A stretch of DNA of 64,000 bases from Candidatus Adlerbacteria bacterium (GTDB taxonomy: Bacteria > Patescibacteriota > Minisyncoccia > Phycocordibacterales > SBAW01): positions 229,033 through 293,032 of the forward strand of contig CAVVLG010000002.1 of assembly GCA_963749085.1 (NCBI GenBank). The letters are read 5' to 3'. Positions 1 to 64,000 of this stretch are shown here, piece after piece. Position 1 is the first letter of the stretch, and every line of letters starts with the position of its first letter. The notes under the pieces were generated by a model that saw only the letters and a list, made by a program, of their open reading frames with translations, was not told the DNA's origin and did not search any database. The position numbers and the translations under genes were made by a program.

Positions 1-306
1 GTGATCATCGTCCTCTCTCTCGTGCAGCTCGGGGTGTGGTATCTGTTCCAATTGTGGCTTATGAAGTTTTACAAGGAAAAGGACCTATGGGACTGGCTCC
101 TGAGAGCCACCTTGGTTCCTGAATTTTTATACAGCTACCTCATGACCCTGGCACTTCTCGGCGCCTATCTCTTTTTCTGTTTTAACGTCCTTACCCGTAC
201 CCTGGGTATGAAGAGTAGATCATCCGGCAGGCGACTGCTGAAGATTGGTACCCTAGCGTTTCGCGCCTGTGGCTATACCGAGGGTTGGGGCACCCGCGCA
301 CAGTAA
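1..306 (+). CDS. 3' part of a membrane protein gene that starts upstream of the window
   Basis: The ORF runs in from the window edge. The translation is hydrophobic with TM-like segments and has no recognisable catalytic motif. Confidence 0.3.
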   Translation: MIIVLSLVQLGVWYLFQLWLMKFYKEKDLWDWLLRATLVPEFLYSYLMTLALLGAYLFFCFNVLTRTLGMKSRSSGRRLLKIGTLAFRACGYTEGWGTRAQ

Positions 307-310
307 TGCT

Positions 311-517
311 ATGTTCAACGGCACCACAGCACTCGGAACTTCAATACTCCCTTTGGGAATGTTTGCGGGCTTCTTGCTCTTGCATTCAGGAAATTTTTGG
401 ATGGCAGTCTGTTTTTTAGTGCTCACCGGCATCTCTTTTTTCATCACCATGACTACCCTGTGCCGCTACTTCATCAACTATCGACGCAATAGGGATGCAG
501 TAACGAAGCGGGTATAG
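311..517 (+). CDS. small membrane protein (68 aa)
   Basis: ATG at 311. Two hydrophobic helices. No homology recognised. Confidence 0.25.
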   Translation: MFNGTTALGTSILPLGMFAGFLLLHSGNFWMAVCFLVLTGISFFITMTTLCRYFINYRRNRDAVTKRV

Positions 518-543
518 CGTGCAGTGGAACCCCAAGTCTTTGG

Positions 544-756
544 TTAGTCTTTGAGCATGCGCCACACAAAAAAGGAGACCATCGACACGATGAAGCTCAG
601 CGCACCGAAAGTATCCTCGCGAGGCCAGGGAGCAAAGTGCGTGAGTGGCAGCGAGAGGGTCCACATATGAAACTCCGAGTTCAAGACGATGTAGAACCAC
701 CCGGCAAAACCGAACACACATAACGTCAGCGCAAGGTTTTGTATACACTTCTTCAT
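544..756 (-). CDS. small membrane protein (70 aa)
   Basis: Hydrophobic 70-aa ORF. It sits just downstream of the GH5 gene on the same strand. Confidence 0.25.
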   Translation of the reverse strand: MKKCIQNLALTLCVFGFAGWFYIVLNSEFHMWTLSLPLTHFAPWPREDTFGALSFIVSMVSFFVWRMLKD

Positions 757-759
757 GAG

Positions 760-2130
760 CTACTGCAGTGTACTACGTGACGCGATGGCCTGCATCAGCG
801 CTTGATACGCGGGCTTCTGCGAGCCGTCGTAGCGCAGAATGCCGAAGAAGTTTTCGTTGGTGCTCATACTCGTACCCAAATCTTGATAGCTGTAAATAAA
901 AATCGGGCCCGCCCAGGCATACCCGCCCGCCAGAGTGATCGCGGCGGCTATCATTTGAGCTTGCAGAGCCTCGGTGACATGGTCGGGACTCCCCATAAAG
1001 AACGTGTCGCTCGTGCTACTCTCGAGCGCTCCGGGACCCCCGGTGGGCGCCCCGTACTCGGTCATCCATATCTGTTTGTTGCCGTCGCCGTTCGCGATCA
1101 TAACGCTACGCAAACTGGGGTTCGTTTGAGCCATCTGCTGCCATGCGTTCCACTGTGCCGGATAGCCGGGCATCGCGGGATACGAGTACGGATGAAAACC
1201 GACTGCATCGAAGTTGCCCCCTGCCCCATCGGCATAGAGCGCCCCAAGAAAATCAATGGGCGCAATATTGCGACCGTCAGTGGCTTCCGGAGCAAGTCCG
1301 CCGGTGATAACTATCGCGGAAGGATCAGCATTTTTTATCGCCGGATAGGCAGCCTTAAGTAGTTGGGTGTACGCTTGCGCATTTGCCGCCGGCTCCCAAA
1401 AACCAGCATTATTGGGTTCGTTCCATATCTCCCACGTATGGAGACCTTGTGGGGCGAAGTGGTCAACCACTGCCGTTGCAAACTGTGCAAATTGCGAGTC
1501 TTCAGCCGGAGGGCATCTCATTGAAGTGCACCCGCTGATCGCGGCCCACATCGGGGCATACCCCAGAAGACCAAGGATTTGTATGTGCCGCGCATTCGCT
1601 GCCGCAACTATCCGATCATAATTGCCCCAATAATAATGGGCGCTATTGCGTGGTTGTATCGTGCTCCAGTCAAAATCTATTCGTATCCCACCAACCCCGA
1701 GCGAGGCAATGGTATCTAACTCCGCAGTAAGCTCTGCGTTATCAAGCCCAAGAAGCGTACTGCCGAGAGCAAATCCGTAGTCGTCACTCACCGTACTCTC
1801 CGTGCTCGTAGGAGCCAGTACTTGGGAGGGCGCTGCGGCTGGGATCTGCGCAAGTGCAGCCGGAGGCACTACGGCTGGGGTCTGTGCAGGTGAGGGCGCT
1901 GGGGCCGAGATCTGCTGCGGCGCAGCGGGGGGCGCTGCCGGGATCTGCTGCACAGCAGAGGATATAACCGCAGGAGGCGTGTAGGTTTCGGCTGGCTGCA
2001 TGGCATCGGGGGGGTTGGCGTGGGCTGCGGCGACTGCCAGTCCTATAACCAGTAATGCTATGAACACAAAGCCGAGCGTAAGTCTATAGCGCTCCTTGTT
2101 CCCACGCCGTGAAGCACTTTGCATGAACAT
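760..2130 (-). CDS. membrane-anchored glycoside hydrolase, GH5 (cellulase-like) family
   Basis: N-terminal TM anchor (LTLGFVFIALLVIGLAVAAA), then a Pro/Ala-rich linker (PAAPPAAPQQISAPAPSPAQTPAVVPPAA), then a catalytic domain with the GH5 acid/base signature WEIWNEPN and the segment DFDWSTIQP. Start taken at MFMQSASRR (2130) rather than the longest ORF. Confidence 0.7.
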   Translation of the reverse strand: MFMQSASRRGNKERYRLTLGFVFIALLVIGLAVAAAHANPPDAMQPAETYTPPAVISSAVQQIPAAPPAAPQQISAPAPSPAQTPAVVPPAALAQIPAAAPSQVLAPTSTESTVSDDYGFALGSTLLGLDNAELTAELDTIASLGVGGIRIDFDWSTIQPRNSAHYYWGNYDRIVAAANARHIQILGLLGYAPMWAAISGCTSMRCPPAEDSQFAQFATAVVDHFAPQGLHTWEIWNEPNNAGFWEPAANAQAYTQLLKAAYPAIKNADPSAIVITGGLAPEATDGRNIAPIDFLGALYADGAGGNFDAVGFHPYSYPAMPGYPAQWNAWQQMAQTNPSLRSVMIANGDGNKQIWMTEYGAPTGGPGALESSTSDTFFMGSPDHVTEALQAQMIAAAITLAGGYAWAGPIFIYSYQDLGTSMSTNENFFGILRYDGSQKPAYQALMQAIASRSTLQ

Positions 2131-2184
2131 GTGAATGCCAGTATAGTTCCACCGTCTAGAATTTGGAAGGGACGGCCTACCATA

Positions 2185-4338
2185 ATGCTTACGCGCGTCA
2201 TACAACATCTGCACCGGGACACCCTTTTGCGCAATTCGATCTATTTGATGCTTGCCACAGCGACCATGGCCGGTTTTGGCTTCTTTTTTTGGCTCATCAA
2301 TGCGCGACTTTTTTCGATCGAAAATGTCGGTTTAGCCACGACGCTCATTTCGGTCATGACGTTAATAGCCACGCTGAGTCTCATCGGATTTAATGCTGCG
2401 TTCGTTCGTTTTCTGCCGAAATCCTCCACCAAGAACGAGCACATGAACACGGGCCTCCTGATGGTAAGCATTGCATCAATCGTATTGGCAGTAGTGTTTA
2501 TTGCCTTCGTCAGGTTTATCTCGCCGCAACTGAGCGTTGTAGAGGAGAATCCGTGGTATGCGCTTATCTTCGTCGTTGCCTGCGTCATGACCGCACTGAA
2601 TATTCTGACTGACTCTATTTTCTTGGCGAACAAGCAGGCGAAGTTCACCCTTATCATCGACGCCCTGTTCAGCCTCTTTAAGATGCTCGCCCCGTTCGCG
2701 TTCATTGGCTTCGGGGCTATAGGTATTTTTACCGCGGCGGCGCTGGCGCAAACACTCGGTACCATCCTCAGCATCGCGGCGATGATCAAGTGGTTTCAGT
2801 ACCGGCCGAAGTTTGTCATCACGCCGGGTGTACTGCAGGGCATCTGGCGCTATTGCGCCGCCAATTACCTCGCCGGGGTGTTTAATCTCTTGCCGGTCAC
2901 GCTGCTCCCGATCATTATCATCAACCATCTGGGGGCCGCATCGGCCGCCTATTATTACATTGCCATGATGATAGCCACCCTGCTCTATGAGATACCGTAC
3001 GCAACCACCAAGTCCCTCTTTGCCGAGGGTTCCCACAACGAGGCATCGCTTAGTGCGAATGCCAAAAAATCGATTCAGATGATCGCACTGCTCTTAATAC
3101 CCGCCACACTGATTCTCTTTGTAGGCAGCGGGGAGCTCTTGCGTATCTTCGGGAGCGCCTACGAGGGCGGCGGTAGCACCTTTTTGCGTCTGCTGGTGGT
3201 GGCGGGCGTCGCCGTGAGCGCCTACTCGCTTACTAACGCTCTCTTCCAGGTCAAAAAGGATTCCCGAGCCATCATTATCGTCAATGTCTGCTACGCCCTT
3301 TCCATCCTCGCCCTCAGCTATCTCCTGCTGCCCTGGGGGTTAACCGGCATCGGCATTGCCTGGATAAGCGGGAATCTTTTCGCCGCCCTCGTCGGCTATG
3401 CACTTGATCGTTGGCAACCGTATGTGGTGGAAGCCGTCGATGCCACAACCCACAATAGGCTCGCTATGCTGCGCTTTAAGCTTCGCTATATGCTGGCGTT
3501 GGTGAGAAACGGCTTCAAACGCAACACCATCCTGTTCTATCCAGATAGCCCCCAGGTGTGGCATATCCTCTATCGGATGTGCCACTCTCTCGGATACCGG
3601 ATATCCAACGATCCGGAGTCCCCCTTTGACCTCGCGATAGCCTTCTGCGACACGACCACAAGGAAAAATGATGCGACGCTACAGCATCTGTCCTTGAAGC
3701 ATACGGTCGTAAACCTTCGCTGCGCTGATATCAGCAAGGAGCATGTTGAAGAAGTATTTACCGAAGTCTTTGGGTATGGGATGTCCATTGACCCACGCAC
3801 GTACCCCGGTCCCTATGTCAAAAAGTCAAATCTCAATAGCACGCATGACGGCACCATTCTACAGGGTCGCTCAGAGCCCAAGGAGGGGTATATCTACCAA
3901 AAGCTCGTCAACAACAGCGCGGGTGACGGCACGTTTAAAGACATCAGGGTCCACATATTTAAGGATCAGATACCGTTTGTGCTTTATCGGTATAAAAGCG
4001 CCACTGACCGCTTTGACGACAATCTTAGAGCCGAATGGGTCGACACCGACAAAGCGCTCAGCCAGGAGGAGCAAAGACAGATCATCCGTTTTTGCCACAC
4101 GTTCGGGCTTGACTACGGCGAGCTCGACGTCCTGCGCGATGCGGATGACGGCAAACTCTATATTGTCGATGCCAACAATACCCCGACCGGCCCGCGCCCG
4201 GGAGTACAGGTAAGCAAAGCGTTCTACCGAGTTTTTTTACACACTCTCTCTCAAACCTTTGCCTCTGAATTCATGGAAGAAAAGCGCCTAGTTATTCAGC
4301 GCAGCGTGGCACACGGCGCTGATACGTCCGGCAACTGA
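2185..4338 (+). CDS. fusion protein: Wzx-like polysaccharide flippase (MOP superfamily, about 12 TMS) with a C-terminal ATP-grasp ligase domain
   Basis: N-terminal about 420 aa are polytopic and typical of O-antigen/polysaccharide flippases. C-terminal about 280 aa carry an ATP-grasp signature (IRVHIFKDQIPFVLYRYKS ... GLDYGELDVLRDADDGKLYIVDANNTPTGP). Start at MLTRVIQHL (2185), divergent from the GH5 gene. Confidence 0.6.
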   Translation: MLTRVIQHLHRDTLLRNSIYLMLATATMAGFGFFFWLINARLFSIENVGLATTLISVMTLIATLSLIGFNAAFVRFLPKSSTKNEHMNTGLLMVSIASIVLAVVFIAFVRFISPQLSVVEENPWYALIFVVACVMTALNILTDSIFLANKQAKFTLIIDALFSLFKMLAPFAFIGFGAIGIFTAAALAQTLGTILSIAAMIKWFQYRPKFVITPGVLQGIWRYCAANYLAGVFNLLPVTLLPIIIINHLGAASAAYYYIAMMIATLLYEIPYATTKSLFAEGSHNEASLSANAKKSIQMIALLLIPATLILFVGSGELLRIFGSAYEGGGSTFLRLLVVAGVAVSAYSLTNALFQVKKDSRAIIIVNVCYALSILALSYLLLPWGLTGIGIAWISGNLFAALVGYALDRWQPYVVEAVDATTHNRLAMLRFKLRYMLALVRNGFKRNTILFYPDSPQVWHILYRMCHSLGYRISNDPESPFDLAIAFCDTTTRKNDATLQHLSLKHTVVNLRCADISKEHVEEVFTEVFGYGMSIDPRTYPGPYVKKSNLNSTHDGTILQGRSEPKEGYIYQKLVNNSAGDGTFKDIRVHIFKDQIPFVLYRYKSATDRFDDNLRAEWVDTDKALSQEEQRQIIRFCHTFGLDYGELDVLRDADDGKLYIVDANNTPTGPRPGVQVSKAFYRVFLHTLSQTFASEFMEEKRLVIQRSVAHGADTSGN

Positions 4339-5448
4339 CTCCCAGGTGTGTCCTTTCTTGATAAAGGCGCGACCCCGCTCCCCCAACGCATGGCGTTCTT
4401 CTTCGTTATCAATGAGCGCGACGAGTACACGTGCAAGCGCTCGTGGCGACTCCGGCTTAACATACGCAACCGCAGCGCCAAACTCCTCGCGTATGCCGCC
4501 TATGTCAGAGACGACGACCGGCTTAGCGCAGGCAAGGTACTCGTACACTTTAAACGGGGACGTGGCATACGCTCGAACTCTCGTCGGGTAACAGAGACAT
4601 ATATCGACAGCTTGTATATACCGCGGAATGAGGGCGTGCGGAACGGCCGGGCGTAGCTCGATTGATGCGTGTAACTGATTCTGTCTCACAAAGGAGGATA
4701 TGTAGTCATACTCTTTCCCACTACCGACGATAAGAAATTTGCTTTGGGGGCGCTCCCGCAGCACCAACTGTGCCGCCTTTAGGATATACCGCAACCCCTG
4801 CCAGGGATAAAAGCTCCCGATATAGGCTATATACACTCCGGAGCCAAGGCCAACAACGTGGCGGGCACTGGCAGACGTGCCAGGCTGAAAAATAGCTGTA
4901 TCGACGCCATTGTGCACGATGGTTATCGTGGCGGGATCTATCGCGTAGTGCTTAAGTGCGTACGCTTTAATCCCGGGTGCAACCACAATAATTTGTGCCG
5001 CAGATCTGAGGATGAGCGACTCTATCATCTTGAGCACTCCCAGAGTAAGCAGCGCACGACCAATAATGGAGTGAAAGTTTTGCTCCGCTTCGTCCAGCAG
5101 TTTACCATTCATCTCAAGGACGAGAGGAATGCGTGAGAACCTGCTAATGAGGACGGGCACAAACAGCAGGTGGTTGTTTCGCACGTAGATAATGTCCGGT
5201 CTATGGTGGAAGATATCGCGCCGTAGGATAAAAAAGACTCGTACTTGGAACCATACCGAAATCAAAAAACGCGGTGTCGTAATGGACTTCAATCGGTAGC
5301 CGTGAGGCGAGGAGAAGGTGTCCGTCTTCGGCGCATAGAGGGTTACCGCATGCCCAAGAGAAGCCAGCTGTTTGCAAATCTCATCTATATGAATCGTCTC
5401 TACCGAGCTATCATCGAGTATTTCGTTGGTGATGTAATAAATAGTCAT
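4288..5448 (-). CDS. glycosyltransferase family 4 (GT-B fold)
   Basis: C-terminal GT4 motif SPFKVYEYLACAKPVVVSDIGGIREEF (E-x7-E). 386 aa. Its 3' end overlaps the flippase gene 3' end convergently by 51 bp. Confidence 0.75.
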   Translation of the reverse strand: MTIYYITNEILDDSSVETIHIDEICKQLASLGHAVTLYAPKTDTFSSPHGYRLKSITTPRFLISVWFQVRVFFILRRDIFHHRPDIIYVRNNHLLFVPVLISRFSRIPLVLEMNGKLLDEAEQNFHSIIGRALLTLGVLKMIESLILRSAAQIIVVAPGIKAYALKHYAIDPATITIVHNGVDTAIFQPGTSASARHVVGLGSGVYIAYIGSFYPWQGLRYILKAAQLVLRERPQSKFLIVGSGKEYDYISSFVRQNQLHASIELRPAVPHALIPRYIQAVDICLCYPTRVRAYATSPFKVYEYLACAKPVVVSDIGGIREEFGAAVAYVKPESPRALARVLVALIDNEEERHALGERGRAFIKKGHTWESVAGRISAVCHAALNN

Positions 5449-5454
5449 AGCTTC

Positions 5455-7818
5455 TTATCGGTACACGAGCGCACTTCCGTTGTCGTAAATCCGATTTTTA
5501 TTGTCATCAAGAAAGGCCAGCGGGTAGGTATACGAGATATTGTCTCCCTCATAAAAGAGGGACACCGCGTGATTTCGAACGTCAGAAAAACCCAAATAGA
5601 CATACGAGTCTAGTTGGACCACCCCGGGGTAGATATCGTTACTAAGGTTTGCGTCTGCAAAGGTGGAGAGATTCCGGGTCGAATAATAGTCACCCTGGAT
5701 CAGTATCTTGGAAGTGGAGAGCGTGTCTTTTTGTATCTCAGCCGCAAGCCAATCACTACTCGCCACATCAGTGGCATGGATGTAATAGAGCTGATAATAA
5801 TCGCCGGAATTATTGAGATGCAATTGGGCCCCGTATCCTCCCAGCAGTTGGGTAAAGACCCCGGTCGATGAGAGCAGGAACAGTACGGCAAGGATACCCG
5901 CCAATGTTATTCTCGTATCATTTGAAAGACCCACGAATACATACAGACTTCCGACGACGATAAAGATACTCAGAAACATGAGCGATTGCTGAAACGCCCG
6001 GAGCAATCCGTACTCGGTCGAGAGCACCGGCAAGACAAGTTGGGCAAACACAAATACGATGCTGCCGATTGATAAGATAACGTAGTCACTCGCAAGGGGT
6101 TTCCGAAGAAATCGACTGCTCAGGAGGAGTGCGGCAAAGCCAATGATGACCAGCAGTTGCAGTAACCTGGCTGATCCTTGCCGAACCGCAGTATTGAATG
6201 CCACTACATTGATACCCACCTGCTCCATACCGCGGCCAAGCGCGGTTAAGGGCATCACCGGATCGGCTATGACTTCAATGGGATAGTGCTCGTAGGTTGA
6301 TGCGGGATAATAGACCCCGGTAGGAGCGATCGCACGAAACGGTGCAATCACTAATTGGAGATACTGCGCAAAGAGCTGATCGGCATTTGAGGTATGCAAG
6401 GACAGCAAACTGTAACTGGTATCGCTTGATTGGGTGTCTTGTTTGACATTGCTTTTCATGACCGCAATCGTCTCATCAAACACTCGATACAAACTACCGG
6501 ATGCCGTATTGGTCAACGTACTGCTCCATACAAACGTGGCGAGGAGGAGGAGGGCGACCATCCACAGCACGATGCGCTTCTCATCCCTATAGAGTGAGGG
6601 CCGCAGCGCTGCCATCCCTGAGGAGGAAAAAAACTGTAATCGTGAACTGTATTTTTTTGAGAACCAGTGCACGAGAGGCTCGGTCAGTACTAACAGTATA
6701 AGGAGTCCCAGTACGATGTAGGTCGTACTGTAATGAGACAAAATCATACCTAACCCGAGACCGACAAACAGCAGCTGCCTCAACCGAAGCGGAATATCCG
6801 TTTCAAAAATGACATAGATCATAAGGATTAAAAAGAGAAAGGCGATCTCTTGCCTATTAATGAACGGCATATCGCCAAAAAAAGTTGGGAATCCGATGAA
6901 ATAGAGCACAGAAATAAACGCAAGGGTACTGGAGACGTATCGCCTCACCGTCAAATACAGCATACCCGGCAGGGTTGAAAACAGTAACTGGAAGAGCACT
7001 TTAAACACATAGGGATCAAACAAACTGAGCACATTACTAAAGATAGTGGGCAAAATGGTGATACTCAGGCATGCGTTATAGGCATTGCGATAATTGGCGA
7101 TAGACCAGATACCACTCGATGTGGTCAGTTGAAAGACGCTGTATTCTTGCTGAATATCATGACCGGTCGCATACCAGCCACGAAGCGAGGTCATGAGGAG
7201 GAGTGCCAATGACACAAAGAAAAGCGCTATAGGAATGACATTGGGACCGAGTCTCTCGCCCTGCCACACAAGCCACAGGCAATACACTCCTATGCCCATA
7301 AGCATAATGAGTGTCAGAACCCCGCTTGCTCCGTTGTTAAGCCGAATGGCACCGAAGATTGCCATGAGGACAAACGCGATGGGTGCCAAGGCAGTCAGGG
7401 CATCGCGGACACTCCCAAACACCCCGTAGCTCCTAAGCGAGATATGTACCTCTTCCTTAAACTCCCAGATAAACGCTATAAGGGCATTCACCAAAAAAGC
7501 AAACTCCACCAGAAGAGTGGGTCGATCAAGCGGTCGCACTATTCCCAATTGGGGGAGGAGCGTATTGCCTGCTAAGGCTACCAGCATGAGCTCAAGCACA
7601 CTGAAACCTATGGTCAAACCGACGTAGGCCCACAAAGGCAGTCCATTGAGCTCCAAGAGAATGATCGTTAATATTCCGGGGAGACCTATAAGAGTGATAA
7701 ACCCGACAATGTTTAGGACTTGAAATCCGTTGTATTGCGAGGCACTAAGGAATAAAAAAACACCTTCCCACAGCAAGGTATAGATGAGCAGTCTGTTTCG
7801 ATTGAGAGAGAGTCTCAT
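5455..7818 (-). CDS. large polytopic membrane protein (787 aa); possibly a GT-C-type glycosyltransferase or polymerase
   Basis: About 15 predicted TM helices over the N-terminal about 560 aa, then a soluble Tyr/Asn-rich C-terminal domain. Embedded in the glycosyltransferase operon with an ATGA overlap to the upstream GT4. No catalytic motif could be verified. Confidence 0.45.
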   Translation of the reverse strand: MRLSLNRNRLLIYTLLWEGVFLFLSASQYNGFQVLNIVGFITLIGLPGILTIILLELNGLPLWAYVGLTIGFSVLELMLVALAGNTLLPQLGIVRPLDRPTLLVEFAFLVNALIAFIWEFKEEVHISLRSYGVFGSVRDALTALAPIAFVLMAIFGAIRLNNGASGVLTLIMLMGIGVYCLWLVWQGERLGPNVIPIALFFVSLALLLMTSLRGWYATGHDIQQEYSVFQLTTSSGIWSIANYRNAYNACLSITILPTIFSNVLSLFDPYVFKVLFQLLFSTLPGMLYLTVRRYVSSTLAFISVLYFIGFPTFFGDMPFINRQEIAFLFLILMIYVIFETDIPLRLRQLLFVGLGLGMILSHYSTTYIVLGLLILLVLTEPLVHWFSKKYSSRLQFFSSSGMAALRPSLYRDEKRIVLWMVALLLLATFVWSSTLTNTASGSLYRVFDETIAVMKSNVKQDTQSSDTSYSLLSLHTSNADQLFAQYLQLVIAPFRAIAPTGVYYPASTYEHYPIEVIADPVMPLTALGRGMEQVGINVVAFNTAVRQGSARLLQLLVIIGFAALLLSSRFLRKPLASDYVILSIGSIVFVFAQLVLPVLSTEYGLLRAFQQSLMFLSIFIVVGSLYVFVGLSNDTRITLAGILAVLFLLSSTGVFTQLLGGYGAQLHLNNSGDYYQLYYIHATDVASSDWLAAEIQKDTLSTSKILIQGDYYSTRNLSTFADANLSNDIYPGVVQLDSYVYLGFSDVRNHAVSLFYEGDNISYTYPLAFLDDNKNRIYDNGSALVYR

Positions 7819-8930
7819 ACCACCTCCCTATAGACGTCTTCGAGTCTATCTATGACCGTGGGCCAGGAGTACTGCCGAGCTTTGTCCACACTTTTTTTAG
7901 AGAGTTCCTGTGCGAGGGAGTTACTTCGTGCCACTGCTTCTATGGCAGAGGCCAGATTGACCGGGGACGGGTCGGCCACGATACCGACCTCCTCGATAAG
8001 CTCGCGGATACCCGCTACGTTGGAGCCAATGACGGGCAACCCGGCCGCCATGGCCTCAAGCAGCACGAGCGGCATACCCTCAATGTCAGAGGGCAAGACA
8101 AACATATCGGCGCTGCGATAGTACTCGAGCAATGCGTCTCCATACTTTTTTCCCACGAACACAATATTTTTCAATCCCAGCTCTTTCGTGAGGCGCTGAA
8201 GCGCAGCGGCCTCTTCCCCATCGCCGACCAATGCAACCTCAACCGGCACGTTAAGCAGCGCCACGGCCTTGATAAGCCTATCGACACGCTTTTGTACGGA
8301 AAAACGACCAACGTATAAAATGCGCGACGGACTATTGAATGCGATTTTGGGCTCACGGGTAAAAAACTGGCTCCTGACCCCATTGGGAATAATGGCGATG
8401 TTGGACGTCGGTACGCGGTATTTTTTTTCAACGAGGAGTGACTGCTCGTCGGAGAATACAATCACTCGTGAGGCACCTCTGAGCAGTGGCCCCCAGAGGA
8501 TCTTTTTATACACCAGGAACAAAGGGCCAAAAAAACCGGAGGGTCCGACGTCAAGATGGAAGTGAACGATATAGGGAATGCTCCGAAGCCGTGACGTCAG
8601 CAGTACCATCTCTGGGTAGTACGCCTGGGAGAGATGCAGGTGCATGAGCGAGCGTGTAGGGAGTGTGAGTAAATGCCACGGCAGGGTCGGGGTCAGCGGG
8701 GTATGCGCAAATTCAACACTGCCCAGTGTTTTTACGGTAAGATGCTCTTGATGACTGCGGTCGCTGCCGACGCCACCTGACGTCAACACCAAGACCGGGT
8801 GACCACGTTTGGCAAGGTAGTGTGAAGTGGTGTGTACCACTTCTTCGAGCCCCCCCATATGAGGCGGGTAATAGGCGCTGACCTGGACGATGAGCGGTTC
8901 ATTGCTCATAGGCGCTGTCACGGAGCACAT
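7815..8930 (-). CDS. glycosyltransferase family 4
   Basis: GT4 motif EGMPLVLLEAMAAGLPVIGSNVAGIRELIE. Its stop forms an ATGA overlap with the downstream membrane-protein gene. The true start may be at MSNEPLIV (8909). Confidence 0.8.
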   Translation of the reverse strand: MCSVTAPMSNEPLIVQVSAYYPPHMGGLEEVVHTTSHYLAKRGHPVLVLTSGGVGSDRSHQEHLTVKTLGSVEFAHTPLTPTLPWHLLTLPTRSLMHLHLSQAYYPEMVLLTSRLRSIPYIVHFHLDVGPSGFFGPLFLVYKKILWGPLLRGASRVIVFSDEQSLLVEKKYRVPTSNIAIIPNGVRSQFFTREPKIAFNSPSRILYVGRFSVQKRVDRLIKAVALLNVPVEVALVGDGEEAAALQRLTKELGLKNIVFVGKKYGDALLEYYRSADMFVLPSDIEGMPLVLLEAMAAGLPVIGSNVAGIRELIEEVGIVADPSPVNLASAIEAVARSNSLAQELSKKSVDKARQYSWPTVIDRLEDVYREVV

Positions 8931-10755
8931 GCATAAAAATCTCGTGGTGTTTCGCCGCTAACGTATGCCAGTTGTACTTAGCTTTGACTTCTTGTAGTCC
9001 GGCCTCAACCAATTTCTCAACGAGGGGCGGATCGCTCAACAAGCGGGTGATTGCCGACGCAAGCGCCGGAGCATCGTTTGATGGTACCAAGAGACCGGTT
9101 TTCTCATGCTCAATGACCCACGGGATGCCTCCGGATATCGAACCGATGACCGGTTTGCCCGACGCCATCGCCTCAATAAGCACCATCCCAAAACTTTCTG
9201 CAGGTGAGAGCGACGGCAACACGAACATCGTGCACTGCTGATATACGGTCGTGAGTTCTGGTGCAGTCACTCTGCCTTTAAAAATCACTTTATCCTGCAA
9301 CCCACGTGCTGCGACAGACGCTTCGTAGGCAGGTCGCATATTGCCGTCACCCCCTATCACGAGCCGGAGATTGGGAAACCGCTCGTGCACCCTATGGAAT
9401 GCCTCTATCAATACGGGCAATCCTTTGTGTTGTTCAGCGCGCGTCAATCCGGCTATAAAGAGAATCGTTTGATGCGGAAGGTCCCAGTAGCCCGGCATAA
9501 AAAGATCAGTATCAACCCCCGGCGTAATGGTGGTACTCTTGTGGACATAGGAGCGTAAAAAACCGAGCCGTACGAAATCAGACGGGCACACGATCGCGGC
9601 GGCCCGTCTCAACTGCCAGTGCATGGGGCCATGTTCATAGAGCCAGATCACTAGGTTGGACAGGACCCCGTGCATCTTTTGCATACTGCCCGTGTGATAG
9701 GTAAGCACCAGGGGGCGCCTCCCCTTGACCACAGCGATGACGTCGCTCATGAACGGCACGGGCGTGTGAGCATTAATAACAGAGATGCGCTCGTTGCGTA
9801 TAATGCGCCGCAGCAACCACGGCCACAAAAAATTGACGGGGGTGTTGGATAGCTTAAACCAATAGGGCACGCGATATACTTTGAGCCCCTTATACTCCTC
9901 CTCCCGCACGCGAAAACCGCGACCACCCGAGGTGGCAATGCACAGCTCCCAGCCGAACTCCTGTTGCAGTCGTGTGGCGATGTTGTAGGCGTACATTTGG
10001 GTCCCGCCGTGATAGGGAGGAAAGTATGGAATGGCAATAAGCAACTTTTGCGCGTGCGGGGCGAGCTCGCCATTATGTACATAGGTAACCTGCGTTCTCC
10101 CTGCAATATACTGCAATACGCGTTCAAGTTTTTCCCAATCATGGTGTACATCGATCTCCCAGGAATGACCCCACAAGTGAAAGATTCCGCCACGCTCAAG
10201 CACCCGGTCAAACATCGCTATGGCGAGATTGTCCCACTGAAAATAGGCAATGGTCTTGGCCGGGTTAAAGTGCGCAAAACGGGCTATCTTCCACAGATCG
10301 GAGAAATGGTTGTACGTATGAATGCTCGTTTGTGCCTCAAGAGAGCGATCCGCCGAAAAGGAATGCCTGTGCACCGTGCGCGCATAGGTGAAGCCGGCCT
10401 CGCGGACCATAGCGACGTGCTTTTGGGTATAGTCCCCGTGGGGATAGCAAAAGGATTTCAGTTGCCTGCGAGTAAGGTTCTCGAGGTATGCCTTTGAGCG
10501 CGTGATCTCCCTGCGTGCCTCGATGTCTGAGAGTTCGGGCAGCGGGTGATGGATCATCGTGTGTGCGCCTATCTCAAACGTCTCGCTTATGTGTTGAATT
10601 TGTGCGGGATCAAGAAGATCGCGTGGAGAAAATTCTACATTATCCGGAGCGATATAAAACGTTCCCTTGATGCCGTATTTCGTAAGTAATGCGGCCACGC
10701 GCAGGTCGAGCACGTGGCCATCATCCCAGCTTGTGGTCACAATCACTTTTTTCAT
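8899..10755 (-). CDS. fusion protein: polysaccharide deacetylase (CE4/NodB-like) N-terminal domain with a GT4 glycosyltransferase C-terminal domain
   Basis: N-terminus VIVTTSWDDGHVLDLRVAALLTKYGIKGTFYI (NodB homology motif 1, DD-H). C-terminus ESFGMVLIEAMASGKPVIGSISGGIPWVIEHEKTGLLV (GT4 E-x7-E). 618 aa. Confidence 0.7.
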   Translation of the reverse strand: MKKVIVTTSWDDGHVLDLRVAALLTKYGIKGTFYIAPDNVEFSPRDLLDPAQIQHISETFEIGAHTMIHHPLPELSDIEARREITRSKAYLENLTRRQLKSFCYPHGDYTQKHVAMVREAGFTYARTVHRHSFSADRSLEAQTSIHTYNHFSDLWKIARFAHFNPAKTIAYFQWDNLAIAMFDRVLERGGIFHLWGHSWEIDVHHDWEKLERVLQYIAGRTQVTYVHNGELAPHAQKLLIAIPYFPPYHGGTQMYAYNIATRLQQEFGWELCIATSGGRGFRVREEEYKGLKVYRVPYWFKLSNTPVNFLWPWLLRRIIRNERISVINAHTPVPFMSDVIAVVKGRRPLVLTYHTGSMQKMHGVLSNLVIWLYEHGPMHWQLRRAAAIVCPSDFVRLGFLRSYVHKSTTITPGVDTDLFMPGYWDLPHQTILFIAGLTRAEQHKGLPVLIEAFHRVHERFPNLRLVIGGDGNMRPAYEASVAARGLQDKVIFKGRVTAPELTTVYQQCTMFVLPSLSPAESFGMVLIEAMASGKPVIGSISGGIPWVIEHEKTGLLVPSNDAPALASAITRLLSDPPLVEKLVEAGLQEVKAKYNWHTLAAKHHEIFMHVLRDSAYEQ

Positions 10756-12620
10756 GTCAGTAAGGCGTCATAGATGGCGAGCAACTTCGGAAGAATCTCA
10801 GGCCATCCAAAATAGGATCGCGCGTAGTGCGTGGAATACGAGCTCATCTTCTCTAAGTGGACATCGTCGTTAACGATCGTCGTGATGGCCCGTCGTACGC
10901 TTGATTCGGAGGGCTGATCGAGAAAATAGATGAGCTTCTCATCCAAGTGATAGCGCCGGTAGCCTGCATCATAGGTCGTGATAATGGGGAGTCCGGTTGC
11001 CATCGCTTCCTGTACGGACAGCGGAAACCCCTCCCCTTCGGAGGGCAGCACAAAAATATCTGCCGCCTGATAAATCTCGGCGACCACGGATTGCGGAAAC
11101 GGCCCAAGAAAAACGACGTTTTCACTACTTTGCCGTGGAGTTTCGTTTCCGACCAGTACAATCTGGTAATATTCGCTCTGCGCGGCGAGCAGTTTATCAA
11201 CTCCCTTTTTGGGCACAAATCGTCCCACAAAGAGAATGATCTTTTTGTGCGGGCTCAAATGATATTTCCTTCTCAGCGCTTGTTTGTGCTCTAGAGTGAC
11301 CGGATGAAACAAGGAGAGGTCTACGCCGTTTGAGAGCGCCTGCAGTTTACTGCGATGTATACCCCCGTTGAGTAAAAACAGCTCCACCCGGTCGTTGAGG
11401 GTGATAATGCGTGCGCTTAAACGGAAAATGATGGCGCCGGTCGTGGCATAGACGAGGCGCTGCATGGTCTTCACCAAGAGATTGGGATGCATGATCATTT
11501 CGACGTGCTGGGTTAAGACGATGGGTTTTTCACATACCCGTGCGCACAGTGCGGCAAGAAACGAGCTCATATAGAAGGCGTCGTGAATGTGTACAATATC
11601 GGCAGTCCTCGTCTGCCTGAAGAGTACGAGGAGAAACTGCGGCGAAAAGATCGGGAATGGTACGCCCCAGCGTTCAAAAATATTCCACGCGCCTACGCGT
11701 ATAATCGTCAAATTCTTTTGAAGACAATCCGGCCCCTCAGCGGCGATGCCGCTCGTCACGACGGTCACGCGGTGTCCGGCGGCGGAGAGCAACTCCGCCT
11801 GACTCTTGACGACAATTTCGAGCCCACCGACATGCGGCGGATAATAGCTCGAGACAATGAGAATGTTTTTAGTGCAGGAAGGAAGTCTGGGGGCTTCGGC
11901 ACGCTCTGGCCGCCAGAAGGTATTGCGCATGAGCATGAGCAGGATGCGGCTCCCGTCCTTCAGCGGATGCAAGTTCGATACGCTGCCGACCCGAGGATGA
12001 TAGCTGATGGGCACGCAATAAATCTCCTGCCCCAAACGCGCCATTTTGGTTATCATCTCCATCTCGATGGCAAAGCCGTCTGAGCGCAAGTGCGGGCGCA
12101 ACTCAGTCAGAGCTTCCCTTCTCCACGCGAAGTAGCCCGTGAGCACGTCGGTGACGTTCACACGATACAGCGAGCGCACCAGGTGTGAGAAAATCCAATT
12201 GCCTGCGCGGTTACACAACGTCATCGAGCCGTCATGAATGCGGCCGCCCAGCCGCGAGCCGAGCGCCACATCGCAAAAGCCCGAGTCCAGGAGCTCCAGC
12301 AAGCGCAAAATCTCCTCCGGCCGGTAGGTGTTGTCGCCGTCGAGCATCACGACGTAGTCGGTATCCTCCGTCACTGCCGCAAATCCGCGGCGCATCGCGT
12401 TGCCTTTGCCGCGGCGAGGTTCATCAATGACCCTCACCCCGTGTTGGCGTGCGATTCTCGCCGAGTCATCGGTTGAATTATTGTTGATGACGATGATGGT
12501 GAGGTCGTAGCCGTAGGTGCGCAACTTCTCTGTCGGGAAACTCCTGAGCACGGCCTCAAGGCTCTCCGCTTCGTTGAAGCAGGGGATAAGCGCGGTGACT
12601 TTTTTATTCGTGCGTTTCAT
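10752..12620 (-). CDS. fusion protein: GT2 (Dpm1/GtrB-like) N-terminal domain with a GT4 C-terminal domain
   Basis: N-terminus ALIPCFNEAESLEAV ... IIVINNNSTDDSARIA ... VMLDGDNTY (GT-A fold, DxD). C-terminus EGFPLSVQEAMATGLPIITT (GT4). Start at MKRTNKK (12620), which overlaps the upstream stop as ATGA. The stop overlaps the next start as ATGA. Confidence 0.7.
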   Translation of the reverse strand: MKRTNKKVTALIPCFNEAESLEAVLRSFPTEKLRTYGYDLTIIVINNNSTDDSARIARQHGVRVIDEPRRGKGNAMRRGFAAVTEDTDYVVMLDGDNTYRPEEILRLLELLDSGFCDVALGSRLGGRIHDGSMTLCNRAGNWIFSHLVRSLYRVNVTDVLTGYFAWRREALTELRPHLRSDGFAIEMEMITKMARLGQEIYCVPISYHPRVGSVSNLHPLKDGSRILLMLMRNTFWRPERAEAPRLPSCTKNILIVSSYYPPHVGGLEIVVKSQAELLSAAGHRVTVVTSGIAAEGPDCLQKNLTIIRVGAWNIFERWGVPFPIFSPQFLLVLFRQTRTADIVHIHDAFYMSSFLAALCARVCEKPIVLTQHVEMIMHPNLLVKTMQRLVYATTGAIIFRLSARIITLNDRVELFLLNGGIHRSKLQALSNGVDLSLFHPVTLEHKQALRRKYHLSPHKKIILFVGRFVPKKGVDKLLAAQSEYYQIVLVGNETPRQSSENVVFLGPFPQSVVAEIYQAADIFVLPSEGEGFPLSVQEAMATGLPIITTYDAGYRRYHLDEKLIYFLDQPSESSVRRAITTIVNDDVHLEKMSSYSTHYARSYFGWPEILPKLLAIYDALLT

Positions 12621-13075
12621 GGTTGTGTCGTCGTCGGCACATAAAAGTCGATGTGTTGCTGAAGCGTCGGCAAAAGAACGATAAACTCGCCTGGCTCCCA
12701 CGCGTAGCTCAGCACCGCTGCTTCACTGATGGTGCTCGAGGCATTGTCTGCAAGCGTGATGACTCCCTCATCGATGGTCGTGGTGCCAAGCGATCTCATG
12801 ACATAGACCAGGTAGGGGTAGGTCGTGGTCGTACCCTCAACGTTGTGGATGGTGAAGGAGAATGAAATAGTTGTGCCGTTGGTGACTTGCGAAGGATCTT
12901 GTGGATAGGTGTCGAAATATAACTCGGTGAAGGGCTCAGGCTCGGGAATAAGTTTAAGCGCATTGAGTTCGTTGTAGAGGGGCACGCGCGCAAGATACAG
13001 CAGCACGCACAATGCTATGCCACCGCCCAAAAGAAGAAGGATCGTCTTTGTCTTTTGCGTTGGGGAATCTGACAT
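12617..13075 (-). CDS. membrane-anchored hypothetical protein; first gene of the glycan operon
   Basis: Single N-terminal TM (ILLLLGGGIALCVLLYLA), then a Thr-rich extracytoplasmic region. Translationally coupled (ATGA) to the GT2::GT4 gene. Confidence 0.4.
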   Translation of the reverse strand: MSDSPTQKTKTILLLLGGGIALCVLLYLARVPLYNELNALKLIPEPEPFTELYFDTYPQDPSQVTNGTTISFSFTIHNVEGTTTTYPYLVYVMRSLGTTTIDEGVITLADNASSTISEAAVLSYAWEPGEFIVLLPTLQQHIDFYVPTTTQP

Positions 13076-13760
13076 CGGGATACTGATGAGAGCTATGGTT
13101 GGTGACCTCCGACGCTTACCAGATGCTGCGATAAGAGGAGGGCCGATTGGCTCCCTCGCGTGTATAGAGTGGGTGAGAACGTGTCGGCCTTAGAGTGACT
13201 AGCCGAAACGGAAGTGCTCTTATTTTTTTTGCGCAGTCGCCGCCCATACGTAGTGCATAGCGGAAGCGTTCATCCCTGATGGAAGTTCCAAGAATGAAGC
13301 ACAGCAGAAAGAGAGAGGACACACCAAAGGTGAAGTCCAACGTACTTTTAGTGGTATCAGTAGGCGGCCTCTCTGGTCAACAAGAGAAAGGTATATAACT
13401 GTGTGGACAAGCTGTGGAAAAGCTGTGACGAAGTCTGGGTAACATTCCCTGCTACCCGTTTGGTCCATAGGCGAGAGCGTTTTTGTATGAGCGCTCTTTA
13501 CATCGCCAATCTTTAGTTCTAGAAACTAACTTCGCGCAAGGTCTCAGGCGTACGCGTTTATTACAAGCACCACGATGTGGTAGTTCATGAAAAATGACCC
13601 GCGGGGAGTTTACGCCCGGGGTTCCTTTCGCAGGGTAATACGGAGCAGCGACATCGAGGACGATGTCGCCAGGATTCCATTCATCCCTATCGTTAGTGCA
13701 GACCTCGATATTATTTTCCACTTAGATAGAGTCATAAACTTGTCATCCCGACTGCGACGT

Positions 13761-14006
13761 TCATATATCCCGGTAGGTCCCTTCATTTCGGAGGCGTATA
13801 TCTACAAGTTTGATAGAAGTATCTTGGATCGAAAAAATAATCCGATACTTCCCTACCCGAATCCGAAATAGAGCATGAGTACCTGAAAGCTTTTCTATGC
13901 GAAGCTGCACGCGACAGGACTCGTCATTCAAGCACTTAAGCGCCTCGAGCACTTGGGCGCGATGTTTGGGAGGCATCCGCCGAAGCAGCTTCTCGAGGTG
14001 CTTCAT
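13761..14006 (-). CDS. type II toxin, RelE/ParE superfamily
   Basis: 81 aa. C-terminal pattern LSGTHALFRIRVGKYRIIFSIQDTSIKLVDIRLRNEGTY matches the RelE/ParE core (…R.G.YR.I…V..I.HR…Y). Confidence 0.55.
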   Translation of the reverse strand: MKHLEKLLRRMPPKHRAQVLEALKCLNDESCRVQLRIEKLSGTHALFRIRVGKYRIIFSIQDTSIKLVDIRLRNEGTYRDI

Positions 14007-14016
14007 ACCACTGGGT

Positions 14017-14214
14017 TTAAGTTTCTTCTTCCTCGAGCTTGTGCAAGACGCGGATGAATTCTTCTACTGGGACACCTTTACCATTGTTATCACGGGCAGC
14101 ATTGAATATCACGGCATCATCCGCTTCGCCAATCGCATGCCTCCACGCCGCTGCTTCGCGCTTTAAAGTTTCGTACTCCCCTTTGTCGATGGTTACCTTA
14201 GTGTCCATGCTCAC
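14017..14214 (-). CDS. putative antitoxin partner of the RelE/ParE toxin
   Basis: 65-aa acidic ORF immediately upstream of the toxin, same strand, 10-bp gap. This is typical antitoxin-toxin order. Confidence 0.4.
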   Translation of the reverse strand: MSMDTKVTIDKGEYETLKREAAAWRHAIGEADDAVIFNAARDNNGKGVPVEEFIRVLHKLEEEET

Positions 14215-14239
14215 AGTATAGCATGGTCCTTACGTTGGT

Positions 14240-14605
14240 CTAACCAGGAAACGCTTCGAGTGGCCAGCTCATATACGCAAGTGCGAGCGCTGCGGCAGCA
14301 ATGGACAGATCTCGGAAGAGAAGTTGAAACTCAGGGAGATTAAAGAGGACTATCGCAATTAAGAGTAGGGCCGCGAGGGTGGAAGGAATATACACCTTTT
14401 TCCCCGAGAGTATCCAGAGCGCGATGACTATCTCAAGAAGTCCGAAGCCATTGAGCAAGACCAGGTCGGGCACGATACCGCGCATAAACTGCGGGAAGAA
14501 ATCAATCCAGGAGTACGGGTCGAAAAAAGCATTGATAGGCGCGTACAGGAAGGGAAACGCGACCCCGACGCGCAGGACGACAGTTACTATCTTGCTTTTG
14601 TCCAT
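14240..14605 (-). CDS. DoxX-family membrane protein
   Basis: 121 aa with 4 TM helices. RVGVAFPFLYAPINAFFDP ... LLEIVIALWILSGK resembles the DoxX fold. Confidence 0.5.
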   Translation of the reverse strand: MDKSKIVTVVLRVGVAFPFLYAPINAFFDPYSWIDFFPQFMRGIVPDLVLLNGFGLLEIVIALWILSGKKVYIPSTLAALLLIAIVLFNLPEFQLLFRDLSIAAAALALAYMSWPLEAFPG

Positions 14606-15000
14606 AGGGGCTTATCTTACGCCAATAAATCGATTCGAACATCGTCCAGCAGGCAATAATAAGTGCCAGTAATGGTAGCGACAAGAGACTCAACCTTGTG
14701 TTGAGCCTCTTCAGTAAGCGGAAAAGAGATGAGCCTCTCCTTATGGAGTAACTCGTATGCTTGGCAGACGTCGTTCGACGTCACGGGTTGAAATATCCTT
14801 CTTTCCAGTGTCATAGTCGCGCAATGACTCTATGATAGCGCGGTTCTCCTTCAGTTGTTGTTTGGCAACCTTTACCACATCGTCCTTTTTAGCTTTAGCC
14901 TTTTGGTGTAGGAAACTAAACATGGGCCCAGTATATCATAGCAAACAAGATGGCCTCGGGGTCTGCCCGATACTAACGTCTTCGGGCGGACTTTCTTCGG

Positions 15001-15516
15001 TTAGGGAGTTACCACGAACCACACGCCACCCACACCTTGTCCCGTCGTGTCGCCAGGCTTTGCATCTTTAACGTAGAAGTACAGCGGCATCCCGTTGTAG
15101 GTAAGCTGCGTGGTGCCGTCAGCGCGGGTGATGGTTGCAAGCGTGCCGTTTATGCCGCTCATTGCAGCAAGAGAAGCACCGGGGGAAATAGTATAGGGCG
15201 GCCACAACACGGCGCATTGACCGGTGCAATTGGAGACGCCCGGCTTGTCAGGCGTATATTTATACAGCGTCATGCCGTTCTGAGCGACGAGGTAGGAACC
15301 GAGCGCGGCGCTCGAGCCAAGCGAGAGCACCGGCGCTACGGTAGTGTTCGTGGTCGCAACGGAGGTGGTAGTAGTGGCGGGATTTTGGGTCGTTGTTTGC
15401 GTACTCTGAGTGGGGATTGGGGTAGTGGTGGCTGAACCTTGGGAATAGAAATACCAGCCGCCAACTAAGAGGACTAAGACAATAACAACTATCCACACCA
15501 TCGTTGAAGTTTTCAT
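15001..15516 (-). CDS. secreted/anchored protein with a C-terminal 'Lipoprotein_15 / secreted repeat' domain (COG4315-like)
   Basis: N-terminal TM (MVWIVVIVLVLLVGGWYFY), then a Thr-rich linker, then a domain with TLYKYTPDKPGVSNCTGQCAVLWPPY ... GMPLYFYVKDAKPGDTTGQGVGGVWFVV, the hallmark Y-x-F-x-x-D-x-x-PG-x-x-x-GQG-x-x-G-x-W motif. Confidence 0.6.
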   Translation of the reverse strand: MKTSTMVWIVVIVLVLLVGGWYFYSQGSATTTPIPTQSTQTTTQNPATTTTSVATTNTTVAPVLSLGSSAALGSYLVAQNGMTLYKYTPDKPGVSNCTGQCAVLWPPYTISPGASLAAMSGINGTLATITRADGTTQLTYNGMPLYFYVKDAKPGDTTGQGVGGVWFVVTP

Positions 15517-15640
15517 AGGGAGTACGTTACTTGGTAAGGGAGAACGGAAGACACTATAGCACTCTCAGTGCAAAATACCATTGCGACGTAAACTGTGAGG
15601 ACAGTACTACCTGTGCCTACCATGGAGCGGTGATCCTTCA

Positions 15641-16027
15641 CTAACGGGCTCGCTCAAGACGAGCGATCCGACGACCATATGCAAGGATGGTCACAGCGTC
15701 TTTATCAACCGCTCGGGATACTGCACCCAATACCTCGTCAATCTCATCGAAACGACCTGAGTGTTCTCTTTGGATCTTTTGTAACTGTCTACTATCAGTT
15801 TGAATATTTTGTAAGTGTGCAAAAACAATATCAAATTTTTTGTCCACTAAATCAAATTTTTTGTCCACCAAATCGTATAACTGCTTCAGGGTCGTTTCCT
15901 TTGCCATAGGTCCACAGTATAACAGAATTCTGCTTTGTAAACCAAGCAGGTCCGAGACCTTCACTCTTGGAGGTACATGAACTGTGCCTATACTCTGCAG
16001 CACCGCACGATGAAAAAAACTACCCAA
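15641..16027 (-). CDS. hypothetical protein
   Basis: 128-aa ORF downstream of the hydroxylase-like gene. It contains a KKFDLVDKKFD internal duplication. No homology recognised. Confidence 0.3.
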   Translation of the reverse strand: MGSFFHRAVLQSIGTVHVPPRVKVSDLLGLQSRILLYCGPMAKETTLKQLYDLVDKKFDLVDKKFDIVFAHLQNIQTDSRQLQKIQREHSGRFDEIDEVLGAVSRAVDKDAVTILAYGRRIARLERAR

Positions 16028-16060
16028 GACATCTTGGGTAGTAGAGGTTGTTACCGAGTC

Positions 16061-16999
16061 TCACCCGGCGATGAGCACGTCGCTGTCGCAGCGCTCTCCC
16101 GGAGCAAGGAGCGGGAGGCCGGCAATGTTCTTGTAGTACGGGCTCAGATCCGACCGCATGAGGGAGTGGAACGCCGGCCAGTTCGTATTGACGAAGTACG
16201 TCTCTTGCAGGTCGCTGAAGTGAAAGTCCGTGCGCATGATGCGCGCGACATCCTCCTCACATTCCGCGTCGAAACGCACCCGGAGTGGCTTGCCTTCAGT
16301 TGCATTGCGGAGCTCCTCCGGCGAGGACGCAAGGGCCGCGCCAAAGCCCTCGAGCTTCCCCTCCTTACGCTGGAGCCCAAACTCAATGGTGTTGAGATAG
16401 AGGCGCGAGAGCGCTTTGAAGGCCGGGGTGCCGCTCACCTTGATGCTTTGCCTCCCGAACGCCTCCATCAGCGAAGCGAGATCGGGGTCGGTCAGCATCC
16501 AGAGATGCCCGCAATAGTCGTGAAAAAGGTCCGGTGCTTTCGCCCTGTCAATCTCATCGCGACCCCGTATCTTCGCTATCGCCGGGAATCTCCGTTTCGC
16601 AAAATTCAAGAAGTCTTTTTCATTCTCTGCGTACGCTATGGTAGGGTCCAGGCTCCATCGAGTCGCCCAGTAGAGTCGGGCATTGAGCTTAGGGAGGGGA
16701 GGAATACCGCCCTCAAGCATCCCAAGCCAGATGACATTTTCTTCGAAGGTTCGACAAAATCTGCCCTTCTGGGTTTGTAGTACCCTTTTGATCAAGGTAT
16801 TCCACACCCAGTGATCCTCCTTAGTGTACGCTTCGTCAGGCCCTGTTACGTGGGCCTCTGGCCGGCGTACGGTGTCAAGCATGATAGCAACTCCTTCTGC
16901 CATGTACCGGATTGAACAATCCTGCGACACCATAGTTGATATGAGTGGGTTGTCAATTGAGTGGCGATTCACTCGGGGTGTAGCACACGGCGAAGGCAT
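16061..16999 (-). CDS. phhA: pterin-dependent aromatic amino-acid hydroxylase-like protein (phenylalanine-4-hydroxylase family)
   Basis: PDLFHDYCGHLWMLTDPDLASLMEAFG aligns to the PAH motif PDxxHELxGHVPLLxDPxFAxFxQxxG (the two iron His are 5 apart). TIEFGLQRKEGKLEGFGAALASSPEEL aligns to TVEFGLC..G..KAYGAGLLSSxGEL (iron Glu). ETYFV aligns to the C-terminal YFV. The exact start is uncertain. Confidence 0.55.
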   Translation of the reverse strand: MPSPCATPRVNRHSIDNPLISTMVSQDCSIRYMAEGVAIMLDTVRRPEAHVTGPDEAYTKEDHWVWNTLIKRVLQTQKGRFCRTFEENVIWLGMLEGGIPPLPKLNARLYWATRWSLDPTIAYAENEKDFLNFAKRRFPAIAKIRGRDEIDRAKAPDLFHDYCGHLWMLTDPDLASLMEAFGRQSIKVSGTPAFKALSRLYLNTIEFGLQRKEGKLEGFGAALASSPEELRNATEGKPLRVRFDAECEEDVARIMRTDFHFSDLQETYFVNTNWPAFHSLMRSDLSPYYKNIAGLPLLAPGERCDSDVLIAG

Positions 17000-17019
17000 C
17001 TCTTGAGGGGTAAGTTAAG

Positions 17020-17050
17020 AAAAAACGGCTCCTTACGGAGCCATTTTTTC
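17020..17050. terminator. bidirectional rho-independent terminator
   Basis: A-run, then the hairpin GGCTCC-ttac-GGAGCC, then ATTTTTT. Confidence 0.5.
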
Positions 17051-17072
17051 AATAATGCTTCTTGCCTCATCT

Positions 17073-17112
17073 GTCTATTCGATGCCAACCGTACATTTGG
17101 CATCGAATAGAC
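17073..17112. repeat. 16-bp perfect inverted repeat (stem-loop) GTCTATTCGATGCCAA / TTGGCATCGAATAGAC with a 9-nt loop
   Basis: Read directly in the sequence. It lies just downstream of the small minus-strand gene 17235..17495 and next to the terminator at 17020..17050. Confidence 0.6.
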
Positions 17113-17234
17113 TCGAGGGCTTTTTAAGCACGGCGCCATTCTAGAACAGCATCCAGATACGCGCAAGTACTTTACACCGTACGTTTTGCGTGAGTATGTT
17201 TCCTCCTTCAGGAGCACCCGCGTCGGAGGTTCCG

Positions 17235-17495
17235 TTAGTAAGCTGTTTGCGTGGTGGTCGTTGAGGTGGAGTTTATGGTGCCGGTCGGCGTGTTAGTCGT
17301 CGAAGCCGTGACGTTGGTCGTCGTGATGATGCCCGCCGGTGCATTCGTGGAACCGCTGGGGTTCGCAGTGGTCTGTGTTTGGGAGGTCGGAGCGGATGCT
17401 CCCGCGCCGCTGTAGAAATAGTAGCCCGCGCCCACGAGAACGAGGATAACAAGGACAATGACCACCACCCATGGCAATGTTGAGTTAGTATTCAT
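17235..17495 (-). CDS. small TM-anchored Thr-rich protein; truncated paralog of the N-terminal module of the 15001..15516 protein
   Basis: MNTNSTLPWVVVIVLVILVLVGAGYYFYSGAGASAPTSQTQTTANP parallels MKTSTMVWIVVIVLVLLVGGWYFYSQGSATTTPIPTQSTQTTTQNP. There is no C-terminal domain. Confidence 0.4.
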   Translation of the reverse strand: MNTNSTLPWVVVIVLVILVLVGAGYYFYSGAGASAPTSQTQTTANPSGSTNAPAGIITTTNVTASTTNTPTGTINSTSTTTTQTAY

Positions 17496-17759
17496 GCGCT
17501 ATACTCTAGCGCCACACCATGAGAAATGGATGAAGAGAAGTCCCGTGTCAAGTTTTGCCACAGCGCTCACCTCATCGGTAGCTACCAGGGGTCATTGAGC
17601 GCCTAGGGTGAAATCCCCTTTAGATATAAGGCAGATGCATAGGACGCCAGGGAGGTATCGCCCAGTCACTTCTCTTTCGCACAAATGTGACTATAATAGC
17701 GTCCCCGCTGCAATCTACTTTATTAGTGCGCGTGCAGCGTGACTAAATCCTAATCCCTT

Positions 17760-18509
17760 ATGGAATACATTGAACGAGTGTCGGTACGGAGCACTGCGGT
17801 AATTGGAATGGTAGTGCTACTCATGTGTGCGGGTCTCGTACTCTTGGAATGGAACACGGCACATGCGGCCGGTGGGTTTGGCAGCCTCACGGTCATGGAG
17901 GTGGTCTCCGGTGGTATGGCGAGCCCTTCGGACTTCACGGTTGAGATCACACAAAGTGGAACGACCAATGGTGGCGTGCTGTCGGGTTCGGGCGATGTCA
18001 TCACCTTTACCCGACTTTTGGCAGCTCCCTATATACTCACTGAATCAGGACCTCCAGGATACAGCGTTTCGTGGAGCGGAAACTGCACGGTACAGGGCGC
18101 TGTCACGATTGCAGCGAGTGAAGAGGCAGTGTGTACCGCCACGAATACCTTCACCCCCACGGGAAGCATTAAGATAGTGGACATTGTCTCTGGCGGCTCG
18201 GCCACACCGACCGATTTCACAGTGCATCTTACGAAAAGTGGCTCGGCTGATACCGGAGTCCCCTCAGGTTCGGGGAGCCCCATCCTCTTTACTCAACTCA
18301 TACCCGGCACATATACGCTCAGTGAATCAGGCGTCCCTTCCGGATACAGCACCTCCTGGAGTGGTGCCTGCGACGCACAAGGCAGCGTAGCAGTCGTGGC
18401 AAACACGACGGCGACTTGTACTCTCACGAATACCTTTAGCGCGTCGGGTGGCACAGGTACATCAAGCAGAACCAGCAGGCCGACGCCGGTGCGACAGCCC
18501 CGATCATAA
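17760..18509 (+). CDS. secreted protein with two tandem beta-sandwich repeats (prealbumin/Cna-B-like)
   Basis: Signal peptide, then two about 90-aa repeats, each TFT(R/Q)L..(P/A)..Y.L.ESG.P.GYS.SWSG.C...G.V.(I/V)A......CT.TNTF. Confidence 0.5.
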   Translation: MEYIERVSVRSTAVIGMVVLLMCAGLVLLEWNTAHAAGGFGSLTVMEVVSGGMASPSDFTVEITQSGTTNGGVLSGSGDVITFTRLLAAPYILTESGPPGYSVSWSGNCTVQGAVTIAASEEAVCTATNTFTPTGSIKIVDIVSGGSATPTDFTVHLTKSGSADTGVPSGSGSPILFTQLIPGTYTLSESGVPSGYSTSWSGACDAQGSVAVVANTTATCTLTNTFSASGGTGTSSRTSRPTPVRQPRS

Positions 18510-18542
18510 GATTCCGTACTTCACCCAGGAAGTGCTGCGCGA

Positions 18543-19001
18543 TTAGATCCCCTGATTGAGCACTCCACGGGTGAGAGGTCCTACAAAGCCACTTATAGGG
18601 CTGATGGTATTTTCCTTCTGATACTCCTTCACTGCCAGGTACGTCATAGGGCCAAACCAGCCGGTTGGCGCCGCTATGGCGAGATACCCGTCGGCGATAA
18701 GAATCTTCTGAAGTTCCATGACGTCGGTACCCCTATCGCGGTATTGGATATTGAACCTGAAGTTGTATGTGGATGCGCCAAGCACGACACCCTGCGAAGG
18801 TGCGCTGCCTGCATTGGTGCCGGTTGAACCCGTAGAGCCTACTTGATATCCGTATGACTGCGGCCCTGACACAACATCCCCACCCCCATAGCCAAAATCG
18901 GCAAGGGCCCAGGCGGGGGCCAACAGAAGCCCCAGCACAAGCATGGACGTGAGCATATACCCTGATATTGCCTTGTATAGCATAGCGTTACGGGATGCCA
19001 A
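18543..19001 (-). CDS. secreted protein with a C-terminal peptidoglycan-binding domain (PG_binding_1-like)
   Basis: Signal peptide ending AWALADFGYGG. C-terminus LQKILIADGYLAIAAPTGWFGPMTYLAVKEYQKENTISPISGFVGPLTRGVL matches the PGBD helix pattern (LQ..L...GY......G.FG..T..AV..FQ......G.VG..T...L). The start is probably at MLYKAIS (18983). Confidence 0.55.
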   Translation of the reverse strand: MASRNAMLYKAISGYMLTSMLVLGLLLAPAWALADFGYGGGDVVSGPQSYGYQVGSTGSTGTNAGSAPSQGVVLGASTYNFRFNIQYRDRGTDVMELQKILIADGYLAIAAPTGWFGPMTYLAVKEYQKENTISPISGFVGPLTRGVLNQGI

Positions 19002-19104
19002 CCAGGTTCAACACCTCAAAATTGGCGCCCCTACTTTACATACAAGAAAAGATAATGCAAGCACGAGAAACAAGGCGTCTTGTAGGGCGCCACAATAGAG
19101 TCTT

Positions 19105-19365
19105 TTAGAGTCTCAGTACCGTTGCTCTAGAAAATACGGATGGTAGGAAACACAAAGGTTGGAAAATGAAGAAATGAGGGGAAAACAATCGGCGGGATCG
19201 TGATAATGAGTGGCGTGAGAACAATCGGTGGACGTTGAAAACGTTCGGAACGTTAATGGGCGGGAAGCCGCCATAGCCGAAGTCGGCGAGTGCAGCTGCT
19301 GGTGCACATACTGCCAAAACAATAGTTGCGAAGAGTACGAAGGTTGAGAATCGTTTAAATAGCAT
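19105..19365 (-). pseudogene. truncated paralog carrying only the shared signal-peptide / ADFGYGG module of the PG-binding protein
   Basis: VLAVCAPAAALADFGYGG is encoded at about 19255-19300 and matches LAPAWALADFGYGG of the neighbouring gene. The downstream reading frame has no domain and a low-complexity, improbable composition. Confidence 0.3.
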
Positions 19366-19761
19366 ACCTGCAATGTAAGAGGCCAGTAATACTGAAAATA
19401 CCGGAGGAGAACCAACTACTACTAGTTTACGACGCAATACGGTAAAGAACAAATGAAGGAGTGTTTATAACGCTTTGGAGCAGTGTGGAGTGCAAAAACG
19501 GGTAGGAAAAGGGGTCGTCATATACCTCGTCGGTGGTGAAGATGATATAGCCCACACCATAACTCTGCAGCAAGCGCACCGTCGCGTCTTGGGTAGTGGT
19601 GGCGTTTGACGTCACCGCCGCTTCTATTGCTTGGTACCCCGGGGTGATAGTTCCCTGATCCGAGAGCGGTAGAAAGAAGCAATCTTTTCAGCTGGGGTCA
19701 TACCCCAGTATATTAGAACGCTCGTTCTAAAGGCAAGCTGAAGGCGTGGTATAGTGTGACA

Positions 19762-20424
19762 TCAGCCGAAGTCAACATCGACGTATTTTTTATATTCCTT
19801 CCCTAATACCATTCTGGCGGGAAAGGTATTGTTTGCCTTTGAAGCGGTGGGAAAGGGAATAAAAGGGTTGTGCTTTATGAATTGTGCGCCCGAACTTCCA
19901 TATTTGTCGAGACCGGCAAGCGCATATGCCAGACAATGTACAAAATGGTCGGGCCCATTGCGCTTCCAGATAAACTCTGCGCCATAATTAGTGGCTACAT
20001 CATGGCCCGGCTTATTAATGGCCGTTTTAATCTCGCGATAGATATGGTCAAACTGAGAGGCGAAGTCTTTCCACTCCTCAACTTTTCCATTGAGTCTAAT
20101 GCGGCCTATGTCTCTCAGTTGCTCGACCATCCACTGCAGCCATTGGTTCCTGTCTATACGAACCGTTCCCTGTTCCTCATTCTGTCCCCATCTGACCATT
20201 TCCTTCGATTTGTGGTCTTTTTGATAGTACACAAGGAACACGCGTCCAGGATATCTTGCTTGCAGTTTCCGTATGCCAATCAAATCTCCTCCCTGGTCGG
20301 CCATGATAATACTAGTGGGCCAACGCAAAAGGAACTTCTCTAGTGCGTCGTAAGGGTCGTAGTCTTTGGAGGGGGGTTTGCACTGGCCGTAATGGAACAC
20401 GCCTTGTTTGTTCATAAGGGTGTA
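19762..20424 (-). pseudogene. phage terminase large subunit, C-terminal (nuclease) fragment; separated from its N-terminal part by an IS insertion
   Basis: Contains the terminase nuclease C-terminal motif region (…DHFVHCLAYALAG, D-x-x-x-A-x-YA). Its reading frame continues without a stop up to the IS boundary at 20424. Removing 20425..21273 rejoins it in frame with the N-terminal fragment (…GVDTGLPIH-YTLMNKQGVFHYG…). Confidence 0.6.
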
Positions 20425-20433
20425 GAACCAGTC

Positions 20434-20874
20434 TCAAAAATAATGTTTGAGTAATAGCATGATGCACGCGAGCTTCACGAAGGCGGCAAAGTTCTGCAGT
20501 TTGTATTCGTAGCGAGTCACGAGCTTTCTCCAGTTGTGCATCCACGCGAACAGCCGCTCAATCTTCCACCGGCGCTTGTAGGAGCGCAGCGCCCTGCCGT
20601 CCTGTGTTGCTCTGCGCACCCGGCCTCTGCGATGCGGTGAAATGAGTTTGATGCGGTATTTGTTCAGGAGCGTTCCATCCAGCGGATCGGAATCATATGC
20701 TCGGTCAGCCGTGAGGCGAAGCGGATTCTGTCGGGTAAATCGCCGGGCAAGCGTGTCTTCAACCAACCGGACTTCGCTCGGAGAAGCAGAGGCCACATAG
20801 ACGGCGACTGGAAGAGAGCCTTCGTCCGCAATCGCCATGATCTTGGTGCCTTTCCCACGCTTCGTGGGTCCCAC
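20434..20874 (-). CDS. IS5-family transposase OrfB (DDE catalytic part, -1 frame)
   Basis: …LTADRAYDSD…YKRRWKIERLFAWMHNWRKLVTRYE carries the C-terminal D…E of the DDE triad and the conserved R-x3-E-x2-F-x-W-x-K. It overlaps orfA by about 210 bp, with the A6G motif inside the overlap. Confidence 0.7.
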   Translation of the reverse strand: MGPTKRGKGTKIMAIADEGSLPVAVYVASASPSEVRLVEDTLARRFTRQNPLRLTADRAYDSDPLDGTLLNKYRIKLISPHRRGRVRRATQDGRALRSYKRRWKIERLFAWMHNWRKLVTRYEYKLQNFAAFVKLACIMLLLKHYF

Positions 20875-21206
20875 GCCAAGACCCCCTTTTTTGCCCCCGC
20901 GAAGGTGGCATCGAGAAAGCAGCTCCTGAGCTTGATGCGCCCCCGGTATTCCATGTCCATGGCCAGGGCTTCGACGATGCGGTCAAAGGCGCCGCTCTCC
21001 ACCCACTGCTGGAACCTGCGATGGCAGGTCTGGTAGGGCGGGTAGTCTTTCGGCAGGTGCTTCCACTGGGCGCCGGTCTTCAGTGCCCAGAGGATACCTT
21101 CCAGTATCTTGCGGTCGTCCTGCCGGGGACGGCCGCGGGTTTCCAAACGCTTGAGGGGTGTGACAAACGGAGCGATGACGCTCCACTGCTCGTTGGTGAG
21201 AGGCAT
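20664..21206 (-). CDS. IS5-family transposase OrfA (N-terminal HTH part)
   Basis: MPLTNEQWSVIAPFV...RGRPRQDDRKILEGILWALKTGAQWKHLPKDYPPYQTCHRRFQQWVESG is the conserved N-terminus of IS5/IS427-group transposases. Confidence 0.75.
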   Translation of the reverse strand: MPLTNEQWSVIAPFVTPLKRLETRGRPRQDDRKILEGILWALKTGAQWKHLPKDYPPYQTCHRRFQQWVESGAFDRIVEALAMDMEYRGRIKLRSCFLDATFAGAKKGVLAWDPRSVGKAPRSWRLRTKALFQSPSMWPLLLRAKSGWLKTRLPGDLPDRIRFASRLTEHMIPIRWMERS

Positions 21207-21273
21207 GGGCAGGCAAATTACGGGTAACGCCCTGTGCCTTTAGTCTACAACGGTATTTTTGAGATTGGTTCTA

Positions 21274-22314
21274 GTGAATGGGAAGTCCTGTATCAACGCC
21301 GATAATAATCCTGTCGCCTTGTTCATTGACTTCAGGCACGACGTTCTTTAACACAACAGTGCTGGGTATTTTGTTTTCCGAGGCGATGTAGGGAAGCCCA
21401 AGGACATAGTTGTAAAAGTATTGCTCACTTTTATGTGGGTCGTTCTTGGCTTCGATAATCTTCTCTGCGCTTATCCACGGACACATCAACTGAGAAATAT
21501 GATAGCCTCGAAATGTACCGAGAGCGGTGGCGAGCCATTGGCCTTTTTTTCTCACATCATTTGATAGAGGCGCGAAACAATACTTGCATTGATAGTGTTT
21601 CGTCTCAAGATTGATTGACTTGGGCCACGCAAGTATCTGCTTCACTGTACAATGGGGGCAGGTAATAACCCATTCTTTCTTGTCGCTCTGCTGCCAATAA
21701 ATGTCCACCCCAAATCCAGCCACGGAAGGGTGAGACCAATACCATCTGCTTGCTTCGGGTTTAGCTTGTTGTCGCGTCTCCATGAGCTTGACGTTCTCCC
21801 AGTTAGAGAAATCTAACTCGTCGTGTGCGTTTATATCTGAGGGATACATCATCGCTTGCGTGGGAATCTGCGTTCCACGGAAGCGTATCATCGAATCCCC
21901 CACCGCCTTATGTGACATGGTGTCTGAATTCTGCACCCATTTCTGTAGAGGAGGATTTTGGGCTATGAGCCGGTTAAATGTTCCGGACACCATCTCGTAC
22001 GTCGAATCCTCAGTAGGAAGGGTATACACTATCTGTTTCTTTTGATGGTAGGCGATGTAGAGGCACTTCAATATCTGCGCCGTCGTCATGCCGACCTGAG
22101 GTGGTTTGAGCACCACCATTAACGGGGAGAAGTCGTTGTAGATATCCTTTAGGAACTTGTGGTCGTCAAATTCAATAGGTTCTCCCACCTCATTCACGAG
22201 CGTAGATGCCCATAAGGACGGGTAACGACTGTATGCTTGCTCTATCTCCTCATCACTGAAGCTTGAGAAGTCTATCGGCGAGCTCTCTGATTTTTGGGGT
22301 ATACGTAATCTCAT
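21274..22314 (-). pseudogene. phage terminase large subunit, N-terminal (ATPase) fragment, ending at the IS insertion
   Basis: 347 aa with a Walker-A-like VLKPPQVGMTTAQIL, ending IIGVDTGLPIH. The stop codon (cta at 21271-21273) lies inside the IS right-end region. Confidence 0.6.
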
Positions 22315-22660
22315 GTTTTATAGTGAGCGCATGTTCTTTCACTTTCGCACCGTATTTCGCAGAGTTATGCTCGAGCCAATACTTAATCGCTGGCCAATGC
22401 TTGTCTTTGCTCAGTAGGATGAGTTGGGATTCGTTCATATCATTGATGAATTCGATCCCTTGCTTTATCGCCTCGACGGCCTGCCGCCTGAATACCTCAT
22501 CCTCCTGTAGCCAGCGGTAGTAGGTGGGACGCGATACCCCGGCTTTCTGGCAGGCGACCTGAATGATGGGCCACTCTTTGAGCGCATCGAGCATTTTTTG
22601 CTTATTCTCGATCATGCGCTCCTCAACGGAGGGGACTTCTTTTATTTCTTCTTCACTCAT
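22253..22660 (-). CDS. phage terminase small subunit-like HTH protein
   Basis: 135 aa with an HTH (ACQKAGVSRPTYYRWLQEDEVF). Immediately upstream of, and overlapping, the large terminase gene. Its start overlaps the stop of the ParB::MTase gene (ATGA). Confidence 0.5.
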   Translation of the reverse strand: MSEEEIKEVPSVEERMIENKQKMLDALKEWPIIQVACQKAGVSRPTYYRWLQEDEVFRRQAVEAIKQGIEFINDMNESQLILLSKDKHWPAIKYWLEHNSAKYGAKVKEHALTIKHEITYTPKIRELADRLLKLQ

Positions 22661-23934
22661 ACCTTCTTTGGAATGAGGCCAGTAAGCTGCGACCAGCGGT
22701 TGAGTATGACCGAGGCGTACAGGGGGGATTCCTCCATGACGTAGCAGCGCCGCTGCATCTTTATCGATGCTATGAGCGTGGAGCCGCTACCGCCGAATGG
22801 GTCGAGCACGAGATCCCCGCGCTTCGTGAGTACCTTGATATAGGGTATGAGGATATCAACTGGCTTTGACCTAATGCCCTGGTGGGATGCATGCCGGTCA
22901 TATGTCCCATGTTCGATAAAGTCGGTGGGCTGATTGTGCATGTCTTTTTCGTAGCCTCCCCAGTACGGCTTCCCCTGCATAGCGTGGAGCGCGCTCTCAT
23001 ACACATTCTGTAGAAGCTCATCTTCCCGAGCAGTGTTGAGGGACATCTTCACGTTGGAGGAGCCGACCATGGCGATAGCACGCGGAGCAGAGAATTTGTA
23101 ATTGGCGGAGTAGCTCGGCCCGCGATTTCCCACATGCCACACCAGCATATTTTTGACTTGCCAGTACTTCTCCATCTCATCCGAAATGTGGCGAATGTGT
23201 TGCCAGTCCTCAAAGACGATGATATGAAAGTCGTCCTTGGCGGCTGCCTGCACATGTGCCATCCATCGCGGCGTGCTCGAGACGACATTGCTTTTCTTTC
23301 TCCTGCCGTGGAGCAGATAGGGCGGAGACGTGAGACACAGATCCACTTTATTTTTGCCTATGAGTGTGCGCATATGGGCCCCGATGGTGGGGTCTCCGCA
23401 TACGAGACGGCTGCCGCTCAAGTCATACATGTCGCCTTTTTCGACGTTGAGGCGTTTGTGATCAAGATTCGCTACTTCTTCCTCCAGATCAAACGGCTTG
23501 GGTGTTATGTCGATAGTGAAGATATCGTCAAGCTCTTCACTAGTGAACCCGGCGGCGGAGAGGAATGTCTCGTCGAATTTTTCGAGCAGCGTTTCGTCCC
23601 ATGCGCCCCTATTTTTGTTGAGGCGAAGATTTAATTGTTTCTCCCGCTCTAAGTCGGGGATGTTGATATATAGCACCGGCACGATTTCAATACCGAGTTG
23701 CTTGATAATGGAGAGGCGAAAGTGGCCGCCGATGACGACGCCCTTTCGCTCCGGCGCACTATTCACGATCAACGGTTCGACGATGCCGAAGCTCGTGATG
23801 CTTTCTTTTAATTGGTTCTCCGCTTTCTTGTCCCACGTTCTTGGGTTATATTCTGCGGGTTTGAGGGTAGCGATTGAGACATGCTCAATGCGCAGGCCCC
23901 CAGGAACCTTTGTATTTGTCATGGTACTGAACAA
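22657..23934 (-). CDS. fusion protein: ParB-like nuclease N-terminal domain with DNA N6-adenine/N4-cytosine methyltransferase
   Basis: N-terminus IEHVSIATLKPAEYNPRTWDKKAENQLKESITSFGIVEPLIVN (ParB/Srx fold). MTase motif IV CLTSPPYLL and motif I VLDPFGGSGSTLIA (beta-class order: IV before I). This architecture is common in phage packaging modules. Confidence 0.75.
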   Translation of the reverse strand: MFSTMTNTKVPGGLRIEHVSIATLKPAEYNPRTWDKKAENQLKESITSFGIVEPLIVNSAPERKGVVIGGHFRLSIIKQLGIEIVPVLYINIPDLEREKQLNLRLNKNRGAWDETLLEKFDETFLSAAGFTSEELDDIFTIDITPKPFDLEEEVANLDHKRLNVEKGDMYDLSGSRLVCGDPTIGAHMRTLIGKNKVDLCLTSPPYLLHGRRKKSNVVSSTPRWMAHVQAAAKDDFHIIVFEDWQHIRHISDEMEKYWQVKNMLVWHVGNRGPSYSANYKFSAPRAIAMVGSSNVKMSLNTAREDELLQNVYESALHAMQGKPYWGGYEKDMHNQPTDFIEHGTYDRHASHQGIRSKPVDILIPYIKVLTKRGDLVLDPFGGSGSTLIASIKMQRRCYVMEESPLYASVILNRWSQLTGLIPKKV

Positions 23935-24115
23935 TTAAATTAATAGGAACTAGTTGCGGATCTTTCCTACAGTACTATTTACAGATGATTTTCCGTGCCG
24001 AAGTTGCATAAGCATCCGCTACTCGTGCAGATTGCATGAAAATCCCTTTCGCCGAAGGATTTTTCCCGTGCGCAGAAAAAAGCTTCAGCTTTTTTCATAT
24101 AGCATGACGTTTACG

Positions 24116-24196
24116 CAGGTTGATTCAGGCTCAACCGAGAAGGCCGGTCATTACTAGATGTGTTCTCAGGTTGATTCAGGCTCAATCGAGAAGGCC
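24116..24196. repeat. 30-bp direct repeat (29/30 identical), copies 51 bp apart
   Basis: CAGGTTGATTCAGGCTCAA(C/T)CGAGAAGGCC at 24116-24145 and 24167-24196. Confidence 0.7.
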
Positions 24197-24381
24197 AGCG
24201 TAATTATATCGAGGTCGATTGATTATGCAAGTGTTGTTGTACACGTTATCCACACAGCTAGAACATGCGATTATAAAAACTGTCAAGCCCACTATTCTTC
24301 AGGGAAGCGAATGAGACAGCGACTTACCTCCAAAAAACGACAATATACCTATTTTGTCTTTATACTGCTTGGTAAAATGCA

Positions 24382-24424
24382 AAATGAGACACGCAAATGA
24401 GACACGCAAAAAGTGTCTCATTTG
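24382..24424. promoter_or_regulatory. iteron/operator-like cluster: two tandem 13-bp direct repeats plus one inverted copy
   Basis: AAATGAGACACGC (24382-24394), AAATGAGACACGC (24395-24407), AAAAA, then GTGTCTCATTTG (24413-24424), which is the reverse complement of CAAATGAGACAC. A further partial half-site TCTCAAATTTG follows. Confidence 0.6.
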
Positions 24425-24518
24425 TCTCAAATTTGATCCCATACCCGACCGTCAACAAAAAAATAGGCCCACCCGCAAGGTGCAGGTGGGCCGTTATATT
24501 TCCAGAAAGGTGAGAACG

Positions 24519-24974
24519 TCAGTAGGAGAAGGCCCGTTCTTGTGCCTTCTTCTCGACCGGGGTTCTCGGCGCGGCCGGCAGCGTGAGCACGGTGGCTTCC
24601 TGGCCGGGCTGGAGACTGGTCAGAAGCACGATGTTGCCGTCCGCAAACTGGAGCGCGTCATGGTGGCGGTTCGCCAGCTCCTTGTCGACCTGGATGAAGG
24701 TCGCGGTGCGCTCAGCGCTCTTTGGCGGCACGCCGATGGTCTGCTTCTTGCCGTTGACGTCAGCTTGGTATGGGCCGATGCTCCGAGTGCGGATGCTTTC
24801 GGCGAAGGACAGTTCGGTGCCAGGGAGTACACAGATGGCAGTTGCACCACTGGCCGCTCCGGGGTCATTCACCGCTTTGAAGCCGCTGGTGCCGGTCGTG
24901 AAGTCATGCGTAACAAGCTTATCGGCCACTTTGGCGTCTCGTCGCTTGACATGCATCAGACTGTAGTCGCACAT
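24519..24974 (-). CDS. conserved hypothetical protein, 'MCDYSL' N-terminus family (151 aa)
   Basis: Start at MCDYSLMHV with an AAGGAG RBS 8 nt upstream. A paralog lies at 28253..28456. The fully overlapping antisense ORF 24354..25100 is rejected. Confidence 0.5.
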   Translation of the reverse strand: MCDYSLMHVKRRDAKVADKLVTHDFTTGTSGFKAVNDPGAASGATAICVLPGTELSFAESIRTRSIGPYQADVNGKKQTIGVPPKSAERTATFIQVDKELANRHHDALQFADGNIVLLTSLQPGQEATVLTLPAAPRTPVEKKAQERAFSY

Positions 24975-25128
24975 CGCTGTGCTCCTTTCCTGGTTACTGC
25001 TGCGAAGGAACAAAAACAAGCCCTTCACCACCGACCATACCACCCGCATTGCTGCCCTGCAATACATGGAGGTGGACAAGGATATTGTGTGGTAGCCTAA
25101 GGCCAGAGTAGGCTCTTGGGAGGAAACG

Positions 25129-25356
25129 ATGGAAAAGCAATCGGCAAGCTACCATATGGAAAGCGCGTTCGATGCATTCTGGAGGGCTACCAATTCGATG
25201 GTTGAATGTCAGTTGGCGGTCGTCACTGCCAGTATGACCGTTGGCCTGGAGTTTTGGGACCTATGGCATGTGTCTCGCGGACTCCGAGCCATCGAAGCGA
25301 TAAAGGAAAGCGCCTCCGGTGGCCATAGTGTTATTTACCTCAAGAAGTACGCGTGA
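25129..25356 (+). CDS. hypothetical protein (75 aa), first gene of a three-gene micro-operon
   Basis: GGGAGG RBS 6 nt upstream of the ATG. Followed by two further small RBS-preceded ORFs, 25389..25496 (35 aa, hydrophobic) and 25497..25655 (52 aa, TGAgcATG coupling). Confidence 0.35.
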   Translation: MEKQSASYHMESAFDAFWRATNSMVECQLAVVTASMTVGLEFWDLWHVSRGLRAIEAIKESASGGHSVIYLKKYA

Positions 25357-26220
25357 CTACCACTAGTTTAAGCTTGGGAGGAACCTATGGGACAACTGCT
25401 ACCTGACGTGGCTCTCGGTGTATGCCTCGGGCTCGCCTATCTCGGCATCACCTCGTGGGTGCCGGACCTCATCTCCCTCCTCGTGGCGGTGTGAGCATGG
25501 AGAACGAGAAAGAAGTCGAGAAGAAAGAGGGGAACAAGGGTGAGCTACTCTACCTTCCTTCCCCGATCCGGGACGCGGCTATGCTCATAGAGTTCGTGCG
25601 CCGATGCGAAGAGCAGGCGCGCGACCCGCATGGCAACGCCGCATTCGGACGCTAGCTTCCCAACATTGTCGCCGCCCTTCACCCGAAGGGCGGCATTCTC
25701 TTATATTAAACACTCTGTTACAAGTGACGTCGTTCATGGTGCGTTTTCGATACATCGCTGTGCTCTTCAGTGGCGCCGCGGTCGCCCCCAGGCATGCGCG
25801 GGGCCTTCTCTTGTCTCTTTTCATAGGAATCTAATGTTTCGCTTAATACTATTGTCCGCAGACTCGGGCGCACCAAGTTGCTCAATCGGCATCTGTCTCG
25901 ATCCCCGGTCTCCGACACCCCCGAGGCGACGCTGGTCATGAGCTTGGATACCAATCAAGAAACAAATGCAGCCCGAGTCATACGTTACTGCCGCTTGATT
26001 TGTTCAGCGGCTTTTCTTTTTTTGGTCTCTCAAACCACAAAAACGATAGCGTGAATCTGCGAGTTTTCTCGCTTTATTTGGTCACGAATATGCTTCATTT
26101 AAACCTCAGGGAGGCTGCGCAACGATTGCAGTGTTCGTGCGTATAATTAAAAGAACTCAATAACGTTCTCTAGCTCTTAGGTGCCGTGCCTGTTCCATTT
26201 ACTCACCTCAGAAACTAACT

Positions 26221-28029
26221 ATGAAAACGTATATACTTGGTCTGGCTTCTCTGGTTGCTACAGCGTCCTTTCTTGTGCTGACTAGTATGGCACTAGCTTC
26301 TTCCACCCCAACGATTACCTCCATTACTCCCAGCAGTGGATTAACCACCGGCTCAACCACCGTGACCATTGCCGGTACTGAGTTTGCAACTGGTGCGACC
26401 GTGACATTCGACGGTACCTCGGCGATCGGCATCACCTTTGCAAGTTCCACTGGTGATATAACCGCAACGACACCTGCCGGTACCGTTGGCCCGGCGACCG
26501 TGGTGGTCACCAACCTCGATGGCGGCGCTGCCACTTCAACGACCGCGTTTAGTTATGTGGCACCAACCTCGACCCCAACCATTACTTCAATTACGCCCAG
26601 TAGTGGGCTAACCACCGGCTCAACTTCCGTCACCATCTCCGGCACGCAATTCGCAACCGGTGCAACCGTGACGTTTAACGGCGCCTCGGCAACTGGCATC
26701 ACGGTTGCGAGCTCCACCGATATCACTGCGACAACCCCTCCCGGTAGCGTCGGCCCAGCGACCGTGGTGGTCACGAACCTCGACGGCGGCACTGTTACCT
26801 CAACGACCACCTACACGTATATGGCGCCTACGCCTACGTATACGGTCACCATCGACAAATTCCTCAATGGCATAGCGGCATCGACGACCAGCACCACCTT
26901 AGCCTTCCCGATGGATGCCTCCTGGAGCGACACTCCCTCCTCCGGCAGCGGCTCTTTTACCCTCAGCCCCACCGGATTCAACAGTCCAAACGCCTATGAG
27001 GCCATTACCTCCCCGATGGATCAGGGTGCAACCTACACCACTAACGAAGTCATGAGCGCCCCCGTCGTGTCCGCGACTTGCGACGGCACGGCATCCACTA
27101 CCCTTATGGGGTACTCTGTCGGCACTACCTTGGCGGCTGCAATGAGTGCTACATCTTCTCTGACAGCGCCCAACTTCCCCGACCTCACCAGCAATGAGTA
27201 CGTCATCGTATGGAATAGGAATTGTTATGCACTTCCTGCACCGACACTGCTCTCACCGCCCAACGGCACCACCACCACGACCGCGGGCCTAACCTCCGTC
27301 AGCTGGAATTCGGTAACCGATCCGGCGGGCGGCATCACCTACGTCTATCAAGCGTCGAATACCTCCGCGCAAAACCCTGACGGATCCTTCACGACACCCG
27401 TCTATACGTCCGGCCCACTCTCGACAACCACCCTCGCCACACCGGGCACTCCTGCGGGCACGTATTTCTGGCACGTAGAGGCGATGGATGCCGACCAAAA
27501 TACAAGCCCGTGGAGCCTCGTGTGGATGTTTACGGTGAGTAACCCGCCGCCGCCGCCGCCAGCGAATGCCTGCTCTACGACGGGCGCTCCTGCGGGCTAT
27601 ACGCTCCAGACGGACACCCGCGACCGCGATTCCGTCGCGCTCGCTCCGTTCACGATGTTCGTCGGCAAGGGCGGCAACTACAACGTCACGGGACCGGACG
27701 GCAACTACATCGTCTGCATCGGGGCCGGGAACGCCACGGTTACGCTCGGCAATGGCAGTGACACCGTATTTATCGGTGGCGGCAGAGCCACGATCACACT
27801 CGGCAGTGGCACGCAAACCATTATGACCGGAGACGGTAATGCCACCATCACCACCGGAGCAGGCAACGACACCATCACGACCGGCAGCGGCAATACTACC
27901 ATCAACGCCGGCACTGGGGATGACACCATCGTGACCGGGACTGGCAACCACTTTATCGATGCGGGAGGGGGCGCTAGCACCTGCACGGTCGGATACGGTC
28001 GCAATACCATCCGTAACTGCACGCTGTAG
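26221..28029 (+). CDS. large secreted surface protein: signal peptide, 2x IPT/TIG domains, a fibronectin-III-like domain, a poly-Pro hinge and C-terminal RTX-like Gly/Asp-rich repeats
   Basis: Two about 85-aa repeats PTITSITPSSGLTTGST(T/S)VTI(A/S)GT(E/Q)FATGATVTF(D/N)G…TATTP(A/P)G(T/S)VGPATVVVTNLDGG (IPT/TIG-like). FN3-like block APTLLSPPNGTTT…TYFWHVEAMDADQNTSPW. PPPPPP. C-terminal tandem G-x-G-N/D-x-T-I repeats (TGAGNDTITTGSGNTTINAGTGDDTIVTGTGNHFIDAGGG), which resemble haemolysin-type Ca-binding nonapeptides. Confidence 0.6.
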   Translation: MKTYILGLASLVATASFLVLTSMALASSTPTITSITPSSGLTTGSTTVTIAGTEFATGATVTFDGTSAIGITFASSTGDITATTPAGTVGPATVVVTNLDGGAATSTTAFSYVAPTSTPTITSITPSSGLTTGSTSVTISGTQFATGATVTFNGASATGITVASSTDITATTPPGSVGPATVVVTNLDGGTVTSTTTYTYMAPTPTYTVTIDKFLNGIAASTTSTTLAFPMDASWSDTPSSGSGSFTLSPTGFNSPNAYEAITSPMDQGATYTTNEVMSAPVVSATCDGTASTTLMGYSVGTTLAAAMSATSSLTAPNFPDLTSNEYVIVWNRNCYALPAPTLLSPPNGTTTTTAGLTSVSWNSVTDPAGGITYVYQASNTSAQNPDGSFTTPVYTSGPLSTTTLATPGTPAGTYFWHVEAMDADQNTSPWSLVWMFTVSNPPPPPPANACSTTGAPAGYTLQTDTRDRDSVALAPFTMFVGKGGNYNVTGPDGNYIVCIGAGNATVTLGNGSDTVFIGGGRATITLGSGTQTIMTGDGNATITTGAGNDTITTGSGNTTINAGTGDDTIVTGTGNHFIDAGGGASTCTVGYGRNTIRNCTL

Positions 28030-28201
28030 ACGTCGGTACTACACGCTACCTCAAGAAAAACACTCCCCCAGGCGAGGGAGTGTTTTTCTCTATCTAAACC
28101 CTCATATGAATTGCGAGAGGGTCAGTTCCAGCTGACTTGATACGTAATAAAAAATAAACTATGGTGCTCCCAGCACTGTCCCCACACAAAGAGGTCCTCA
28201 G

Positions 28202-28399
28202 ATGAAAAGTCCCCTGCTTCTCCTCGCGTTGCTTATTGCAGCCTCTTCTGCTTTAGCCCAAGCCCAACAGACCACCGGGTTCACACTCGACTGGTTTGGC
28301 AAACGCCAATTCAGTCCCTGGCAGAACGCAAACAGCAACCCGAGCATCTTCCGAGGCAGCAAACCCTCGCGTACCGGTGCGGAAGTCGCGTGTGGTTAG
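28202..28399 (+). CDS. small signal-peptide ORF, antisense to the truncated MCDYSL paralog; uncertain
   Basis: MKSPLLLLALLIAASSALAQAQQ is a textbook Sec signal peptide with an AGAGG RBS. It overlaps 28253..28399 on the opposite strand, so only one of the two is likely translated. Confidence 0.3.
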   Translation: MKSPLLLLALLIAASSALAQAQQTTGFTLDWFGKRQFSPWQNANSNPSIFRGSKPSRTGAEVACG

Positions 28400-28456
28400 T
28401 TTATCGCCAACCTTCGCCGGTCGTGACGCCACGTTGTGAAGGCTATAGTCGCACAT
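28253..28456 (-). CDS. truncated paralog of the 'MCDYSL' protein (67 aa)
   Basis: MCDYSLHNVASRPAKVGDKLTTRDFRTGTRGFAASEDARVAVCVLPGTELAF aligns to the first 55 aa of the 24519..24974 product. GGAGGAG RBS. It ends prematurely relative to its paralog. Confidence 0.4.
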   Translation of the reverse strand: MCDYSLHNVASRPAKVGDKLTTRDFRTGTRGFAASEDARVAVCVLPGTELAFAKPVECEPGGLLGLG

Positions 28457-28576
28457 CGCAGCAACTCCTCCATTGGAGGCCCTCCAGCGACCAATAGGCT
28501 ATAGCAAAACGAGCACCACGTCACCCCAGTCGGCTCGTTCGTGCACACATTAGCCCCTGTGCTATACTGTAAACCT

Positions 28577-28843
28577 ATGAACACAGAGACCTTTTCGGTT
28601 CGCCTCGACCGTTCAGCAAAAACGAGGCTTCAAAAGCTCGCGAAGAGCACCGGTCGGAGCCGTGCATTCCTCGCGGCCGAAGCCATTTCCGCCTATCTCG
28701 ACATCAACGAGTGGCAGATCGCGGGCATCACCAAAGCACTGGCCTCGCTTGACCGAGGCAAAGCCATCGCACACATACGCGTGAGTGATTGGGTCGCTTC
28801 CTGGGAGACAAGGAAGGAGCGCCGAGCTCCTCGGGGCATATGA
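28577..28843 (+). CDS. parD: ParD/CopG-type ribbon-helix-helix antitoxin
   Basis: MNTETFSVRLDRSAKTRLQKLAKSTGRSRAFLAAEAISAYLD is an RHH N-terminus. Its stop overlaps the toxin start (ATGA). Confidence 0.6.
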   Translation: MNTETFSVRLDRSAKTRLQKLAKSTGRSRAFLAAEAISAYLDINEWQIAGITKALASLDRGKAIAHIRVSDWVASWETRKERRAPRGI

Positions 28844-29127
28844 CGCTCCTATGGTCTCCGGAATCCATTCATGATCTTCTCGCCTTGCGCGCGCACATCG
28901 CCGAACATGATCCGGCCGCCGCAAAACGCGTCGCCCTACACATCCTCTACTGCGTCGAATACCTGCTGTCGGAAAACCAGAAACTCGGCGCGTCGGGCCG
29001 CGTGCCCGGCACGCGCGAACTCGTCATACCAAAAACGCCTTACATAGTCCCCTACCGCGTGCGCGGTACAAGGATCGAGATCGCGCGCGTCTACCACAGC
29101 TCGCGCCGCTGGCCCCACCGCCTCTAG
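28840..29127 (+). CDS. parE: ParE/RelE-family toxin
   Basis: MTLLWSPESIHDLLALRAHIAEHDPAAAKRVALHIL…PGTRELVIPKTPYIVPYRVRGTRIEIARVYHSSRRWP is the ParE pattern (…W...A..DL..I..YI…G..g...g.RElv…PYi..YRv….v.IlRv.H..R.). Confidence 0.65.
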   Translation: MTLLWSPESIHDLLALRAHIAEHDPAAAKRVALHILYCVEYLLSENQKLGASGRVPGTRELVIPKTPYIVPYRVRGTRIEIARVYHSSRRWPHRL

Positions 29128-29385
29128 CGTCACGCTACAACCAATAAGACGCCGGGCAACCAATCCCCCGCCGCGGCTCAACCGCGCCACTAAACGCCGC
29201 CAAACCCTCCAAAACCCGTGACGCACCGAGGCGTGGTAAAGTGCATTCACCGCCTTCCGTATGGCCACGTCACTTGCTCACGCCCATCGCGTTCCGCATA
29301 CCGTCAAGCCACCCGCGCGCTGCCCGCACTGTGGCAGCACGCGTCTCATCCGCAAGGGCACGCGCTACCGAATACATTGCAGAAG

Positions 29386-29634
29386 TTACAGCCCTTGTAA
29401 GACTTCTCGTGCGTTTTTATAACGTTTTCTTTTTTTGGCTTCTTGAAATTCCCTGTCCCATGCGGCCCGGAGCGCCCGTGGATCGTTAGTCGGCGTAAAA
29501 GGCAGACCCTTCTGTATCACCACTTGATGGAGAAACAACTTGACCCCGCTTGAGAGATCGAGTCCCATACCCCTCAGGGCCTTGCGCGCAGCTGTCTTGG
29601 TCTTCTGTTCAATCCGTACATTGAGAGTCGTCAT
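29386..29634 (-). CDS. DinJ/RelB-family antitoxin, apparently orphan
   Basis: LNVRIEQKTKTAARKALRGMGLDLSSGVKLFLHQVVIQKGLPF parallels DinJ (…RIDEDLKNQAADVLAGMGLTISDLVRITLTKVAREKALPF). No YafQ/RelE-like ORF follows; the downstream 250 bp have only a 36-codon ORF. Confidence 0.5.
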   Translation of the reverse strand: MTTLNVRIEQKTKTAARKALRGMGLDLSSGVKLFLHQVVIQKGLPFTPTNDPRALRAAWDREFQEAKKRKRYKNAREVLQGL

Positions 29635-29689
29635 ACTGAAAGTGTATACAATGTATATACGCTGTCAAGGCAGCGGAAGATACGCTACT

Positions 29690-31036
29690 ATGATGAACAT
29701 GACGAGGCAGCAGATTGTACTCACGACTGCCGCGATACTGGGAAGCAGTATGGTGATGCTGGGCGAAAGCATCACCAACCTGGCCCTTCCCTCCATAGGG
29801 CACTACTTCGGCGTGCCGTTCTCATCGCTTCAGTGGGTGATAGACGGGTATAACCTTACACTCTCGGCCCTGATACTCTTCGGCGGCTCTTTGGGAGACA
29901 GCCTAGGGCTCAGACGCGTGTACCTGTGGAGCACCTGCGCGTTTATCGCCATATCGCTGGTATGCGCCTTCGCGTGGAGCGCATTGGCCTTGATATATCT
30001 GCGCGCACTTTTGGGCGTGGCAGGGGCGCTCCTGACCCCGGTGAGTTTAGCCCTCCTCAATGCCGAGCTTCCGATCAACCTGCGCAGCCGCGCCATAGGA
30101 CATTGGACCGCATGGACTACCATAGTACTGGCGCTCGGTCCCTTGCTCGGCGGGTATGCCATTCAACTCTTTTCCTGGAAAGCCATATTTCTCGTCAACG
30201 TTCCCTTGGGACTCGTCGCGTTTATCTTCGGCTATGCCTCGCTGAAGCGCCACGACATGCCGCGGACGGGGGCGCACATCGATTGGACGGGAGTCGTCAT
30301 CGGATTCGTCAGTCTCCTCGGTCTCACCTACGGCCTCATCGAAGGCCCGGATCTCGGCTGGAGTATCGCAACCGTCGGCTCCCTTATCGTAGGGGCGCTC
30401 TTCTTCGCGCTGTTCGTTGAGTGGGAGCGGCGTGCGACGCATCCCTTACTTGACCTCTCGCTGTTTCGCAGTAGAAACTTCTCCGCGACCAACGCGGCGA
30501 CGTTCCTCCTGTATGCGGGATTCGCGGGGTTCGGCTTGGTATTCGCGGTATTCCTTCAAACCTTGGGCGGCTATACCGCCACCGAAACCGGCGCGGCCTT
30601 TCTTCCCGCCTCCATTCTCCTGGCACTCTTCTCAAGCAGAATTGGCACCTACTCAAGCCTATGGGGATCGCGCATATTCATGTCCGTGGGACCGATGCTG
30701 TGCGCAGCGGGTATGTTTCTTCTGCTGCCGCTTCATCCGCATCCCTCCTATCTCATCAATATCCTGCCGGGGATTCTCCTGTTTGGCATAGGGCTCACGC
30801 TGACGGTGGCACCCCTTACCGCCACCGCCCTTAACTCGGCACCCGAGGAGAAATCGGGTATTGCCTCGGCCATAAACAACGGCGTCGCGACGATGGGACC
30901 ACTTATCGCCGTCGCGGTCTTAGGGTTGTTCGGCTCCGGAAATATCTACCCGTTTGCGGTTGTGTTATGCGCTCTTCTAGCCCTCCTCTCCGGTATCGTA
31001 TCGCTCCTGTTCATACGCAACGTGCCTAGAAGATAA
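29690..31036 (+). CDS. MFS transporter, DHA2-like (14 TMS) drug/H+ antiporter family
   Basis: 14 hydrophobic segments. MFS motif-A-like GGSLGDSLGLRRVYL between TM2 and TM3. Start at MMNMTRQQ (29690). Confidence 0.7.
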   Translation: MMNMTRQQIVLTTAAILGSSMVMLGESITNLALPSIGHYFGVPFSSLQWVIDGYNLTLSALILFGGSLGDSLGLRRVYLWSTCAFIAISLVCAFAWSALALIYLRALLGVAGALLTPVSLALLNAELPINLRSRAIGHWTAWTTIVLALGPLLGGYAIQLFSWKAIFLVNVPLGLVAFIFGYASLKRHDMPRTGAHIDWTGVVIGFVSLLGLTYGLIEGPDLGWSIATVGSLIVGALFFALFVEWERRATHPLLDLSLFRSRNFSATNAATFLLYAGFAGFGLVFAVFLQTLGGYTATETGAAFLPASILLALFSSRIGTYSSLWGSRIFMSVGPMLCAAGMFLLLPLHPHPSYLINILPGILLFGIGLTLTVAPLTATALNSAPEEKSGIASAINNGVATMGPLIAVAVLGLFGSGNIYPFAVVLCALLALLSGIVSLLFIRNVPRR

Positions 31037-31100
31037 GAGAGGGGCTTTGCAAGTGCGCCGTGAGTGGTATGGTGGCCACGGATGTAGAAGGGAGAGTAGC

Positions 31101-31799
31101 ATGCGTATCGCCCTTGCAATACTCCTGGCGTCACTGGGATGCCTCCCAGTGACGTGTGAGATAGGAAGAGATCCGCCGGGTTCGTGCTTCCTCGTTGAGG
31201 AGGACGTCGACGCGTATCTTTTTTCTCGCTACCAACTGACGCCCAAAATAGACGAGTACGGTGACTTCACCGACAAGGATGAGAGAGCCGCGAGGCACGC
31301 CGGCATGACGCTGAAAGCATTCGACATCGGCGGCATGGATAAACAGTTTAGACACACGCTCTACTTTGCCATGAAGCTCATGGTGTGGGTCGGGTTCAAC
31401 CCCGGCATCCTCACCGCCTTTCGCGACGACTTCAGGCAGAGCATTACGCAAGGCAGGAAGAAAGCCGCGGTCGGCTATTCCTTCCACGGTGGGAGCGCAC
31501 GGGGAGGCTATGGTCATGGCCTCGCAGCTGATCTGGTGAGCCTCAATGGGACAACGCGCCACGAGCAGCTCCAGTGGAACGAGAAGCTCTACCAGTGGAT
31601 AGACGCCAACCGCCTCATCCTCCGGGTGGGTCGCCCGTACAATGATGACGCGGGCCATGTGGCGCCGCTGACGAGTCCGGAGTTTGATCTCGCCCGAAGC
31701 CTCAGTGCCGAAGTGAGGCACCATCGCGCGCATATGGAGAAGTCCCAACGTCGGCAGCATCATTATGCCGCGCACAAACGCTCCACTACTCGCGCCTAG
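31101..31799 (+). CDS. secreted hypothetical protein; possibly peptidase M15-like
   Basis: GGGAGAG RBS and a signal peptide MRIALAILLASLGCLPVTC. A weak resemblance (GYSFHGGSARGGYGHGLAADL) to the M15/DUF882 H-x-x-G-x-A-x-D metal site; low confidence. The antisense ORF 31131..31883 is rejected. Confidence 0.4.
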   Translation: MRIALAILLASLGCLPVTCEIGRDPPGSCFLVEEDVDAYLFSRYQLTPKIDEYGDFTDKDERAARHAGMTLKAFDIGGMDKQFRHTLYFAMKLMVWVGFNPGILTAFRDDFRQSITQGRKKAAVGYSFHGGSARGGYGHGLAADLVSLNGTTRHEQLQWNEKLYQWIDANRLILRVGRPYNDDAGHVAPLTSPEFDLARSLSAEVRHHRAHMEKSQRRQHHYAAHKRSTTRA

Positions 31800-32033
31800 C
31801 GGGTAGTGGTTTTTCTTTATCCCCTCCTCTTCGCCTTTAAGAGCGCCGCATGTTTTCGATATCGAAACGTCGCCGGCGTGCAATAGGCCGGATTACCCCG
31901 GCTGCCTCCTACCTTGGCGTACTGTCTCATAGCAGCAGTATAGCAAAGCAGAGCTAGGAGTTGCTGCACCGGCGCATCCATGATACACAGATCAAAGCCG
32001 ACTTCTTGCCAGTCGCACGCAAAGGAGAGTCTC

Positions 32034-32297
32034 ATGAACATGAGACAGTGTTGTATGGTGTTGTACATTGTCGCCGCCGTATTCGAAGGACTCCTATGGG
32101 CGTGGCAGGACGACCTTATACGCTTCTGGGGCCTCGCGCCGCAGATGGGAGCGTATCTCCTGCTCGCGGGAGCAGGGATGCTCGTTGTGAGTGCACTGGG
32201 ATTTGTACTGCTGCCCTCCCGCGCAAAACGTATAGCCTCCCGTACAAAGGCTTCCATGACGACGCGCACGTTCAAAAACGAAAAAAACGCCCGCTGA
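32034..32297 (+). CDS. small membrane protein (87 aa)
   Basis: Two TM helices. Followed directly by the terminator at 32289..32325. Confidence 0.3.
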   Translation: MNMRQCCMVLYIVAAVFEGLLWAWQDDLIRFWGLAPQMGAYLLLAGAGMLVVSALGFVLLPSRAKRIASRTKASMTTRTFKNEKNAR

Positions 32298-32325
32298 CCC
32301 ACGCACCCTCAGCGGGCTTTTTATT
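32289..32325 (+). terminator. rho-independent terminator
   Basis: GCCCGCTGA…TCAGCGGGC, then TTTTTATT. Confidence 0.55.
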
Positions 32326-32350
32326 CACCTCAAGTTGCTATACTTCCGCT

Positions 32351-33043
32351 ATGAAAATTATATTCCTCAACACCTGGGACGGAAAGCGGGAGAAGGACCT
32401 CCGGGAGTTCTTCAAGGTGCACGCTCTTGATACCGACGTGTTCTGCCTTCAGGAAGCGTACGAGCGAGTGCCGCGCATACTTGAGGACTATCTCAAAGAG
32501 TTTAACCCCACGTACGTCACTCGACGCGAGCGTGGCACTGAGACGTCCGAGCGGTATGCGCAGGCGACGTTCGTACGAAAGTCACTCACCATGCTCGGCT
32601 CTGAGGTACTCGTTGATGAGAACCGCGTTAGTGGTCTCGGCCTTGCAAACGACATCCGCTTTGAGGATCACGTGCTTCATATATGTAATTACCATGGCAT
32701 CGCACGCCCCATAGAGAAAATCGATAGTCCCGAGCGGCTGCGGGAGTCGCAGAGGATACTTGACTATTATAAGGAGAAGGTGGGGCCCACAGTGATCGGC
32801 GGGGATTTCAATCTATTGCCGGATACCAGAAGCATTGAGCTATTCCGTGAGCATGGGTATCGCAACCTTATTGCGGAGTATGCCATTGCCACCACGAGAA
32901 ACCGCTTCGCCTGGGATCGCCATCCCAATAAACTTTTCTTCTGCGATTACGTTTTTGTCTCACCGGAGGTTCGCGTGAAGGAGTTTGGTGTTCCGAACGT
33001 TGAGGTGTCCGACCATCTACCGCTTATCCTCGATATAGAGTAG
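32351..33043 (+). CDS. endonuclease/exonuclease/phosphatase (EEP) family protein
   Basis: MKIIFLNTWDG…DVFCLQEA (EEP motif I) …GGDFNLLPDT…SDHLPLILDIE (C-terminal SDH motif). Confidence 0.7.
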   Translation: MKIIFLNTWDGKREKDLREFFKVHALDTDVFCLQEAYERVPRILEDYLKEFNPTYVTRRERGTETSERYAQATFVRKSLTMLGSEVLVDENRVSGLGLANDIRFEDHVLHICNYHGIARPIEKIDSPERLRESQRILDYYKEKVGPTVIGGDFNLLPDTRSIELFREHGYRNLIAEYAIATTRNRFAWDRHPNKLFFCDYVFVSPEVRVKEFGVPNVEVSDHLPLILDIE

Positions 33044-33063
33044 GGTTTTTTCACTCACAAATC

Positions 33064-33089
33064 CGCGGCAAGCCGCGGGTTTCTTTTTG
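33064..33089 (+). terminator. rho-independent terminator for the EEP gene
   Basis: CCGCGG-caag-CCGCGG, then GTTTCTTTTTG. Confidence 0.5.
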
Positions 33090-33104
33090 CATGCAAACGT
33101 GTGT

Positions 33105-33134
33105 AAAAAAAGCCGCTAGGGTGCGGCTTTCTCT
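33105..33134 (-). terminator. rho-independent terminator for the minus-strand gene 33116..33463
   Basis: On the minus strand: AGCCGC-acccta-GCGGCT, then TTTTTTT. Confidence 0.5.
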
Positions 33135-33463
33135 GTGCTCTGAAGTTTCTCCCTCAGTTTCGCGAGGGTCGCCTGCCGCAGCGCTTCCTTCTGCCGGCGG
33201 TGTGTCGCAAGAGCTTCGGGAGCGAGCTGATGCTGGCAGTAGGAAAGAACGAAAGCGGGGCACGTACGCACATTGCTGAGAAAGCGGCGGTGGAGCCCCT
33301 GCGCCGCCGCCAGAAACACCGCTAGGCTCTTCATACCGTACTCGGTCTCCATCTCATTGAAGAGTTCGTGTATTTCTGTCGACTTTTCGTGCTGCTTGGG
33401 GGTAACCTCTCGTTTTCGCCGCAGCTTAAACTGCCTCGGAAGCTTGTCCTCTAGGGTATGCAT
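33116..33463 (-). CDS. hypothetical protein (115 aa)
   Basis: Strong AAGGAGAGGAG RBS before MHTLEDK. Contains TCPAFVLSYCQHQ. No homology recognised. Confidence 0.4.
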   Translation of the reverse strand: MHTLEDKLPRQFKLRRKREVTPKQHEKSTEIHELFNEMETEYGMKSLAVFLAAAQGLHRRFLSNVRTCPAFVLSYCQHQLAPEALATHRRQKEALRQATLAKLREKLQSTEKAAP

Positions 33464-33588
33464 GGATTGCTCCTCTCCTTCTCTGCGTGTATGCCTAGCA
33501 GAAATCTCCTCATAATACAATCTGCCCGCAGCAGACATTGTTTCATTTGTATGCTATATCTACCCGCGGAGAAGTAAGGGAGGAACTC

Positions 33589-34050
33589 ATGGCGTACATA
33601 AAAGTGGCCGCACGCCGCTCGCTTCCGGCGGGGATTTTTCTTGCAGTGGTCATCGGTTTTATCTTTAGCTTTACTCGTATGATCGAACCGGCAGACCGTC
33701 GCATCAGAGTCGCTCTGTATGCGGCAGTGGGTATGGGCGTCGTCGTGTTCGCCATTGGTTTTGTCATTCGGTGGATAGGGTACGTTATCGGGTGGGCCGC
33801 GCTGCTTCTGTGGTACCGACAGGCATGGGCCGACGCGACTGTACCCGGTTCGGATAGGCTTCTGGCGATTCTCTATTTCCTTCTGAGCGCGGCGTTTGTG
33901 CTCTCAGTCCCTGCTGCACTGTATGTGGTGGGCGGATGGCACCTTTGGCAAAGCGCGCTCATTGCAGTGCCTATCTACCTGCTGCTCGGTCTCATATACT
34001 GGCACGATAAGCTAGGTGAGCAAGCGCAGGCAGGAGGTAGTGACCTCTGA
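33589..34050 (+). CDS. hypothetical membrane protein (4 TMS)
   Basis: GGGAGG RBS. Hydrophobic throughout. Confidence 0.4.
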   Translation: MAYIKVAARRSLPAGIFLAVVIGFIFSFTRMIEPADRRIRVALYAAVGMGVVVFAIGFVIRWIGYVIGWAALLLWYRQAWADATVPGSDRLLAILYFLLSAAFVLSVPAALYVVGGWHLWQSALIAVPIYLLLGLIYWHDKLGEQAQAGGSDL

Positions 34051-34178
34051 GTAACAACGAACGTATAACGGTGCGGCCGAAAGGTCGCGCCGTTTTTTTA
34101 CCAGCCCACCTGTGGAGAGCCGGTGGACAACATCGGCATAGCCTGTGTGTTAAAGGGGTATTACAAGTGGATAGCGTG

Positions 34179-34718
34179 TTATAACCCGCTCCTATCCGAG
34201 CGCGCCCCCGCCCGCTCCTTCTCAAAGGAATCCAACTTAAGATTCTCCGCCTTCCACCCTACCCCGTTGGCCCACACCTGGATGAGGGAGCCCACACCGG
34301 CGAGGGCCAAAAAGAATATGACCGACCAGGCCCACGGATAGATATAGTAGAAAAACATCACCGCGAGCGCCGACCAGATGCCGATGCACCACGGACACTG
34401 GAGCAGTTCGTGGAGCGTGTGGCGGAAGCCGCTCCCGTAGGGTTTTATTTCCACATACACCACGCCCGCCTGCTCGAACTCGCGCGTATCGGCGAAGAGC
34501 TCGCGAAACCAGCGCGTAATTTTGTCGTACACGATGAGCCTTGTGATCCGAAACGTGGCGAGAGCCATTAGCAGTGCGTCAAACGGGGGCACCGAGATTA
34601 AAAAGCCGCCGCGCACCACAGCCATGATATAGAGCGCCGCGATAAGCACGCATAGAAAAAAAAGACTGAGTATAAAATTCCAAAAATTTTGATCCTCCTT
34701 CAGGCGTCGCAGGGGCAT
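34179..34718 (-). CDS. membrane protein, DUF1360-like
   Basis: MPLRRL… with 4 TMS and a conserved-looking CPWCIGIWSA motif, which I recall as typical of DUF1360 (unverified). Confidence 0.4.
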   Translation of the reverse strand: MPLRRLKEDQNFWNFILSLFFLCVLIAALYIMAVVRGGFLISVPPFDALLMALATFRITRLIVYDKITRWFRELFADTREFEQAGVVYVEIKPYGSGFRHTLHELLQCPWCIGIWSALAVMFFYYIYPWAWSVIFFLALAGVGSLIQVWANGVGWKAENLKLDSFEKERAGARSDRSGL

Positions 34719-34978
34719 AGACACCAGTATGCAAGGTTCTGAGGAAAAACAAAAGACCGTGCCGCTATGTAAAAGCTTTTTTGTCAACTCGACCAAAAAG
34801 GCTCCCGCAGAAGGCTTTTTTGGGGTGGAAATAAAACCCCATGTTAAGCCAAAAATCAAGTTCTCCGAGCCTTATTCCTAGTCCTTTTTGAGCGATGCCG
34901 TTGCCATTTTCAAAAAAAGTTTTCGTACCACTTATGCACAGTCAAGAAAAGTACCGCACCGTGGCGCCGGGGAGTATA

Positions 34979-37966
34979 ATGAAATTTCCGAGCGATATGG
35001 CGATCACCCAAAAAATAAAGAAGCGGAACGGGGAGATTGTCGATTTTTTTCCTGAGAAAATAACCATAGCTGTGCAAAAAGCGTTCGCGGCGGTGTTGGG
35101 CGACGCACACGAGCCTGATGCAGCTGACATCACACGCGTTGTCGCCGAAGCGATCGATGTGAAATTCGGCACCACGGCGTTCATGCCGTCGGTCGAAGAG
35201 ATCCAGGATTTGGTCGAAACCGCGCTCATGGAGCGGGGCTATTTTACCGTCGCGAAATCCTACATCATCTACCGCTACGAGCACGAGAAAATACGTGAGG
35301 AGAAAAAGCAAGAGGTCGCTGAAAAAATCGCTGAATCAAGCCTTTTTATCGTCAAACGCGACGGCTCCCGCGAGCGCTTCAGCGAAGTGAAACTCACCCG
35401 CACCTTTCTGCGTGCGGCGGAGGGGCTCGAGCGCTTTATAGACGTGCCCTCAATCATTGGGCGAGTGCGCCAGGAACTCTACGAAGGTATAAAATCAACC
35501 GATATACACGAAGTGCTTATCATGGTCGTGAGATCGATGATCGAGCGGGATCCCGCTCACTCCACCATCGCCGCGCGGCTGCTGCTTCAGTCGATGTACA
35601 CGCAGGTATTCGGCCAATTCGATTATGCGCGCGTGGAAGATGCGCACCGCGCCGCATTCATTGAGACCATTGAGCGCGGCGTCGATATCGGGCAGTTCGA
35701 TCCGGAACTTCTCACATTCGATGTACCGGCGCTTGCCGAGGTGCTTCAGATAGAGCGCGACCGTGAATTCAAGTATCTGGGACTACAGACCCTCCAGAGC
35801 AACTATCTCTCCAAGGAGCACGGCACGAAAAAGCTCCTCGAGACCCCGCAGATATTCTGGATGCGCGCCGCCATGGGCATGGCGCTCGCGGAGAAAACGT
35901 CGGAAGAAAGACAGCGCTACGCCGTAGAGTTCTACGAGGTCATGTCCTCCATGTACTACACGCCCTCCTCCCCGACGCTCTACCACTCCGGCCTCATGAA
36001 ACCTCAGCTTTCATCCTGTTTCCTCTCGACCGTGCCGGATGATCTTCATGCCATCTTTGCGGAATTTGGCGACGGGGCGCAGTTGCTCAAATATGCCGGG
36101 GGGCTCGGCACCGACTGGACGCCGGTGCGCGCCACAGGCTCTCTCATCAAAACGACCGGGGTTGAAAGCCAAGGCGTCATACCGTTTCTCAAAATCGCCA
36201 ACGACGTCACTATTTCCATTAACCGCTCGGGACGCCGCAGGGGTGCCCAGGCCGTGTATCTTGAATACTGGCATGCTGACATTGAAGATTTCATAGAACT
36301 CAGAAAGAACACGGGAGACGAGCGCAGGCGCGCCCACGACCTCAATACCGCCGTGTGGATCCCCGATCTCTTTATGAAACGCCTCGCCGAGGACGGCTAT
36401 TGGACCCTCTTCTCCCCTTCGGACGTCCCTGAGCTCCACGAGCTCTACGGCAAGAGGTTTGAGGAGATGTACCGTCACTACGAGAAGCTCGCGGACGCGG
36501 GACAAATACCCATGTTTAAGAAAATCCGCGCAGCGGAGCTCTGGAAAAAACACCTTACTATGCTCTTTGAGACCGGGCACCCCTGGGTCACGTGGAAAGA
36601 TCCCAGCAATATACGCTCGCCGCAAGACCACGTGGGTGTGGTGCATTCGAGCAATCTGTGCACGGAGATAACGCTCAATTCTTCAGCGACTGAAACCGCC
36701 GTGTGCAACTTGGGTTCTATAAACATGGCAAAGTTCGTCGAGAACGGCAAGTTCAATCGCGACACGGTAGCCCGCGTGGTACCGGTCGCCATGCGCATGC
36801 TCGACAATGTCATAGACATCAACTACTACCCAACTGAGAAAACCCGCAACTCCAACATGCGCCACCGCCCGGTGGGATTGGGACTCCGGGGCCTCCAAGA
36901 CGCGCTCTATAAAGCAGGACTTAATTTCCACTCGGAAGAAGCGGTGCGCTTTTCGGACGAGACTATGGAGACCATTGCCTACCACGCCATACTCTCCTCC
37001 GCACTCCTCGCTAAGGAGCGCGGATCCTACGAGACTTACAAAGGCAGCAAATGGAATCGCGGGATATTCCCACAGGACACGATAGCGCTTCTGGAGCAGG
37101 AGCGCGGGATGATCATAGACGTGCCGCGTCACGAGACACTCAATTGGCAGCTGGTGCGCGAATCGGTGAGGCAGTGGGGCATGCGCAATTCCAACTGCAT
37201 GGCCAACGCGCCGACCGCCTCGACCGCCAACATCGCCGGCTGCTATCCCACCATTGAACCCATTTACAAAAACCTCTATGTGAAGAGCAACATGGCGGGC
37301 GATTTTATGGTGGTCAACGAATTTTTGGTTGATGATCTCAAAAAATTGGGGCTCTGGAGCGAGGAGATGCTGGAGAAAATTAAATACCATGACGGCTCGG
37401 TGCAACAGATATACGAAATCCCGCCTGCCATTCGAGAAAAGTACAAGGAGGTCTTTGAGATAGATGCTCAGTGGCTCGTCAAAGCAGCGGCCTATCGCGG
37501 CCGCTGGATAGACCAGAGTCAGTCGCTCAACATATTCTACGGCGGCACCTCTGGCAAAGCGCTTTCGGAAATCTATCAATACGCCTGGAGCTTGGGGCTT
37601 AAAACCACCTACTATCTGCGCACCATGGGGGCGTCCCGCATCGAGAAATCGACCGTCAATATGGGCAAATTTGGCAGCACCTCCAAGCAAGACGAGGGGG
37701 TAGGCGCCATGGTCACACCCTCAAGCGTCCTTATCGAAGAGACCGTCATGGTCGCTTCAGTTTCCTCACCCTTAAGCGACGTTGTACTCTCCGCTATGGA
37801 GGTGGCCCCCCGCGAGACCCTTCCGGTAATGCCGATACAACTGCACGAGCAAACCGCGTACGAAGCACCGAGGACTGAAGTGTCAGACAGTATGTCTTCC
37901 TTTGAACTTCCCAAGAACCCTAAAATCGAGATAATCGGCGAAGCGTGCGAATCCTGCTCCGCTTAG
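34979..37966 (+). CDS. nrdA: ribonucleoside-diphosphate reductase large (alpha) subunit, class I-like, with two N-terminal ATP-cone domains
   Basis: ATP cones ITQKIKKRNGEIVDFFPEKITIAVQKAF and FIVKRDGSRERFSEVKLTRTF. Catalytic SNLCTEI. NAPTASTANI. Tyr-Tyr dyad in GLKTTYYLRTM (class I radical-transfer YY). C-terminal redox Cys pair GEACESCSA. GGAG RBS before MKFPSDM. Confidence 0.8.
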   Translation: MKFPSDMAITQKIKKRNGEIVDFFPEKITIAVQKAFAAVLGDAHEPDAADITRVVAEAIDVKFGTTAFMPSVEEIQDLVETALMERGYFTVAKSYIIYRYEHEKIREEKKQEVAEKIAESSLFIVKRDGSRERFSEVKLTRTFLRAAEGLERFIDVPSIIGRVRQELYEGIKSTDIHEVLIMVVRSMIERDPAHSTIAARLLLQSMYTQVFGQFDYARVEDAHRAAFIETIERGVDIGQFDPELLTFDVPALAEVLQIERDREFKYLGLQTLQSNYLSKEHGTKKLLETPQIFWMRAAMGMALAEKTSEERQRYAVEFYEVMSSMYYTPSSPTLYHSGLMKPQLSSCFLSTVPDDLHAIFAEFGDGAQLLKYAGGLGTDWTPVRATGSLIKTTGVESQGVIPFLKIANDVTISINRSGRRRGAQAVYLEYWHADIEDFIELRKNTGDERRRAHDLNTAVWIPDLFMKRLAEDGYWTLFSPSDVPELHELYGKRFEEMYRHYEKLADAGQIPMFKKIRAAELWKKHLTMLFETGHPWVTWKDPSNIRSPQDHVGVVHSSNLCTEITLNSSATETAVCNLGSINMAKFVENGKFNRDTVARVVPVAMRMLDNVIDINYYPTEKTRNSNMRHRPVGLGLRGLQDALYKAGLNFHSEEAVRFSDETMETIAYHAILSSALLAKERGSYETYKGSKWNRGIFPQDTIALLEQERGMIIDVPRHETLNWQLVRESVRQWGMRNSNCMANAPTASTANIAGCYPTIEPIYKNLYVKSNMAGDFMVVNEFLVDDLKKLGLWSEEMLEKIKYHDGSVQQIYEIPPAIREKYKEVFEIDAQWLVKAAAYRGRWIDQSQSLNIFYGGTSGKALSEIYQYAWSLGLKTTYYLRTMGASRIEKSTVNMGKFGSTSKQDEGVGAMVTPSSVLIEETVMVASVSSPLSDVVLSAMEVAPRETLPVMPIQLHEQTAYEAPRTEVSDSMSSFELPKNPKIEIIGEACESCSA

Positions 37967-38011
37967 ATTTATAGGTTCGAGTCCTACCCGCGGAGCAGAT
38001 GATTTTTGTGG
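37954..38011 (+). terminator. hairpin with a 9-bp stem and a 27-nt loop containing a tRNA T-loop-like motif (GGTTCGAGTCC), followed by a T-run; probable nrdA terminator
   Basis: CTGCTCCGC (37954-37962, inside the nrdA stop region) pairs with GCGGAGCAG (37990-37998), followed by ATGATTTTTGTGG. The loop carries GGTTCGAGTCC at 37974-37984. Confidence 0.4.
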
Positions 38012-38144
38012 AACTGACCCATCCCCGTCCTGAAAATCCCAAGTACCACAATGGGATTTTAGGAGCGTATTTCGCTATGAGTTCGAGAGAAAGTCTAGGC
38101 TACGATTTTAAGCCACAAAATCGGTTCGAGTCCCGCCCCTGTCT

Positions 38145-39047
38145 ATGAAGACGTCGCCTAAAGGACTTTCTCTGTTACTCCTCGCAGCGCTGATGTTCGG
38201 CAGCTATGGAGTGTGGTCCCGACTCATTGGCTCTTCGTTCGGCGTATTTTATCAGGGCTGGACGCGAGCCTTGTTGATCGCGTTCGTACTCTTCCCAATT
38301 CTCTATTACTCAAAACAGCTGGTAAAGATCGAGAAAAAGGACTGGGGATGGCTCGCGGTCTTCTTGGTATTTACCTCGTTGACGCAGGCACCGCTATTCT
38401 ACGCGTTCAACCATATGGATATCGGCACGGCAACACTCCTCTTCTTTGTCAGCATGTTGCTCACGATGTATGCCGTTGGGTTCATCTTCCTCAAAGAGAA
38501 GTTTTCTTGGCTAAAGGGAGCTTCGTTTGTTATTGCCGCTATAGGACTTTATACGACTTTCTCGCTCTCTATAACAGTCTTCGCTCTCCTTGCAGCTCTA
38601 ATGGCAATACTGAACGGAATTGCGAGCGGCGGCGAAGTTTCATTTTCCAAAAAACTCTCCGGTTCATACTCGGCGCTGTACCTTAGCTGGATGAGTTGGG
38701 TGGCTATTGCCATCACTAACGGAATCACTTCCGTCGCAGTAGGAGAAATCCAACATGTTCCCACTTTCGATATCACGTGGCTCTATTTGCTTGGATACGC
38801 CGCCGCGAGTGTTTTGGGTTTTTGGAGTGTTATAGAAGGACTCAAATATGTTGAAGCGAGCATTGGCGGGTTGCTTGGTCTTCTTGAGATCGTATTTAGT
38901 ATTTCATTTGGAATTCTCATCTTTCACGAGGGGCTAACTACTCGAACAATTATTGGAGCTGTATTGATTCTCGTTGCAGCCGCCCTCCCTTATCTACTCG
39001 ATCTTCTAAAATATAAGAAAGTTGCGGTAAATGCTGTAATTGAATGA
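38145..39047 (+). CDS. DMT-superfamily (EamA-like) transporter, 10 TMS
   Basis: Two about 140-aa hydrophobic halves. Stop overlaps the next start (ATGA). Confidence 0.6.
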   Translation: MKTSPKGLSLLLLAALMFGSYGVWSRLIGSSFGVFYQGWTRALLIAFVLFPILYYSKQLVKIEKKDWGWLAVFLVFTSLTQAPLFYAFNHMDIGTATLLFFVSMLLTMYAVGFIFLKEKFSWLKGASFVIAAIGLYTTFSLSITVFALLAALMAILNGIASGGEVSFSKKLSGSYSALYLSWMSWVAIAITNGITSVAVGEIQHVPTFDITWLYLLGYAAASVLGFWSVIEGLKYVEASIGGLLGLLEIVFSISFGILIFHEGLTTRTIIGAVLILVAAALPYLLDLLKYKKVAVNAVIE

Positions 39048-39841
39048 CCATGGAAAAACTTTTCATCAAAAATCGGGAGGAACAAAAGGTTTCTGTCCTT
39101 GTAGAAAAATCTGAACCCCAACAAGGCCTCGCCTTCGTAATGCACGGGCTCGGTGGATTCAAAGAGCAGGACCATATCCACACTATTGCCGAAGCTTTTA
39201 AGAGTAAGGGTTTTACTGTTGTGCGTTTCGATACGACGAACACCTTTGGCGAGAGCGACGGAAAGTACGAGGATGCAACTATCACCAATTACTACGATGA
39301 TTTGGAGGATGTAATTGGGTGGGCGCAGAGTCAGGATTGGTATCAGGAACCTTTCGCTCTTTCAGGTCATAGTCTCGGCGGAATCTGTACAGCTTTGTAT
39401 GCTGAAAAATATCCGAATAAGGTTTTGGCCCTTGCCCCCATATCGCCCGTTGTCTCTGGCAGGCTGAGCGTCGAAGCGCATAAACGGGACGATCCTGAAG
39501 AATTTGAGAAATGGGAGAAGACTGGCTGGCAGGAATCAGAAAGTAAATCGAAGCCAGGAATTATCAAACGTCTCCCTTGGTCACATATCGTTGATAGGCT
39601 GAGATATGACTTACTGCCTCAAGTCTCAAAACTTACCATGCCTGTTCTGCTCATCGTCGGGGAAAATGATACCTCTACACCACCTGACCAAGTAAAACTG
39701 CTCTACGAGGCTCTACCCGGCTCAAAGGAATTCCATATACTTAAAGATGCCCCTCACACGTTTAGGGCACCAAAACATCTTGAAGACATAAGAGATATCT
39801 TTTTGAGGTGGATAGATACCTTTATGAAGAAACAAGTATGA
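39044..39841 (+). CDS. alpha/beta-hydrolase-fold esterase
   Basis: Nucleophile elbow LSGHSLGG. HGLGG oxyanion-region motif. C-terminal Asp/His region (DTSTPPD…PHTF). Confidence 0.65.
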   Translation: MTMEKLFIKNREEQKVSVLVEKSEPQQGLAFVMHGLGGFKEQDHIHTIAEAFKSKGFTVVRFDTTNTFGESDGKYEDATITNYYDDLEDVIGWAQSQDWYQEPFALSGHSLGGICTALYAEKYPNKVLALAPISPVVSGRLSVEAHKRDDPEEFEKWEKTGWQESESKSKPGIIKRLPWSHIVDRLRYDLLPQVSKLTMPVLLIVGENDTSTPPDQVKLLYEALPGSKEFHILKDAPHTFRAPKHLEDIRDIFLRWIDTFMKKQV

Positions 39842-40290
39842 CAAAGGAAGATATTGAAAAGACAGTTGAATATATTGCGGCGCTCGACTACGCTATCAGG
39901 AGGGGCATCCCCCATGGCGGCTACTGCCCGAAAGGGCGGAGGTCGGAGAGCGGCAGAATTTCGGACAAGTACAACTTGACCGAGACCTCGTCGAGCAACT
40001 ACCCACAACGCACGGCAATGAACGTGCAGCACTCGGGTGGAACTCTGATTATCACGCGGGGTACACCGAGCGGCGGCACTAAGCTGACAATCAACAACTG
40101 CCGAGAGCGAAATAAGCCGTGGTTCATTGTAGATCTCCAGCACAAACTCAAAGTGCAGGAGTTCGCCGACTGGATACGGCAGTACAACATTCGCATCCTG
40201 AACATTGCCGGACCCCGCGAGAGTTCTATATCCGGCATCGGCAAGCACACGTTACAAGCACTCGAAGAGCTGTTTGTGGCACTCACATAG
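39838..40290 (+). CDS. SLOG-superfamily protein, 'putative molybdenum carrier'/YpsA-like
   Basis: IPHGGYCPKGRRSESGRISDKYNLTETSSSNYPQRTAMNVQHSGGTLIITRG…GGTKLTINNCRERNKPWFIVDL closely follows the MoCo-carrier-like pattern (G.CPKGR.AEDG.IP..Y.L.E.....Y..RT..NV.DSDGTLI…G..SGGT.LT…A…KP…VDL). ATGA-coupled to the hydrolase gene. Confidence 0.55.
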   Translation: MTKEDIEKTVEYIAALDYAIRRGIPHGGYCPKGRRSESGRISDKYNLTETSSSNYPQRTAMNVQHSGGTLIITRGTPSGGTKLTINNCRERNKPWFIVDLQHKLKVQEFADWIRQYNIRILNIAGPRESSISGIGKHTLQALEELFVALT

Positions 40291-40322
40291 AAAGGGTTCG
40301 TTGATGGTGCTCTACATTATGG

Positions 40323-40356
40323 GCCACAGACGCAATCTGTGGCTCTATATTTTTAT
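40323..40356 (+). terminator. rho-independent terminator after the SLOG gene
   Basis: GCCACAG-acgcaat-CTGTGGC, then TCTATATTTTTAT. Confidence 0.45.
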
Positions 40357-40428
40357 AAACATTCCGACCATCCTCTAAGCCCTTTAGAATGCTTATTTTG
40401 TTGGATATTTTGACCCCCTTTAAAATGC

Positions 40429-40456
40429 TTGACATTTTGCTCATATATGCTACACT
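40429..40456 (+). promoter_or_regulatory. sigma70-type promoter (TTGACA-16-TACACT) for the 40495.. operon
   Basis: TTGACA at 40429-40434, a 16-nt spacer, TACACT at 40451-40456. The GAGGAGG RBS is at 40484-40490. Confidence 0.5.
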
Positions 40457-40494
40457 AACTAACAGTTGTCTTAACCCATAGCGAGGAGGTGGCC

Positions 40495-40911
40495 ATGAGC
40501 CGCTTTGATGACGGATATACCGGCCATCTCTTCGAAAGAGAGATGCTCGGCCAATGTCTTGCTCCCTACCGCGGGTATCTGCGATGGCGCGAGGCGGCGC
40601 AGTTGGTTCGCAAGAGCCAGCCGCGTGCGAAGGCTCCAGTTGCTGCTCGTCTCGAAAGAGAAGTGAGCGCGCAGGTTGGAGTTTCGGTGATGTTCTTCAC
40701 CGCCGTCGGGAGCGCCCTCGACGTAATGCACGGGTGTGACGGGTTCTTTGAATTCCGCGGCGTAGTCGTGACGATCGACATCACCATGAATCCCCACAAG
40801 GATTCTGGTAAGGCCGATATCGTCATCGCTCGCGAAGAGGTCGAAAACCTCCCCGTTCTCGCTGGCCGTATAGCACGCGAGTTGCGCTCGAAACTGTCGA
40901 GGAGGATGTGA
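40495..40911 (+). CDS. hypothetical protein (138 aa)
   Basis: RBS GAGGAGG. No recognisable domain. Stop overlaps the next start (ATGA at 40908). Confidence 0.4.
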   Translation: MSRFDDGYTGHLFEREMLGQCLAPYRGYLRWREAAQLVRKSQPRAKAPVAARLEREVSAQVGVSVMFFTAVGSALDVMHGCDGFFEFRGVVVTIDITMNPHKDSGKADIVIAREEVENLPVLAGRIARELRSKLSRRM

Positions 40912-41159
40912 TGAGTGTCAAAACCATCCCGTCGCCCCGACAGTTTTTCTTCGAGTGTGCAAAATGCGGCACCTATCCGGTCTCGGAAAAAACCCTTCGG
41001 AGGTTCATTACTCCGAAATTGAGAAAGGAGCTGGACAAGAAGTTAGCTAGTGGTGCCGGTGGCGCCGTTCTGAAATTTCTCAACGGCTGTCCTGCCTGCA
41101 CCCCCGATAATCCTCATGCGAAGGTGGAGCTGTCGGCCCTCAAGCCGATCGTCCACTAG
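40908..41159 (+). CDS. small zinc-ribbon protein (83 aa)
   Basis: Two Cys pairs: CAKCG (N-terminal) and CPAC (C-terminal). Confidence 0.4.
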   Translation: MMSVKTIPSPRQFFFECAKCGTYPVSEKTLRRFITPKLRKELDKKLASGAGGAVLKFLNGCPACTPDNPHAKVELSALKPIVH

Positions 41160-41399
41160 CGATGTTCCAAACCGCCACAGTTGTGGCATGGAGGAGCCAG
41201 TGGAATGATTAGCGAGGCACCCAGCGGATCAAACCCCCGCCTGCCTCCGGACCCGGACCCCGACATTAGCGCATAGCGCGTGTCGGGGTCTTTATATTAT
41301 TCGGGGGCGTTTTTTGTAACCTAGACAAGACGAATTATTTGTACTATTATCTCAGTTAGAATTCACCTCTTGTTCATCAACAACCGGAAGGAGGGCACC

Positions 41400-42386
41400 A
41401 TGCCCGCACTGCATCCTGCACTGAACGAAAATCCGATTGAGTTCAAATACACCGGTAGCGAGAAGCTGCTTCGAGGCCTCAAATCTACGAAGAAGGATTT
41501 TGAAGCAGGGACAGAAGCACTACTCCGACGTGCTGGCTTCGGCGGCATCTTTGCCGTAACAGTCTCCAACACAGTCAAGGGTGGCGCCCATAACAAGGGT
41601 CTGCGTCTAGGGGCGCCAGTCGAGCCACGACGATCTGTCGAAATCCGTTGGCAACAAGGGAGCAATGACGAACGTTTCGGCATGCTTCTAGGTGCCCCGC
41701 ATGGGATGGATGTCTTCGAATTCCATACTCGTCTTGACCGAGCATACAAGGAGTTAGACGATGACTCAAACGTAAAAAAAGTGAGCGGAGCGAAGCCTCA
41801 CCAAACCCCTGCCCCACCTGCGCCGCAGACAGATGAGCTCAAAGAAGCGAGGGCAAGGATCGAGCGGTGCATGCAGAAGTTTTGTGAGGCTGCACCCGAC
41901 CTTGGTCTTATCGACCGCGAGCAATGTTACGAAATCCTCCGACAACTTGGCGAAGATGCCGATCCGGCTTTCTCCGCATTCGTTAATGCGAAATACATCG
42001 TCGCTCTCGAAGGAAGCGAGCAGATGTTTCGCGTGGGTTTCGAGTGGCAGGAGAAGTTTCGCGACAAAAAGTCGGACACGCCATTATCGACGCCGTCCGT
42101 CCTGGAGCCGAAGGAACCTATTCCCACTAAGAGTCAGGTTGATCTCTTAGCCGAACTCAAGGGCCTGACCGAGAAGATGCGGCAGGCAGAGACTTTCCGC
42201 AGTAATCTCGCGAGCGTCGTTACGGAGATCGATGAGATCGAGAATCTCATCGCCTCCAAGACAGCTCGTTTGGAAGAGCTCCAAGCTAGACGGGCTCAAG
42301 CGGAAGAATTTCTCACTAGTCCTGAGTTCAAAGAGGCCGAAGAGATGCTTGCCGCCATCCAAAACTTGCTGGGATCTACCCGGTAA
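41400..42386 (+). CDS. hypothetical protein with a C-terminal coiled coil (328 aa)
   Basis: GGAAGGAGGG RBS before MPALHP. The C-terminal about 90 aa are strongly heptad-like (LAELKGLTEKMRQAETFRSNLASVVTEIDEIENLIASKTARLEELQARRAQAEEFL). Confidence 0.45.
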   Translation: MPALHPALNENPIEFKYTGSEKLLRGLKSTKKDFEAGTEALLRRAGFGGIFAVTVSNTVKGGAHNKGLRLGAPVEPRRSVEIRWQQGSNDERFGMLLGAPHGMDVFEFHTRLDRAYKELDDDSNVKKVSGAKPHQTPAPPAPQTDELKEARARIERCMQKFCEAAPDLGLIDREQCYEILRQLGEDADPAFSAFVNAKYIVALEGSEQMFRVGFEWQEKFRDKKSDTPLSTPSVLEPKEPIPTKSQVDLLAELKGLTEKMRQAETFRSNLASVVTEIDEIENLIASKTARLEELQARRAQAEEFLTSPEFKEAEEMLAAIQNLLGSTR

Positions 42387-42395
42387 CACCTTAAC

Positions 42396-42426
42396 GCCGT
42401 CTGCGTCATGCAGACGGCTTTTCTCT
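42396..42426 (+). terminator. rho-independent terminator
   Basis: GCCGTCTGCG-tcat-GCAGACGGC, then TTTTCTCTTG. Confidence 0.6.
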
Positions 42427-42500
42427 TGACAAAACGCCAAAATAGTATTTACTACTGACCAGTCTCAGCTTGTACCTTATCAGCCTGAACGGAGGTTTCA

Positions 42501-43109
42501 ATGGCAACTCTGCACATGCCGGATACGCCTGCCTTCCTAGAGGCAAAGCGGGTCCTGGCATCTGAACTCTCGGACGAAATACGCCTCTGGAGCCTCTCGA
42601 CTATGATTGAGGAGCTCCAGAAGAGGATACAAACAGCATCGTCGAGCAAACATCGTATTCGCGAGTTCTCGAGGCATTGCCTCGGGCTACACGGCGAACA
42701 ATTCAGGCGTGTGCGCGAATGGTTGAAAAATCCTTCGACGCTCACCACTGAAGACGTCTGCTTGGTGCTCCGCGCTCTGAAAGAAGGGCGCAATGGCATG
42801 ATGATTCCACCGAGTCCTCCTCGCCAAACGAAGTCGCCAAGCACCAACCGTAAGGGCGTGAACCGAAAACTTGTCGGACACGCGATTACGATGCTTAACT
42901 CGCTTAACATCCTATTCAATGAAGCAGGCATCCAACCAAAGGACGCCTTCGACGGAGATCGGATGCAAGTACAAAGCGCGATGGAGGAAATTTGCAAACG
43001 CTTCGGCGTCACGGCACAGTTCTCCGACCCGAGCGCGGCACGCAATCAACCCGTGACGAGAGACGATCTCGCCACGATCGGACTACGAAAGAAGGAGAAG
43101 AGACGATGA
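42501..43109 (+). CDS. hypothetical protein (202 aa)
   Basis: AACGGAGG RBS. Stop overlaps the next start (ATGA at 43106). Confidence 0.4.
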   Translation: MATLHMPDTPAFLEAKRVLASELSDEIRLWSLSTMIEELQKRIQTASSSKHRIREFSRHCLGLHGEQFRRVREWLKNPSTLTTEDVCLVLRALKEGRNGMMIPPSPPRQTKSPSTNRKGVNRKLVGHAITMLNSLNILFNEAGIQPKDAFDGDRMQVQSAMEEICKRFGVTAQFSDPSAARNQPVTRDDLATIGLRKKEKRR

Positions 43110-44635
43110 GTCAGATCCTGTGGCTTATGGCCACCGCGATCCACATGGTGGAGAATCTGGCTGGCGGTCTCTACGAGAGCGTCGGCCAGCGCCTGATGGA
43201 GTTGGTTCGCAACGGTCTCGTTGCGAGCATGCCGGATCCCAATACGTGGGAGCCGAAACGAGCGAGAATCGAAATCTCGCTGTTCCCCAATCATCCGCTC
43301 GCCCCCAAGGGATGTCCGGCACTTGTCGTGCTTGACCATGGGAGTGGGATGACCGATGCGGGATTGCAACGCTACTTCAACTGGCTCGGCACTCCGCTGA
43401 AAGAGTTGAGGAAGAACGCCAACGGATCCTTCCATGGAGCTTCTCAAAAAGGCATCGGGCGGCTCGCCGCCTTAGGTCTCAACGAGAACTGTCTCCAAGA
43501 GGACTATGAAGTTCGCGTCAAGCACGGCTACTATTTGCTGTCTCGCACGCAAGCGGACGGCGATGTGCGATTCGTGCCGGTGATCCCAGAGATGGCGGAG
43601 AAGCAAGGGTTTGAAATCAATCGTTTCATCTCCTCGACCGCCACCGAAATGGGCCCCCTCAAAGGTCTCAAGGGATCTTTCACTGCTGTAATCGTCCCGA
43701 CGCCGATCTTCAAATCGCATCAGGAGATCTACGACGCGATAAAGTGGTTCTTACCGCGTGAGCAGGACAAGATGTTCTCGCTTGTGATTGGGGGTAAGGT
43801 CTACGGGCCTCCACCGCTTGAGGGTGAGATCAACGTCACTTCCCAAGATGGCCGTTACCGCGCCCGACTTGGAGCGGCAGAAAACGAGCATAGCGATGGC
43901 GTATGGCTCTGTGACGAAGTGACCGGATTCCGTGTCGCCAGTTGCCAGAAGCTTGGACGTCTGTTGCCTGACCCGCTGTGGTTCCCCGATCTCGTGGGCG
44001 ATATCTTTGCACCGGGACTGCTCCGTCATCAAAACACGGCACGCAGCACCCTCAACAAGGAGTTCACCCGCAAGAGCAACAAGGAGTGGCAGCGGCTTAT
44101 GATGTTTCTCATCAGCCAGGTTGCTCCGATGGCGAAGAAACTCATCGAACGGGACGCGATCTCGGGAGATGCTGCCGAGACACTCGACGAGGTGGTGGAG
44201 ATGATCCACAGCTTATACGGTGTCCCGGAGGAGAAGGAGAAGGACAAACATCCAAATGGTCCGACTCCATCGACTCCGCCTCAACCGCCGCATACCCCGG
44301 GTAAAACCGGAGGGAATCGTGGCAATAAAGGCAGTGGCACGCCGTATCGGCGCTACGTCTCCATCAAGGTCCGTAACGAGACTTTCCTTCTCTATCGCGG
44401 GCAGTCATTGGATCCGTACGTCTACGCCGAAGTCAGCGCCAATAATCCAAAGCAGATCATCGTGAATGTTCGCGGCGGATACCGGGCGTTGCCTGACGGC
44501 AAACAGGCACGGCGGGAGCATTGTCTCATGCAGCTCCTTTCGGCAATCGGACGAAGCAAATTCTCGATGGACCCCCGTCAGGCAATGTGCTTCACCAACG
44601 AAGTGAGGGCCGAATTTCTCAAGAAGAAAGCCTAA
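43106..44635 (+). CDS. GHKL-superfamily (Bergerat-fold, HATPase_c-like) ATPase-domain protein (509 aa)
   Basis: N-box ELVRNGLVA (E…N). G1 box ALVVLDHGSGMTDAGL (D-x-G-x-G-M). G2-like ASQKGIGRLAALGL. The C-terminal about 250 aa have no recognised domain. A Pro-rich segment PNGPTPSTPPQPPHTPGKTGGNRGNKGSGTP. Confidence 0.5.
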   Translation: MSQILWLMATAIHMVENLAGGLYESVGQRLMELVRNGLVASMPDPNTWEPKRARIEISLFPNHPLAPKGCPALVVLDHGSGMTDAGLQRYFNWLGTPLKELRKNANGSFHGASQKGIGRLAALGLNENCLQEDYEVRVKHGYYLLSRTQADGDVRFVPVIPEMAEKQGFEINRFISSTATEMGPLKGLKGSFTAVIVPTPIFKSHQEIYDAIKWFLPREQDKMFSLVIGGKVYGPPPLEGEINVTSQDGRYRARLGAAENEHSDGVWLCDEVTGFRVASCQKLGRLLPDPLWFPDLVGDIFAPGLLRHQNTARSTLNKEFTRKSNKEWQRLMMFLISQVAPMAKKLIERDAISGDAAETLDEVVEMIHSLYGVPEEKEKDKHPNGPTPSTPPQPPHTPGKTGGNRGNKGSGTPYRRYVSIKVRNETFLLYRGQSLDPYVYAEVSANNPKQIIVNVRGGYRALPDGKQARREHCLMQLLSAIGRSKFSMDPRQAMCFTNEVRAEFLKKKA

Positions 44636-44646
44636 ACTAAAAAAAT

Positions 44647-44682
44647 CCCCCGATCCGCGCAAGCGGGTCGGGGGTTCTTTCT
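44647..44682. terminator. bidirectional rho-independent terminator
   Basis: A-run, then CCCCCGATCCGC-gcaa-GCGGGTCGGGGG, then TTCTTTCTT. Lies between convergent genes. Confidence 0.6.
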
Positions 44683-44692
44683 TACTGTGACT

Positions 44693-45298
44693 TCAACGGA
44701 TGTTAAAGTTTTCACCGATGATTCCCTTCGGCAGACCCTCCTGAACGAGCTGTACCGCAGCTCGATACGAAACGAGTCGCGAAACCTTACGATCGTTGTC
44801 GCTGACGGCCTCCGTCATCACCTCGATGGTTTTGTCGAGTGAGGCGAGAGCACGATCAAGCTCGGTCTTTTCTTTCTTGTTCGCTTCGGTGTCGCCGACC
44901 TCATGCTTGAGCATTTGATCGACAGTCTCGAGACGATTACGTTTGGCATCGCGCTCGTTGAGCAACGTCTCTTGAGCGCGAGCGACTTCGTCGCGGAGCT
45001 TACCGCGCCGAAGGAGCTCGGTCTCGATATCCACAAGAGATACCAAGTGCCCCACTGGTCCTGCGACTTGCGGTGCAGAAAGGAATTCGACCAGGTTGTC
45101 GAAATTTTTGATAAGTGTCTTTTCGTCCTGGCCATAGCCGATGCTTTTGACCATCGCGAGAATGCGCTCAATAAGAGGATCCGTACGACGGTCGAGCATC
45201 TGAAGTTCGAGGCACGCCTGCAGTTGTCCTTCGACGTACTGCGCGGACTGGACGATCGCCTTTTCGTTTCGAAGTTCAACCACAGGGGTTGCAGTCAT
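44693..45298 (-). CDS. hypothetical coiled-coil protein (201 aa)
   Basis: Largely alpha-helical, Glu/Leu/Arg-rich. No domain recognised. Confidence 0.4.
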   Translation of the reverse strand: MTATPVVELRNEKAIVQSAQYVEGQLQACLELQMLDRRTDPLIERILAMVKSIGYGQDEKTLIKNFDNLVEFLSAPQVAGPVGHLVSLVDIETELLRRGKLRDEVARAQETLLNERDAKRNRLETVDQMLKHEVGDTEANKKEKTELDRALASLDKTIEVMTEAVSDNDRKVSRLVSYRAAVQLVQEGLPKGIIGENFNIR

Positions 45299-45355
45299 GA
45301 TTTTCTCCCGGTTCTAGCTGTTAATTAGATTACATAATTCCATTGTCATGTCAAC

Positions 45356-45384
45356 TTGACAAAAGTAAAGATTGCGATTATGGT
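45356..45384 (+). promoter_or_regulatory. sigma70-type promoter TTGACA-17-TATGGT
   Basis: TTGACA at 45356-45361, a 17-nt spacer, TATGGT at 45379-45384. The GAAGGAGAAAGAGG RBS precedes the ATG at 45427. Confidence 0.55.
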
Positions 45385-45426
45385 GCCAACAGACGACGTT
45401 TCTATCACACATGAAGGAGAAAGAGG

Positions 45427-46740
45427 ATGATTACTCCGAAAGAGCGAGTCATCCGCCTCTTTCTTGGTTTTTTGTCCCACTATGTGCCTTTGTCGCAGGC
45501 TCGCCTTGCGACCCTCGGCGGATATGGAATCGAAGCCAAGATTTGGGCGGAGTCGGGCGTCCCTCCCGATCACGGTTGGCTCATTGAGCTTAACCGCGAG
45601 CGAGGGGGTAGACTCATCAAGAGCCACCGATACAAGAGCCATAACCGCTTGGGAACCTTCCACCGGATCCTGAACGGCTATGGCGAAGACGGTCACGTCG
45701 ACGGATTCCATTTGGATCTGTGCGGGACCATGAGCGACCGGGTCATCGACGATTTCTCGCCAGTGCTTCCGCTGGTGCTACAAAGCACCGGCAAGTGCCT
45801 CGCGATCACCGTCGCTGATCAGCGTCGCAACGTGGCTCTCGAGCAGTGGCCTGAGATTCAGTTGCGCGGCAAGCAGCTGTTTGGGAGACAATCGACTGGA
45901 ATGCTCCAGGAGATTGAATCACAGCAGCGGCGTATTCCAGTCAAACGGAATTTGCCCGCGTTCATCAAGGCCTTCGATCCCACTAAAGCGGCCAAGCGCG
46001 AGTTTGGCCTGTTGGTGGAAATCGCCGAGATACTGCGGAACCACGCTTCATGGACATCTGCTCAGATCGAGCGGTACGTCTATGTGAGTCGGTACCAAGG
46101 CCGTCCGTTTCGTATGCGGACGTACTTCTTTCACTTCGAGCAAGGCAATCCCAAGAATTCGGGGTCTGTATTTGCGCGAATGTGGATCACGAGTCCGCTG
46201 CACTTCAACGGCGGAGAGAAGTTTGTCGAAATCAAAGCGCCCTCCACAGTGGTGGAGCGCACAGCACCAACGAAAGGAACAATAATGTCACGACTCGGCA
46301 ATGTTGCACGAGCGCTCGGCGGCGATGAGCTGGCCGAGTACGAAATGCTCGTGCAAAACAACGAACAGCTGCAGCAGATCCTGCAGACGGTTGCCTCTGT
46401 GAACGGGCTCGGCATGGCGCCGAAGACCGCGCAGAGTTCTACGACCCCCGCTCAGAAGGGAGCTCGTAGAAATTGGGATGATCTCTCCCAACAGGAGCAG
46501 ATCACCTGGCTGCTCAAGGCCTTGGAACTCAAGGCTAAGGGCAATGGCTCCTGGGATAACGGACAGTGGAAGAATATTCTCAAACAGGACTTCGGCCATT
46601 ACTCCGCCGGGCTCGGCCGCAGCTTGCGGGCCGCACTGGCTCGCACGAACGGCAAATTCCGCGCCAACTTCGTGACGCGGATCAAGAGCGCCTTCGGAAA
46701 GGATTTCCACCTGTACCTCGACCGCTTGTCGAAACTGTAG
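45427..46740 (+). CDS. hypothetical protein (437 aa); N-terminal region possibly Rossmann/methyltransferase-like
   Basis: LATLGGYGIEAKIW is faintly like MTase motif I and GFHLDLCGT is faintly like motif IV; unverified. The C-terminal about 150 aa are Gln/Ala-rich. Confidence 0.4.
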   Translation: MITPKERVIRLFLGFLSHYVPLSQARLATLGGYGIEAKIWAESGVPPDHGWLIELNRERGGRLIKSHRYKSHNRLGTFHRILNGYGEDGHVDGFHLDLCGTMSDRVIDDFSPVLPLVLQSTGKCLAITVADQRRNVALEQWPEIQLRGKQLFGRQSTGMLQEIESQQRRIPVKRNLPAFIKAFDPTKAAKREFGLLVEIAEILRNHASWTSAQIERYVYVSRYQGRPFRMRTYFFHFEQGNPKNSGSVFARMWITSPLHFNGGEKFVEIKAPSTVVERTAPTKGTIMSRLGNVARALGGDELAEYEMLVQNNEQLQQILQTVASVNGLGMAPKTAQSSTTPAQKGARRNWDDLSQQEQITWLLKALELKAKGNGSWDNGQWKNILKQDFGHYSAGLGRSLRAALARTNGKFRANFVTRIKSAFGKDFHLYLDRLSKL

Positions 46741-46755
46741 AAGCGCTTAGGCGCC

Positions 46756-46790
46756 AGACCCTCCGATTGTGATCGGAGGGTCTATTTTTC
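46756..46790. terminator. bidirectional rho-independent terminator between 45427..46740 and ppdK
   Basis: AGACCCTCCGAT-tgtg-ATCGGAGGGTCT, then ATTTTTC. Confidence 0.65.
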
Positions 46791-46858
46791 TTACCTACTG
46801 CTCCACCAAAGATTAGAAAAACCCGCCGCAGATCGTACTGCGACGGGCATGGTTTATG

Positions 46859-49570
46859 TTATTTCGTCTGATCCCCTGCCGACTGAAGCACTGCTTGCGC
46901 CGCCGCAAGGCGTGCAATGGGTACCCGGTACGGAGAGCACGAGACGTAGTCGAGACCGACTTCTTCACAGAACCGTATAGAGCGAGGGTCGCCGCCATGT
47001 TCTCCGCAGATGCCTAACTTGATTTTTGGACGCGTCTTACGGCCACGTTTGACAGCGATGCGAATGAGCTCGCCGACGCCCTCAATGTCCAAGGACACGA
47101 AGGGGTCGTGCTCAAGCGCTTTCTGCTCGATATAGTCGCCAAGGAACCTGCCGACGTCGTCCCGTGACAGACCATAGGTGGTCTGCGTGAGGTCGTTGGT
47201 CCCGAAGCTGAAGAACTCCGCCGTTTCTGCGATTTCGCCGGCCATGAGCGCCGCGCGAGGAAGTTCGATCATGGTGCCAATATTGTACATAAGGGTTGCA
47301 CCCTGCTCTTCCCGCACCTCATCAATCGTTCGTCTGATGAGACCCGCGACGAGGTCGAACTCGGCTTTGCCGGCAACGAGCGGAATCATGATCTCAGGAC
47401 TCACTGCCGTTTTAGTGCGGGTCATGTTGACGTCGATCGCCGCTTCGGCGATTGCCCGCGTTTGCATTTCGTAGATCTCAGGGTACGTGATCCCGAGCCG
47501 ACAGCCCCTGTGGCCAAGCATGGGGTTTACCTCATGGAGTGCTGCCGCCCGGTGTCGGACGGTCTCGATGTCCTTGCCGGCAGCTTTGGCGAGCTCCACG
47601 AATTCCTCGTCGGTCTTCGGGAGGAACTCATGCAAAGGCGGGTCGAGCAGCCGAATCGTGATGGGCAAGCCCTCCATAATCCGGAACAGCTCGATAAAGT
47701 CGTCGCGTTGCATCGGCAGTATCTTCTCCAATGCTTCGCGTCTCCCTTCCGTGTCGTCCGCCATGATCATCTCGCGGACCGCAAGGATGCGGCCCTTGCC
47801 GAAGAACATGTGCTCGGTACGACACAGTCCGATACCCTCGGCACCGAAGTTGCGTGCCGCGAGTGCGTCCTTTGCCGTCTCGGCGTTGGTGCGGATTTTG
47901 AGCCGCCGGATTTTATCTGCCCAAGCCATGAAGGTGGCAAAATCCTCCGAAGTTTCGGGCTCGATGGTCGCAACTTCGCCGAGCATCACCTCGCCGGTGG
48001 TCCCGTCGATGGTGACCTTGTCGCCCACTTTGACGACATGATTCTTAGCCGTCATGGTCTGTCTATCGTAATCGATGCGCAATTCGCGCGCGCCGACCAC
48101 GCACGGACGTCCCATGCCGCGGGCAACGACCGCAGCGTGCGAGGTGGTGCCACCACGGGTAGTAAGCACTCCCTTGGCGATACTCATGCCATGCACGTCA
48201 TCGGGACTGGTCTCAGTTCGCGCCAAGATGACCGAACCATGGAGCGCAGCGAGCCGTTTCGCCTCTTCGGTAGAAAAGACGATATGGCCCGACACCGCAC
48301 CCGGGGACGCGGCCAAACCCTGGGTCAGGACTGTCCGCTTGGCTTCCGGGTCAAGAACGGGATGCAGGAGCTCATCGAGCGTTGTGGGCTCGATGCGGCC
48401 GAGAGCATCCTCCTTGGTGATGAAACCCTCAGAGACCATGTCGATGGCGATTCGGATGGCCGCCGTCGCACTGCGCTTGCCGGTTCGAGTCTGGAGCATC
48501 CAGAGTTTCCCCTGCTGCACCGTGAACTCGATATCCTGCATGTCGAGGTAGTGCTGCTCAAGACGGTCGCGAACGGCAACCAGCTGGACAAACGCCTCGG
48601 GCATTGCTTCTTCCAAGGAAGGCAGTTTGGACTTTCGCGCCTTCTTGGTGGCGAGAGACAGCGGATGCGGCGTGCGTTTGCCGCCGACCACATCCTCGCC
48701 CTGAGCGTTGGGGAGGTACTCGCCGTAAAACTCGCGGGTACCGTTCAGAGGATTGCGTGTAAAGCCAACGCCTGTCGCGCAATTCTCGCCCATATTTCCG
48801 AAGACCATAGCCTGGACATTGACCGCCGTGCCCCAGTTCTCCGGAATGCCGTGGAGTTGCCGGTACTTGATGGCCCGGTCATTCATCCACGAGCTAAACA
48901 CGGCACCTATAGCTCCCCATAGCTGCTGGTAGGGATCTTGCGGGAACGATTTTCCCGTTTGATCCTGCACCAGCCCTTTGTAGGAATCGACGACGCGCTT
49001 CCAATCATCAACGTCTAGTTCGTTATCAAGCTCGATGCCTTTTTCGAACTTGAGCTGATCGAGGATGTCATCGAACAGGCCGTCCTCGATATTGAGGACG
49101 ACTTGCCCGTACATCTCAATGAATCGGCGATAACTGTCGTGCGCGAAACGCGGGTTCTGCGTAGCGCGTGCCAACATATCGACCGTGGCATCGTTGAGAC
49201 CGAGGTTGAGAATAGTGTCCATCATGCCGGGCATTGATGCCCGGGCACCGGAACGCACCGAGACCAGTAGAGGCAGTTCCCGACCGAAAAGCGATTCTTG
49301 AAGATTACCGAATCGAAATCCGGTCACCTTCTCGATCTCGCTCAGAGCTTGCACTACTTGTTCAGTGAGCCCGGTGGGATACGTTTTGCCGTTTTGATAA
49401 AAGTGAGTGCAGACCTCGGTGGTGATAGTGAAGCCGGGCGGCACAGGAATACCGATGCGTGACATTTCTGCCAGACCAGCACCTTTGCCTCCCAGGAGAT
49501 TCTTTGGGTTCGGAAGTGCTTCGGCAGTCTTTGAGCTGCCGAAGGAGAAGACCAGTCGCTCGTTCATCAC
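46859..49570 (-). CDS. ppdK: pyruvate, phosphate dikinase
   Basis: 903 aa. N-terminal ATP-grasp GGKGAGLAEM. Central phospho-His domain (…TTRGGTTSHAAVVARGMGRPCVVG). C-terminal PEP-utilising TIM barrel. Length and order match PPDK rather than PEP synthase. Confidence 0.85.
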   Translation of the reverse strand: MMNERLVFSFGSSKTAEALPNPKNLLGGKGAGLAEMSRIGIPVPPGFTITTEVCTHFYQNGKTYPTGLTEQVVQALSEIEKVTGFRFGNLQESLFGRELPLLVSVRSGARASMPGMMDTILNLGLNDATVDMLARATQNPRFAHDSYRRFIEMYGQVVLNIEDGLFDDILDQLKFEKGIELDNELDVDDWKRVVDSYKGLVQDQTGKSFPQDPYQQLWGAIGAVFSSWMNDRAIKYRQLHGIPENWGTAVNVQAMVFGNMGENCATGVGFTRNPLNGTREFYGEYLPNAQGEDVVGGKRTPHPLSLATKKARKSKLPSLEEAMPEAFVQLVAVRDRLEQHYLDMQDIEFTVQQGKLWMLQTRTGKRSATAAIRIAIDMVSEGFITKEDALGRIEPTTLDELLHPVLDPEAKRTVLTQGLAASPGAVSGHIVFSTEEAKRLAALHGSVILARTETSPDDVHGMSIAKGVLTTRGGTTSHAAVVARGMGRPCVVGARELRIDYDRQTMTAKNHVVKVGDKVTIDGTTGEVMLGEVATIEPETSEDFATFMAWADKIRRLKIRTNAETAKDALAARNFGAEGIGLCRTEHMFFGKGRILAVREMIMADDTEGRREALEKILPMQRDDFIELFRIMEGLPITIRLLDPPLHEFLPKTDEEFVELAKAAGKDIETVRHRAAALHEVNPMLGHRGCRLGITYPEIYEMQTRAIAEAAIDVNMTRTKTAVSPEIMIPLVAGKAEFDLVAGLIRRTIDEVREEQGATLMYNIGTMIELPRAALMAGEIAETAEFFSFGTNDLTQTTYGLSRDDVGRFLGDYIEQKALEHDPFVSLDIEGVGELIRIAVKRGRKTRPKIKLGICGEHGGDPRSIRFCEEVGLDYVSCSPYRVPIARLAAAQAVLQSAGDQTK

Positions 49571-49652
49571 AGCTCCTTGTGTTGTATTTGATGCAGAAAC
49601 GGTATGTCAACGAACACGACCCACCTTTGTGATGGATCGACTCTAACGTATA

Positions 49653-49685
49653 TAATCTCGCAACATTCTCTCAGGTGCGAGATTA
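49653..49685. promoter_or_regulatory. 10-bp perfect inverted repeat TAATCTCGCA-13 nt-TGCGAGATTA in the ppdK upstream region
   Basis: Read directly. It lies 83-115 bp upstream of the ppdK start codon on the minus strand and overlaps a TATAAT hexamer. Confidence 0.4.
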
Positions 49686-49755
49686 TCCTTAACTCCACTC
49701 GTACTATACCAAAATCTCCCAAAATATAAGTCCTGGCTGCGTGGTCCTTGACGAC

Positions 49756-49784
49756 TTGACAAATACGTCATTTTAGTATATAAT
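49756..49784 (+). promoter_or_regulatory. canonical sigma70 promoter TTGACA-17-TATAAT
   Basis: TTGACA at 49756-49761, a 17-nt spacer, TATAAT at 49779-49784. The AGGGAG RBS is at 49811-49816 and the ATG at 49824. Confidence 0.65.
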
Positions 49785-49823
49785 GGGAGAGAAAGCTCAT
49801 CACAGACTATAGGGAGATGGAAA

Positions 49824-50240
49824 ATGACCAAGTTCTGGATTGCTCTTGGCCTGATCGCAGGGATCGTTATCGAGAACTGGATCTGGCCGGGATGGCTCTC
49901 CTTCATGTACCACTATACCTTCGGGTTCACACCGTGGTACGTGCAGGCGGTGCTACTCGTCATCGCGAGTACGGCAGTAGCCTTCGTAGCCGCCGAGTTC
50001 TTAGGCGGCATCGTCGGGTTGCCTTTGCTCAGCATCTGGGCGGTGTTGCCACTCTTGGGCTTCCGGCTCGGTTGGGTGGACGACCGTCTTGGTGATGTTG
50101 CGCGGCAGTTGGCTGCCAATCCGCGCGATGTGCAGGAAGTGGCGCACGTTCACACCTACCTGCACACGAGTGTCGTTGTTTTCGGCGCTCTCGTGGCCCT
50201 GCTTATCCTGCTGTCGGTTGTGCGCGTGGTGTGGCGCTAA
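49824..50240 (+). CDS. small membrane protein (138 aa, 4 TMS)
   Basis: Perfect promoter and RBS upstream. Hydrophobic. Confidence 0.45.
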   Translation: MTKFWIALGLIAGIVIENWIWPGWLSFMYHYTFGFTPWYVQAVLLVIASTAVAFVAAEFLGGIVGLPLLSIWAVLPLLGFRLGWVDDRLGDVARQLAANPRDVQEVAHVHTYLHTSVVVFGALVALLILLSVVRVVWR

Positions 50241-50370
50241 ATGCCATGCCATCAGTGCTACGCTGCCGACTTGGGGAGAACGCTTGCGTTCTTCCCCTCT
50301 ATTGAGCCCACGAGATATCGCTGGCTCATCGAGTAAGGCACATTCAAAAACACGCACACAGGGGGAACCC

Positions 50371-50604
50371 ATGCAGTTCGTCACGTTCTTTCTAGGTACA
50401 CCGCGGCGGTTCTTTCTGTCGCTGTGTTCCCTCGGCCTAGTGCTGGCGTACTTCCGGCCAGACGTCATCGAGACGTCCCTCAGCAACTTTCTCACGGCTG
50501 CAATCAATGCCGTGGGACCGCTTGCTCCGCCGCTCCTTGTTCTCCTTCTCGTGATACTGGGCTACAAAATCATGTTCAGCTCGTTCACGAAGAAGAAGGA
50601 CTGA
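50371..50604 (+). CDS. small membrane protein (77 aa)
   Basis: GGGGGAA RBS before MQFVTFFLG. Two TMS. Confidence 0.35.
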   Translation: MQFVTFFLGTPRRFFLSLCSLGLVLAYFRPDVIETSLSNFLTAAINAVGPLAPPLLVLLLVILGYKIMFSSFTKKKD

Positions 50605-50608
50605 CGCC

Positions 50609-50827
50609 ATGACCTACGACCTCATCCGCTACCGAGCCGACCTACGGCGTGGGTGGCACAAGGCGGGACCGCGCATATCCAAGGGGCTTACGTCCCCTCT
50701 GCGAGTCGCGTTCTCCAAGAAGAACTACGGTGAAGAACTCGGCAACTGGCTGAAGATGCTAGTCTACCTGTTTTCGCTCACCGTTTGGTTTCTCTTCTGC
50801 AGTGCCCGTTTGGTGCTGCGGAGATAG
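50609..50827 (+). CDS. small membrane protein (72 aa)
   Basis: Starts 5 bp after the previous stop. C-terminal TM. Confidence 0.3.
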   Translation: MTYDLIRYRADLRRGWHKAGPRISKGLTSPLRVAFSKKNYGEELGNWLKMLVYLFSLTVWFLFCSARLVLRR

Positions 50828-50921
50828 CACTGCCCGAGGGCAGAGAAAGGAGGTGCATTATGTGCAGAAGAAAGAGTCCATCAGGGAGCCGCGATCGAGA
50901 ATCGCGGCTCTTATTTTTACT

Positions 50922-51437
50922 CTAAACCAGAGTCTCCAGATATTTATCGATTTCTTCTTGGGATTTTAAGGTGATTATTTTGCTACGATATTCTTTTATA
51001 AATTGCCTGAGTTTTGGTCCTTGAGTGCGTGTACGTCGGATAATTTCAAAAAAGAACGTCATCTCATGCCATGTGGTTAGTTCCCCGTGTCGGGTTGAGG
51101 GTCTTAGTATGCGCTTAGCGTGATTAAGCAATCTGCGCCACAGAGGAATATCCAGAAAAATAATGACATCTGCTCTTTTGGCTATCTCTGGGGCTTGACG
51201 CAAGTAGAAACCGTCAGAAACCCATGAATCCGCAGCAATGGCGGCTAAGGCCTTCTGTCTCACAAACGCTCTCACCCTTTCTCGCTCCGCTTCGGAAGTA
51301 TGTTGGTCTACGTGAGTTCCACCAGCCTCAAACCAGAAGCGGTCTAGGTGGATATGCGGTATAGATAACTTCTCACTTATTTTTTCGGCAAGTGTTGTCT
51401 TCCCACTTCCCGCCATACCCACGATGCTTATACGCAT
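50922..51437 (-). CDS. P-loop NTPase of the adenylate-kinase-like / topology-modulation (FlaR-like) family
   Basis: MRISIVGMAGSGKTTLAEKISEKLSIPHIHLD (Walker A next to the N-terminus; nucleoside-monophosphate-kinase-like layout). 171 aa. Confidence 0.55.
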   Translation of the reverse strand: MRISIVGMAGSGKTTLAEKISEKLSIPHIHLDRFWFEAGGTHVDQHTSEAERERVRAFVRQKALAAIAADSWVSDGFYLRQAPEIAKRADVIIFLDIPLWRRLLNHAKRILRPSTRHGELTTWHEMTFFFEIIRRTRTQGPKLRQFIKEYRSKIITLKSQEEIDKYLETLV

Positions 51438-51508
51438 GTATTAAGCATACCTCAGGCGAAGCGACAACAATCCTTTCCGAATAATGTAGAAAGCCTTACA
51501 CTACGGGG

Positions 51509-52078
51509 ATGTCTAAGAGCAAGACTATCTACGTATTCATTGACGCATCAAATCTGTGGGCAGCGCAGAAGGCAAAAGGTAAGGTCTTTGATTATGCCAA
51601 ACTGGCCAACTACATAAAGGAGAAGTTCTCCGCCAGCACTTTCCAGATATTTTATTACACCGCATACCCGGCTGAGGGGACACGGGCATATAGCCTGGAT
51701 GGGAGGCACAAATTTTTTACTTTCCTCAAAAAAGGTCTCGGGTTCATTGTAAGAAAGAAGGAACTGAAACGGATTTCCATACTTGATGAAGATGGTGAAT
51801 CCATTCAAGAGAAAGGAAACATGGACGTAGAGATGACGATTGATGCTCTCCATCACCTGTCAAAATACGATGTCGCTGTCTTCTTCACAGGCGATTCTGA
51901 TTTCCTTGCCCTTGTCACTTATTTACGGGAAGGAGGCAAGCAGGTATTTATCTTCTCCTCTAAAAACAATGTGTCTCAAGAGCTACGGACGGGTGGCGAC
52001 GGCTATTTTGATGTTTTAACTTTGGAAGAGGATATTTGGGGACGGGATTTGAAGTACCGTTCTAAAGATAATAAATAA
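51509..52078 (+). CDS. NYN-domain (LabA-like PIN-fold) protein
   Basis: IYVFIDASNLW…DVEMTIDAL…FFTGDSDFLALV…GKQVFIFS matches the NYN/LabA acidic-residue pattern. Confidence 0.6.
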   Translation: MSKSKTIYVFIDASNLWAAQKAKGKVFDYAKLANYIKEKFSASTFQIFYYTAYPAEGTRAYSLDGRHKFFTFLKKGLGFIVRKKELKRISILDEDGESIQEKGNMDVEMTIDALHHLSKYDVAVFFTGDSDFLALVTYLREGGKQVFIFSSKNNVSQELRTGGDGYFDVLTLEEDIWGRDLKYRSKDNK

Positions 52079-52402
52079 CCTGTAAACGAAAACCACCCTC
52101 CGCGAGGAGGGTGGCCCTTGGATGTAATACCCTTTCAGTTCTATGCCAGAACCAAAAGACACTATAAACATACACCCGGAGGTATGAAAAATCAATGACC
52201 TATACCTATGCACATTCAAAATCCGCTTATTTTTCCTCACAAGGCGAACTGTGGTTCCAAGCTATTGAACCATTACGCGGAGCTTGACTAAGTCAAAAAA
52301 TCGTGCAATTATCTTTGTTGGAGCGTCCATTCCGGACATTTCGCACTTGTTCCTCACAAATCGGAGATTCGTCGTGACGCAATATTCACGTTCCCTGGCG
52401 CT

Positions 52403-53381
52403 CATGAGGCGCTATCTCATGGTCCAGGCTGTATTCAACGTCATCCTGTGGACTGTCGTCATCGCAAGTGGTCGATCGCCGCACAGCACCGGGGATTGGA
52501 TGACGTGGTTCTTGATCGGCGCCCAAATCCCAGTCGTCTGCATCATAGTAGATGCGCTCGTCGTCTACTTCTATCTACGGCGCTTGAGCGGAACGTTTTC
52601 GATCAGAGCGGGTCACGAGACTTTTGTCCGCGGTGCCACGTGGAGTCTTCTTCGGGAGCTCGCAGCCAGAGCGAAGGATCTCACAAAAGCTAGAACAGAG
52701 ATGGAGAGCATGTATCCCGAGCTCAAAGACGATCCCCGTTTCGTCGATGCGTTTAGTCGCGGCGATGTTGTTACGCTGTCCCTTATGGAAGAGAAAGCAT
52801 ATCGACGCCTGGAACGTGAGCACCACGAGATGGAACGCCGTGCACACAAGGTTGCTGCACAGTCGGCAGAGCTTCTCGCATTGCTCAGGGAAGCGGCCCA
52901 GCTGGGTGCCGATCAGCAACACCTAAACGCCGCTCGCAAAAGTGGAATTCCCGCTGCCCGCGAACTCATATCCATGCTCAAGCGGCGGAACACGCTGTTG
53001 GAAAATGCTAACCACATCGGGTGCGGTGAACTAGTACAATCGAAACTCTGGACTGACGGGCTGGATATAGCGTACGCGCTGTATCTGCGTCTCGAAGCAC
53101 TCACGGAGCGTGCTGCTCGTTGCGGCGCAGTAGCAGTATTTGCATCCCAGAACTACATTCGGCTTGGCGAGCTTGAGAGGGCTGAGAAAATCATCATGGA
53201 TGCGGAAAACGAGCAGATGTGGGAACGACAAAAGATTCTGCTGTTGACACAAGCCCACAAACTCAAACTATCAAGCCGTGGCGACCTTTCAGTGCGTATC
53301 GAAGCACTCGGTAGGCTGCAATACGGATCGCGCGAATTTCGTATTGCACTCCACGGGATTGAGCGAGATCTCAAATCATGA
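52403..53381 (+). CDS. hypothetical protein with 2 N-terminal TMS and a cytoplasmic helical region
   Basis: The longest ORF starts at 52284; MRRYLMV (52403) is the more plausible start. No domain recognised. Confidence 0.35.
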
Positions 53382-53497
53382 ATCGGCATTTCCAGGTATA
53401 AGCAATCAACCCCCGTGCGCCACACATCGGCGCTCGGGGGTTTTCTTTCTCTACTTCCCTACTGTCTAAGTTCAAGCACCAAAAATATCCTTATTTT

Positions 53498-55444
53498 TTA
53501 ACACAAAGTTAGGTTAGAACATCGTCCTACATGCGGAGCCAGCAGCAAACTTAATGCAATTCTAGGAAAATTTGAACGCGCTGCGCGGAGCGCAGCGTAT
53601 TGTTTTACGGGGGTTTCTTCAACTTTTTTATTTCGCAAAATCAGGTTCGAGCCGAAAATTTCTTGGAGGGAGGATTTTTTGGAGGGAAGGTCGCCGTTTT
53701 TTGCTATTTCATCAAGCATTTGTGCTTTGTTTATCCACTCGCGCATAGGTTCGAGCCACGGGTGTTGGCCTCTTTGAGACTTGGCTATAACCTCCTCCAG
53801 CGATCTGCACTCCGACATGAGCGCGGCTCGTCGTTTTAGATACTCCGGCCGCTCAACATCCTGATCTATAAACGTGGTTGTAAGGCGGTCGAGTTTACGG
53901 CTGATATCCGCAACCTTGTCCCGTAGACTGGAAACGAAGGCCGCCGCCGTGCGCGAAGTAGCTCTCTCGTCCTCGTCCGCAAGTTTGAATAGTCCTTGCG
54001 CCCAGTCCTCCGGCATTGTGTAGTGCGATAGTATCTCGGAGAGATCGGTAATGAGGACTTCTTCTCTGACGTAGAGTTGGGAACAACGAACCGAAAGATT
54101 TTTCTTCGTACAGCGATAATAGGTGTGGCCTTTCTGAACTTCGGCCGTGATCATGCAACCGCACTCACCACACCGGAGTAAGCCGCAAAGTATCTTCGGC
54201 TCTTTGTCTGGCTTCTGTGGATGTCCACGACGGACAAGGATCGTCTGCACTTTATCGAAAAGTTCTTTGTCTATGAGTGGGGTGTGCTTGCCCTCGTATG
54301 TCTCTCCGGCATAGCGAAAATGTCCGTAGTAAAAAGGATTGGAAAGAATAAACTTCGCTCGATCTTTTTGTAGCCGATTGCCGTAAATGCTCGTAACGCC
54401 GTTGTTGTATAGGAACTGTGAAATATCTTCAAGTCGAGAGTTGCCTTTGGCGTATAGCTCAAAGGCGGCTCTGATAAATCTAGCCTTCTTGCGATCAACG
54501 ACGATGGTTTTAGCCCGCACATCGTTTAAGTAGCCCGCCGGAGCCGTACCGGGGAAATGCCCGATGGCCGCCTTATGACGTAGCCCACGGCTCGTATTTG
54601 CGCTTAGGTCGCGTATAAACTGGTTAGCCATACCGAACTCTACGGACATCATAAGCACGTTGTCGTTCGAGACGTGGCTTCTATCATGCGTTTGGATATG
54701 CCGTATCGTCCCCTGCTGCAACAGCCAACTTATCTGTCCGCCGTCCACCGGATTGCGAGCAAGACGATCCAACTTCCAACAGATGATGCCCTGTGCCTCG
54801 CCCTGCTGTATCCGATTAAGCATTTCATTAAAGACAGGACGGCCGGGCATCTTAGCCGTTTTCTTCTCTACAAATTCTGCTGCGACGTTTAAACCTGCGC
54901 TTTTCGCGAGCGAACGAAGTTCTGCTAGTTGGCCTTCAATCGAGAGGACTTGCTTGTCCTCGACATCAGTGGATTTGCGGGCATAGAGGAAGTAGTGGGA
55001 CATAGGTACTGAAGCCATGACTTCATATAGAAGACGACTTTTGAGAGCGAGCGTAAGACAAACTCGGAATTGTGAAATCATCAGGGCGTGGGCGATGAGC
55101 GGCGAGGTATGCTTCAATTCCTGCACGCGGCGCAAAATTCCTTGCCGCTCCTGCGCGTCCTTTGCCAACACCTCAACGCCCTTTCGGTCGAGAGAATAGA
55201 CGACGTGGGCGGACGCTAGGTTTGCCGCTTTTTGAACCTTCGGCCGATCAAGGTAGCCATGCTGGAAAAGAAGGCTGAGGCGGTTCCCGATGCCTCGGTC
55301 GCTCCCTTCGTGTAGAGACACAAGTTGCTCCGTATTCAAAAAGCGGTACTCGGCCACATCGGAGAGGATTGCGGTGTCGCGGGGCTGTAATCTGAGGGGG
55401 TCGGCTTCACCTCGAACGAACTTTTGACGACGTGGTTTAGGCAT
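53498..55444 (-). CDS. large serine recombinase (resolvase catalytic domain + recombinase domain + zinc ribbon + coiled coil) with a roughly 140-aa N-terminal extension
   Basis: Catalytic YARKSTDVEDKQVLSIEGQ (Ser nucleophile). ICWKLDRLARN. CGLLRCGECGCMITA zinc ribbon. C-terminal coiled coil. An in-frame alternative start (MASVPMSHY, 55018) would remove the N-terminal extension. Confidence 0.75.
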   Translation of the reverse strand: MPKPRRQKFVRGEADPLRLQPRDTAILSDVAEYRFLNTEQLVSLHEGSDRGIGNRLSLLFQHGYLDRPKVQKAANLASAHVVYSLDRKGVEVLAKDAQERQGILRRVQELKHTSPLIAHALMISQFRVCLTLALKSRLLYEVMASVPMSHYFLYARKSTDVEDKQVLSIEGQLAELRSLAKSAGLNVAAEFVEKKTAKMPGRPVFNEMLNRIQQGEAQGIICWKLDRLARNPVDGGQISWLLQQGTIRHIQTHDRSHVSNDNVLMMSVEFGMANQFIRDLSANTSRGLRHKAAIGHFPGTAPAGYLNDVRAKTIVVDRKKARFIRAAFELYAKGNSRLEDISQFLYNNGVTSIYGNRLQKDRAKFILSNPFYYGHFRYAGETYEGKHTPLIDKELFDKVQTILVRRGHPQKPDKEPKILCGLLRCGECGCMITAEVQKGHTYYRCTKKNLSVRCSQLYVREEVLITDLSEILSHYTMPEDWAQGLFKLADEDERATSRTAAAFVSSLRDKVADISRKLDRLTTTFIDQDVERPEYLKRRAALMSECRSLEEVIAKSQRGQHPWLEPMREWINKAQMLDEIAKNGDLPSKKSSLQEIFGSNLILRNKKVEETPVKQYAALRAARSNFPRIALSLLLAPHVGRCSNLTLC

Positions 55445-55709
55445 GGCAATTACCCTAGATTATACGACTTTCAGACCCCCTCAAACGAGGCCTTCCTCCT
55501 TCCCGTCCTATCCTTTTTCGCAGTTCACCCCCCACACACGAGCAAAAAAGAGACAGCAGGACGGAAGGAGAAGGCCGAGCCACCCAAACACGAACCCGCG
55601 ACATTTCACGAGGGAACGCCACGGGGGCGTTCCGGAGTGAAGTAGGGGTTGAGATTTTTTTGGGCAAGGATTGAAAAGCCCTGCGTTGAAGCCAATATCG
55701 AGAGGAGCT

Positions 55710-55756
55710 ACCCCTACATTCCGGCATAGGTCGAATGTAGGGGTGAATGTAGGGGT
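55710..55756. repeat. 12-bp motif present as one inverted copy plus two tandem direct copies (ACCCCTACATTC-11 nt-GAATGTAGGGGT GAATGTAGGGGT); candidate recombinase or regulator binding sites
   Basis: Read directly: 55710-55721 (inverted), 55733-55744 and 55745-55756 (direct). An additional partial copy AAGTAGGGGTT at about 55642-55652. Confidence 0.6.
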
Positions 55757-56115
55757 AAATCACGCCGGATTTCCCATAAAAAACGGTCGAGTTTCCGTGT
55801 AGAGATGAGCCCAGTTGGACAGGTAGCCACTTCGAGGACGGCATCAAAGGGCTTTCGCAGTGTAAACGCTAGCCTTTTCCCACTTACGGTCGGGTTCTGA
55901 AGTAGATAATTCAAAAACGCTCGTTTTTCGTGCGGTTCAGAACTGGCGAAGATTTGGCCCATCCGGCGGGATATAGAAAAGACCTGAGCGATAACGAGTT
56001 TGTAGTCGTGATCCGCTCTCATGTGCTCTTCGGCTTCGATATTAAGCTGGTACTGCTTGTCTTTCGTCTCTTGCAGTTTTTTGTCATAGTCGCCCTTAGT
56101 AATACCCCGATCCAA
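55714..56115 (-). pseudogene. C-terminal fragment of a second large serine recombinase gene (no catalytic domain)
   Basis: EKRAFLNYLLQNPTVSGKRLAFTLRKPFD parallels the C-terminal segment SSLQEIFGSNLILRNKKVEETPVKQY of the intact recombinase and of this family generally. It lacks the resolvase and zinc-ribbon regions. Confidence 0.4.
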
Positions 56116-56315
56116 ACTGTACGGTGAAGGGTTGCAAGCTGCTGGTCATTCCCGACGACGTCGTGCACGAGGGGGAGATCCATGCGAAGGACCCGAAGGA
56201 TGACACTCTGCCGGAGTTCGACGCCATGCGCCGTGAAGGAGTGCTCTTTATCTACCTTGGACAGCCCTCGTGCTTCTGGCCGCCCGGGGAAACCGACCAG
56301 TGAAGGGAGGACGCC

Positions 56316-56507
56316 ATGAGAGCCAACGGCTTTCACACGCTCGATCCGGTGAAGGAAATCTGCGCCAATCCCCTCTGCCGGAAATCGCTGTATGTCGAGG
56401 GTGACTTGGTGCACGCGTGGAAATGCGGCGGCAAGTTCTACTGCTCCGAGTTCTGCGCCGACAACGACGATGAGAACGGCGATGATGCGCCACATGCACA
56501 TCAGTGA
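56316..56507 (+). CDS. small Cys-rich (zinc-ribbon-like) protein (63 aa)
   Basis: GAAGGGAGG RBS. CANPLCRK…CGGKFYCSEFC. Acidic tail. Confidence 0.4.
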   Translation: MRANGFHTLDPVKEICANPLCRKSLYVEGDLVHAWKCGGKFYCSEFCADNDDENGDDAPHAHQ

Positions 56508-56777
56508 CCGCGCTCCGAGAACGGTAACAAGGCCGGTCGATTTCCGAGATACATCCTCAGAAACGACCGGCCTTTACTCTTTGAGATGAGGCAGCTCTTT
56601 TGCCTCGCGCTCCTGTTGCAGTTGAGCATCGTACTCGAACAGCCGCATGCGCTCCTCCTGCATCAGCGACTGGGTGAAGAGCTGCGATGCTCCTAACTCA
56701 CCGCTTTTATTGAGCCGTTTCCATTCTTCGTATAATTCTTTTCCTGACCGCTCGGATTGCATATTCCCACTTTATCA

Positions 56778-57068
56778 TCATGCCCTCTCCGCGGGCGAGA
56801 GGCCACCCAATGCCTTGTGCGGAAAGTAGTTCCACGCATCCGTAAGCGCCTCGACGATGGTGCCGAGTTCAATCGCGCCCTGTCCGGTGTCGAACATGGC
56901 GATGAGCGCAGTAAAGTCGTCGCTTTCCTCTTCCTCGTAGATAGCCACCTTGATGTGTTCCAGACTGAAGTCGCTGCCGGTGTTGCGCAGATGCTCTTCA
57001 AGCTCCTGCTCGATCTCGTGGCGCTTTGCCAGTATCTGCTCCTTCGTTTTGCGCTTCATGTGCCGCAT
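56778..57068 (-). CDS. hypothetical protein (96 aa)
   Basis: Start taken at MRHMKRK. Followed on the same strand by a 62-aa ORF (56574..56762). Confidence 0.3.
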   Translation of the reverse strand: MRHMKRKTKEQILAKRHEIEQELEEHLRNTGSDFSLEHIKVAIYEEEESDDFTALIAMFDTGQGAIELGTIVEALTDAWNYFPHKALGGLSPAERA

Positions 57069-57206
57069 TATACACGGCACAATCGGATACGAGCAGATCA
57101 TGTTTTTCTTTTGAGAACACGCTGCTCTGCGACCTTGATATACGCATAAAAAAGAAGTACCGTCTACTTTGGAAGCGCCGTTTTACCCTCTTGAGGGAGG
57201 AGAACA

Positions 57207-57658
57207 TGGACAGATTGTTACGCAACACCTTCTTAGGGCTGCGGCACTGGAGCGGCAGGGTCACCGACTTTCCTGACGACGCGCTGCTTTGCGAGCCCTG
57301 CGGGAAGGTAGCCGCAGGAATGGAGGTGCTGCTCCAAGAAGACGTTTGGGAAGAGGGAAAGGTCTTCTGGCGAGCGCTCTGCATGGAGCGGTACAAAGGG
57401 AGAGCGAACTTCTTCCTGCACATCGCCGAGAAAGACCTGCGGCGGCGGGCGGAGGACTTTTACACTATCGTCGCCGGAGTCGCCGATGGTTTCGTCGATC
57501 ATGAGCTCCGCGAGCAGGTCGTGAGTATATGCCGGTGCCTCGTCTCGGTGTGCGACTGCTCTCTTGAAGCGCCGCACGCGCCCGAACCCGAGCCGCTCTT
57601 CTCTACGCATTTGGGGCGACCAATCCTCACGCTCGTCAGCAATGGAGCGCCGCTATGA
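57207..57658 (+). CDS. hypothetical Cys-rich protein (150 aa)
   Basis: GGGAGGAGAAC RBS. CEPCGK … CRCLVSVCDC. ATGA-coupled to a 51-codon hydrophobic ORF (57655..57810). Confidence 0.4.
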
Positions 57659-57816
57659 ATATCTGGCAGGTGCTCATCGGCGTCGAGCTGACGTTGCTTT
57701 CAGTCATCGAAATTGTCGCTCACTCCATACGCTGGCATGAGCGACATCCCGAGCAGAGCGCAGAGATTGCGCGTCAACACGAAGAACAAGACTGGCTTGA
57801 AGGCCGGTAATCAAGA

Positions 57817-57847
57817 GGCTCCGATTCGCGTCGGAGCCTTTTCTCTG
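57817..57847 (+). terminator. rho-independent terminator
   Basis: GGCTCCGA-ttcgcg-TCGGAGCC, then TTTTCTCTG. Confidence 0.6.
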
Positions 57848-57917
57848 CTCTCGTAGGGAGACATGCTGTCACTTCGTATGGTATAAGAATGCCAGACGTT
57901 CAGCAGGAGTACACTCT

Positions 57918-58448
57918 ATGGCATCAGAAGCCGAACGCGTTAATCCGGAGCAGAGCTTTCTGTCTTCCGTGCTCGCGGAGTTCGGCGCAACTCCCGAGTT
58001 GGAAACCAGATGCATTCTGAAAGGCAGCGTCAGGACGTTCCACCTCACGCTACCAGCACAGGCGGAGATGATACGGGCGAGAGCCGCTGCTGCAGGCATA
58101 CGGCTGGATCGGCCGTCTGCAATGAAAAAAGTAGCGGATGTACCCCAAGCACCCGCTCCTCCGAGACAGGAGAAAGTCCCTACTGCCTCAAGACGATACT
58201 CCGCACCGGCAAAGAGGTGGGAGCCGACCCAGCCGCCAGTGCGGCATGTCGCTCGGCGCTCCACGCCTCGGCCAGTGAGGCCCGGCACTAACATAACCGT
58301 GGAGAGATGGGACGAGAATGTCTTGCGTTTCGTGCTCGACTCCGTATCTCCGGAGAGGTACCGGGAGTTATGGAGGCTCGGACTGCTCAAGCATCAAATG
58401 CTGGGTGCCAAGAAGCCCGAGCACTTGCCGATGCCGGAGGACACATAG
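57918..58448 (+). CDS. hypothetical protein (176 aa), Pro/Arg-rich middle region
   Basis: An ORF with a terminator just downstream (58470..58503). No domain recognised. Confidence 0.35.
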   Translation: MASEAERVNPEQSFLSSVLAEFGATPELETRCILKGSVRTFHLTLPAQAEMIRARAAAAGIRLDRPSAMKKVADVPQAPAPPRQEKVPTASRRYSAPAKRWEPTQPPVRHVARRSTPRPVRPGTNITVERWDENVLRFVLDSVSPERYRELWRLGLLKHQMLGAKKPEHLPMPEDT

Positions 58449-58469
58449 AAAAGCAGGTTTACTTACTCA

Positions 58470-58503
58470 ATGCCGCCTGACAGAAAGGGCGGCATTTTTC
58501 TCT
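58470..58503 (+). terminator. rho-independent terminator
   Basis: ATGCCGCC-(10-nt loop)-GGCGGCAT, then TTTTTC. Confidence 0.5.
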
Positions 58504-58579
58504 ACCAGGAAACCCCGTGCGAGTTGGCCGTCGCCAGAACTCCTTTAGGCCTCTTCGAGCACGGGGTTTCCTGGTAGAG
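58500..58579. repeat. perfect 21-bp inverted repeat CTCTACCAGGAAACCCCGTGC / GCACGGGGTTTCCTGGTAGAG separated by 38 nt
   Basis: Arms at 58500-58520 and 58559-58579 are exact reverse complements. The spacer itself contains a nested imperfect hairpin (GAGTTGGC…GCCAGAACTC). Flanked by terminators on both sides. Confidence 0.7.
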
Positions 58580-58585
58580 AAAAAA

Positions 58586-58617
58586 GGACAGCATTGCTGC
58601 TGTCCTTACTGTTTTTG
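58586..58617. terminator. rho-independent terminator (A-run / hairpin / T-run; bidirectional)
   Basis: AAAAAAGGACAGC-attgct-GCTGTCCT, then TACTGTTTTT. Confidence 0.5.
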
Positions 58618-59089
58618 CCGATTGGCGATCACAGCAGATTGGTGAAGTGGTTGAGGGTGGCTAAAAGTGCCGGGGCACCGAAGCCGATGATAAACAACCA
58701 TCTCGCTGTTGACATTGTCTCCTCCTTCGCAGCCGCTATCGCGGCAAAAGTGGCAGTTCCTTCTGTCCAACGCTTGAGCGGTTCCGGCCGAACCGCTCTA
58801 CGACCCTGCCGATGTCGCCCTTGATGTCAGGCGGCGTGTCGGGTTCAAGGCCCATCGCCACCAGCGTGTCGAGGATAGCAGGATCAAGGCAGTGCCCTTC
58901 GAGAAGGAGATCCAGATTGTCCTTCATGCACTCGACTCGCTGCGGTGTCCACGGCCTTGCCTTCTTACCCATCAGTCTTCTCCCTAGGGTTGGTACGCCA
59001 AACTAATCCGGGTTTAATTATGCGGTATCTTGACCTCTCTGTCAAATATGCTATTGTTTCTCTCAGAAGCATCCACATAGGAGAGCCTG

Positions 59090-59545
59090 ATGCGAGATGG
59101 CGAACCGCAGATATACACGTCCCTTGCGACACTACGCAACGGATACATGCAGACGCAGTGGAGCCGGGTGCAGATGTTTCTCGTCTTCAACACCATCGCG
59201 CTTCCACTGGTCTTCGGCATCGTCCAAACCACGCAGCCGGAGTTGCTGAGGTTCGTCATCAGCGTAGTCGGTGCATGGATGCACGTTGTGCTCCTGAACT
59301 CGACTCTGCGTGCCGACAATTGGATTAAATATCTCGATGAGCGAATGGTTGAACTGGAACAACTCGACCACGAGGACCAGAACTTAAACGGCGTCCGGGT
59401 ACATCCGTTCAGCCACCAAGACTTTGCGACCATCCGGCACAGCTGGTCCGCGAGCCGCAGGCTGTTCGGTATTGTTGGTCTGGCAATCGCCGGCCTATGG
59501 ATCGAGGAAGCCATCCGGCACGGATACATCCTCTTTCATCACTAA
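59090..59545 (+). CDS. hypothetical membrane protein (151 aa)
   Basis: GGAGAG RBS. Followed by a 45-codon hydrophobic ORF (59567..59704) with an AAGGAG RBS. Confidence 0.4.
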   Translation: MRDGEPQIYTSLATLRNGYMQTQWSRVQMFLVFNTIALPLVFGIVQTTQPELLRFVISVVGAWMHVVLLNSTLRADNWIKYLDERMVELEQLDHEDQNLNGVRVHPFSHQDFATIRHSWSASRRLFGIVGLAIAGLWIEEAIRHGYILFHH

Positions 59546-60169
59546 CGCCAGCATAAGGAGAAAGCTATGGCGTCGAACACACACACCTCAACCGAAGTGA
59601 ACAACTGGTTGCTCAGGATCGTCACGCCTCTTGGCTATGCCATAGGCGTCGGAGGCCCCGTTATCGTCATCATCCTCGCTGTCCTCGGCAAACTGCCGTC
59701 CTGACCTTATACGTGCGGGGTCAAAATCAAGAGCAACGACAGTGCCGACTTCTTAGTCGCTCAGACAGGAGGATGGGTACGTCGCTGAGGACGTAGCTCC
59801 TCTTTACTGATTGATGCCGTCTTAGCATATTGCTGGGACGGCTTTTTTCTTTCCTTATCTCTCCACCAATCTCGGTATCGTTACCGTGAGCCACTGCATT
59901 TCCTGCTCAATCTCTCTCCAATCTACCAATCTGAACTTGTCCTTGTAGCGGAGCAGACTGGGAGAAAAAGAAATGACCCTCGTGCTGCAATAAGCGGCTG
60001 TTTTACGAGGGTCAAGGGTTTTTAGAAAAAAATAAAATGTTCATCCTCCCTCTCCTTGAGGCGGAAAGAAACAACGTGGCGAATCCGATCCCATAGGATA
60101 GACGAACATGACGCCCTCTTTGGTGGGTGTTGGTTCCCCCCAATGGATTATGTCCTCTGGCACTCTTTC

Positions 60170-60445
60170 TCACTTTTGCTGAACGGGGTTGTACCAGTCC
60201 CATCCATCCGAACCGTCTTTGGCGGGGCGAAAATGAGTCTTGATGATTTCGGCTCCTTCGCAACAGGAGCATTGGTCGGTGGCAGACATCATGGGGCAGA
60301 TGCGTTTGGTTGCGGTAGGCATGACCATTTGTTTATCGGCCCATCCGTAATAGGGTGAACTACTCCAATCTCGCACTTGTGTCTCCCCTTGAAGAAGAGA
60401 CGACAAGACGAACAAAAGTGTCAGTTGACGCGGCGTCTGTAGCAT
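60170..60445 (-). CDS. small secreted Cys-rich protein (91 aa)
   Basis: A signal-peptide-like N-terminus, then ICPMMSATDQCSCCEGAEI. Confidence 0.3.
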   Translation of the reverse strand: MLQTPRQLTLLFVLSSLLQGETQVRDWSSSPYYGWADKQMVMPTATKRICPMMSATDQCSCCEGAEIIKTHFRPAKDGSDGWDWYNPVQQK

Positions 60446-60968
60446 AGGTCCTCCTTCTCAAGGTACTGAGGTTGAAGCATCCGACGCAGCCTTCGGAGCA
60501 TCACTCACGGTGCGGCACTGGGCATTTTCTGGTCACATCCTTTGGCGGAAGGCCCATATGCTTTCTTTCTTCATCCCGTAACTCAACCTGGATGAATCGT
60601 TTTATGGCCAAACGGTTCAGAGGAAGCATCCTCGCAGCGCGGCGGGCAAGCACTTCATGCGTTATAGCAGTATCCAGCGAGCGAAGAATGCGGGAGGCTC
60701 GCAGGAGGGCTGCAACTTTTTCCTCACGCGTTGCACGGCCGATTTTGGTTGACTTGTCGAGAGCCTTATCATACATAGACCATCTCCTGTATGCGCGGAA
60801 TATCCAGTCTTTCACTACCATACCAAGGCACTCGACCGCTCGCAAACCTCACTCAAAAGCTCCAAAACGTCCCTACAAGGCCTCAAGGCCTTTACCTACC
60901 TTCTCGTTACTGTCTGTATATATCTAATCCCCTTGCCTCCCCCGGCCACCCACGTACAATGAGGAGCA

Positions 60969-61961
60969 ATGGGAATCATCAACGGTGGGAGCAATACAGA
61001 CCCAAACAAGATCCTGCCGATGAAATATCCGTGGGCACGCACGCACTATAAAAAAGGGGTGGCCAACAACTGGGTGCCCGAGGAGGTCTCCATGCAGCAG
61101 GACGTGGAGCTCTGGAAAAAGCAAGGAGGCCTCAGCGAGGATGAGCGCCGTATGATTCTCTGGAATCTCGGTTTTTTCTCGACCGCCGAGTCCCTGACCG
61201 CCAACAACATCGTGCTCGCCATCTACCGCCATATCACCAACCCCGAGTCGAGGCAGTATCTTCTGCGCCAGGCGTATGAGGAGGCGGTACACACCGACAC
61301 CTTCATCTACTGCTGCGATACCTTGGGCCTCAACCCGGATGATATCTATAACATGTACCAAACCATTCCCTCGATAAAGGAGAAAGATGATTTCGTGGTC
61401 GATATGACCAAGTCAGTGTTTGATCCGAATTTCTCCACTGTGGGCACCGAAAACATACAGAAGTTCGTGCACGACCTCGTCGGCTACTACGTCATCATGG
61501 AGGGTATTTTCTTTTATGCCGGTTTCGTCATGATGCTCTCCATGCTGCGCAAGAACCGCATGGTGGGTGTGGGGGAAATGTTCCAGTTCATCTTGCGCGA
61601 CGAGTCGGTGCATCTCGCCTTCGGCGCCGATCTGACCAATACCATCGTGGCGGAGAATCCGGAGATCTGGACGCCCGAATTCAAGAAAACACTAGAAAAA
61701 AATATTCTGCGCGGGGTGGAGCTGGAGAAAAAATATGCCGATGACGCGCTGCCGCGCGGCATCGTGGGGCTCGCTCCCGCTTCAGTCAAGCAGTACATCG
61801 AGCACATCGCCGACCGGAGGCTCGAGCGCATAGGGCTGGAGCGGCAATACCACAAGGACAACCCCTTCCCCTGGATGTCTGAGATCATGGATATGCCGAA
61901 GGAGAAAAATTTCTTCGAGACGAGGGTGACGGAATATAAAACAGGAGAGCTGGATTGGTAA
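60969..61961 (+). CDS. nrdB: ribonucleoside-diphosphate reductase small (beta) subunit, class I
   Basis: GAGGAG RBS. Di-iron ligand motifs EEAVH and RDESVH (E-x-x-H twice). KYPWA…NNWVPEEV N-terminal pattern. 330 aa. Confidence 0.8.
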   Translation: MGIINGGSNTDPNKILPMKYPWARTHYKKGVANNWVPEEVSMQQDVELWKKQGGLSEDERRMILWNLGFFSTAESLTANNIVLAIYRHITNPESRQYLLRQAYEEAVHTDTFIYCCDTLGLNPDDIYNMYQTIPSIKEKDDFVVDMTKSVFDPNFSTVGTENIQKFVHDLVGYYVIMEGIFFYAGFVMMLSMLRKNRMVGVGEMFQFILRDESVHLAFGADLTNTIVAENPEIWTPEFKKTLEKNILRGVELEKKYADDALPRGIVGLAPASVKQYIEHIADRRLERIGLERQYHKDNPFPWMSEIMDMPKEKNFFETRVTEYKTGELDW

Positions 61962-62413
61962 AAAGAAACGAGACCGAACAAGTCGGCCTCGGGAAATTCT
62001 GGATCAGGACGCTCGCCACTCAGCGATTTGATGGGCGGATATGCCGAGGTGATCGCAGTTGAACGTGGCCTCCGTCTCTTTAGCACGAGCTTCCAGACAG
62101 TCGAGCACTCCGCCTAAATCCAGACCCGTACTGACTTCACAGTTCGTGACCCGGTAGCGAGTCGTCGTACAGTCGACGATGCGAATCTCGAAATATTCAG
62201 TGCCGAAACCAAAGAGGCCTTCGTCCCAGCGCGTGCGTCTGCGTACTGTGACCGTCATACTCCCGGGCGGGTCAAGTCGCGTTGCCTGTAGCAGCTCCCG
62301 GGGTCTAGTGGTCGGTGGAGTGACACTCATGAGGTTCTCCGTGGGTGCATAACAAAGCCGAAGATACCGTAGCATAAAAAAATGGTCCGCGCTAGAGCGC
62401 AGACCGATGGCGA

Positions 62414-62731
62414 TTATTTTTTGAGGTCGTTTCGAATGGGTTCGTACGAATAACCCAGCTCCCTGCAACCAGCTTCAAGCAAGCGTAGGTGCTGTTCGAG
62501 CGCAAGGAGATTATCCTCGACCTCGACGGTCCACCCTATTTCAAAGAGTGATCCGTACGTCCTCACTGACAGCTGTAGCTTCGTCTTCCCCTCCCAAAAC
62601 CACGCGGACGGGTCGGGTATGCGATTGACCTCCACGTAGAGCGACGGCCTCAACGCAACCTGCGATTGCGTCACTCGCGCAGCCGTGGGCGATTCCCGCC
62701 CGGGAAACAAACGGATAACTTCTGAAGCCAT
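62414..62731 (-). CDS. hypothetical protein (105 aa)
   Basis: ORF only. Overlaps the next ORF (62004..62331) on the same strand. Confidence 0.25.
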   Translation of the reverse strand: MASEVIRLFPGRESPTAARVTQSQVALRPSLYVEVNRIPDPSAWFWEGKTKLQLSVRTYGSLFEIGWTVEVEDNLLALEQHLRLLEAGCRELGYSYEPIRNDLKK

Positions 62732-62774
62732 GATGCCCTCCTACTTGCCAAAGACACTATACAACTCCACTCAA

Positions 62775-63569
62775 TTATCGCAACGCGTGGGCGACGTCAT
62801 ACTCTCCTACTTTAGTGCGCAGAATATGAAGCGCCAGGGCCGGCACACCAAGCCGCTTGCCAAGTTCATTGGCTATAGAGCGCGCGTAGGTGCCTGAGGA
62901 GCATTCAATCTGTATGGTGGCGCAGGGAAACTCCCGCCCTCCCAACTTCTTCAGATACCTATTCCACAGCCGCAGCGTTTCCTCCTGCCGAAAATCGCCA
63001 TTTACTTTACTAACACTCTCCTCGATATAGGAGAGGAGATCTGCTTCTTCCACCTTATATATCCCTTGCAACCTCACGTCGTAAAGAGTCACCGTGCGGC
63101 TGGGAAGGACGAGTGCCCCCAAGGCGTTACTGCGCGCCCATTGAAAGAGCGATTTGCCTTCGACCGTTTTGCTTGAGTAGGGCGGATAGTCCTGGGAGAC
63201 GCTGCCGCGGAAATCACTCAGCGCTTGTATAATCATTGGTTGTTTGACGCTACTGGGATCTCCCATCTCAATGACGCGGCCGAGTATGTCATAGGTGTCG
63301 GTTGAGAAACCGAAGAGCACATCGAGTATGTACTCTTTTGGCATCTCAAGATACTCCTCACGACGATTGTTCGCCGAACCTACGAGGCACAGCATCACCC
63401 CCTCGGCCATGGGATCAAGCCGTCCGGCGTAAGAGAGCACTTCGTGCTGAAAATACGCCCGTTCGGTACGCAATCGCTCGAGACGCTCGCGCGGCGTCTC
63501 GCCGAGTTTTTTGTATAGGTTCACTACCTGGCCTGCCTTGTGCAACGTTTGATTGGGTGTGTCTGACAT
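62775..63569 (-). CDS. truB: tRNA pseudouridine(55) synthase-like (TruB family)
   Basis: YAGRLDPMAEGVMLCLVGSANN matches the TruB catalytic motif (H/K)(T/A)G(T/R)LDP.A.GVL…G with its catalytic Asp. EYILDVLFGFSTDTYD matches the TruB 'RLG..TDT.D' segment. Confidence 0.6.
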   Translation of the reverse strand: MSDTPNQTLHKAGQVVNLYKKLGETPRERLERLRTERAYFQHEVLSYAGRLDPMAEGVMLCLVGSANNRREEYLEMPKEYILDVLFGFSTDTYDILGRVIEMGDPSSVKQPMIIQALSDFRGSVSQDYPPYSSKTVEGKSLFQWARSNALGALVLPSRTVTLYDVRLQGIYKVEEADLLSYIEESVSKVNGDFRQEETLRLWNRYLKKLGGREFPCATIQIECSSGTYARSIANELGKRLGVPALALHILRTKVGEYDVAHALR

Positions 63570-63597
63570 TTCTGTTAGAATAGCCGATGCGGCGGCT

Positions 63598-64000
63598 ATG
63601 AGCAAAACCAACGAGCCCACACAACAAAAAAAACTTTCAGTCGAGCCCTACAAAGGGGTGCGGGATTTCTACCCCGAGGAGCAAGCTTTCCTCAACTACT
63701 TTATTTCGACCTGCCGGGAATTCGTTGAGAGACTGGGCTACGTCGAGTACGGGGCCTCGATTTTAGAGCCGAGCGAGCTGTATAAAGCCAAGGGGTCGCA
63801 GAACGAGGAGCTGGTAGCAGAGCAGACGTATACCTTCGAGGATCGCGGCGGACGCGAAGTGACGCTCCGGCCCGAAATGACGCCCACCGTGGCGCGCATG
63901 GTCGCCGCGAGGAGGCGCGGGTGGGGCTTTCCTCTTCGACTCTACTCGATACCGAATTTTTTCCGCTATGAGCGCCCGCAGCGCGGTCGCATCCGCGAGT
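63598..64000 (+). CDS. hisS: histidyl-tRNA synthetase, 5' portion (runs off the window end)
   Basis: GVRDFYPEE…EYGASILEPSELYKAKGSQNEELVAEQTYTFEDRGGREVTLRPEMTPTVARMVA…YSIPNFFRYERPQRGRIRE matches class-II aaRS motif 1 and the HisRS-specific TLRPE.T and FRYERPQ.GR.RQF signatures. Confidence 0.7.
   Translation, partial: MSKTNEPTQQKKLSVEPYKGVRDFYPEEQAFLNYFISTCREFVERLGYVEYGASILEPSELYKAKGSQNEELVAEQTYTFEDRGGREVTLRPEMTPTVARMVAARRRGWGFPLRLYSIPNFFRYERPQRGRIRE

Follow-up and report, generated by a model that had tools for sequence, protein, structure and literature searches.

A gene in the 64-kb stretch of DNA analysed here (the window), which comes from a very small bacterium of the Patescibacteria type, raises the question of whether a polysaccharide flippase and an ATP-grasp enzyme have truly been joined in one protein, and what such an enzyme would do there. 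The gene (2185..4338, + strand) is a single ORF encoding 717 aa, which runs uninterrupted from an ATG at 2185 to a stop codon at 4336-4338 and joins its two halves without a stop or a frame change, as the original prediction had it. A mechanical ORF call opens earlier, at a TTG at 2119, but the N-termini of homologues match the ATG at 2185 instead. In the syntenic split version (L001/L011), a 409-aa flippase gene is followed after a gap of a mere 15 nt by a 308-aa gene, so that one error of sequencing or assembly, by a lost stop or a frameshift, could join two such neighbours. That the window gene arose in this way is scarcely credible. Besides a protein identical to the window fusion (P0001), the search for orthologous fusions returned at least 26 other full-length homologues that keep the fused architecture, at 42-58% identity and 91-100% coverage. 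These independent homologues come from different assemblies (from NCBI, JGI, ENA and Logan), they align across the fusion point with no gap where the two domains meet, and fused genes are present in 7 GTDB representative genomes. With the same fused state in 26 proteins of different assemblies, a read-level frameshift cannot explain the window gene, and we reject an artefact. The window gene is a genuine fusion of two neighbouring surface-glycan cluster genes.

The N-terminal half is a Wzx-type flippase of the MOP superfamily (PST family) by both profile and fold, again as had been predicted. Residues 1-410 (2185..3414, +) score above the Pfam cut-offs for Polysacc_synt (PF01943; 46.4 bits against 28.2) and Polysacc_synt_3 (PF13440; 42.1 bits against 23). 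Hydropathy, with 12 hydrophobic segments, and the AF2 model alike predict 12 TM helices, and K and R are enriched in alternate loops, which predicts that both termini are cytoplasmic. Foldseek matches of this half include MATE, WzxE and MurJ structures (E 2e-9 to 1e-5), with WzxE the closest fold (target-normalised TM-score 0.76-0.78). TM12 is continuous with a basic amphipathic linker helix at residues 411-441 (3415..3507, +), the two lying within one helix spanning residues 382-441 of the AF2 model, and an equivalent basic amphipathic helix is conserved at the N-terminus of standalone ATP-grasp homologues. The pTM of the whole-protein AF2 model is 0.62 and its inter-domain geometry is uncertain, so a physical coupling of the enzyme to the flippase cavity is hypothetical.

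The C-terminal half, residues 442-700 (3508..4284, +), is confidently modelled as an ATP-grasp fold (AF2 pLDDT 94.8). Foldseek returned 222 PDB matches at E <= 1e-3 for this half, and every one of the top 50 listed is an ATP-grasp enzyme (E 3e-9 to 2e-7). They include Asp1/PPIP5K, Ddl, LysX/ArgX, PsnB, ITPK1 and RimK. The fold, together with the intact ATP and Mg motifs described below, bears out the predicted cytoplasmic ATP-grasp domain. Sequence profiles place it less readily, and while the proposed HMM check retrieved Polysacc_synt above cut-off, models of the RimK/ATP-grasp_3 type appeared only below threshold. Among the RimK and alpha-L-glutamate ligase models compared (PF08443, TIGR00768 and NF040720), RimK (PF08443) reaches 15-16.8 bits (cut-off 21), MptN 27.5 bits (cut-off 350; E 1.5e-6), and rimK_fam 21.4 bits (cut-off 143.4; E 1.4e-4); profile alignment to a PDB RimK gives E 0.006. 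The alpha-L-glutamate ligases MptN and rimK_fam are nevertheless the best curated-family sequence matches. Among 62 family members searched, none matched the Pfam models for TupA-like (PF14305) or sugar-transfer-associated (ATPgrasp_ST, PF14397) ATP-grasp proteins at E <= 1. RimK matches occur in 9/62 members and weak Ins134_P3_kin (PF05770) matches in 11/62 (best E 0.019). Membership in the RimK, TupA and ATPgrasp_ST families was rejected on these sub-threshold or missing matches, and its profile scores place the domain outside every curated ATP-grasp family.

The catalytic-type positions are conserved. In two alignments (A1 and A2), K547, R588, D648, R651 and D662 are invariant. The motif YVKKSN (3814..3831, +) contains K547, presumably the ATP-phosphate-binding lysine, as in ATP-grasp enzymes generally. 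The motif YIYQKL (3889..3906, +) is a putative adenine-binding hinge, with Q572 invariant in A1 and Y571 and Q572 nearly invariant in A2, and in the profile alignment it adjoins the RimK hinge LVQEYI. Within GELDVLRD (4117..4140, +), E646 and R651 are invariant and D648 aligns with the Mg ligand D248 of RimK (5zct/4iwx). A putative second Mg site, D662-x-N664, lies in YIVDANNTP (4159..4185, +), where D662 and T666 are invariant and N664 is at least 90% conserved; this motif reads D-x-N, not E-x-N. A substrate-type N-terminal subdomain is also conserved, with motifs YPxxP and FxDxT. The full set of ATP and Mg motifs is kept, with the roles of individual residues assigned by homology.

The family to which this domain belongs comprises about 1,555 clusters at 50% identity in more than 10 phyla, and no Pfam or NCBIfam model covers it. 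Its usual form is a soluble, standalone protein of about 300 aa encoded in surface-glycan loci. Across Patescibacteria the fusion recurs and alternates with the split state, and fused forms are mixed with split ones in a rough NJ tree, which carries no support values and in which some "standalone" entries lie on contigs of under 2 kb and could be fused genes that were cut short. Other arrangements occur as well: P0002 and P0242 each contain two tandem ATP-grasp domains, and P0261 is an OCD/mu-crystallin protein fused to a domain of the family. The original prediction knew of no described Wzx::ATP-grasp fusion, and our literature search found no description of one, nor any of the ATP-grasp family; the Lipocone paper uses both ATP-grasp and flippase terms, in unrelated contexts. 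The fusion is not unique to the window gene.

The fusion gene sits in a conserved glycan-assembly cluster, whose other genes all lie on the - strand. Its divergent neighbour (760..2214) encodes a GH5-family glycoside hydrolase (Pfam Cellulase, 32 bits) and is syntenic in 11 loci, making it a conserved cluster member. Its convergent neighbour (4288..5448) encodes a GT4 glycosyltransferase by Pfam and holds the same position in L010-L018 and L030. Beyond this lie a large DUF2206/PMT_2-like membrane protein (5455..7818; PF09971, PF13231), which is likely a GT-C-type transferase or polymerase and occurs in 16/80 loci, always together with the module, and a second GT4 (7815..8930; Pfam). The next gene (8899..10755) fuses a polysaccharide deacetylase (residues 5-124; PF01522) to a domain matching GT4 models, a fusion also found in L011, L012, L016-L018 and L030, and is followed by a GT2 fused to a GT4 (10752..12701; Pfam). 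The last encodes a small conserved protein of 152 aa (12617..13075; neighbour family c6) without a Pfam match in the window; the family representative matches DUF1616 below cut-off (29.6 versus 31.6 bits), and in L009-L011, L052 and L054 homologues mark the edge of the cluster. The module of GH5, flippase with or without the ATP-grasp domain, GT4, DUF2206 protein, GT4, deacetylase-GT4 and GT2 is conserved in Patescibacteria and also in MAGs of Actinomycetes/Thermoleophilia. The 64-kb window yielded no tRNA genes.

We give an even chance to the reading that the ATP-grasp half is a glycan amide ligase that decorates a lipid-linked unit before it is flipped. The 12-TMS flippase, to judge by its fold and its GT2, GT4 and GT-C-like context, would translocate a polyprenyl-phosphate-linked oligosaccharide, and its last TM helix would run on as a basic helix into the cytoplasmic enzyme. 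The ATP-grasp domain would most likely activate a carboxylate as an acyl-phosphate and then form an amide bond, by which an amino acid or a small amine is attached to the glycan unit as a decoration. Ligation would directly precede flipping and take place on the inner face of the membrane. The acceptor could be a free amine made by the co-conserved polysaccharide deacetylase, since such an enzyme in the cluster would produce a free sugar amine. The chemistry, the substrate and the coupling of modification to export are all inferred. Acylation of a de-N-acetylated hexosamine is a substrate reading no less plausible than the linking of a uronic acid with an amino acid. The latter had been given as an example in the original prediction and is unsupported at this locus because the window contains no uronic-acid gene: homologues of UDP-sugar dehydrogenase (UDP-Glc dehydrogenase) and UXS are absent from the 64 kb, and we reject a uronic-acid acceptor for the window locus.

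Loci elsewhere in the family provide further context for this proposal. By raw counts, 24/78 loci have a homologue of a GT, a flippase or DUF2206 right next to the ATP-grasp gene and 48/78 have one within 10 kb, while about 30/78 have no recognised glycan gene within 10 kb, so that the family may also act outside glycan pathways. In most of 4 mycobacterial loci an Orn/DAP/Arg decarboxylase gene lies directly upstream, accompanied by genes for a UDP-sugar dehydrogenase, an AMP-binding enzyme and a carrier protein. An Asp/Glu racemase gene is directly upstream in 2 Omnitrophota loci. In 3 Verrucomicrobia loci, genes for a PEP mutase-nucleotidyltransferase and a TPP decarboxylase, which would form an aminophosphonate route, are directly downstream (with two small ORFs between in L061). 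Other loci have Stealth, Wzy_C, GT92 and GT9 genes nearby. Decarboxylase, racemase, aminophosphonate genes, OCD fusion and deacetylase together favour an amide ligase, and the glutamate ligases among the curated matches are a hint in the same direction. Several observations count against it: the top structural match is the kinase Asp1/PPIP5K, ITPK1 also ranks high, the Mg motif is D-x-N, and curated ATP-grasp ligase models all fall below cut-off. The window itself, moreover, contains no obvious carboxylate- or amine-donor gene, and no homologue of the decarboxylase, AMP-binding enzyme, PEP mutase, Ppd or Stealth was found in its 64 kb. The amide- or peptide-bond chemistry of the original prediction was over-stated, the best structural match being a kinase.

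Some of these observations could be read as pointing to a kinase. It would transfer a phosphate to a hydroxyl or phosphate group of the lipid-linked glycan or of a precursor, much as inositol phosphates are phosphorylated by ITPK1 and PPIP5K, and the flippase would export the phosphorylated unit. PPIP5K2, Vip1 and ITPK1 join Asp1 among the top 20 Foldseek matches, and one of the Ins134_P3_kin matches, in P0243, passes the cut-off (23.6 versus 23 bits), over a stretch of only 34 residues (profile positions 152-186). The D-x-N motif and a D-x-L-R motif are PPIP5K-like. Stealth sugar-phosphate transferases as Bacteroidales neighbours and phosphonate genes in Verrucomicrobia bring phosphorus chemistry into some loci. 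Yet the ligases Ddl, LysX/ArgX, PsnB and RimK match the structure equally well, the best curated sequence matches are glutamate ligases, and the repeated adjacency of racemase and decarboxylase and the OCD fusion suit a ligase better. A polyanionic substrate would also find few conserved basic residues, with only K518, K547, R588 and R651 invariant. We therefore think a kinase rather unlikely.

We are similarly doubtful that the enzyme is an amide ligase acting on a soluble precursor, such as a nucleotide sugar or small metabolite, with the fusion merely co-localising or co-expressing two steps of one pathway without mechanistic coupling to flipping. Most family members are indeed standalone soluble proteins, a MOP flippase is missing from many loci (those of cyanobacteria, for instance, have what by eye look like genes for ABC transporters and Wzz-type chain-length regulators), and the free alternation of fusion and fission indicates that a covalent link is not required. 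The recurrent fusion partner, however, is specifically the flippase and not any of about six neighbouring GT domains, and the conserved basic amphipathic N-terminal helix of the standalone proteins suggests proximity to the membrane or flippase. A role in regulating or energising the flippase, as an ATP-binding module without catalysis, would fit a fusion point at the cytoplasmic end of TM12 and the lack of a known substrate. This is very improbable, as the catalytic-type residues are all invariant, including both Mg sites, the substrate-type subdomain (YPxxP, FxDxT) is conserved, the family mostly occurs without any flippase, and tandem duplications (P0002, P0241) suit enzymes better than a regulator.

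Within the amide-ligase reading, a broader version that we hold only tentatively is that these proteins form a new family of membrane-proximal glycan amidoligases acting on polyprenyl-linked oligosaccharides and handing the finished unit to Wzx, for example by aminoacylation of a hexosamine freshly de-N-acetylated by the cluster deacetylase. If so, the fused form would be a single "modify-then-flip" checkpoint machine for decoration and export, and the family would explain non-carbohydrate amide decorations of surface glycans in more than 10 phyla. Few enzymes are known that decorate the surface glycans of bacteria with amino acids or amines. On this problem, and on how completed units are selected by Wzx flippases, the family offers a tractable handle. 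Its usefulness lies in its being widespread, without a Pfam or NCBIfam model, found in glycan loci and repeatedly fused to flippases in Patescibacteria. The fusion predicts a physical interaction between enzyme and flippase, and standalone homologues occur in culturable strains of Mycolicibacterium vaccae (NBRC 14118; L026), Calothrix, Pontibacter and Adhaeribacter, with a further one, WP_427096079.1, in Mycobacterium sp. SMC-4. In Patescibacteria, whose surfaces mediate host attachment, the fusion marks a conserved envelope-glycan pathway.

The flippase resembles WzxE and other Wzx O-unit flippases (PDB 9g9n, 9g9p) in its 12 TMS, its above-cut-off Polysacc_synt match and its encoding amid GTs and a polymerase-like membrane protein, whereas sequence identity is only about 16% and none of the matched MOP structures has a soluble enzyme of about 300 aa at its C-terminus. 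The ATP-grasp domain has its fold in common with RimK, MptN and LysX, and its D-x-R, G-x-D-x-L-R and acidic-x-N motifs align with theirs, but identity is 12-16%, scores are far below family cut-offs, those ligases carry E-x-N where the window domain has D-x-N, and the N-terminal subdomain motifs differ. With ITPK1 and PPIP5K (Asp1, Vip1), its top structural matches and the source of weak Ins134_P3_kin profile matches, it has in common the D-x-N Mg motif and a D-L-L-R-like motif. The window family differs in apparently lacking a conserved basic substrate-binding cluster, in residing in bacterial glycan loci and in matching the kinase profile below threshold save for the short stretch in P0243.

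Two systems offer parallels in function. D-aspartate ligase, an ATP-grasp enzyme, turns the carboxyl group of an amino acid into an acyl-phosphate and joins it to a free amine of a precursor of the cell envelope (PMC2655667). It is paired with an aspartate racemase, much as racemase and ATP-grasp genes are paired in Omnitrophota, but differs in its family, in its acceptor (the peptidoglycan stem peptide) and in having no flippase fusion. Campylobacter jejuni Cj1438 is a GT2 fused to a TupA-like ATP-grasp amidoligase, which forms an amide on the growing capsule glycan between the C6-carboxylate of GlcA and an amine (PMC11800379). As in the window, an ATP-grasp domain is covalently fused to a glycan-assembly protein within a surface-polysaccharide locus. 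The partner in Cj1438 is a glycosyltransferase, not a flippase; its domain is TupA-like, whereas 0/62 window-family members match TupA or sugar-transfer models at E <= 1; and it acts on GlcA, whereas the window holds no uronic-acid gene. Wzx::ATP-grasp is a new architecture, with the GT2::ATP-grasp of Cj1438 as its precedent in kind.

The flippase and the ATP-grasp domain are encoded in one uninterrupted frame. This frame is open over 2119-4338 (+) in the mechanical ORF list, and the ATG at 2185, which is matched by the N-termini of homologues in the alignment, yields the 717-aa protein (2185-4338, +) that the original prediction described, with no stop and no frame change between the two halves. 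Orthologous fusions exist: 26 further proteins, found in assemblies from NCBI, JGI, ENA and Logan, share the architecture, with an alignable junction, 42-58% identity and 91-100% query coverage. Among loci taken from GTDB representative genomes (80 in all), the gene is fused in L010, L012, L014, L016, L017, L018 and L030, and split into an adjacent flippase/ATP-grasp pair in L011 and L015. L011 is the same locus as L001, a syntenic Saccharibacteria contig on which a 409-aa flippase is followed by a stop codon, 15 nt, and a 308-aa ATP-grasp gene. A rough neighbour-joining tree of ATP-grasp domains, built without support values and including some short-contig “standalone” entries that may be truncated, interleaves fused and standalone forms and places the fused protein P0019 as sister to the split P0138. 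Two tandem ATP-grasp domains follow the flippase in P0002 and P0242, and P0241 is a double ATP-grasp domain without a flippase. Given the homologues, the recurrence across loci, the interleaving of split and fused forms and the tandem forms, the fusion appears from sequence to be a recurrent, selected architecture, and a sequencing artefact is extremely improbable. Copies of the domain are often paired, as tandem domains (P0002, P0241, P0242) or same-locus paralogues (L012, L015, L021, L035, L061), which would fit two ligations, successive or alternative.

The N-terminal half belongs to the PST/Wzx family. Residues 14-267 match Pfam Polysacc_synt above threshold (46.4 bits against a cut-off of 28.2), Polysacc_synt_3 scores 42.1 bits against 23, and hydropathy scanned over 19 residues at a time shows 12 hydrophobic segments within residues 18-407. 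A full-length AlphaFold2 model built from a 27-sequence alignment (pLDDT 85.9, pTM 0.62) likewise has 12 TM helices, the last of which runs on as one helix up to residue 441. Foldseek searches of the PDB return MATE transporters, MurJ and WzxE, the Lipid III flippase, which gives the best target-normalised TM-score (0.76-0.78). Together, profile, hydropathy, model and Foldseek results bear out the predicted 12-TMS MOP flippase body at the level of prediction. Both of its termini are predicted to be cytoplasmic because lysine and arginine are concentrated in alternate loops, with the ATP-grasp enzyme on the cytoplasmic side. Close flippase homologues carry other C-terminal fusions, including an exosortase/archaeosortase domain (PF09721) in P0077, P0092, P0093, P0100, P0101 and P0108, which their sources label Nanoarchaeota or Pacearchaeota, and a GT4 domain in P0049 (814 aa). 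Fusions seem to recur at the C-terminus of MOP flippases.

The C-terminal half is an ATP-grasp superfamily member by fold and motifs, and it is in no curated family. The original prediction thus holds for the fold, and membership in any named family does not follow: RimK reaches 15 bits (cut-off 21), rimK_fam 21.4 (cut-off 143.4), and MptN, despite an E-value of 1.5e-6, only 27.5 (cut-off 350). Across 62 aligned relatives, fused and standalone, all Pfam matches are sub-threshold (Ins134_P3_kin in 11, RimK in 9, YheC/D in 6), and none matches the TupA-like or sugar-transfer-associated ATP-grasp families. An AF2 model of the domain from this alignment (pLDDT 94.8, pTM 0.89) retrieves ATP-grasp enzymes in all 50 PDB matches listed (E 3e-9 to 2e-7), with TM-scores of about 0.5 and 12-18% identity; these include the kinases Asp1/PPIP5K2/Vip1 and ITPK1 as well as D-Ala-D-Ala ligases, LysX/ArgX, the graspetide ligase PsnB and RimK. 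The alignment profile also matches RimK in the PDB (E 0.006), aligning the family motif G-E-L-D-x-L-R on G-V-D-I-L-R and so D648 of the window protein on RimK D248, which we take to be a Mg ligand. Ten residues are invariant or nearly so in fused and standalone members (K518, K547, Q572, R588, E646, D648, R651, D662, N664 and T666). Since the window protein keeps them all, its domain looks catalytically competent. A single polypeptide combines the MOP flippase with an ATP-grasp enzyme whose nucleotide and Mg motifs are intact.

This unnamed family is large. Residues 428-717 retrieve 410 relatives; among the 120 matches listed, none has a precomputed Pfam domain, those with names are nearly all “hypothetical protein”, and most are 280-310 aa long. 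Searched exhaustively with an HMM, 1.84 billion representatives give 1,555 clusters at 50% identity with E <= 1e-3, of which 1,034 reach E <= 1e-30. Relatives are encoded in 295 stretches of GTDB genomes, from Patescibacteria, Actinomycetes, Mycobacterium/Mycolicibacterium, Cyanobacteria (Calothrix, Oscillatoria), Bacteroidales, Cytophagales, Nitrospira, Verrucomicrobia, Omnitrophota, Gemmatimonadota, Planctomycetales and one archaeon.

In the window, the fusion gene lies between a divergent GH5 hydrolase (760-2214, minus) and a convergent minus-strand block: a GT4 (4288-5448), a DUF2206/PMT_2-like membrane protein (5455-7818), a second GT4 (7815-8930), a polysaccharide deacetylase fused to GT4 (8899-10755), a GT2-GT4 fusion (10752-12701) and c6, a small conserved protein (12617-13075). 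This module also occurs in Patescibacteria (L008-L018, L030, L033) and in Actinomycetes/Thermoleophilia MAGs (L037, L052, L054), the latter sharing GT2/GT4, deacetylase, c6, DUF2206, GT4, flippase, ATP-grasp and GH5 genes with the window (760-13075). The ATP-grasp domains of Patescibacteria and Actinobacteria-type MAGs are about 40-43% identical. Saccharibacteria hosts include Actinobacteria, so an ancient host-epibiont gene transfer is possible. When ORFs called in the 80 loci were compared with the window proteins, relatives were found of GT4 (47), GT2 (19), flippase, DUF2206 and deacetylase (16 each) and GH5 (11). In the 78 loci where the ATP-grasp gene was called, a relative of a GT, the flippase or DUF2206 adjoins it or is fused to it in 24, lies no more than two genes away in 34 and falls inside the flanks in 48; these raw counts are minimum values, as glycan families beyond these are uncounted. 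About 30 loci have no recognisable glycan gene nearby (e.g. Methylotetracoccus L006/L023, Dehalococcoidia L007). The flippase and the ATP-grasp enzyme are repeatedly adjacent or fused, and they are embedded in a glycan-assembly module. Elsewhere, the window encodes a TIG/RTX-repeat protein (26221-28029), a class I-type ribonucleotide reductase with ATP-cones (34895-37966) and a pyruvate phosphate dikinase (46859-49570), and ARAGORN finds no tRNA genes in the 64 kb. A phage terminase large-subunit gpA-like ATPase (21271-22314, minus) adjoins a ParB-N/DNA methylase fusion (22657-23934, minus), likely what is left of a prophage or mobile element in this small genome.

Neighbours in other lineages vary. 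In Bacteroidales they are Stealth sugar-phosphate transferases, Wzy_C, GT2 and GT92; in Nitrospira, a DUF4910/M28-like protein, a GDSL hydrolase, a methyltransferase and an NDP-sugar epimerase/dehydratase-family enzyme (Pfam GDP_Man_Dehyd/Epimerase). Verrucomicrobia have the order flippase, Wzy_C, GT4, ATP-grasp, followed downstream by a fused PEP mutase/nucleotidyltransferase and a TPP decarboxylase. This pair, an aminophosphonate route, adjoins the ATP-grasp gene in L035 and L038 and is separated from it by two small ORFs in L061, which suggests a phosphonate-decorated glycan pathway involving the family. A second paralogue is present in two of these three loci (L035 and L061, not L038). Mycobacterial loci encode GT4, a deacetylase, a UDP-sugar dehydrogenase, GH113 and an AMP-binding enzyme, with a carrier protein downstream, and an Orn/DAP/Arg decarboxylase next to the ATP-grasp gene, directly upstream in most of four loci. 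In Omnitrophota an Asp/Glu racemase is immediately upstream. One representative of a family cluster, P0261 (583 aa), has an ornithine-cyclodeaminase/mu-crystallin domain N-terminal to the ATP-grasp domain, a Rosetta-stone hint of an amino-acid-derived substrate. A Biopterin_H (Pfam) gene, resembling biopterin-dependent aromatic amino-acid hydroxylases and unusual for Patescibacteria, lies 3.4 kb from the window cluster (16061-16999, minus); such genes also stand directly upstream of, and divergent from, standalone ATP-grasp genes in one Paceibacterota and one Saccharibacteria genome (L008 9145-9876, minus; L009 1375-2100, minus). This gene may be connected with the amino-acid substrate of the ATP-grasp enzyme.

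We favour an amide-forming ligase, inferring the chemistry from recurrent neighbours for amino-acid or amine synthesis (racemase, PLP decarboxylase, aminophosphonate genes, the cyclodeaminase fusion), from glutamate ligases being the best curated sequence matches, and from two precedents: Campylobacter Cj1438, whose C-terminal TupA-like ATP-grasp domain, fused to GT2, amidates capsule glucuronate (PMC11800379), and the ATP-grasp D-Asp/D-Glu ligases that act on peptidoglycan precursors (PMC2655667). Addition of an amino acid to a uronic acid, as originally proposed, fits the mycobacterial loci and is unsupported at the window locus, because the whole 64 kb holds neither a UDP-sugar dehydrogenase nor any other gene for uronic acids. 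The conserved deacetylase would instead provide a free hexosamine amine as a natural acceptor, and fusion to the flippase would set the last cytoplasmic decoration beside the export step. True channelling between the two is conceivable, the placement of the domains relative to each other being uncertain in the full-length model (pTM 0.62).

That the family phosphorylates its substrate is an unlikely but serious reading. Asp1/PPIP5K is the top structural match, the weak Ins134_P3_kin matches are as frequent among the 62 members as those to RimK, and D-x-N at the second Mg site is also the motif of ITPK1 and PPIP5K; against this, the family has few conserved basic residues for a substrate site, and the genes beside it indicate amino-acid chemistry. 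A ligase that works on a soluble precursor, with no mechanistic tie to flipping, is plausible, though not the probable case, and an ATP module that regulates or energises the flippase seems highly doubtful.

The original prediction knew of no described Wzx::ATP-grasp fusion, and we found no description of this fusion or of its ATP-grasp family in the literature searched, an absence that is no proof of novelty. Enzyme fusions to glycan machinery and glycan amidation by ATP-grasp enzymes are already known in principle; what we rate as new is the domain architecture, together with an unannotated, widespread ATP-grasp family tied to surface glycans. The recurrence of the flippase fusion and the size of the family make it notable, and directly testable, for the specialist. 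As an amide ligase, the window fusion would be most alike in its working to the Cj1438-type glycan amidoligases, from whose TupA-like family its ATP-grasp domain is nonetheless distinct.

Follow-up and report, generated by a model that had tools for sequence, protein, structure and literature searches.

The 64-kb stretch of DNA analysed here (the window) is part of a 518-kb contig and contains a phage-type large terminase gene (terL) that is split in two by an insertion element. This raises the question of whether a working prophage has recently lost its packaging enzyme, or whether the element has landed in phage DNA that could be dispensed with. We favour the second answer with a probability of about 0.8, namely that an intact IS427-type insertion sequence (IS) inserted into the dispensable terL of a phage leftover and not into that of a working prophage. 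The parts of the split gene are as follows.

20425..21271, minus strand: complete insertion sequence of the IS5 family with IS427-group layout, 847 bp
20425..20442: transposase-distal terminal inverted repeat, GAACCAGTCTCAAAAATA
21254..21271: transposase-proximal terminal inverted repeat, GAACCAATCTCAAAAATA as read inward along the minus strand (reverse complement)
20423..20424: TA target-site duplication, copy 1, placed by restoration of the terL frame
21272..21273: TA target-site duplication, copy 2, which together with the first G of the IS makes the TAG stop of the N-terminal terL fragment
21274..22314, minus strand: large terminase, N-terminal part, 347 codons up to ...GVDTGLPIH; comprises the ATPase domain and the first part of the nuclease region
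19762..20424, minus strand: large terminase, C-terminal part, 220 codons and stop; YTLMNKQG...DVDFG

The 847-bp element lies between the two terL halves exactly as an earlier note on this DNA had proposed, and has a GC content of 58%, compared with 47% for the flanking terL. Its terminal inverted repeats are 18 nt long and match at 17 of 18 positions (or 20 nt long, again with a single mismatch, when the flanking TA is included); the repeats reported in the earlier note are thus present, and their length of "18/19" bp was a small miscount. When the repeat 18-mer is searched with up to two mismatches, the two IS ends are the only sites in the window, where none is expected (100 shuffles). Of four excisions made in silico, a single one, in which the IS is taken out with one TA (849 bp), gives an open frame, of 567 codons and a stop, with the empty-site sequence GTTCATAAGGGTGTAGTGAATGGGAAG; removal of 847 or 851 bp leaves 9 to 12 stops in the terL frame. 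A palindromic TA by itself could equally extend the inverted repeats, and it is this restoration of the frame that points to a true 2-bp duplication of TA, in agreement with what had been claimed. The N-terminal ORF, with its TAG stop, occupies 21271..22314 of the minus strand and encodes 347 aa. The junction of N-terminal terL and IS is found again in a separate assembly (Logan contig L001, run ERR12036785), which ends 26 bp into the IS, as expected of a break at a repeat. Misassembly is ruled out: on either side of the element lies half of the same gene, the halves join up in frame, and an independent assembly reproduces one of the junctions. An intein or intron is ruled out as the cause of the split, since the insert encodes a DDE transposase and has inverted repeats and the inteins of some terL homologues sit elsewhere, at about residue 509.

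The rejoined terL is a full-length gene. Its 567 codons align without gaps to full-length phage terminases (best identity 74%), and the junction GVDTGLPIH/YTLMNKQG runs gap-free through the homologue consensus GVDTGLPIHYTCMNKQG. It matches Pfam GpA_ATPase (PF05876, 69.5 bits) and, in a single stretch of residues 22–524 that crosses the junction, the phrog_675 terminase large subunit profile (E=4.6e-80). The earlier description of a precisely interrupted GpA-type terL is borne out by these two matches and by the colinearity, and the comparison it had suggested, of the excised translation with full-length GpA-type terminases, shows the frames rejoining cleanly. There are 1,700 homologues, the full-length ones 550–573 aa long, and of the 229 alignment columns in which ten of them do not vary, 213 are retained here. 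The C-terminal 220 aa are 70–72% identical to homologues and lie under the phrog_675 profile, with no match to a Pfam nuclease domain. The gene has no lesion other than the IS. It ends at the junction TAG after the ATPase half, with the rest of the nuclease half cut off and left as a separate remainder, and is therefore dead. None of the 1,700 homologues falls between 74% and 100% identity, and the JGI metagenomes contain no match to this strain's flank from which a same-strain site, empty or occupied, could be read; the uninterrupted ancestral terL is a reconstruction and not an observed gene. The claim that the insertion is recent is plausible, but a 2-bp duplication cannot date it.

The transposase of the element is encoded in two overlapping frames.

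20886..21206, minus strand: OrfA part of the transposase, read to the slippery site; DUF4096 DNA-binding region and first catalytic Asp, D99
20434..20886, minus strand: OrfB part of the transposase, in the -1 frame; second Asp D168 and Glu E217, with its stop inside the distal inverted repeat region
20886..20892, minus strand: slippery heptamer A AAA AAG (A6G, AAAAAAG) in the OrfA/OrfB overlap, in the register A AAA AAG relative to OrfA

The overlapping orfA and orfB frames and the A6G programmed-frameshift motif had all been noticed earlier, and the motif indeed lies in the overlap, at 20886–20892; unshifted, the OrfA frame runs on to a stop at 20664. The fused OrfA-OrfB product is 257 aa long and matches NCBIfam NF033580 transpos_IS5_3 with 222 bits (cut-off 110 bits) over model positions 5–258 of 258, and Pfam finds DUF4096 (94.6 bits) and DDE_Tnp_1 (57.7 bits). 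D99, D168 and E217 are invariant in an alignment of 13 sequences, and the full D-D-E triad, with D99 in OrfA and the other two residues in OrfB, is present only in the fusion, which is colinear with single-ORF relatives across the frameshift point. Judged by its sequence, the element is an intact member of the IS5 family, as claimed in the earlier note from the letters alone; inverted repeats, the full-length NF033580 match and the invariant D, D and E all agree with this. It fits the IS427 group, an assignment that rests on layout and NF033580. A -1 slip of the ribosome on A AAA AAG would yield the transposase as an OrfA-OrfB fusion, and this fusion would be expected to bind the 18-bp inverted repeats and to insert the element by a 2-bp staggered cut.

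Many of the closest database relatives of the transposase are single ORFs of 255–260 aa, and one IS427-group member with a single ORF has been reported (PMC3281130), so the two frames might be read as a decayed single-ORF gene with a mutation in the A-run, and the IS as a dead copy. This has little chance of being right: the A6G is at the same position, with the same -1 two-frame layout, in two elements from other genomes that have diverged from this one by 22–24% in nucleotide sequence (L064 and L166, 76–78% identical), the frames contain no other stops and the catalytic residues are invariant. The two-ORF form is, moreover, the norm for the IS427 group (PMC3281130), and identical copies of OrfB on several contigs also speak against a dead copy.

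These copies are known as identical proteins only, not as DNA with flanks. The exact 146-aa OrfB occurs on two contigs and an identical 114-aa truncated copy on a third, of 12.5 kb. Because identical OrfB copies are present on at least two other contigs, the intact IS is probably multi-copy and recently active; the suggestion that it might be either is supported by these contigs and by the break of L001 inside the IS.

The closest full-length transposase among 5.8 billion proteins, named "IS5 family transposase", is 59% identical, and with at most that protein identity to anything retrieved, the element is, by sequence comparison, probably a new and previously uncatalogued member of a known IS group. 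The only match to it in plasmid-database DNA is a 145-bp stretch at 75%, its core 27-mer is absent from IMG/VR, and none of 80 related viral loci carries it. A scan of 596 Gb of genome contigs with the 18-nt inverted repeat pattern gave 80 loci, most of them chance matches to a pattern that is too short; among them L064 alone contains a true relative; short inverted repeat pairs are present in L025, L061 and L066. We note that putative short non-autonomous derivatives with the same 18-bp ends are found in Parcubacteria and Saccharibacteria genome bins.

Directly upstream of terL lie two further phage-derived genes.

22253..22660, minus strand: small-terminase-like gene (terS-like), 135 aa, overlapping terL; phrog_4044 (E=2.8e-9) and phrog_4102 (E=2.3e-6)
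22657..23934, minus strand: fusion of ParB-N and an N6_N4 DNA methyltransferase, 425 aa, the last of the three phage-derived genes

The order ParB-methylase, terS, terL is conserved in related phage contigs (L113, L116, L144 and L162), and type II methylase models cover the methyltransferase from end to end. When 6,887 ORFs from 84 related phage loci were compared with the window by tblastn, only terL, the terS-like gene, the ParB-methylase and one peptidoglycan-binding domain were found. No portal, capsid, tail or lysis gene is present in the 64 kb by tblastn or, for the neighbouring genes, by Pfam and PHROG. In the related phage contigs terL is followed by a gene of about 600 aa, putatively the portal gene; in the window it is followed by secreted-protein, amino-acid hydroxylase and glycosyltransferase genes. 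By Pfam and PHROG the neighbours of the fragment are glycosyltransferases, a hydroxylase, a TIG-domain protein, an MFS transporter and a ribonucleotide reductase, and a strong terminator at 24466–24492 closes the neighbouring chromosomal gene. There is no integrase near the fragment; the sole recombinase in the window, at 53498–55444, lies 31 kb off, with pyruvate-phosphate dikinase and other housekeeping genes in between. No direct repeats were found flanking the fragment, and the window has no tRNA genes and no Rfam RNA families that could be found. The IS therefore sits in a three-gene phage fragment of about 4.7 kb among ordinary chromosomal genes, and the window contains no functional prophage, although phage genes could lie elsewhere on the contig.

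Apart from the IS, the three phage genes are intact, which is unexpected for old debris; their intactness is compatible with recent truncation or with selection on the cassette. On the latter view ParB-methylase, terS and terL would form a stand-alone module that selection has kept and whose terminase the IS has recently disabled; the module could be a satellite-like or gene-transfer-like one for packaging, or a fragment that owes its retention to the methyltransferase. Each of the three genes has its full length and is colinear with the corresponding phage genes, and the complete methylase match is what such a module might show, but PADLOC gives no defence-system or other family match for terS or terL, and private changes at positions that do not vary in ten homologues are most numerous in this terL (16, compared with 1–12). 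The 16 changes fit relaxed constraint, a comparison confounded by branch length. We consider a selectively kept module improbable.

An otherwise complete, inducible prophage, just crippled by the IS in its packaging enzyme, is very improbable, since the lack of lesions elsewhere in its three genes, their conserved order and the young look of the IS are outweighed by a window in which the ORFs of 84 phage loci match nothing further, portal, capsid, tail and lysis genes are missing, the neighbours are not phage genes and the only recombinase lies far off past housekeeping genes. The earlier conclusion that a prophage packaging module has been freshly inactivated is accordingly not upheld.

The preferred reading, an IS in a dispensable phage leftover, can be put together as follows. 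The fragment, with its ParB-methyltransferase, small terminase and large terminase, would derive from a phage of an uncultured clade, and the IS5-family element would have transposed into a TA at codons 347/348 of its phage-type terL, duplicating the TA. We infer the order of events, that is, of the insertion relative to the loss of the remaining phage. The insertion would persist because it is most likely without cost, a neutrality that is itself a reading of the locus.

For annotation, the two terminase fragments should be entered as one IS-disrupted pseudogene and the orfA/orfB pair as one frameshifted IS5-family transposase, and the region should be left out of prophage counts. Even a gene disruption that is clean and looks fresh need not mean that a function was lost, since on the evidence of the window the phage was already gone. 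An IS in a leftover terL is an ordinary event of little importance beyond annotation, and a probably uncatalogued IS with relatives in Parcubacteria bins is a minor piece of evidence on how active mobile elements are in little-studied lineages. That the IS lineage and the short derivatives with the same ends are an actively spreading family in small-genome uncultured bacteria is a long shot, as is, separately, the idea that the IS has just knocked out a cassette kept by selection.

Among known elements the IS most resembles the IS427 group in its organisation. IS1248, ISPaes1, ISPbe2 and ISPze1 of Paracoccus are 832–865 bp long with inverted repeats of 13–21 bp, and IS5/IS427 elements make a 2-bp duplication and carry two ORFs and a frameshift motif, the DDE being complete only in the fused product (PMC3281130). 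The element described here shares with this group its length (847 bp, where about 800–1000 bp is expected), short inverted repeats (18 bp), 2-bp duplication, overlapping ORFs, frameshift motif, DDE motif complete only in the fusion and, probably, multi-copy occurrence. It is distant from the group in sequence (at most 59% protein identity), and the likeness is one of layout and NF033580. Its nearest relatives at the nucleotide level are L064, an 841-bp element in a Candidatus Parcubacteria MAG contig (DAICZX010000008.1) that is 78% identical, 6 bp shorter and likewise has TA on both sides, and L166, in a JGI metagenome contig (Ga0209210_1060508), which is 76% identical and has CTA before its left end (one flank read). 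In both, the terminal repeats are nearly identical to those here and the A6G position and the two-frame arrangement agree, and both are at other insertion sites in other genomes; by usual naming practice they and the present element are different IS isoforms or species.

The closest known terL proteins are the GpA-type terminases of uncultured phages of about 40–43 kb (phrog_675; IMG/VR contigs L086–L165 and Logan/ENA contigs L002–L005), which are 45–74% identical to the rejoined 567-aa terL and colinear over 96–99% of its length. They have a small-terminase gene upstream, as here, and several also have a ParB-methylase upstream, but the terL described here is interrupted by an IS, and neither the downstream gene of about 600 aa nor the other genes of those phages accompany it. 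Among isolated phages the nearest, which include SPO1-like Bacillus phages, have terL proteins that are at most 27% identical. IS-disrupted genes are found in cryptic or defective prophages of well-studied bacteria, and there too a mobile element survives in dispensable phage-derived DNA and inactivates a morphogenesis gene. In such cases most of the prophage is usually still recognisable, whereas here only three genes remain.

The large terminase gene (terL) is divided by a single insertion sequence (IS), and of four excisions compared only the one that takes out the IS and one TA (849 bp) restores a 567-codon open frame; excising 847 or 851 bp leaves 9–12 stops. The N-terminal fragment ends at a TAG in which the G is the opening base of the IS and TA the dinucleotide beside it. 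The features of the region are:

19762..20415, minus strand: terL C-terminal ORF, 217 aa from its ATG, the frame being open back to 20424
20425..21271, minus strand: IS, 847 bp, boundaries set by script
20423-4 and 21272-3: TA on both sides of the IS
20434..20874, minus strand: transposase frame OrfB, 146 aa, overlapping OrfA
20664..21206, minus strand: transposase frame OrfA, 180 aa, overlapping OrfB
20886-20892, minus strand: A AAA AAG, at which OrfA would shift back one base
21271..22314, minus strand: terL N-terminal ORF, 347 aa, from the ORF list
upstream of terL, minus strand: small-terminase-like gene (terS), 135 aa, weak PHROG matches (E=2.8e-9)
upstream of terL, minus strand: ParB-N/N6_N4 methyltransferase gene (phrog_498, E=5.4e-69)
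24466-24492: terminator beyond the methylase gene, closing the neighbouring gene

The IS ends, GAACCAGTCTCAAAAATA and GAACCAATCTCAAAAATA, are inverted repeats of 18 nt with one mismatch; counting the neighbouring TA they are 20 nt, again with one mismatch, and in the output of a repeat finder the arms reach 25 nt at 88%. The 18-mer, even when two mismatches are allowed, matches the window only at the two IS ends, and shuffled sequences nowhere. The ends, the flanking TA and the frame-restoring 849-bp excision are thus as the earlier note had described them; the repeats it reported are present, and only its count of "18/19" does not hold. The GC content is 58% in the IS, 47% in the surrounding terminase gene and 53% in the window; relative to host DNA the IS is shifted one way and the phage fragment the other.

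The rejoined terL protein matches Pfam GpA_ATPase (69.5 bits) and, in a single stretch (residues 22–524) that spans the 347/348 junction unbroken, PHROG 675 "terminase large subunit" (E=4.6e-80). Among 5.8 billion proteins searched, 1,700 matched, and the full-length homologues are 550–573 aa long with 96–99% query coverage; the best identity is 74%, with nothing in that search between it and the 100% match, the truncated fragment itself. The junction GVDTGLPIH|YTLMNKQG aligns gap-free with the consensus GVDTGLPIHYTCMNKQG (11 sequences), and by tblastn residues 3–349 of the closest phage terminase fall at 22299..21274 and residues 349–565 at 20427..19777. The excised frame, whose comparison with terminases had been proposed as a check, is therefore colinear with them, and because of these profile, homologue, junction and tblastn results the interrupted gene is, as judged from sequence, a genuine large terminase gene whose only lesion is the insertion. 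This terL family is common in IMG/VR, where many contigs are 40–43 kb and likely complete phage genomes; among isolated phages, even the nearest have terminases no more than 27% identical to that of the window. Three homologues (P0076, P0082 and P0115; 841–864 aa) have Hint/intein domains, the insert of ~280–300 aa lying by BLAST at ~residue 509 of the window protein (DHFVH|C motif), away from the point at which the IS entered.

Most probably an IS427-type element entered a TA within terL by ordinary DDE transposition, cut-and-paste or replicative, when the gene already belonged to dispensable phage debris. Selective retention of methylase, terS and terL as a cassette is improbable: where ten homologues are invariant, terL has 16 private changes and the others 1–12 (leave-one-out count), which weakly suggests relaxed constraint, although branch length confounds the count.

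The structural reading of the earlier note stands, but what it concludes about function, that a prophage packaging module has been freshly inactivated, is not borne out: the window holds a three-gene phage fragment and no prophage. When 6,887 translated ORFs from 84 related phage loci were searched against the window, they matched only terL, terS, the methylase and one peptidoglycan-binding domain (18.5 kb), so that a complete prophage struck by the IS is very unlikely. Related phage contigs have, after terL, a 58–70-aa gene followed by one of ~600 aa, the putative portal gene. In phage loci L113, L116, L144 and L162 the ParB-methylase likewise lies upstream of terL. Downstream of the window terL are small secreted proteins, a peptidoglycan-binding protein, a SpaA-like protein, an aromatic amino-acid hydroxylase and a run of glycosyltransferases, and past the terminator are a TIG-domain protein, an MFS transporter, ribonucleotide reductase and others. 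The window has no att-like repeats or tRNA genes, and its sole recombinase is 31 kb away, past pyruvate-phosphate dikinase. Since the neighbours are non-phage, further phage matches, att sites and tRNA genes are absent and the recombinase is distant, the phage-derived DNA is a ~4.7-kb, three-gene fragment, IS included.

In the closest phage contigs, L002 (1747-3321) and L004 (7444-8925), a gene for a Cpn60/GroEL-type chaperonin immediately precedes the terminase genes; nothing in the window fragment corresponds to it. The minus-strand ORFs at 18543-19001 and 19105-19452 share an N-terminal signal-like segment ending ALADFGYGG; the former runs on into a peptidoglycan-binding domain, and the latter, which may be a decayed paralogue, ends in low-complexity sequence. 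Between 24891-25458 and 28416-28714, three short collinear direct repeats (16–25 nt, 84–90% identical, ~3.3–3.5 kb apart) suggest a diverged duplication of a gene adjoining the phage fragment. The recombinase (53498-55444, minus strand) is a 648-aa large serine recombinase with an N-terminal Replic_Relax domain; with its neighbours, which encode an NYN-domain protein (51509-52078) and an AAA-kinase-like protein (50922-51437), it may belong to another integrated element unrelated to the terminase fragment. Ribonucleotide reductase subunit genes at 34895-37966 and 60969-61961 are 23 kb apart, and no Rfam family reaches gathering score in the 64 kb window.

Reading OrfA one base back through A AAA AAG gives a predicted 257-aa fusion with DUF4096 and DDE_Tnp_1 domains, which scores 222 bits (cut-off 110) against the NCBIfam equivalog transpos_IS5_3 over model positions 5–258 of 258. 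In an alignment with twelve relatives the fusion stays colinear across the shift point (AKKG|GLGVGPTKRGKGTK versus AKKGxxxVGKTKRGKGTK) and retains the invariant D99, from OrfA, and D168 and E217, from OrfB; the best full-length relative from the protein search is just 59% identical. Related elements in a Candidatus Parcubacteria bin (L064; 841 bp, 78% nucleotide identity, TA on both sides) and a JGI metagenome (L166; 76%) have two frames and A6G at the equivalent position, which argues for a programmed shift rather than a lesion and leaves little likelihood that the IS is a dead copy.

The window has one IS copy. The exact 146-aa OrfB protein is recorded on two contigs and, truncated at 114 aa, on a third (12.5 kb), and an independent Logan assembly (ERR12036785) recovers the chromosome, methylase, terS and N-terminal terL stretch and ends 26 bp into the IS. 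Such a break is expected at a repeat; at an empty/occupied polymorphism the assembly graph would break directly after TA. These observations, which bear on the earlier call to look for other copies, point to further copies elsewhere.

Short elements of 181–258 bp with terminal repeats of the IS type (GAACCAGTCTCAAAAATA...) and no transposase (L025:1356-1538, with TA on both sides; L061:3959-4216; L066:2656-2836) occur in Candidatus Parcubacteria and Saccharibacteria bins, and from their sequence look like non-autonomous (MITE-like) derivatives of the IS lineage; the bins in which relatives occur give only a hint of the host. The size, inverted repeat length, 2-bp duplication and two-ORF frameshift layout of the IS all agree with the published description of the IS427 group within the IS5 family (PMC3281130): by its layout the element is a newly found IS of an already known group, and its insertion an event of a well-known kind.

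Follow-up and report, generated by a model that had tools for sequence, protein, structure and literature searches.

The region from 53498 to 56115 of the window (the whole 64-kb stretch of Patescibacteria (CPR) chromosome that was analysed) contains a 648-aa open reading frame (ORF; 53498..55444, minus strand), a cluster of three 12-bp repeats and a 133-aa ORF (55714..56115, minus strand) that overlaps these repeats. A first-pass annotation had described them as a recombinase with an N-terminal extension, a possible recombination site and a recombinase fragment. All three features are real, and its suggestion that the region marks the boundary of integrated DNA is supported by homology breaks and att-like sites, which place it between integrated elements. 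The features are listed in Table 1.

Table 1. Features of the recombinase region and the outlying att-like sequences (window coordinates)
Feature	Position	Strand	Basis or remark
T3, tRNA-like tail of the attP type that overlaps the 3' end of LSR-A, without an adjoining tRNA	53498..53545	-	core 53536-53539
LSR-A, complete large serine recombinase	53498..55003	-	native start M148, 501 aa
In-frame linker, 36 nt, putative deletion junction between relaxase remnant and LSR-A	55004..55039	-	homology edges
Replic_Relax/MOBC relaxase, N-terminal 135-136 codons (HTH part), nuclease core missing	55040..55444	-	PF13814
Conserved relaxase upstream region	55445..55709	-	alignment with L087 and 40+ metagenome loci
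Triple 12-mer: DR1 55756-55745, DR2 55744-55733, 11-nt spacer, inverted copy 55721-55710	55710..55756	-	exact copies
T2, putative hybrid att site, GCTC core 55807-55810 followed by relaxase-type P' arm	55757..55810	-	comparison
LSR-B relic, codons 398-496, begins at ATTACTAAGG	55807..56105	-	tblastn, blastn
T1, attL-type, outer end of the LSR-B-type element	59860..59975	-	core 59951-59954
S, 28-nt copy of a tRNA-Asn 3' end (T-arm and acceptor)	37969..37996	+	nhmmer tRNA-Asn profile

Pfam resolves the 648-aa ORF into Replic_Relax (aa 27-133), Resolvase (152-295), Recombinase (319-404) and Zn_ribbon_recom (419-464) domains. The last three form the recombinase LSR-A: its catalytic domain (PF00239, E 3.2e-19) carries the nucleophile-serine motif YARKST (YFLYARKSTDVED) in alignment with the homologues and is followed by PF07508 and the zinc beta-ribbon PF13408, and the protein matches the PHROG 95 integrase family (E 5.6e-70). 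By domain criteria LSR-A is a large serine recombinase, for which attP x attB catalysis at a 2-bp crossover is predicted. NCBIfam returns only weak matches to CcrA/B/C and XisF (101 bits versus a family cut-off of 900). The profile of IS607-type serine transposases (NF033518) falls short of its cut-off (24 versus 110 bits) and matches only the catalytic domain; those enzymes are small proteins of ~200 aa with a MerR-like HTH natively upstream of the catalytic domain, a description that fails for this unique fusion with its Replic_Relax remnant at the N-terminus.

The extension had been suspected to be a fused HTH-like domain, and this proved right, with the domain coming from another gene. It matches positions 1-111 of the 191 in the PF13814 profile (E 3.6e-10) and is 61-70% identical to the relaxases P0175-P0177. 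PF13814 represents the MobC relaxases of the PD-(D/E)XK superfamily (PMC5357655, PMC3424549), enzymes with a restriction-endonuclease fold (PMC3424549) and, as the MOBC class, the commonest relaxases in Patescibacteria (PMC12102498). Full-length relatives comprise ~288-290 aa. The homology stops at aa 136-137, whereas P0176 has its PD...E.D motif at aa ~168-187; the remnant lacks the PD-(D/E)XK nuclease core (PD...E.D/K) needed for nicking, and a search of the 64-kb window for the C-terminal half of the relaxase found none. Locus L087, the 664-bp contig from which P0175 comes, contains an inverted self-copy and offers no informative context.

Both parts of the ORF exist separately elsewhere. 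The best of the 7067 LSR-A homologues (76-79% identical, 495-540 aa) start at the equivalent of M148, and the best 120 cover 58-79% of the query (mostly 76%), none with an extension. Likewise, the best 150 of 766 relaxase homologues, which are 89-416 aa long, are unfused and match only aa 1-137 of the query. Replic_Relax homology ends at 55040, LSR-A family homology begins at the ATG at 55003, and the exact 648-aa protein forms a protein cluster of one. The ORF is best read as an in-frame relaxase/LSR-A fusion that is found only here. The native start of the recombinase is not M143 but M148, judging by homologues that open with M(S/H/P)QYFLYARKST.

The true att sites of these elements appear to be sequences that resemble the 3' end of tRNA-Asn, carry a GCTC core and overlap the 3' ends of recombinase genes; comparison of junctions reveals the same core in attL, attR and attP-type sites. 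Sites of this kind flank the region on both sides (55807-10 and 53536-39), each being hybrid or attP-type. T3 (TGGCTCCGCATGTAGGACGATGTTCTAACC) was detected by nhmmer with a profile of LSR tails (E 1.2e-5), and in the homologous loci L085 and L086 its place is taken by a real tRNA-Asn or tRNA-Gln. In T2 the core is followed by a P' arm (ATCTCTAC...CG.TTTTTTATGG...GTGATTT) that recurs in L094, L097 and L148, each time preceded by an LSR-A gene, and DNA homology to loci of the second recombinase family, LSR-B, stops at 55807. A hybrid origin is proposed for T2, although no relaxase-type element carrying LSR-B was seen among the loci compared. T1 consists of a tRNA-trailer flank, TGCTCC, N7 and then GGACAAGTTCAGA..., the structure of the sites located 4.5-8 kb upstream of LSR-B in L011, L020, L029, L060, L074 and L082. 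It is weakly detected by the tail profile (E 1.8); its blastn matches to L027, L004 and L011 (E 6e-6 to 1e-3), together with the alignment of the attL family, make a convincing case for a putative attL.

T1 and the internal att sites all lie in one orientation. On the other side, 3 nt past the nrdA stop codon, the sequence S, with its GCTC core at 37993-96, matches tRNA-Asn model positions 46-73 (E 1.1e-4) and has a trailer-like flank rather than a recombinase arm, so that S is a possible, albeit uncertain, far boundary of the array. Scans of the 64-kb window for tRNAs and Rfam families returned no tRNA and no RNA family, and since the window holds neither a complete tRNA-Asn nor a third recombinase, the array has no canonical attR end. 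The first-pass annotation thought it possible that the integrated element delivered the 40-53 kb cargo; for the recombinase found here such a role is conjectural, as that segment is closed by neither a recombinase nor a complete tRNA.

Taken together, we consider it likely that the locus, which occupies the nrdA-nrdB interval, consists of integrative mobilizable elements (IMEs) that were arrayed in tandem and have decayed. Tandem accretion at attR is documented for such elements (PMC5704250). Each of those at this locus would depend for integration into the 3' end of tRNA-Asn on a large serine recombinase, the last part of whose gene is a tRNA-like attP containing a GCTC core. The order of events on the minus strand that we propose begins with the entry of an LSR-B-type element, with its attL at 59.95 kb, whose recombinase would later have been reduced to codons 398-496. 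An element of the type 'MOBC relaxase + LSR-A' would then have inserted at the att junction in which the LSR-B gene ends, creating the hybrid site at 55807-10 and bringing in the P' arm, the triple 12-mer, the promoter, the relaxase gene and LSR-A. An internal deletion that began at relaxase codon 137 and reached as far as the start codon of LSR-A may subsequently have joined the HTH region of the relaxase in frame to LSR-A, giving the 648-aa ORF. Finally, because the 3' end of LSR-A is an attP-type tail and not a tRNA, a further element or rearrangement is implied beyond it. What would be left of the IME is an intact integrase, a relaxase devoid of its C-terminal half and a candidate oriT in the form of covarying repeats. 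Relatives in intact form are found in L094, L148 and L105. In L094, L133 and L148 the relaxase gene is preceded by LSR-A at a distance of 355-410 bp, with the same architecture of P' arm and 12-mers as in the window, and in L105 the relaxase is followed downstream by a Walker-A (P-loop NTPase) protein that we read as a putative VirD4-like coupling protein.

The 133-aa ORF is 63% identical (tblastn, E 1.8e-36) to residues 394-496 of a 507-aa large serine recombinase and hence a true recombinase C-terminal relic, as had been proposed. It is not a truncated copy of its neighbour: its alignment to the C-terminus of the intact recombinase has an E-value of 0.18, and it belongs to the different family LSR-B, which is about 27% identical to LSR-A. 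About 3 codons at its beginning and ~31 at its end are read-through into DNA that does not belong to a recombinase gene. Searches of the fragment and the neighbouring ORFs against Pfam, NCBIfam and PHROG gave zero matches. Nucleotide homology to about 70 loci is confined to the interval of the relic, and in about 30 of 83 related loci examined its 5' edge falls on the same nucleotide (ATTACTAAGGA).

It is possible, if doubtful, that the 100-codon piece is not a relic but a maintained small gene or DNA module, be it a landing pad for new elements, a regulatory or directionality factor, or an in-gene site at which nicking or recombination leads to precise deletions on one side. Besides the common edge, this would agree with an identity of 92-96% between the fragments and the 3' ends of intact genes at other places, which points to many independent recent events; with a synonymous-codon identity of 59.7% in this part of the gene and 72.7% in the first 12 codons, versus 44-46% elsewhere; with a G-rich pentamer, GGNGA, common to the left flanks; and with an 11-bp duplication in L030 and an internal deletion in L071 that ends at the same site. 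However, the start codon is not conserved and the upstream peptides are unrelated. Moreover, no N-terminal part of LSR-B was found in the 64-kb window and no reciprocal N-terminal fragments among the best 120 hits to LSR-B residues 1-397, all of which are full length (499-575 aa), which makes a split-gene cycle like that of the SSV1 integrase unlikely, and the left flanks of the fragments are devoid of the attL sequence TGCTCC, which speaks likewise against excision by recombination between attL and an internal site. We tentatively suggest, at rather less than even chances, that LSR-B genes contain a second functional site at the DNA level, AGAGT/ATTACTAAGGA at codon 398 in the coiled-coil tip, which would repeatedly trigger precise one-sided upstream loss. 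Such a site would leave a 300-bp recombinase tail beside att or tRNA sequences in many Patescibacteria genomes, and could act as an internal nick or transfer origin, or as a pseudo-att driving a self-inactivating deletion that domesticates the island. The recurrent, nucleotide-precise truncation of LSR-B may reveal a new mode of island immobilisation.

The inverted repeat with an extra tandem copy was located as reported, its closest copy 265 bp from the start of the 648-aa ORF: GAATGTAGGGGT occurs exactly three times (55710-21 on the minus strand, 55733-44 and 55745-56 on the plus strand), with a chance expectation of 0.21 and three copies reached in 0 of 100 shuffles. Two direct copies, an 11-bp spacer and one inverted copy precede the relaxase ATG by 308-368 nt in 40 of 42 relaxase loci. 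The repeats differ at 5.4 of 12 positions between loci versus 1.6-2.1 of 12 within a locus, their pairing is kept across loci (85.5% and 89.0% of cells paired), and their covariation score of 0.45 was reached in 0 of 500 shuffles. The comparison across loci indicates that the 12-mers form a cis element that is conserved, covaries and goes with the relaxase gene. The region between them and the gene contains a TATAAT at 55459-55464 and a conserved block, ACTTCACTCCG...GTGAA, at about 55605-55645. We do not claim a second hairpin at ~55605-55641, because it is palindromic only in a minority of loci.

MOBC relaxases such as MobC of CloDF13 and TraX of pAD1 act at an oriT with repeats that adjoin the relaxase gene. 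Full-length relatives of the remnant resemble them in combining an HTH with a PD-(D/E)XK domain and in having a repeat cluster a few hundred bp upstream; in contrast to these systems, an oriT role of the 12-mers is here deduced by comparison. We believe that the 12-mers are protein-binding sites, probably the oriT of the relaxase. The most likely binder is the HTH domain of the relaxase, in which case the 12-mers would be an oriT or relaxosome site; covariation alone would fit any protein encoded by the element. If so, the covarying triple 12-mer would define oriT specificity classes for MOBC relaxases in CPR elements, and we know of no prior description of two direct copies, 11 bp and an inverted copy with such classes.

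The repeats might also act as a nucleic-acid hairpin, be it a single-strand origin, an RNA element or a hairpin at the nick site of the transferred ssDNA. A perfect 12-bp stem closed by an 11-nt loop is possible between DR2 and the inverted copy, and two-sided changes preserve pairing in 10 of 12 pairs. Yet the inverted copy fits DR1, a competitor for pairing, as well as DR2 and covaries with it equally, and in the TAGTCA class its outer bases match DR1 and not DR2. There is also no Rfam match, and at 55710-55756 no terminator is predicted on either strand; an intrinsic terminator, with its GC-rich hairpin and T-run, is not apparent, the loop being 11 nt long and the T-run absent. A hairpin is therefore unlikely to be the main role of the repeats; in an oriT, a hairpin and protein binding would be compatible with each other.

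Our reading of the 648-aa ORF as the product of a deletion in a decaying IME has to be weighed against the idea that the fusion is a functional new recombinase, in which the relaxase HTH would bind the nearby 12-mers and tether LSR-A at its own att site, comparable to IS607-type serine transposases with their N-terminal HTH. The join is in frame and stop-free, LSR-A has lost its own promoter, the conserved relaxase promoter would drive the ORF from a near-leaderless start, and the remnant mini-element retains both att halves. Nevertheless, an in-frame join has a prior of about one in three by chance, the fusion is unique among the recombinase and relaxase homologues described above, and the structure prediction for the N-terminal part is of low confidence (pLDDT 56.7), so that the wHTH-like secondary structure it displays comes from a low-confidence model. 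We regard an active fusion as improbable.

Least probable of all is that the adjacent serine recombinase uses the 12-mers as crossover or accessory sites, which would mark one att end and have a partner at the far junction, as the first-pass annotation had proposed: the repeats lie only ~50 bp from the att-like core at 55807-10 and could on that account be accessory or directionality sites, but the proposal is already largely refuted, since the homology breaks that define the junctions coincide with the GCTC cores at the recombinase 3' ends and not with the repeats, no further copy with up to one mismatch occurs in the 64-kb window (a recurrence on which the annotation had itself made its proposal depend), the distance to the relaxase gene is fixed in 40 of 42 loci, including contigs that have no recombinase nearby, and relaxase-free LSR-A and LSR-B elements are without the motif, a single copy in L016 being the only one among 87 loci.

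The system closest to the array that we propose is that of the Streptococcus IMEs, which include elements with a MobC (PF13814) relaxase and their own VirD4 as well as serine-integrase elements (Coluzzi 2017, PMC5357655; Guedon 2017, PMC5704250). Shared traits are a site-specific recombinase, a PF13814 relaxase and, in the relatives, a P-loop NTPase as putative coupling protein, as well as integration beside a conserved gene and an att site at which tandem accretion is frequent and decayed elements are present. Unlike in these IMEs, the host is a member of the Patescibacteria, attP lies within the last codons of the integrase, the LSR would target a tRNA 3' end whereas serine-integrase IMEs of Firmicutes usually insert inside protein genes, and this copy has lost the catalytic half of the relaxase and all cargo. 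The att-like sites that follow one another in direct orientation, with decayed elements in between, and the integration of a newcomer at an att site carrying a gene end, are reminiscent of CIME-ICE arrays (ICESt3, tRNA-Lys islands; PMC5704250). Unlike in those arrays, the recombinases are serine and not tyrosine enzymes and the terminal tRNA is missing. With Tn4451 and Tn5397 (TnpX/TndX) and the Ccr proteins of SCCmec, LSR-A has in common the Resolvase, Recombinase and Zn-ribbon architecture and would be the sole integration and excision enzyme of a mobilizable element, but it scores far below the family cut-offs and its target and att site would be a tRNA 3' end with a GCTC core. SSV1-type integrases have attP inside the int gene, and integration splits the gene. 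As in SSV1, att overlaps the recombinase coding sequence and a C-terminal recombinase piece remains at the junction; unlike in SSV1, the true att site would exchange the last ~10 codons only, and no N-terminal counterpart of the large fragment was found.

For the window itself this is mostly a clean-up: the apparently exotic "extended" recombinase would have arisen by fusion through a deletion inside a dead element, and the 12-mers do not form its att site. At the level of the families, a usable anatomy emerges for the poorly described Patescibacteria mobilome, comprising two LSR families with putative attP sites in their last codons that target tRNA-Asn, a type of MOBC-relaxase element with a conserved, covarying candidate oriT, and what looks like clear tandem accretion. 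The att- and oriT-like sequences could serve to delimit islands in CPR genomes and help to design DNA-transfer tests in uncultivated episymbionts. As for the cargo, a check for defence systems gave a weak NYN match only.

At this locus lies a mobile-element junction of an ordinary, decayed kind. Comparison with related loci (handles beginning with L) defines att sites of CPR integrative elements, yields a candidate oriT that falls into specificity classes, and reveals a precise truncation that recurs in these elements. The 648-aa recombinase ORF with an N-terminal extension described in the first-pass annotation is present as stated. It ends in a complete large serine recombinase, LSR-A. Among the best 120 homologues found in a database search with the whole recombinase ORF, the extension is absent; most of these proteins are 465-575 aa long (one has 694 aa, one 876 aa), and 118 of the 120 cover 68-79% of the query, most of them 76%. 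Since the homologues begin with M(S/H/P)QYFLYARKST, M148 (ATG at 55003) is taken as the native start, and DNA homology to them begins at this same ATG. Of the 766 relatives returned by an exhaustive search with residues 1-150, the top 150 measure 89-416 aa (about 290 aa when full-length). For the most part it is their N-terminal ~140 residues that align, and they do so with query residues 1-137, past which only a few weak matches extend; none of the 150 is long enough for a recombinase fusion. In full-length relatives, a PD...FLEADR motif is found near residues 168-187, past the truncation point in the window. PF13814 is a PD-(D/E)XK-fold family that usually comes fused to an HTH (PMC3424549), its counterpart is the MobC relaxase class (PMC5357655), and among relaxases of Patescibacteria the most frequent class is MOBC (PMC12102498). 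Taken together, the homology to residues 1-137, the position of the nuclease motif and the PF13814 class identify the extension as part of a relaxase gene, namely its front half with the HTH, and the earlier option of a fused wHTH-like domain is thus borne out. The rest of the relaxase was not found in the whole window, where tblastn with four full-length relatives gave 55444-55040 only. The fusion is the sole member of its protein cluster and most likely an accident. Taxon names on the homologues are Parcubacteria, Paceibacterota, Kaiserbacteria and Minisyncoccia, and the exact 648-aa protein is encoded on a 518-kb contig; the window thus belongs to the chromosome of a Patescibacteria (CPR) bacterium. 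On a 664-bp contig (L087:1-664) the relaxase gene breaks off at the same codon (~137) as in the window, and what comes next repeats some of the preceding sequence in inverted orientation, which may stem from an inversion or from the assembly.

Features of the junction in window coordinates
Feature	Position	Strand	Remarks
648-aa ORF	53498..55444	-	Pfam: Replic_Relax (PF13814) aa 27-133, Resolvase 152-295, Recombinase 319-404, Zn_ribbon_recom 419-464
In-frame linker, 36 nt, unique	55004-55039	-	joins relaxase front half to complete LSR-A
133-codon ORF	55714..56115	-	overlaps 12-mer repeats
GAATGTAGGGGT	55710-21 (-); 55733-44 (+); 55745-56 (+)		exactly three copies
att-like site	core 53536-39		LSR-A's own 3' end; tail profile E 1.2e-5
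att-like site	core 55807-10		end of LSR-B fragment; then P' arm ATCTCTAC...
attL-type site	59860-59975		TGCTCC-N7-GGACAAGTTCAGA behind terminator-like trailer
tRNA-Asn 3' copy, 28 nt, trailer-like flank	37969-96		begins 3 nt past nrdA stop

The 133-codon ORF reported over the repeats was likewise recovered. Its description as a recombinase C-terminal fragment holds for a second family, LSR-B, whose intact 507-aa member in L001 it matches at residues 394-496 (63% identity, E 1.8e-36), but not for LSR-A (E 0.18), which rules out a copy of the LSR-A C-terminus; the two recombinases are only 27% identical. The fragment has 54 short homologues, one with a Zn_ribbon_recom domain, and at the DNA level the window resembles about 70 LSR-B loci over 55807-56105 only. 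The LSR-B locus L026 also encodes a homologue, 54% identical, of the window's ORF at 56778-57101(-).

Of LSR-B, codons 398-506 alone are kept in about 30 of 83 related loci, every one beginning at ATTACTAAGGA. The upstream flanks are unrelated, with a GGNGA-like pentamer at their ends, and intact genes retain AGAGT|ATTACTAAGGA. Identity between a fragment and the 3' end of an intact gene elsewhere reaches 96%, so many independent events took place; where a fragment adjoins the tRNA, ordinary chromosomal-looking genes abut it. Synonymous-codon identity in LSR-B is 59.7% past the break site (72.7% over the first 12 codons past it) and 44-46% before it. Our best guess, a tentative one, is a site that acts at the DNA level to favour one-sided deletion. 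A split-gene cycle is argued against by the lack of reciprocal N-terminal fragments among the best 120 database matches, and attL x site excision by the absence of attL's TGCTCC from the fragments' left flanks. In L030 (~7990-8015) an otherwise full LSR-B gene contains an 11-bp tandem duplication, ATTACTAAGGA-ATTACTAAGGA, and L071 (244-1088) has lost codons 172-397, the right edge of the deletion being the same ATTACTAAGGA site.

The 12-bp inverted/tandem repeat cluster noted previously does exist, as three exact copies against a chance expectation of 0.21 (three copies reached in 0/100 shuffles). Its reading as att is wrong, as the att-like GCTC cores lie elsewhere and the layout is tied to the relaxase gene; a search for the distant second site proposed at the time found no fourth copy in the 64-kb window, up to one mismatch allowed. 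Scanning metagenomes with the relaxase alignment yielded 80 loci, in nearly all of which the relaxase gene is full length, and layout was counted in the 42 loci, window included, with at least 330 nt upstream of that gene. In 40 of the 42, a tandem pair of 12-mers is followed, after an 11-nt spacer, by a single inverted copy, 308-368 nt before the relaxase ATG; in two loci this distance comes to 123 and 290 nt. The sequence varies by locus, with classes including ACCCCTACATTC, ACCCCTTCATTC, ACCCCATCATTC, ACCCCTTCAAAT, (A/G)(C/G)(C/G)TAGTCATTC and GGGGTCGTTA, and the three copies agree inside a locus (mean mismatch 1.6-2.1/12 within versus 5.4/12 between loci). In a 35-sequence alignment the inverted copy pairs with the second direct copy, DR2 (85.5% standard pairs, covariation 0.450), and equally well with the first, DR1 (89.0%, 0.452), with 0/500 shuffles as high in either case; in the TAGTCA class its outer bases agree with DR1, not DR2. 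This pattern is better accounted for by a protein recognition sequence present three times than by one particular hairpin. Neither a terminator prediction nor an Rfam family was obtained at the cluster. From its fixed position beside the relaxase gene we infer a candidate relaxase-binding or oriT element. The only other GAATGTAGGGGT in 87 loci searched (L016:6783-6794) sits right at the 5' end of a tRNA-Asn beside a full LSR-B gene, with 17-nt identity to the window (GCCGGAATGTAGGGGTA); chance and shared ancestry are both possible. Dozens of independent metagenome contigs (L089, L096, L098, L099, L102, L107, L108, L114, L116, L147 and others, positions 1-30) have their first base ~200 nt upstream of the relaxase start, just ahead of the conserved ACTTCACTCCGC block, which could reflect an assembly break at a conserved/variable boundary or a physical/structural feature.

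In most loci LSR-B and a convergent tRNA overlap at their 3' ends; the tRNA is usually Asn and occasionally His, Leu or Gln. LSR-A homologues likewise overlap a tRNA 3' end with their gene 3' end. Where no tRNA follows, the recombinase gene terminates in a tRNA-like tail, TGGCTC-N8-10-GA.G.GTTC.GAAC. By comparison, a GCTC core is common to attL, attR and attP-type sites, and the four att-like sites of the window all have the same orientation. The P' arm also lies between the LSR-A gene and the 12-mers in L094, L097 and L148. The same attL form (terminator, TGCTCC, N7, GGACAAGTTCAGA) bounds LSR-B elements in L011, L020, L029, L060, L074 and L082, 4.5-8 kb upstream of LSR-B (attL at 133-3446). 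A second tRNA-3'-like piece (38121-38139) lies 125 bp beyond the copy next to nrdA. Split tRNA-Asn(GTT) genes, overlooked by ARAGORN, have 230-640 bp between positions 34 and 35, for example in L020 (8301-8926), and occur also in L024, L027, L042, L051, L052, L059, L065, L068, L071, L079 and L084; for the L020 insert, the group I intron model RF00028 gives a match of 45.7 bits (E 2.4e-10), slightly short of the gathering score.

The genes nrdA and nrdB (34895-37966 and 60969-61961) are 23 kb apart in the window; in L028 and L083 they are adjacent, and beside tRNA-Asn with LSR-B. We propose that a tandem array formed by successive integrations into the att junction carrying the tRNA end, a process that integrative mobilizable elements are documented to undergo (PMC5704250). 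In this model the LSR-B element would run from 59975 to 55807 and the relaxase/LSR-A element from 55806 to 53498, the latter presumably reduced by internal deletion to the P' arm, 12-mers, promoter and relaxase(1-136)::LSR-A. A weak point of this model is that neither an intact tRNA nor a third recombinase closing the array is present in the window. Further material lies from 53497 downward, including an NYN gene (51509-52078). Such a gene also lies between tRNA-Asn copies in L049 (9124-12812), where two copies with equal profile scores flank a 3.5-kb segment; the two NYN proteins are 71% identical, which suggests that the segment is a small cargo module recurring at tRNA-Asn arrays.
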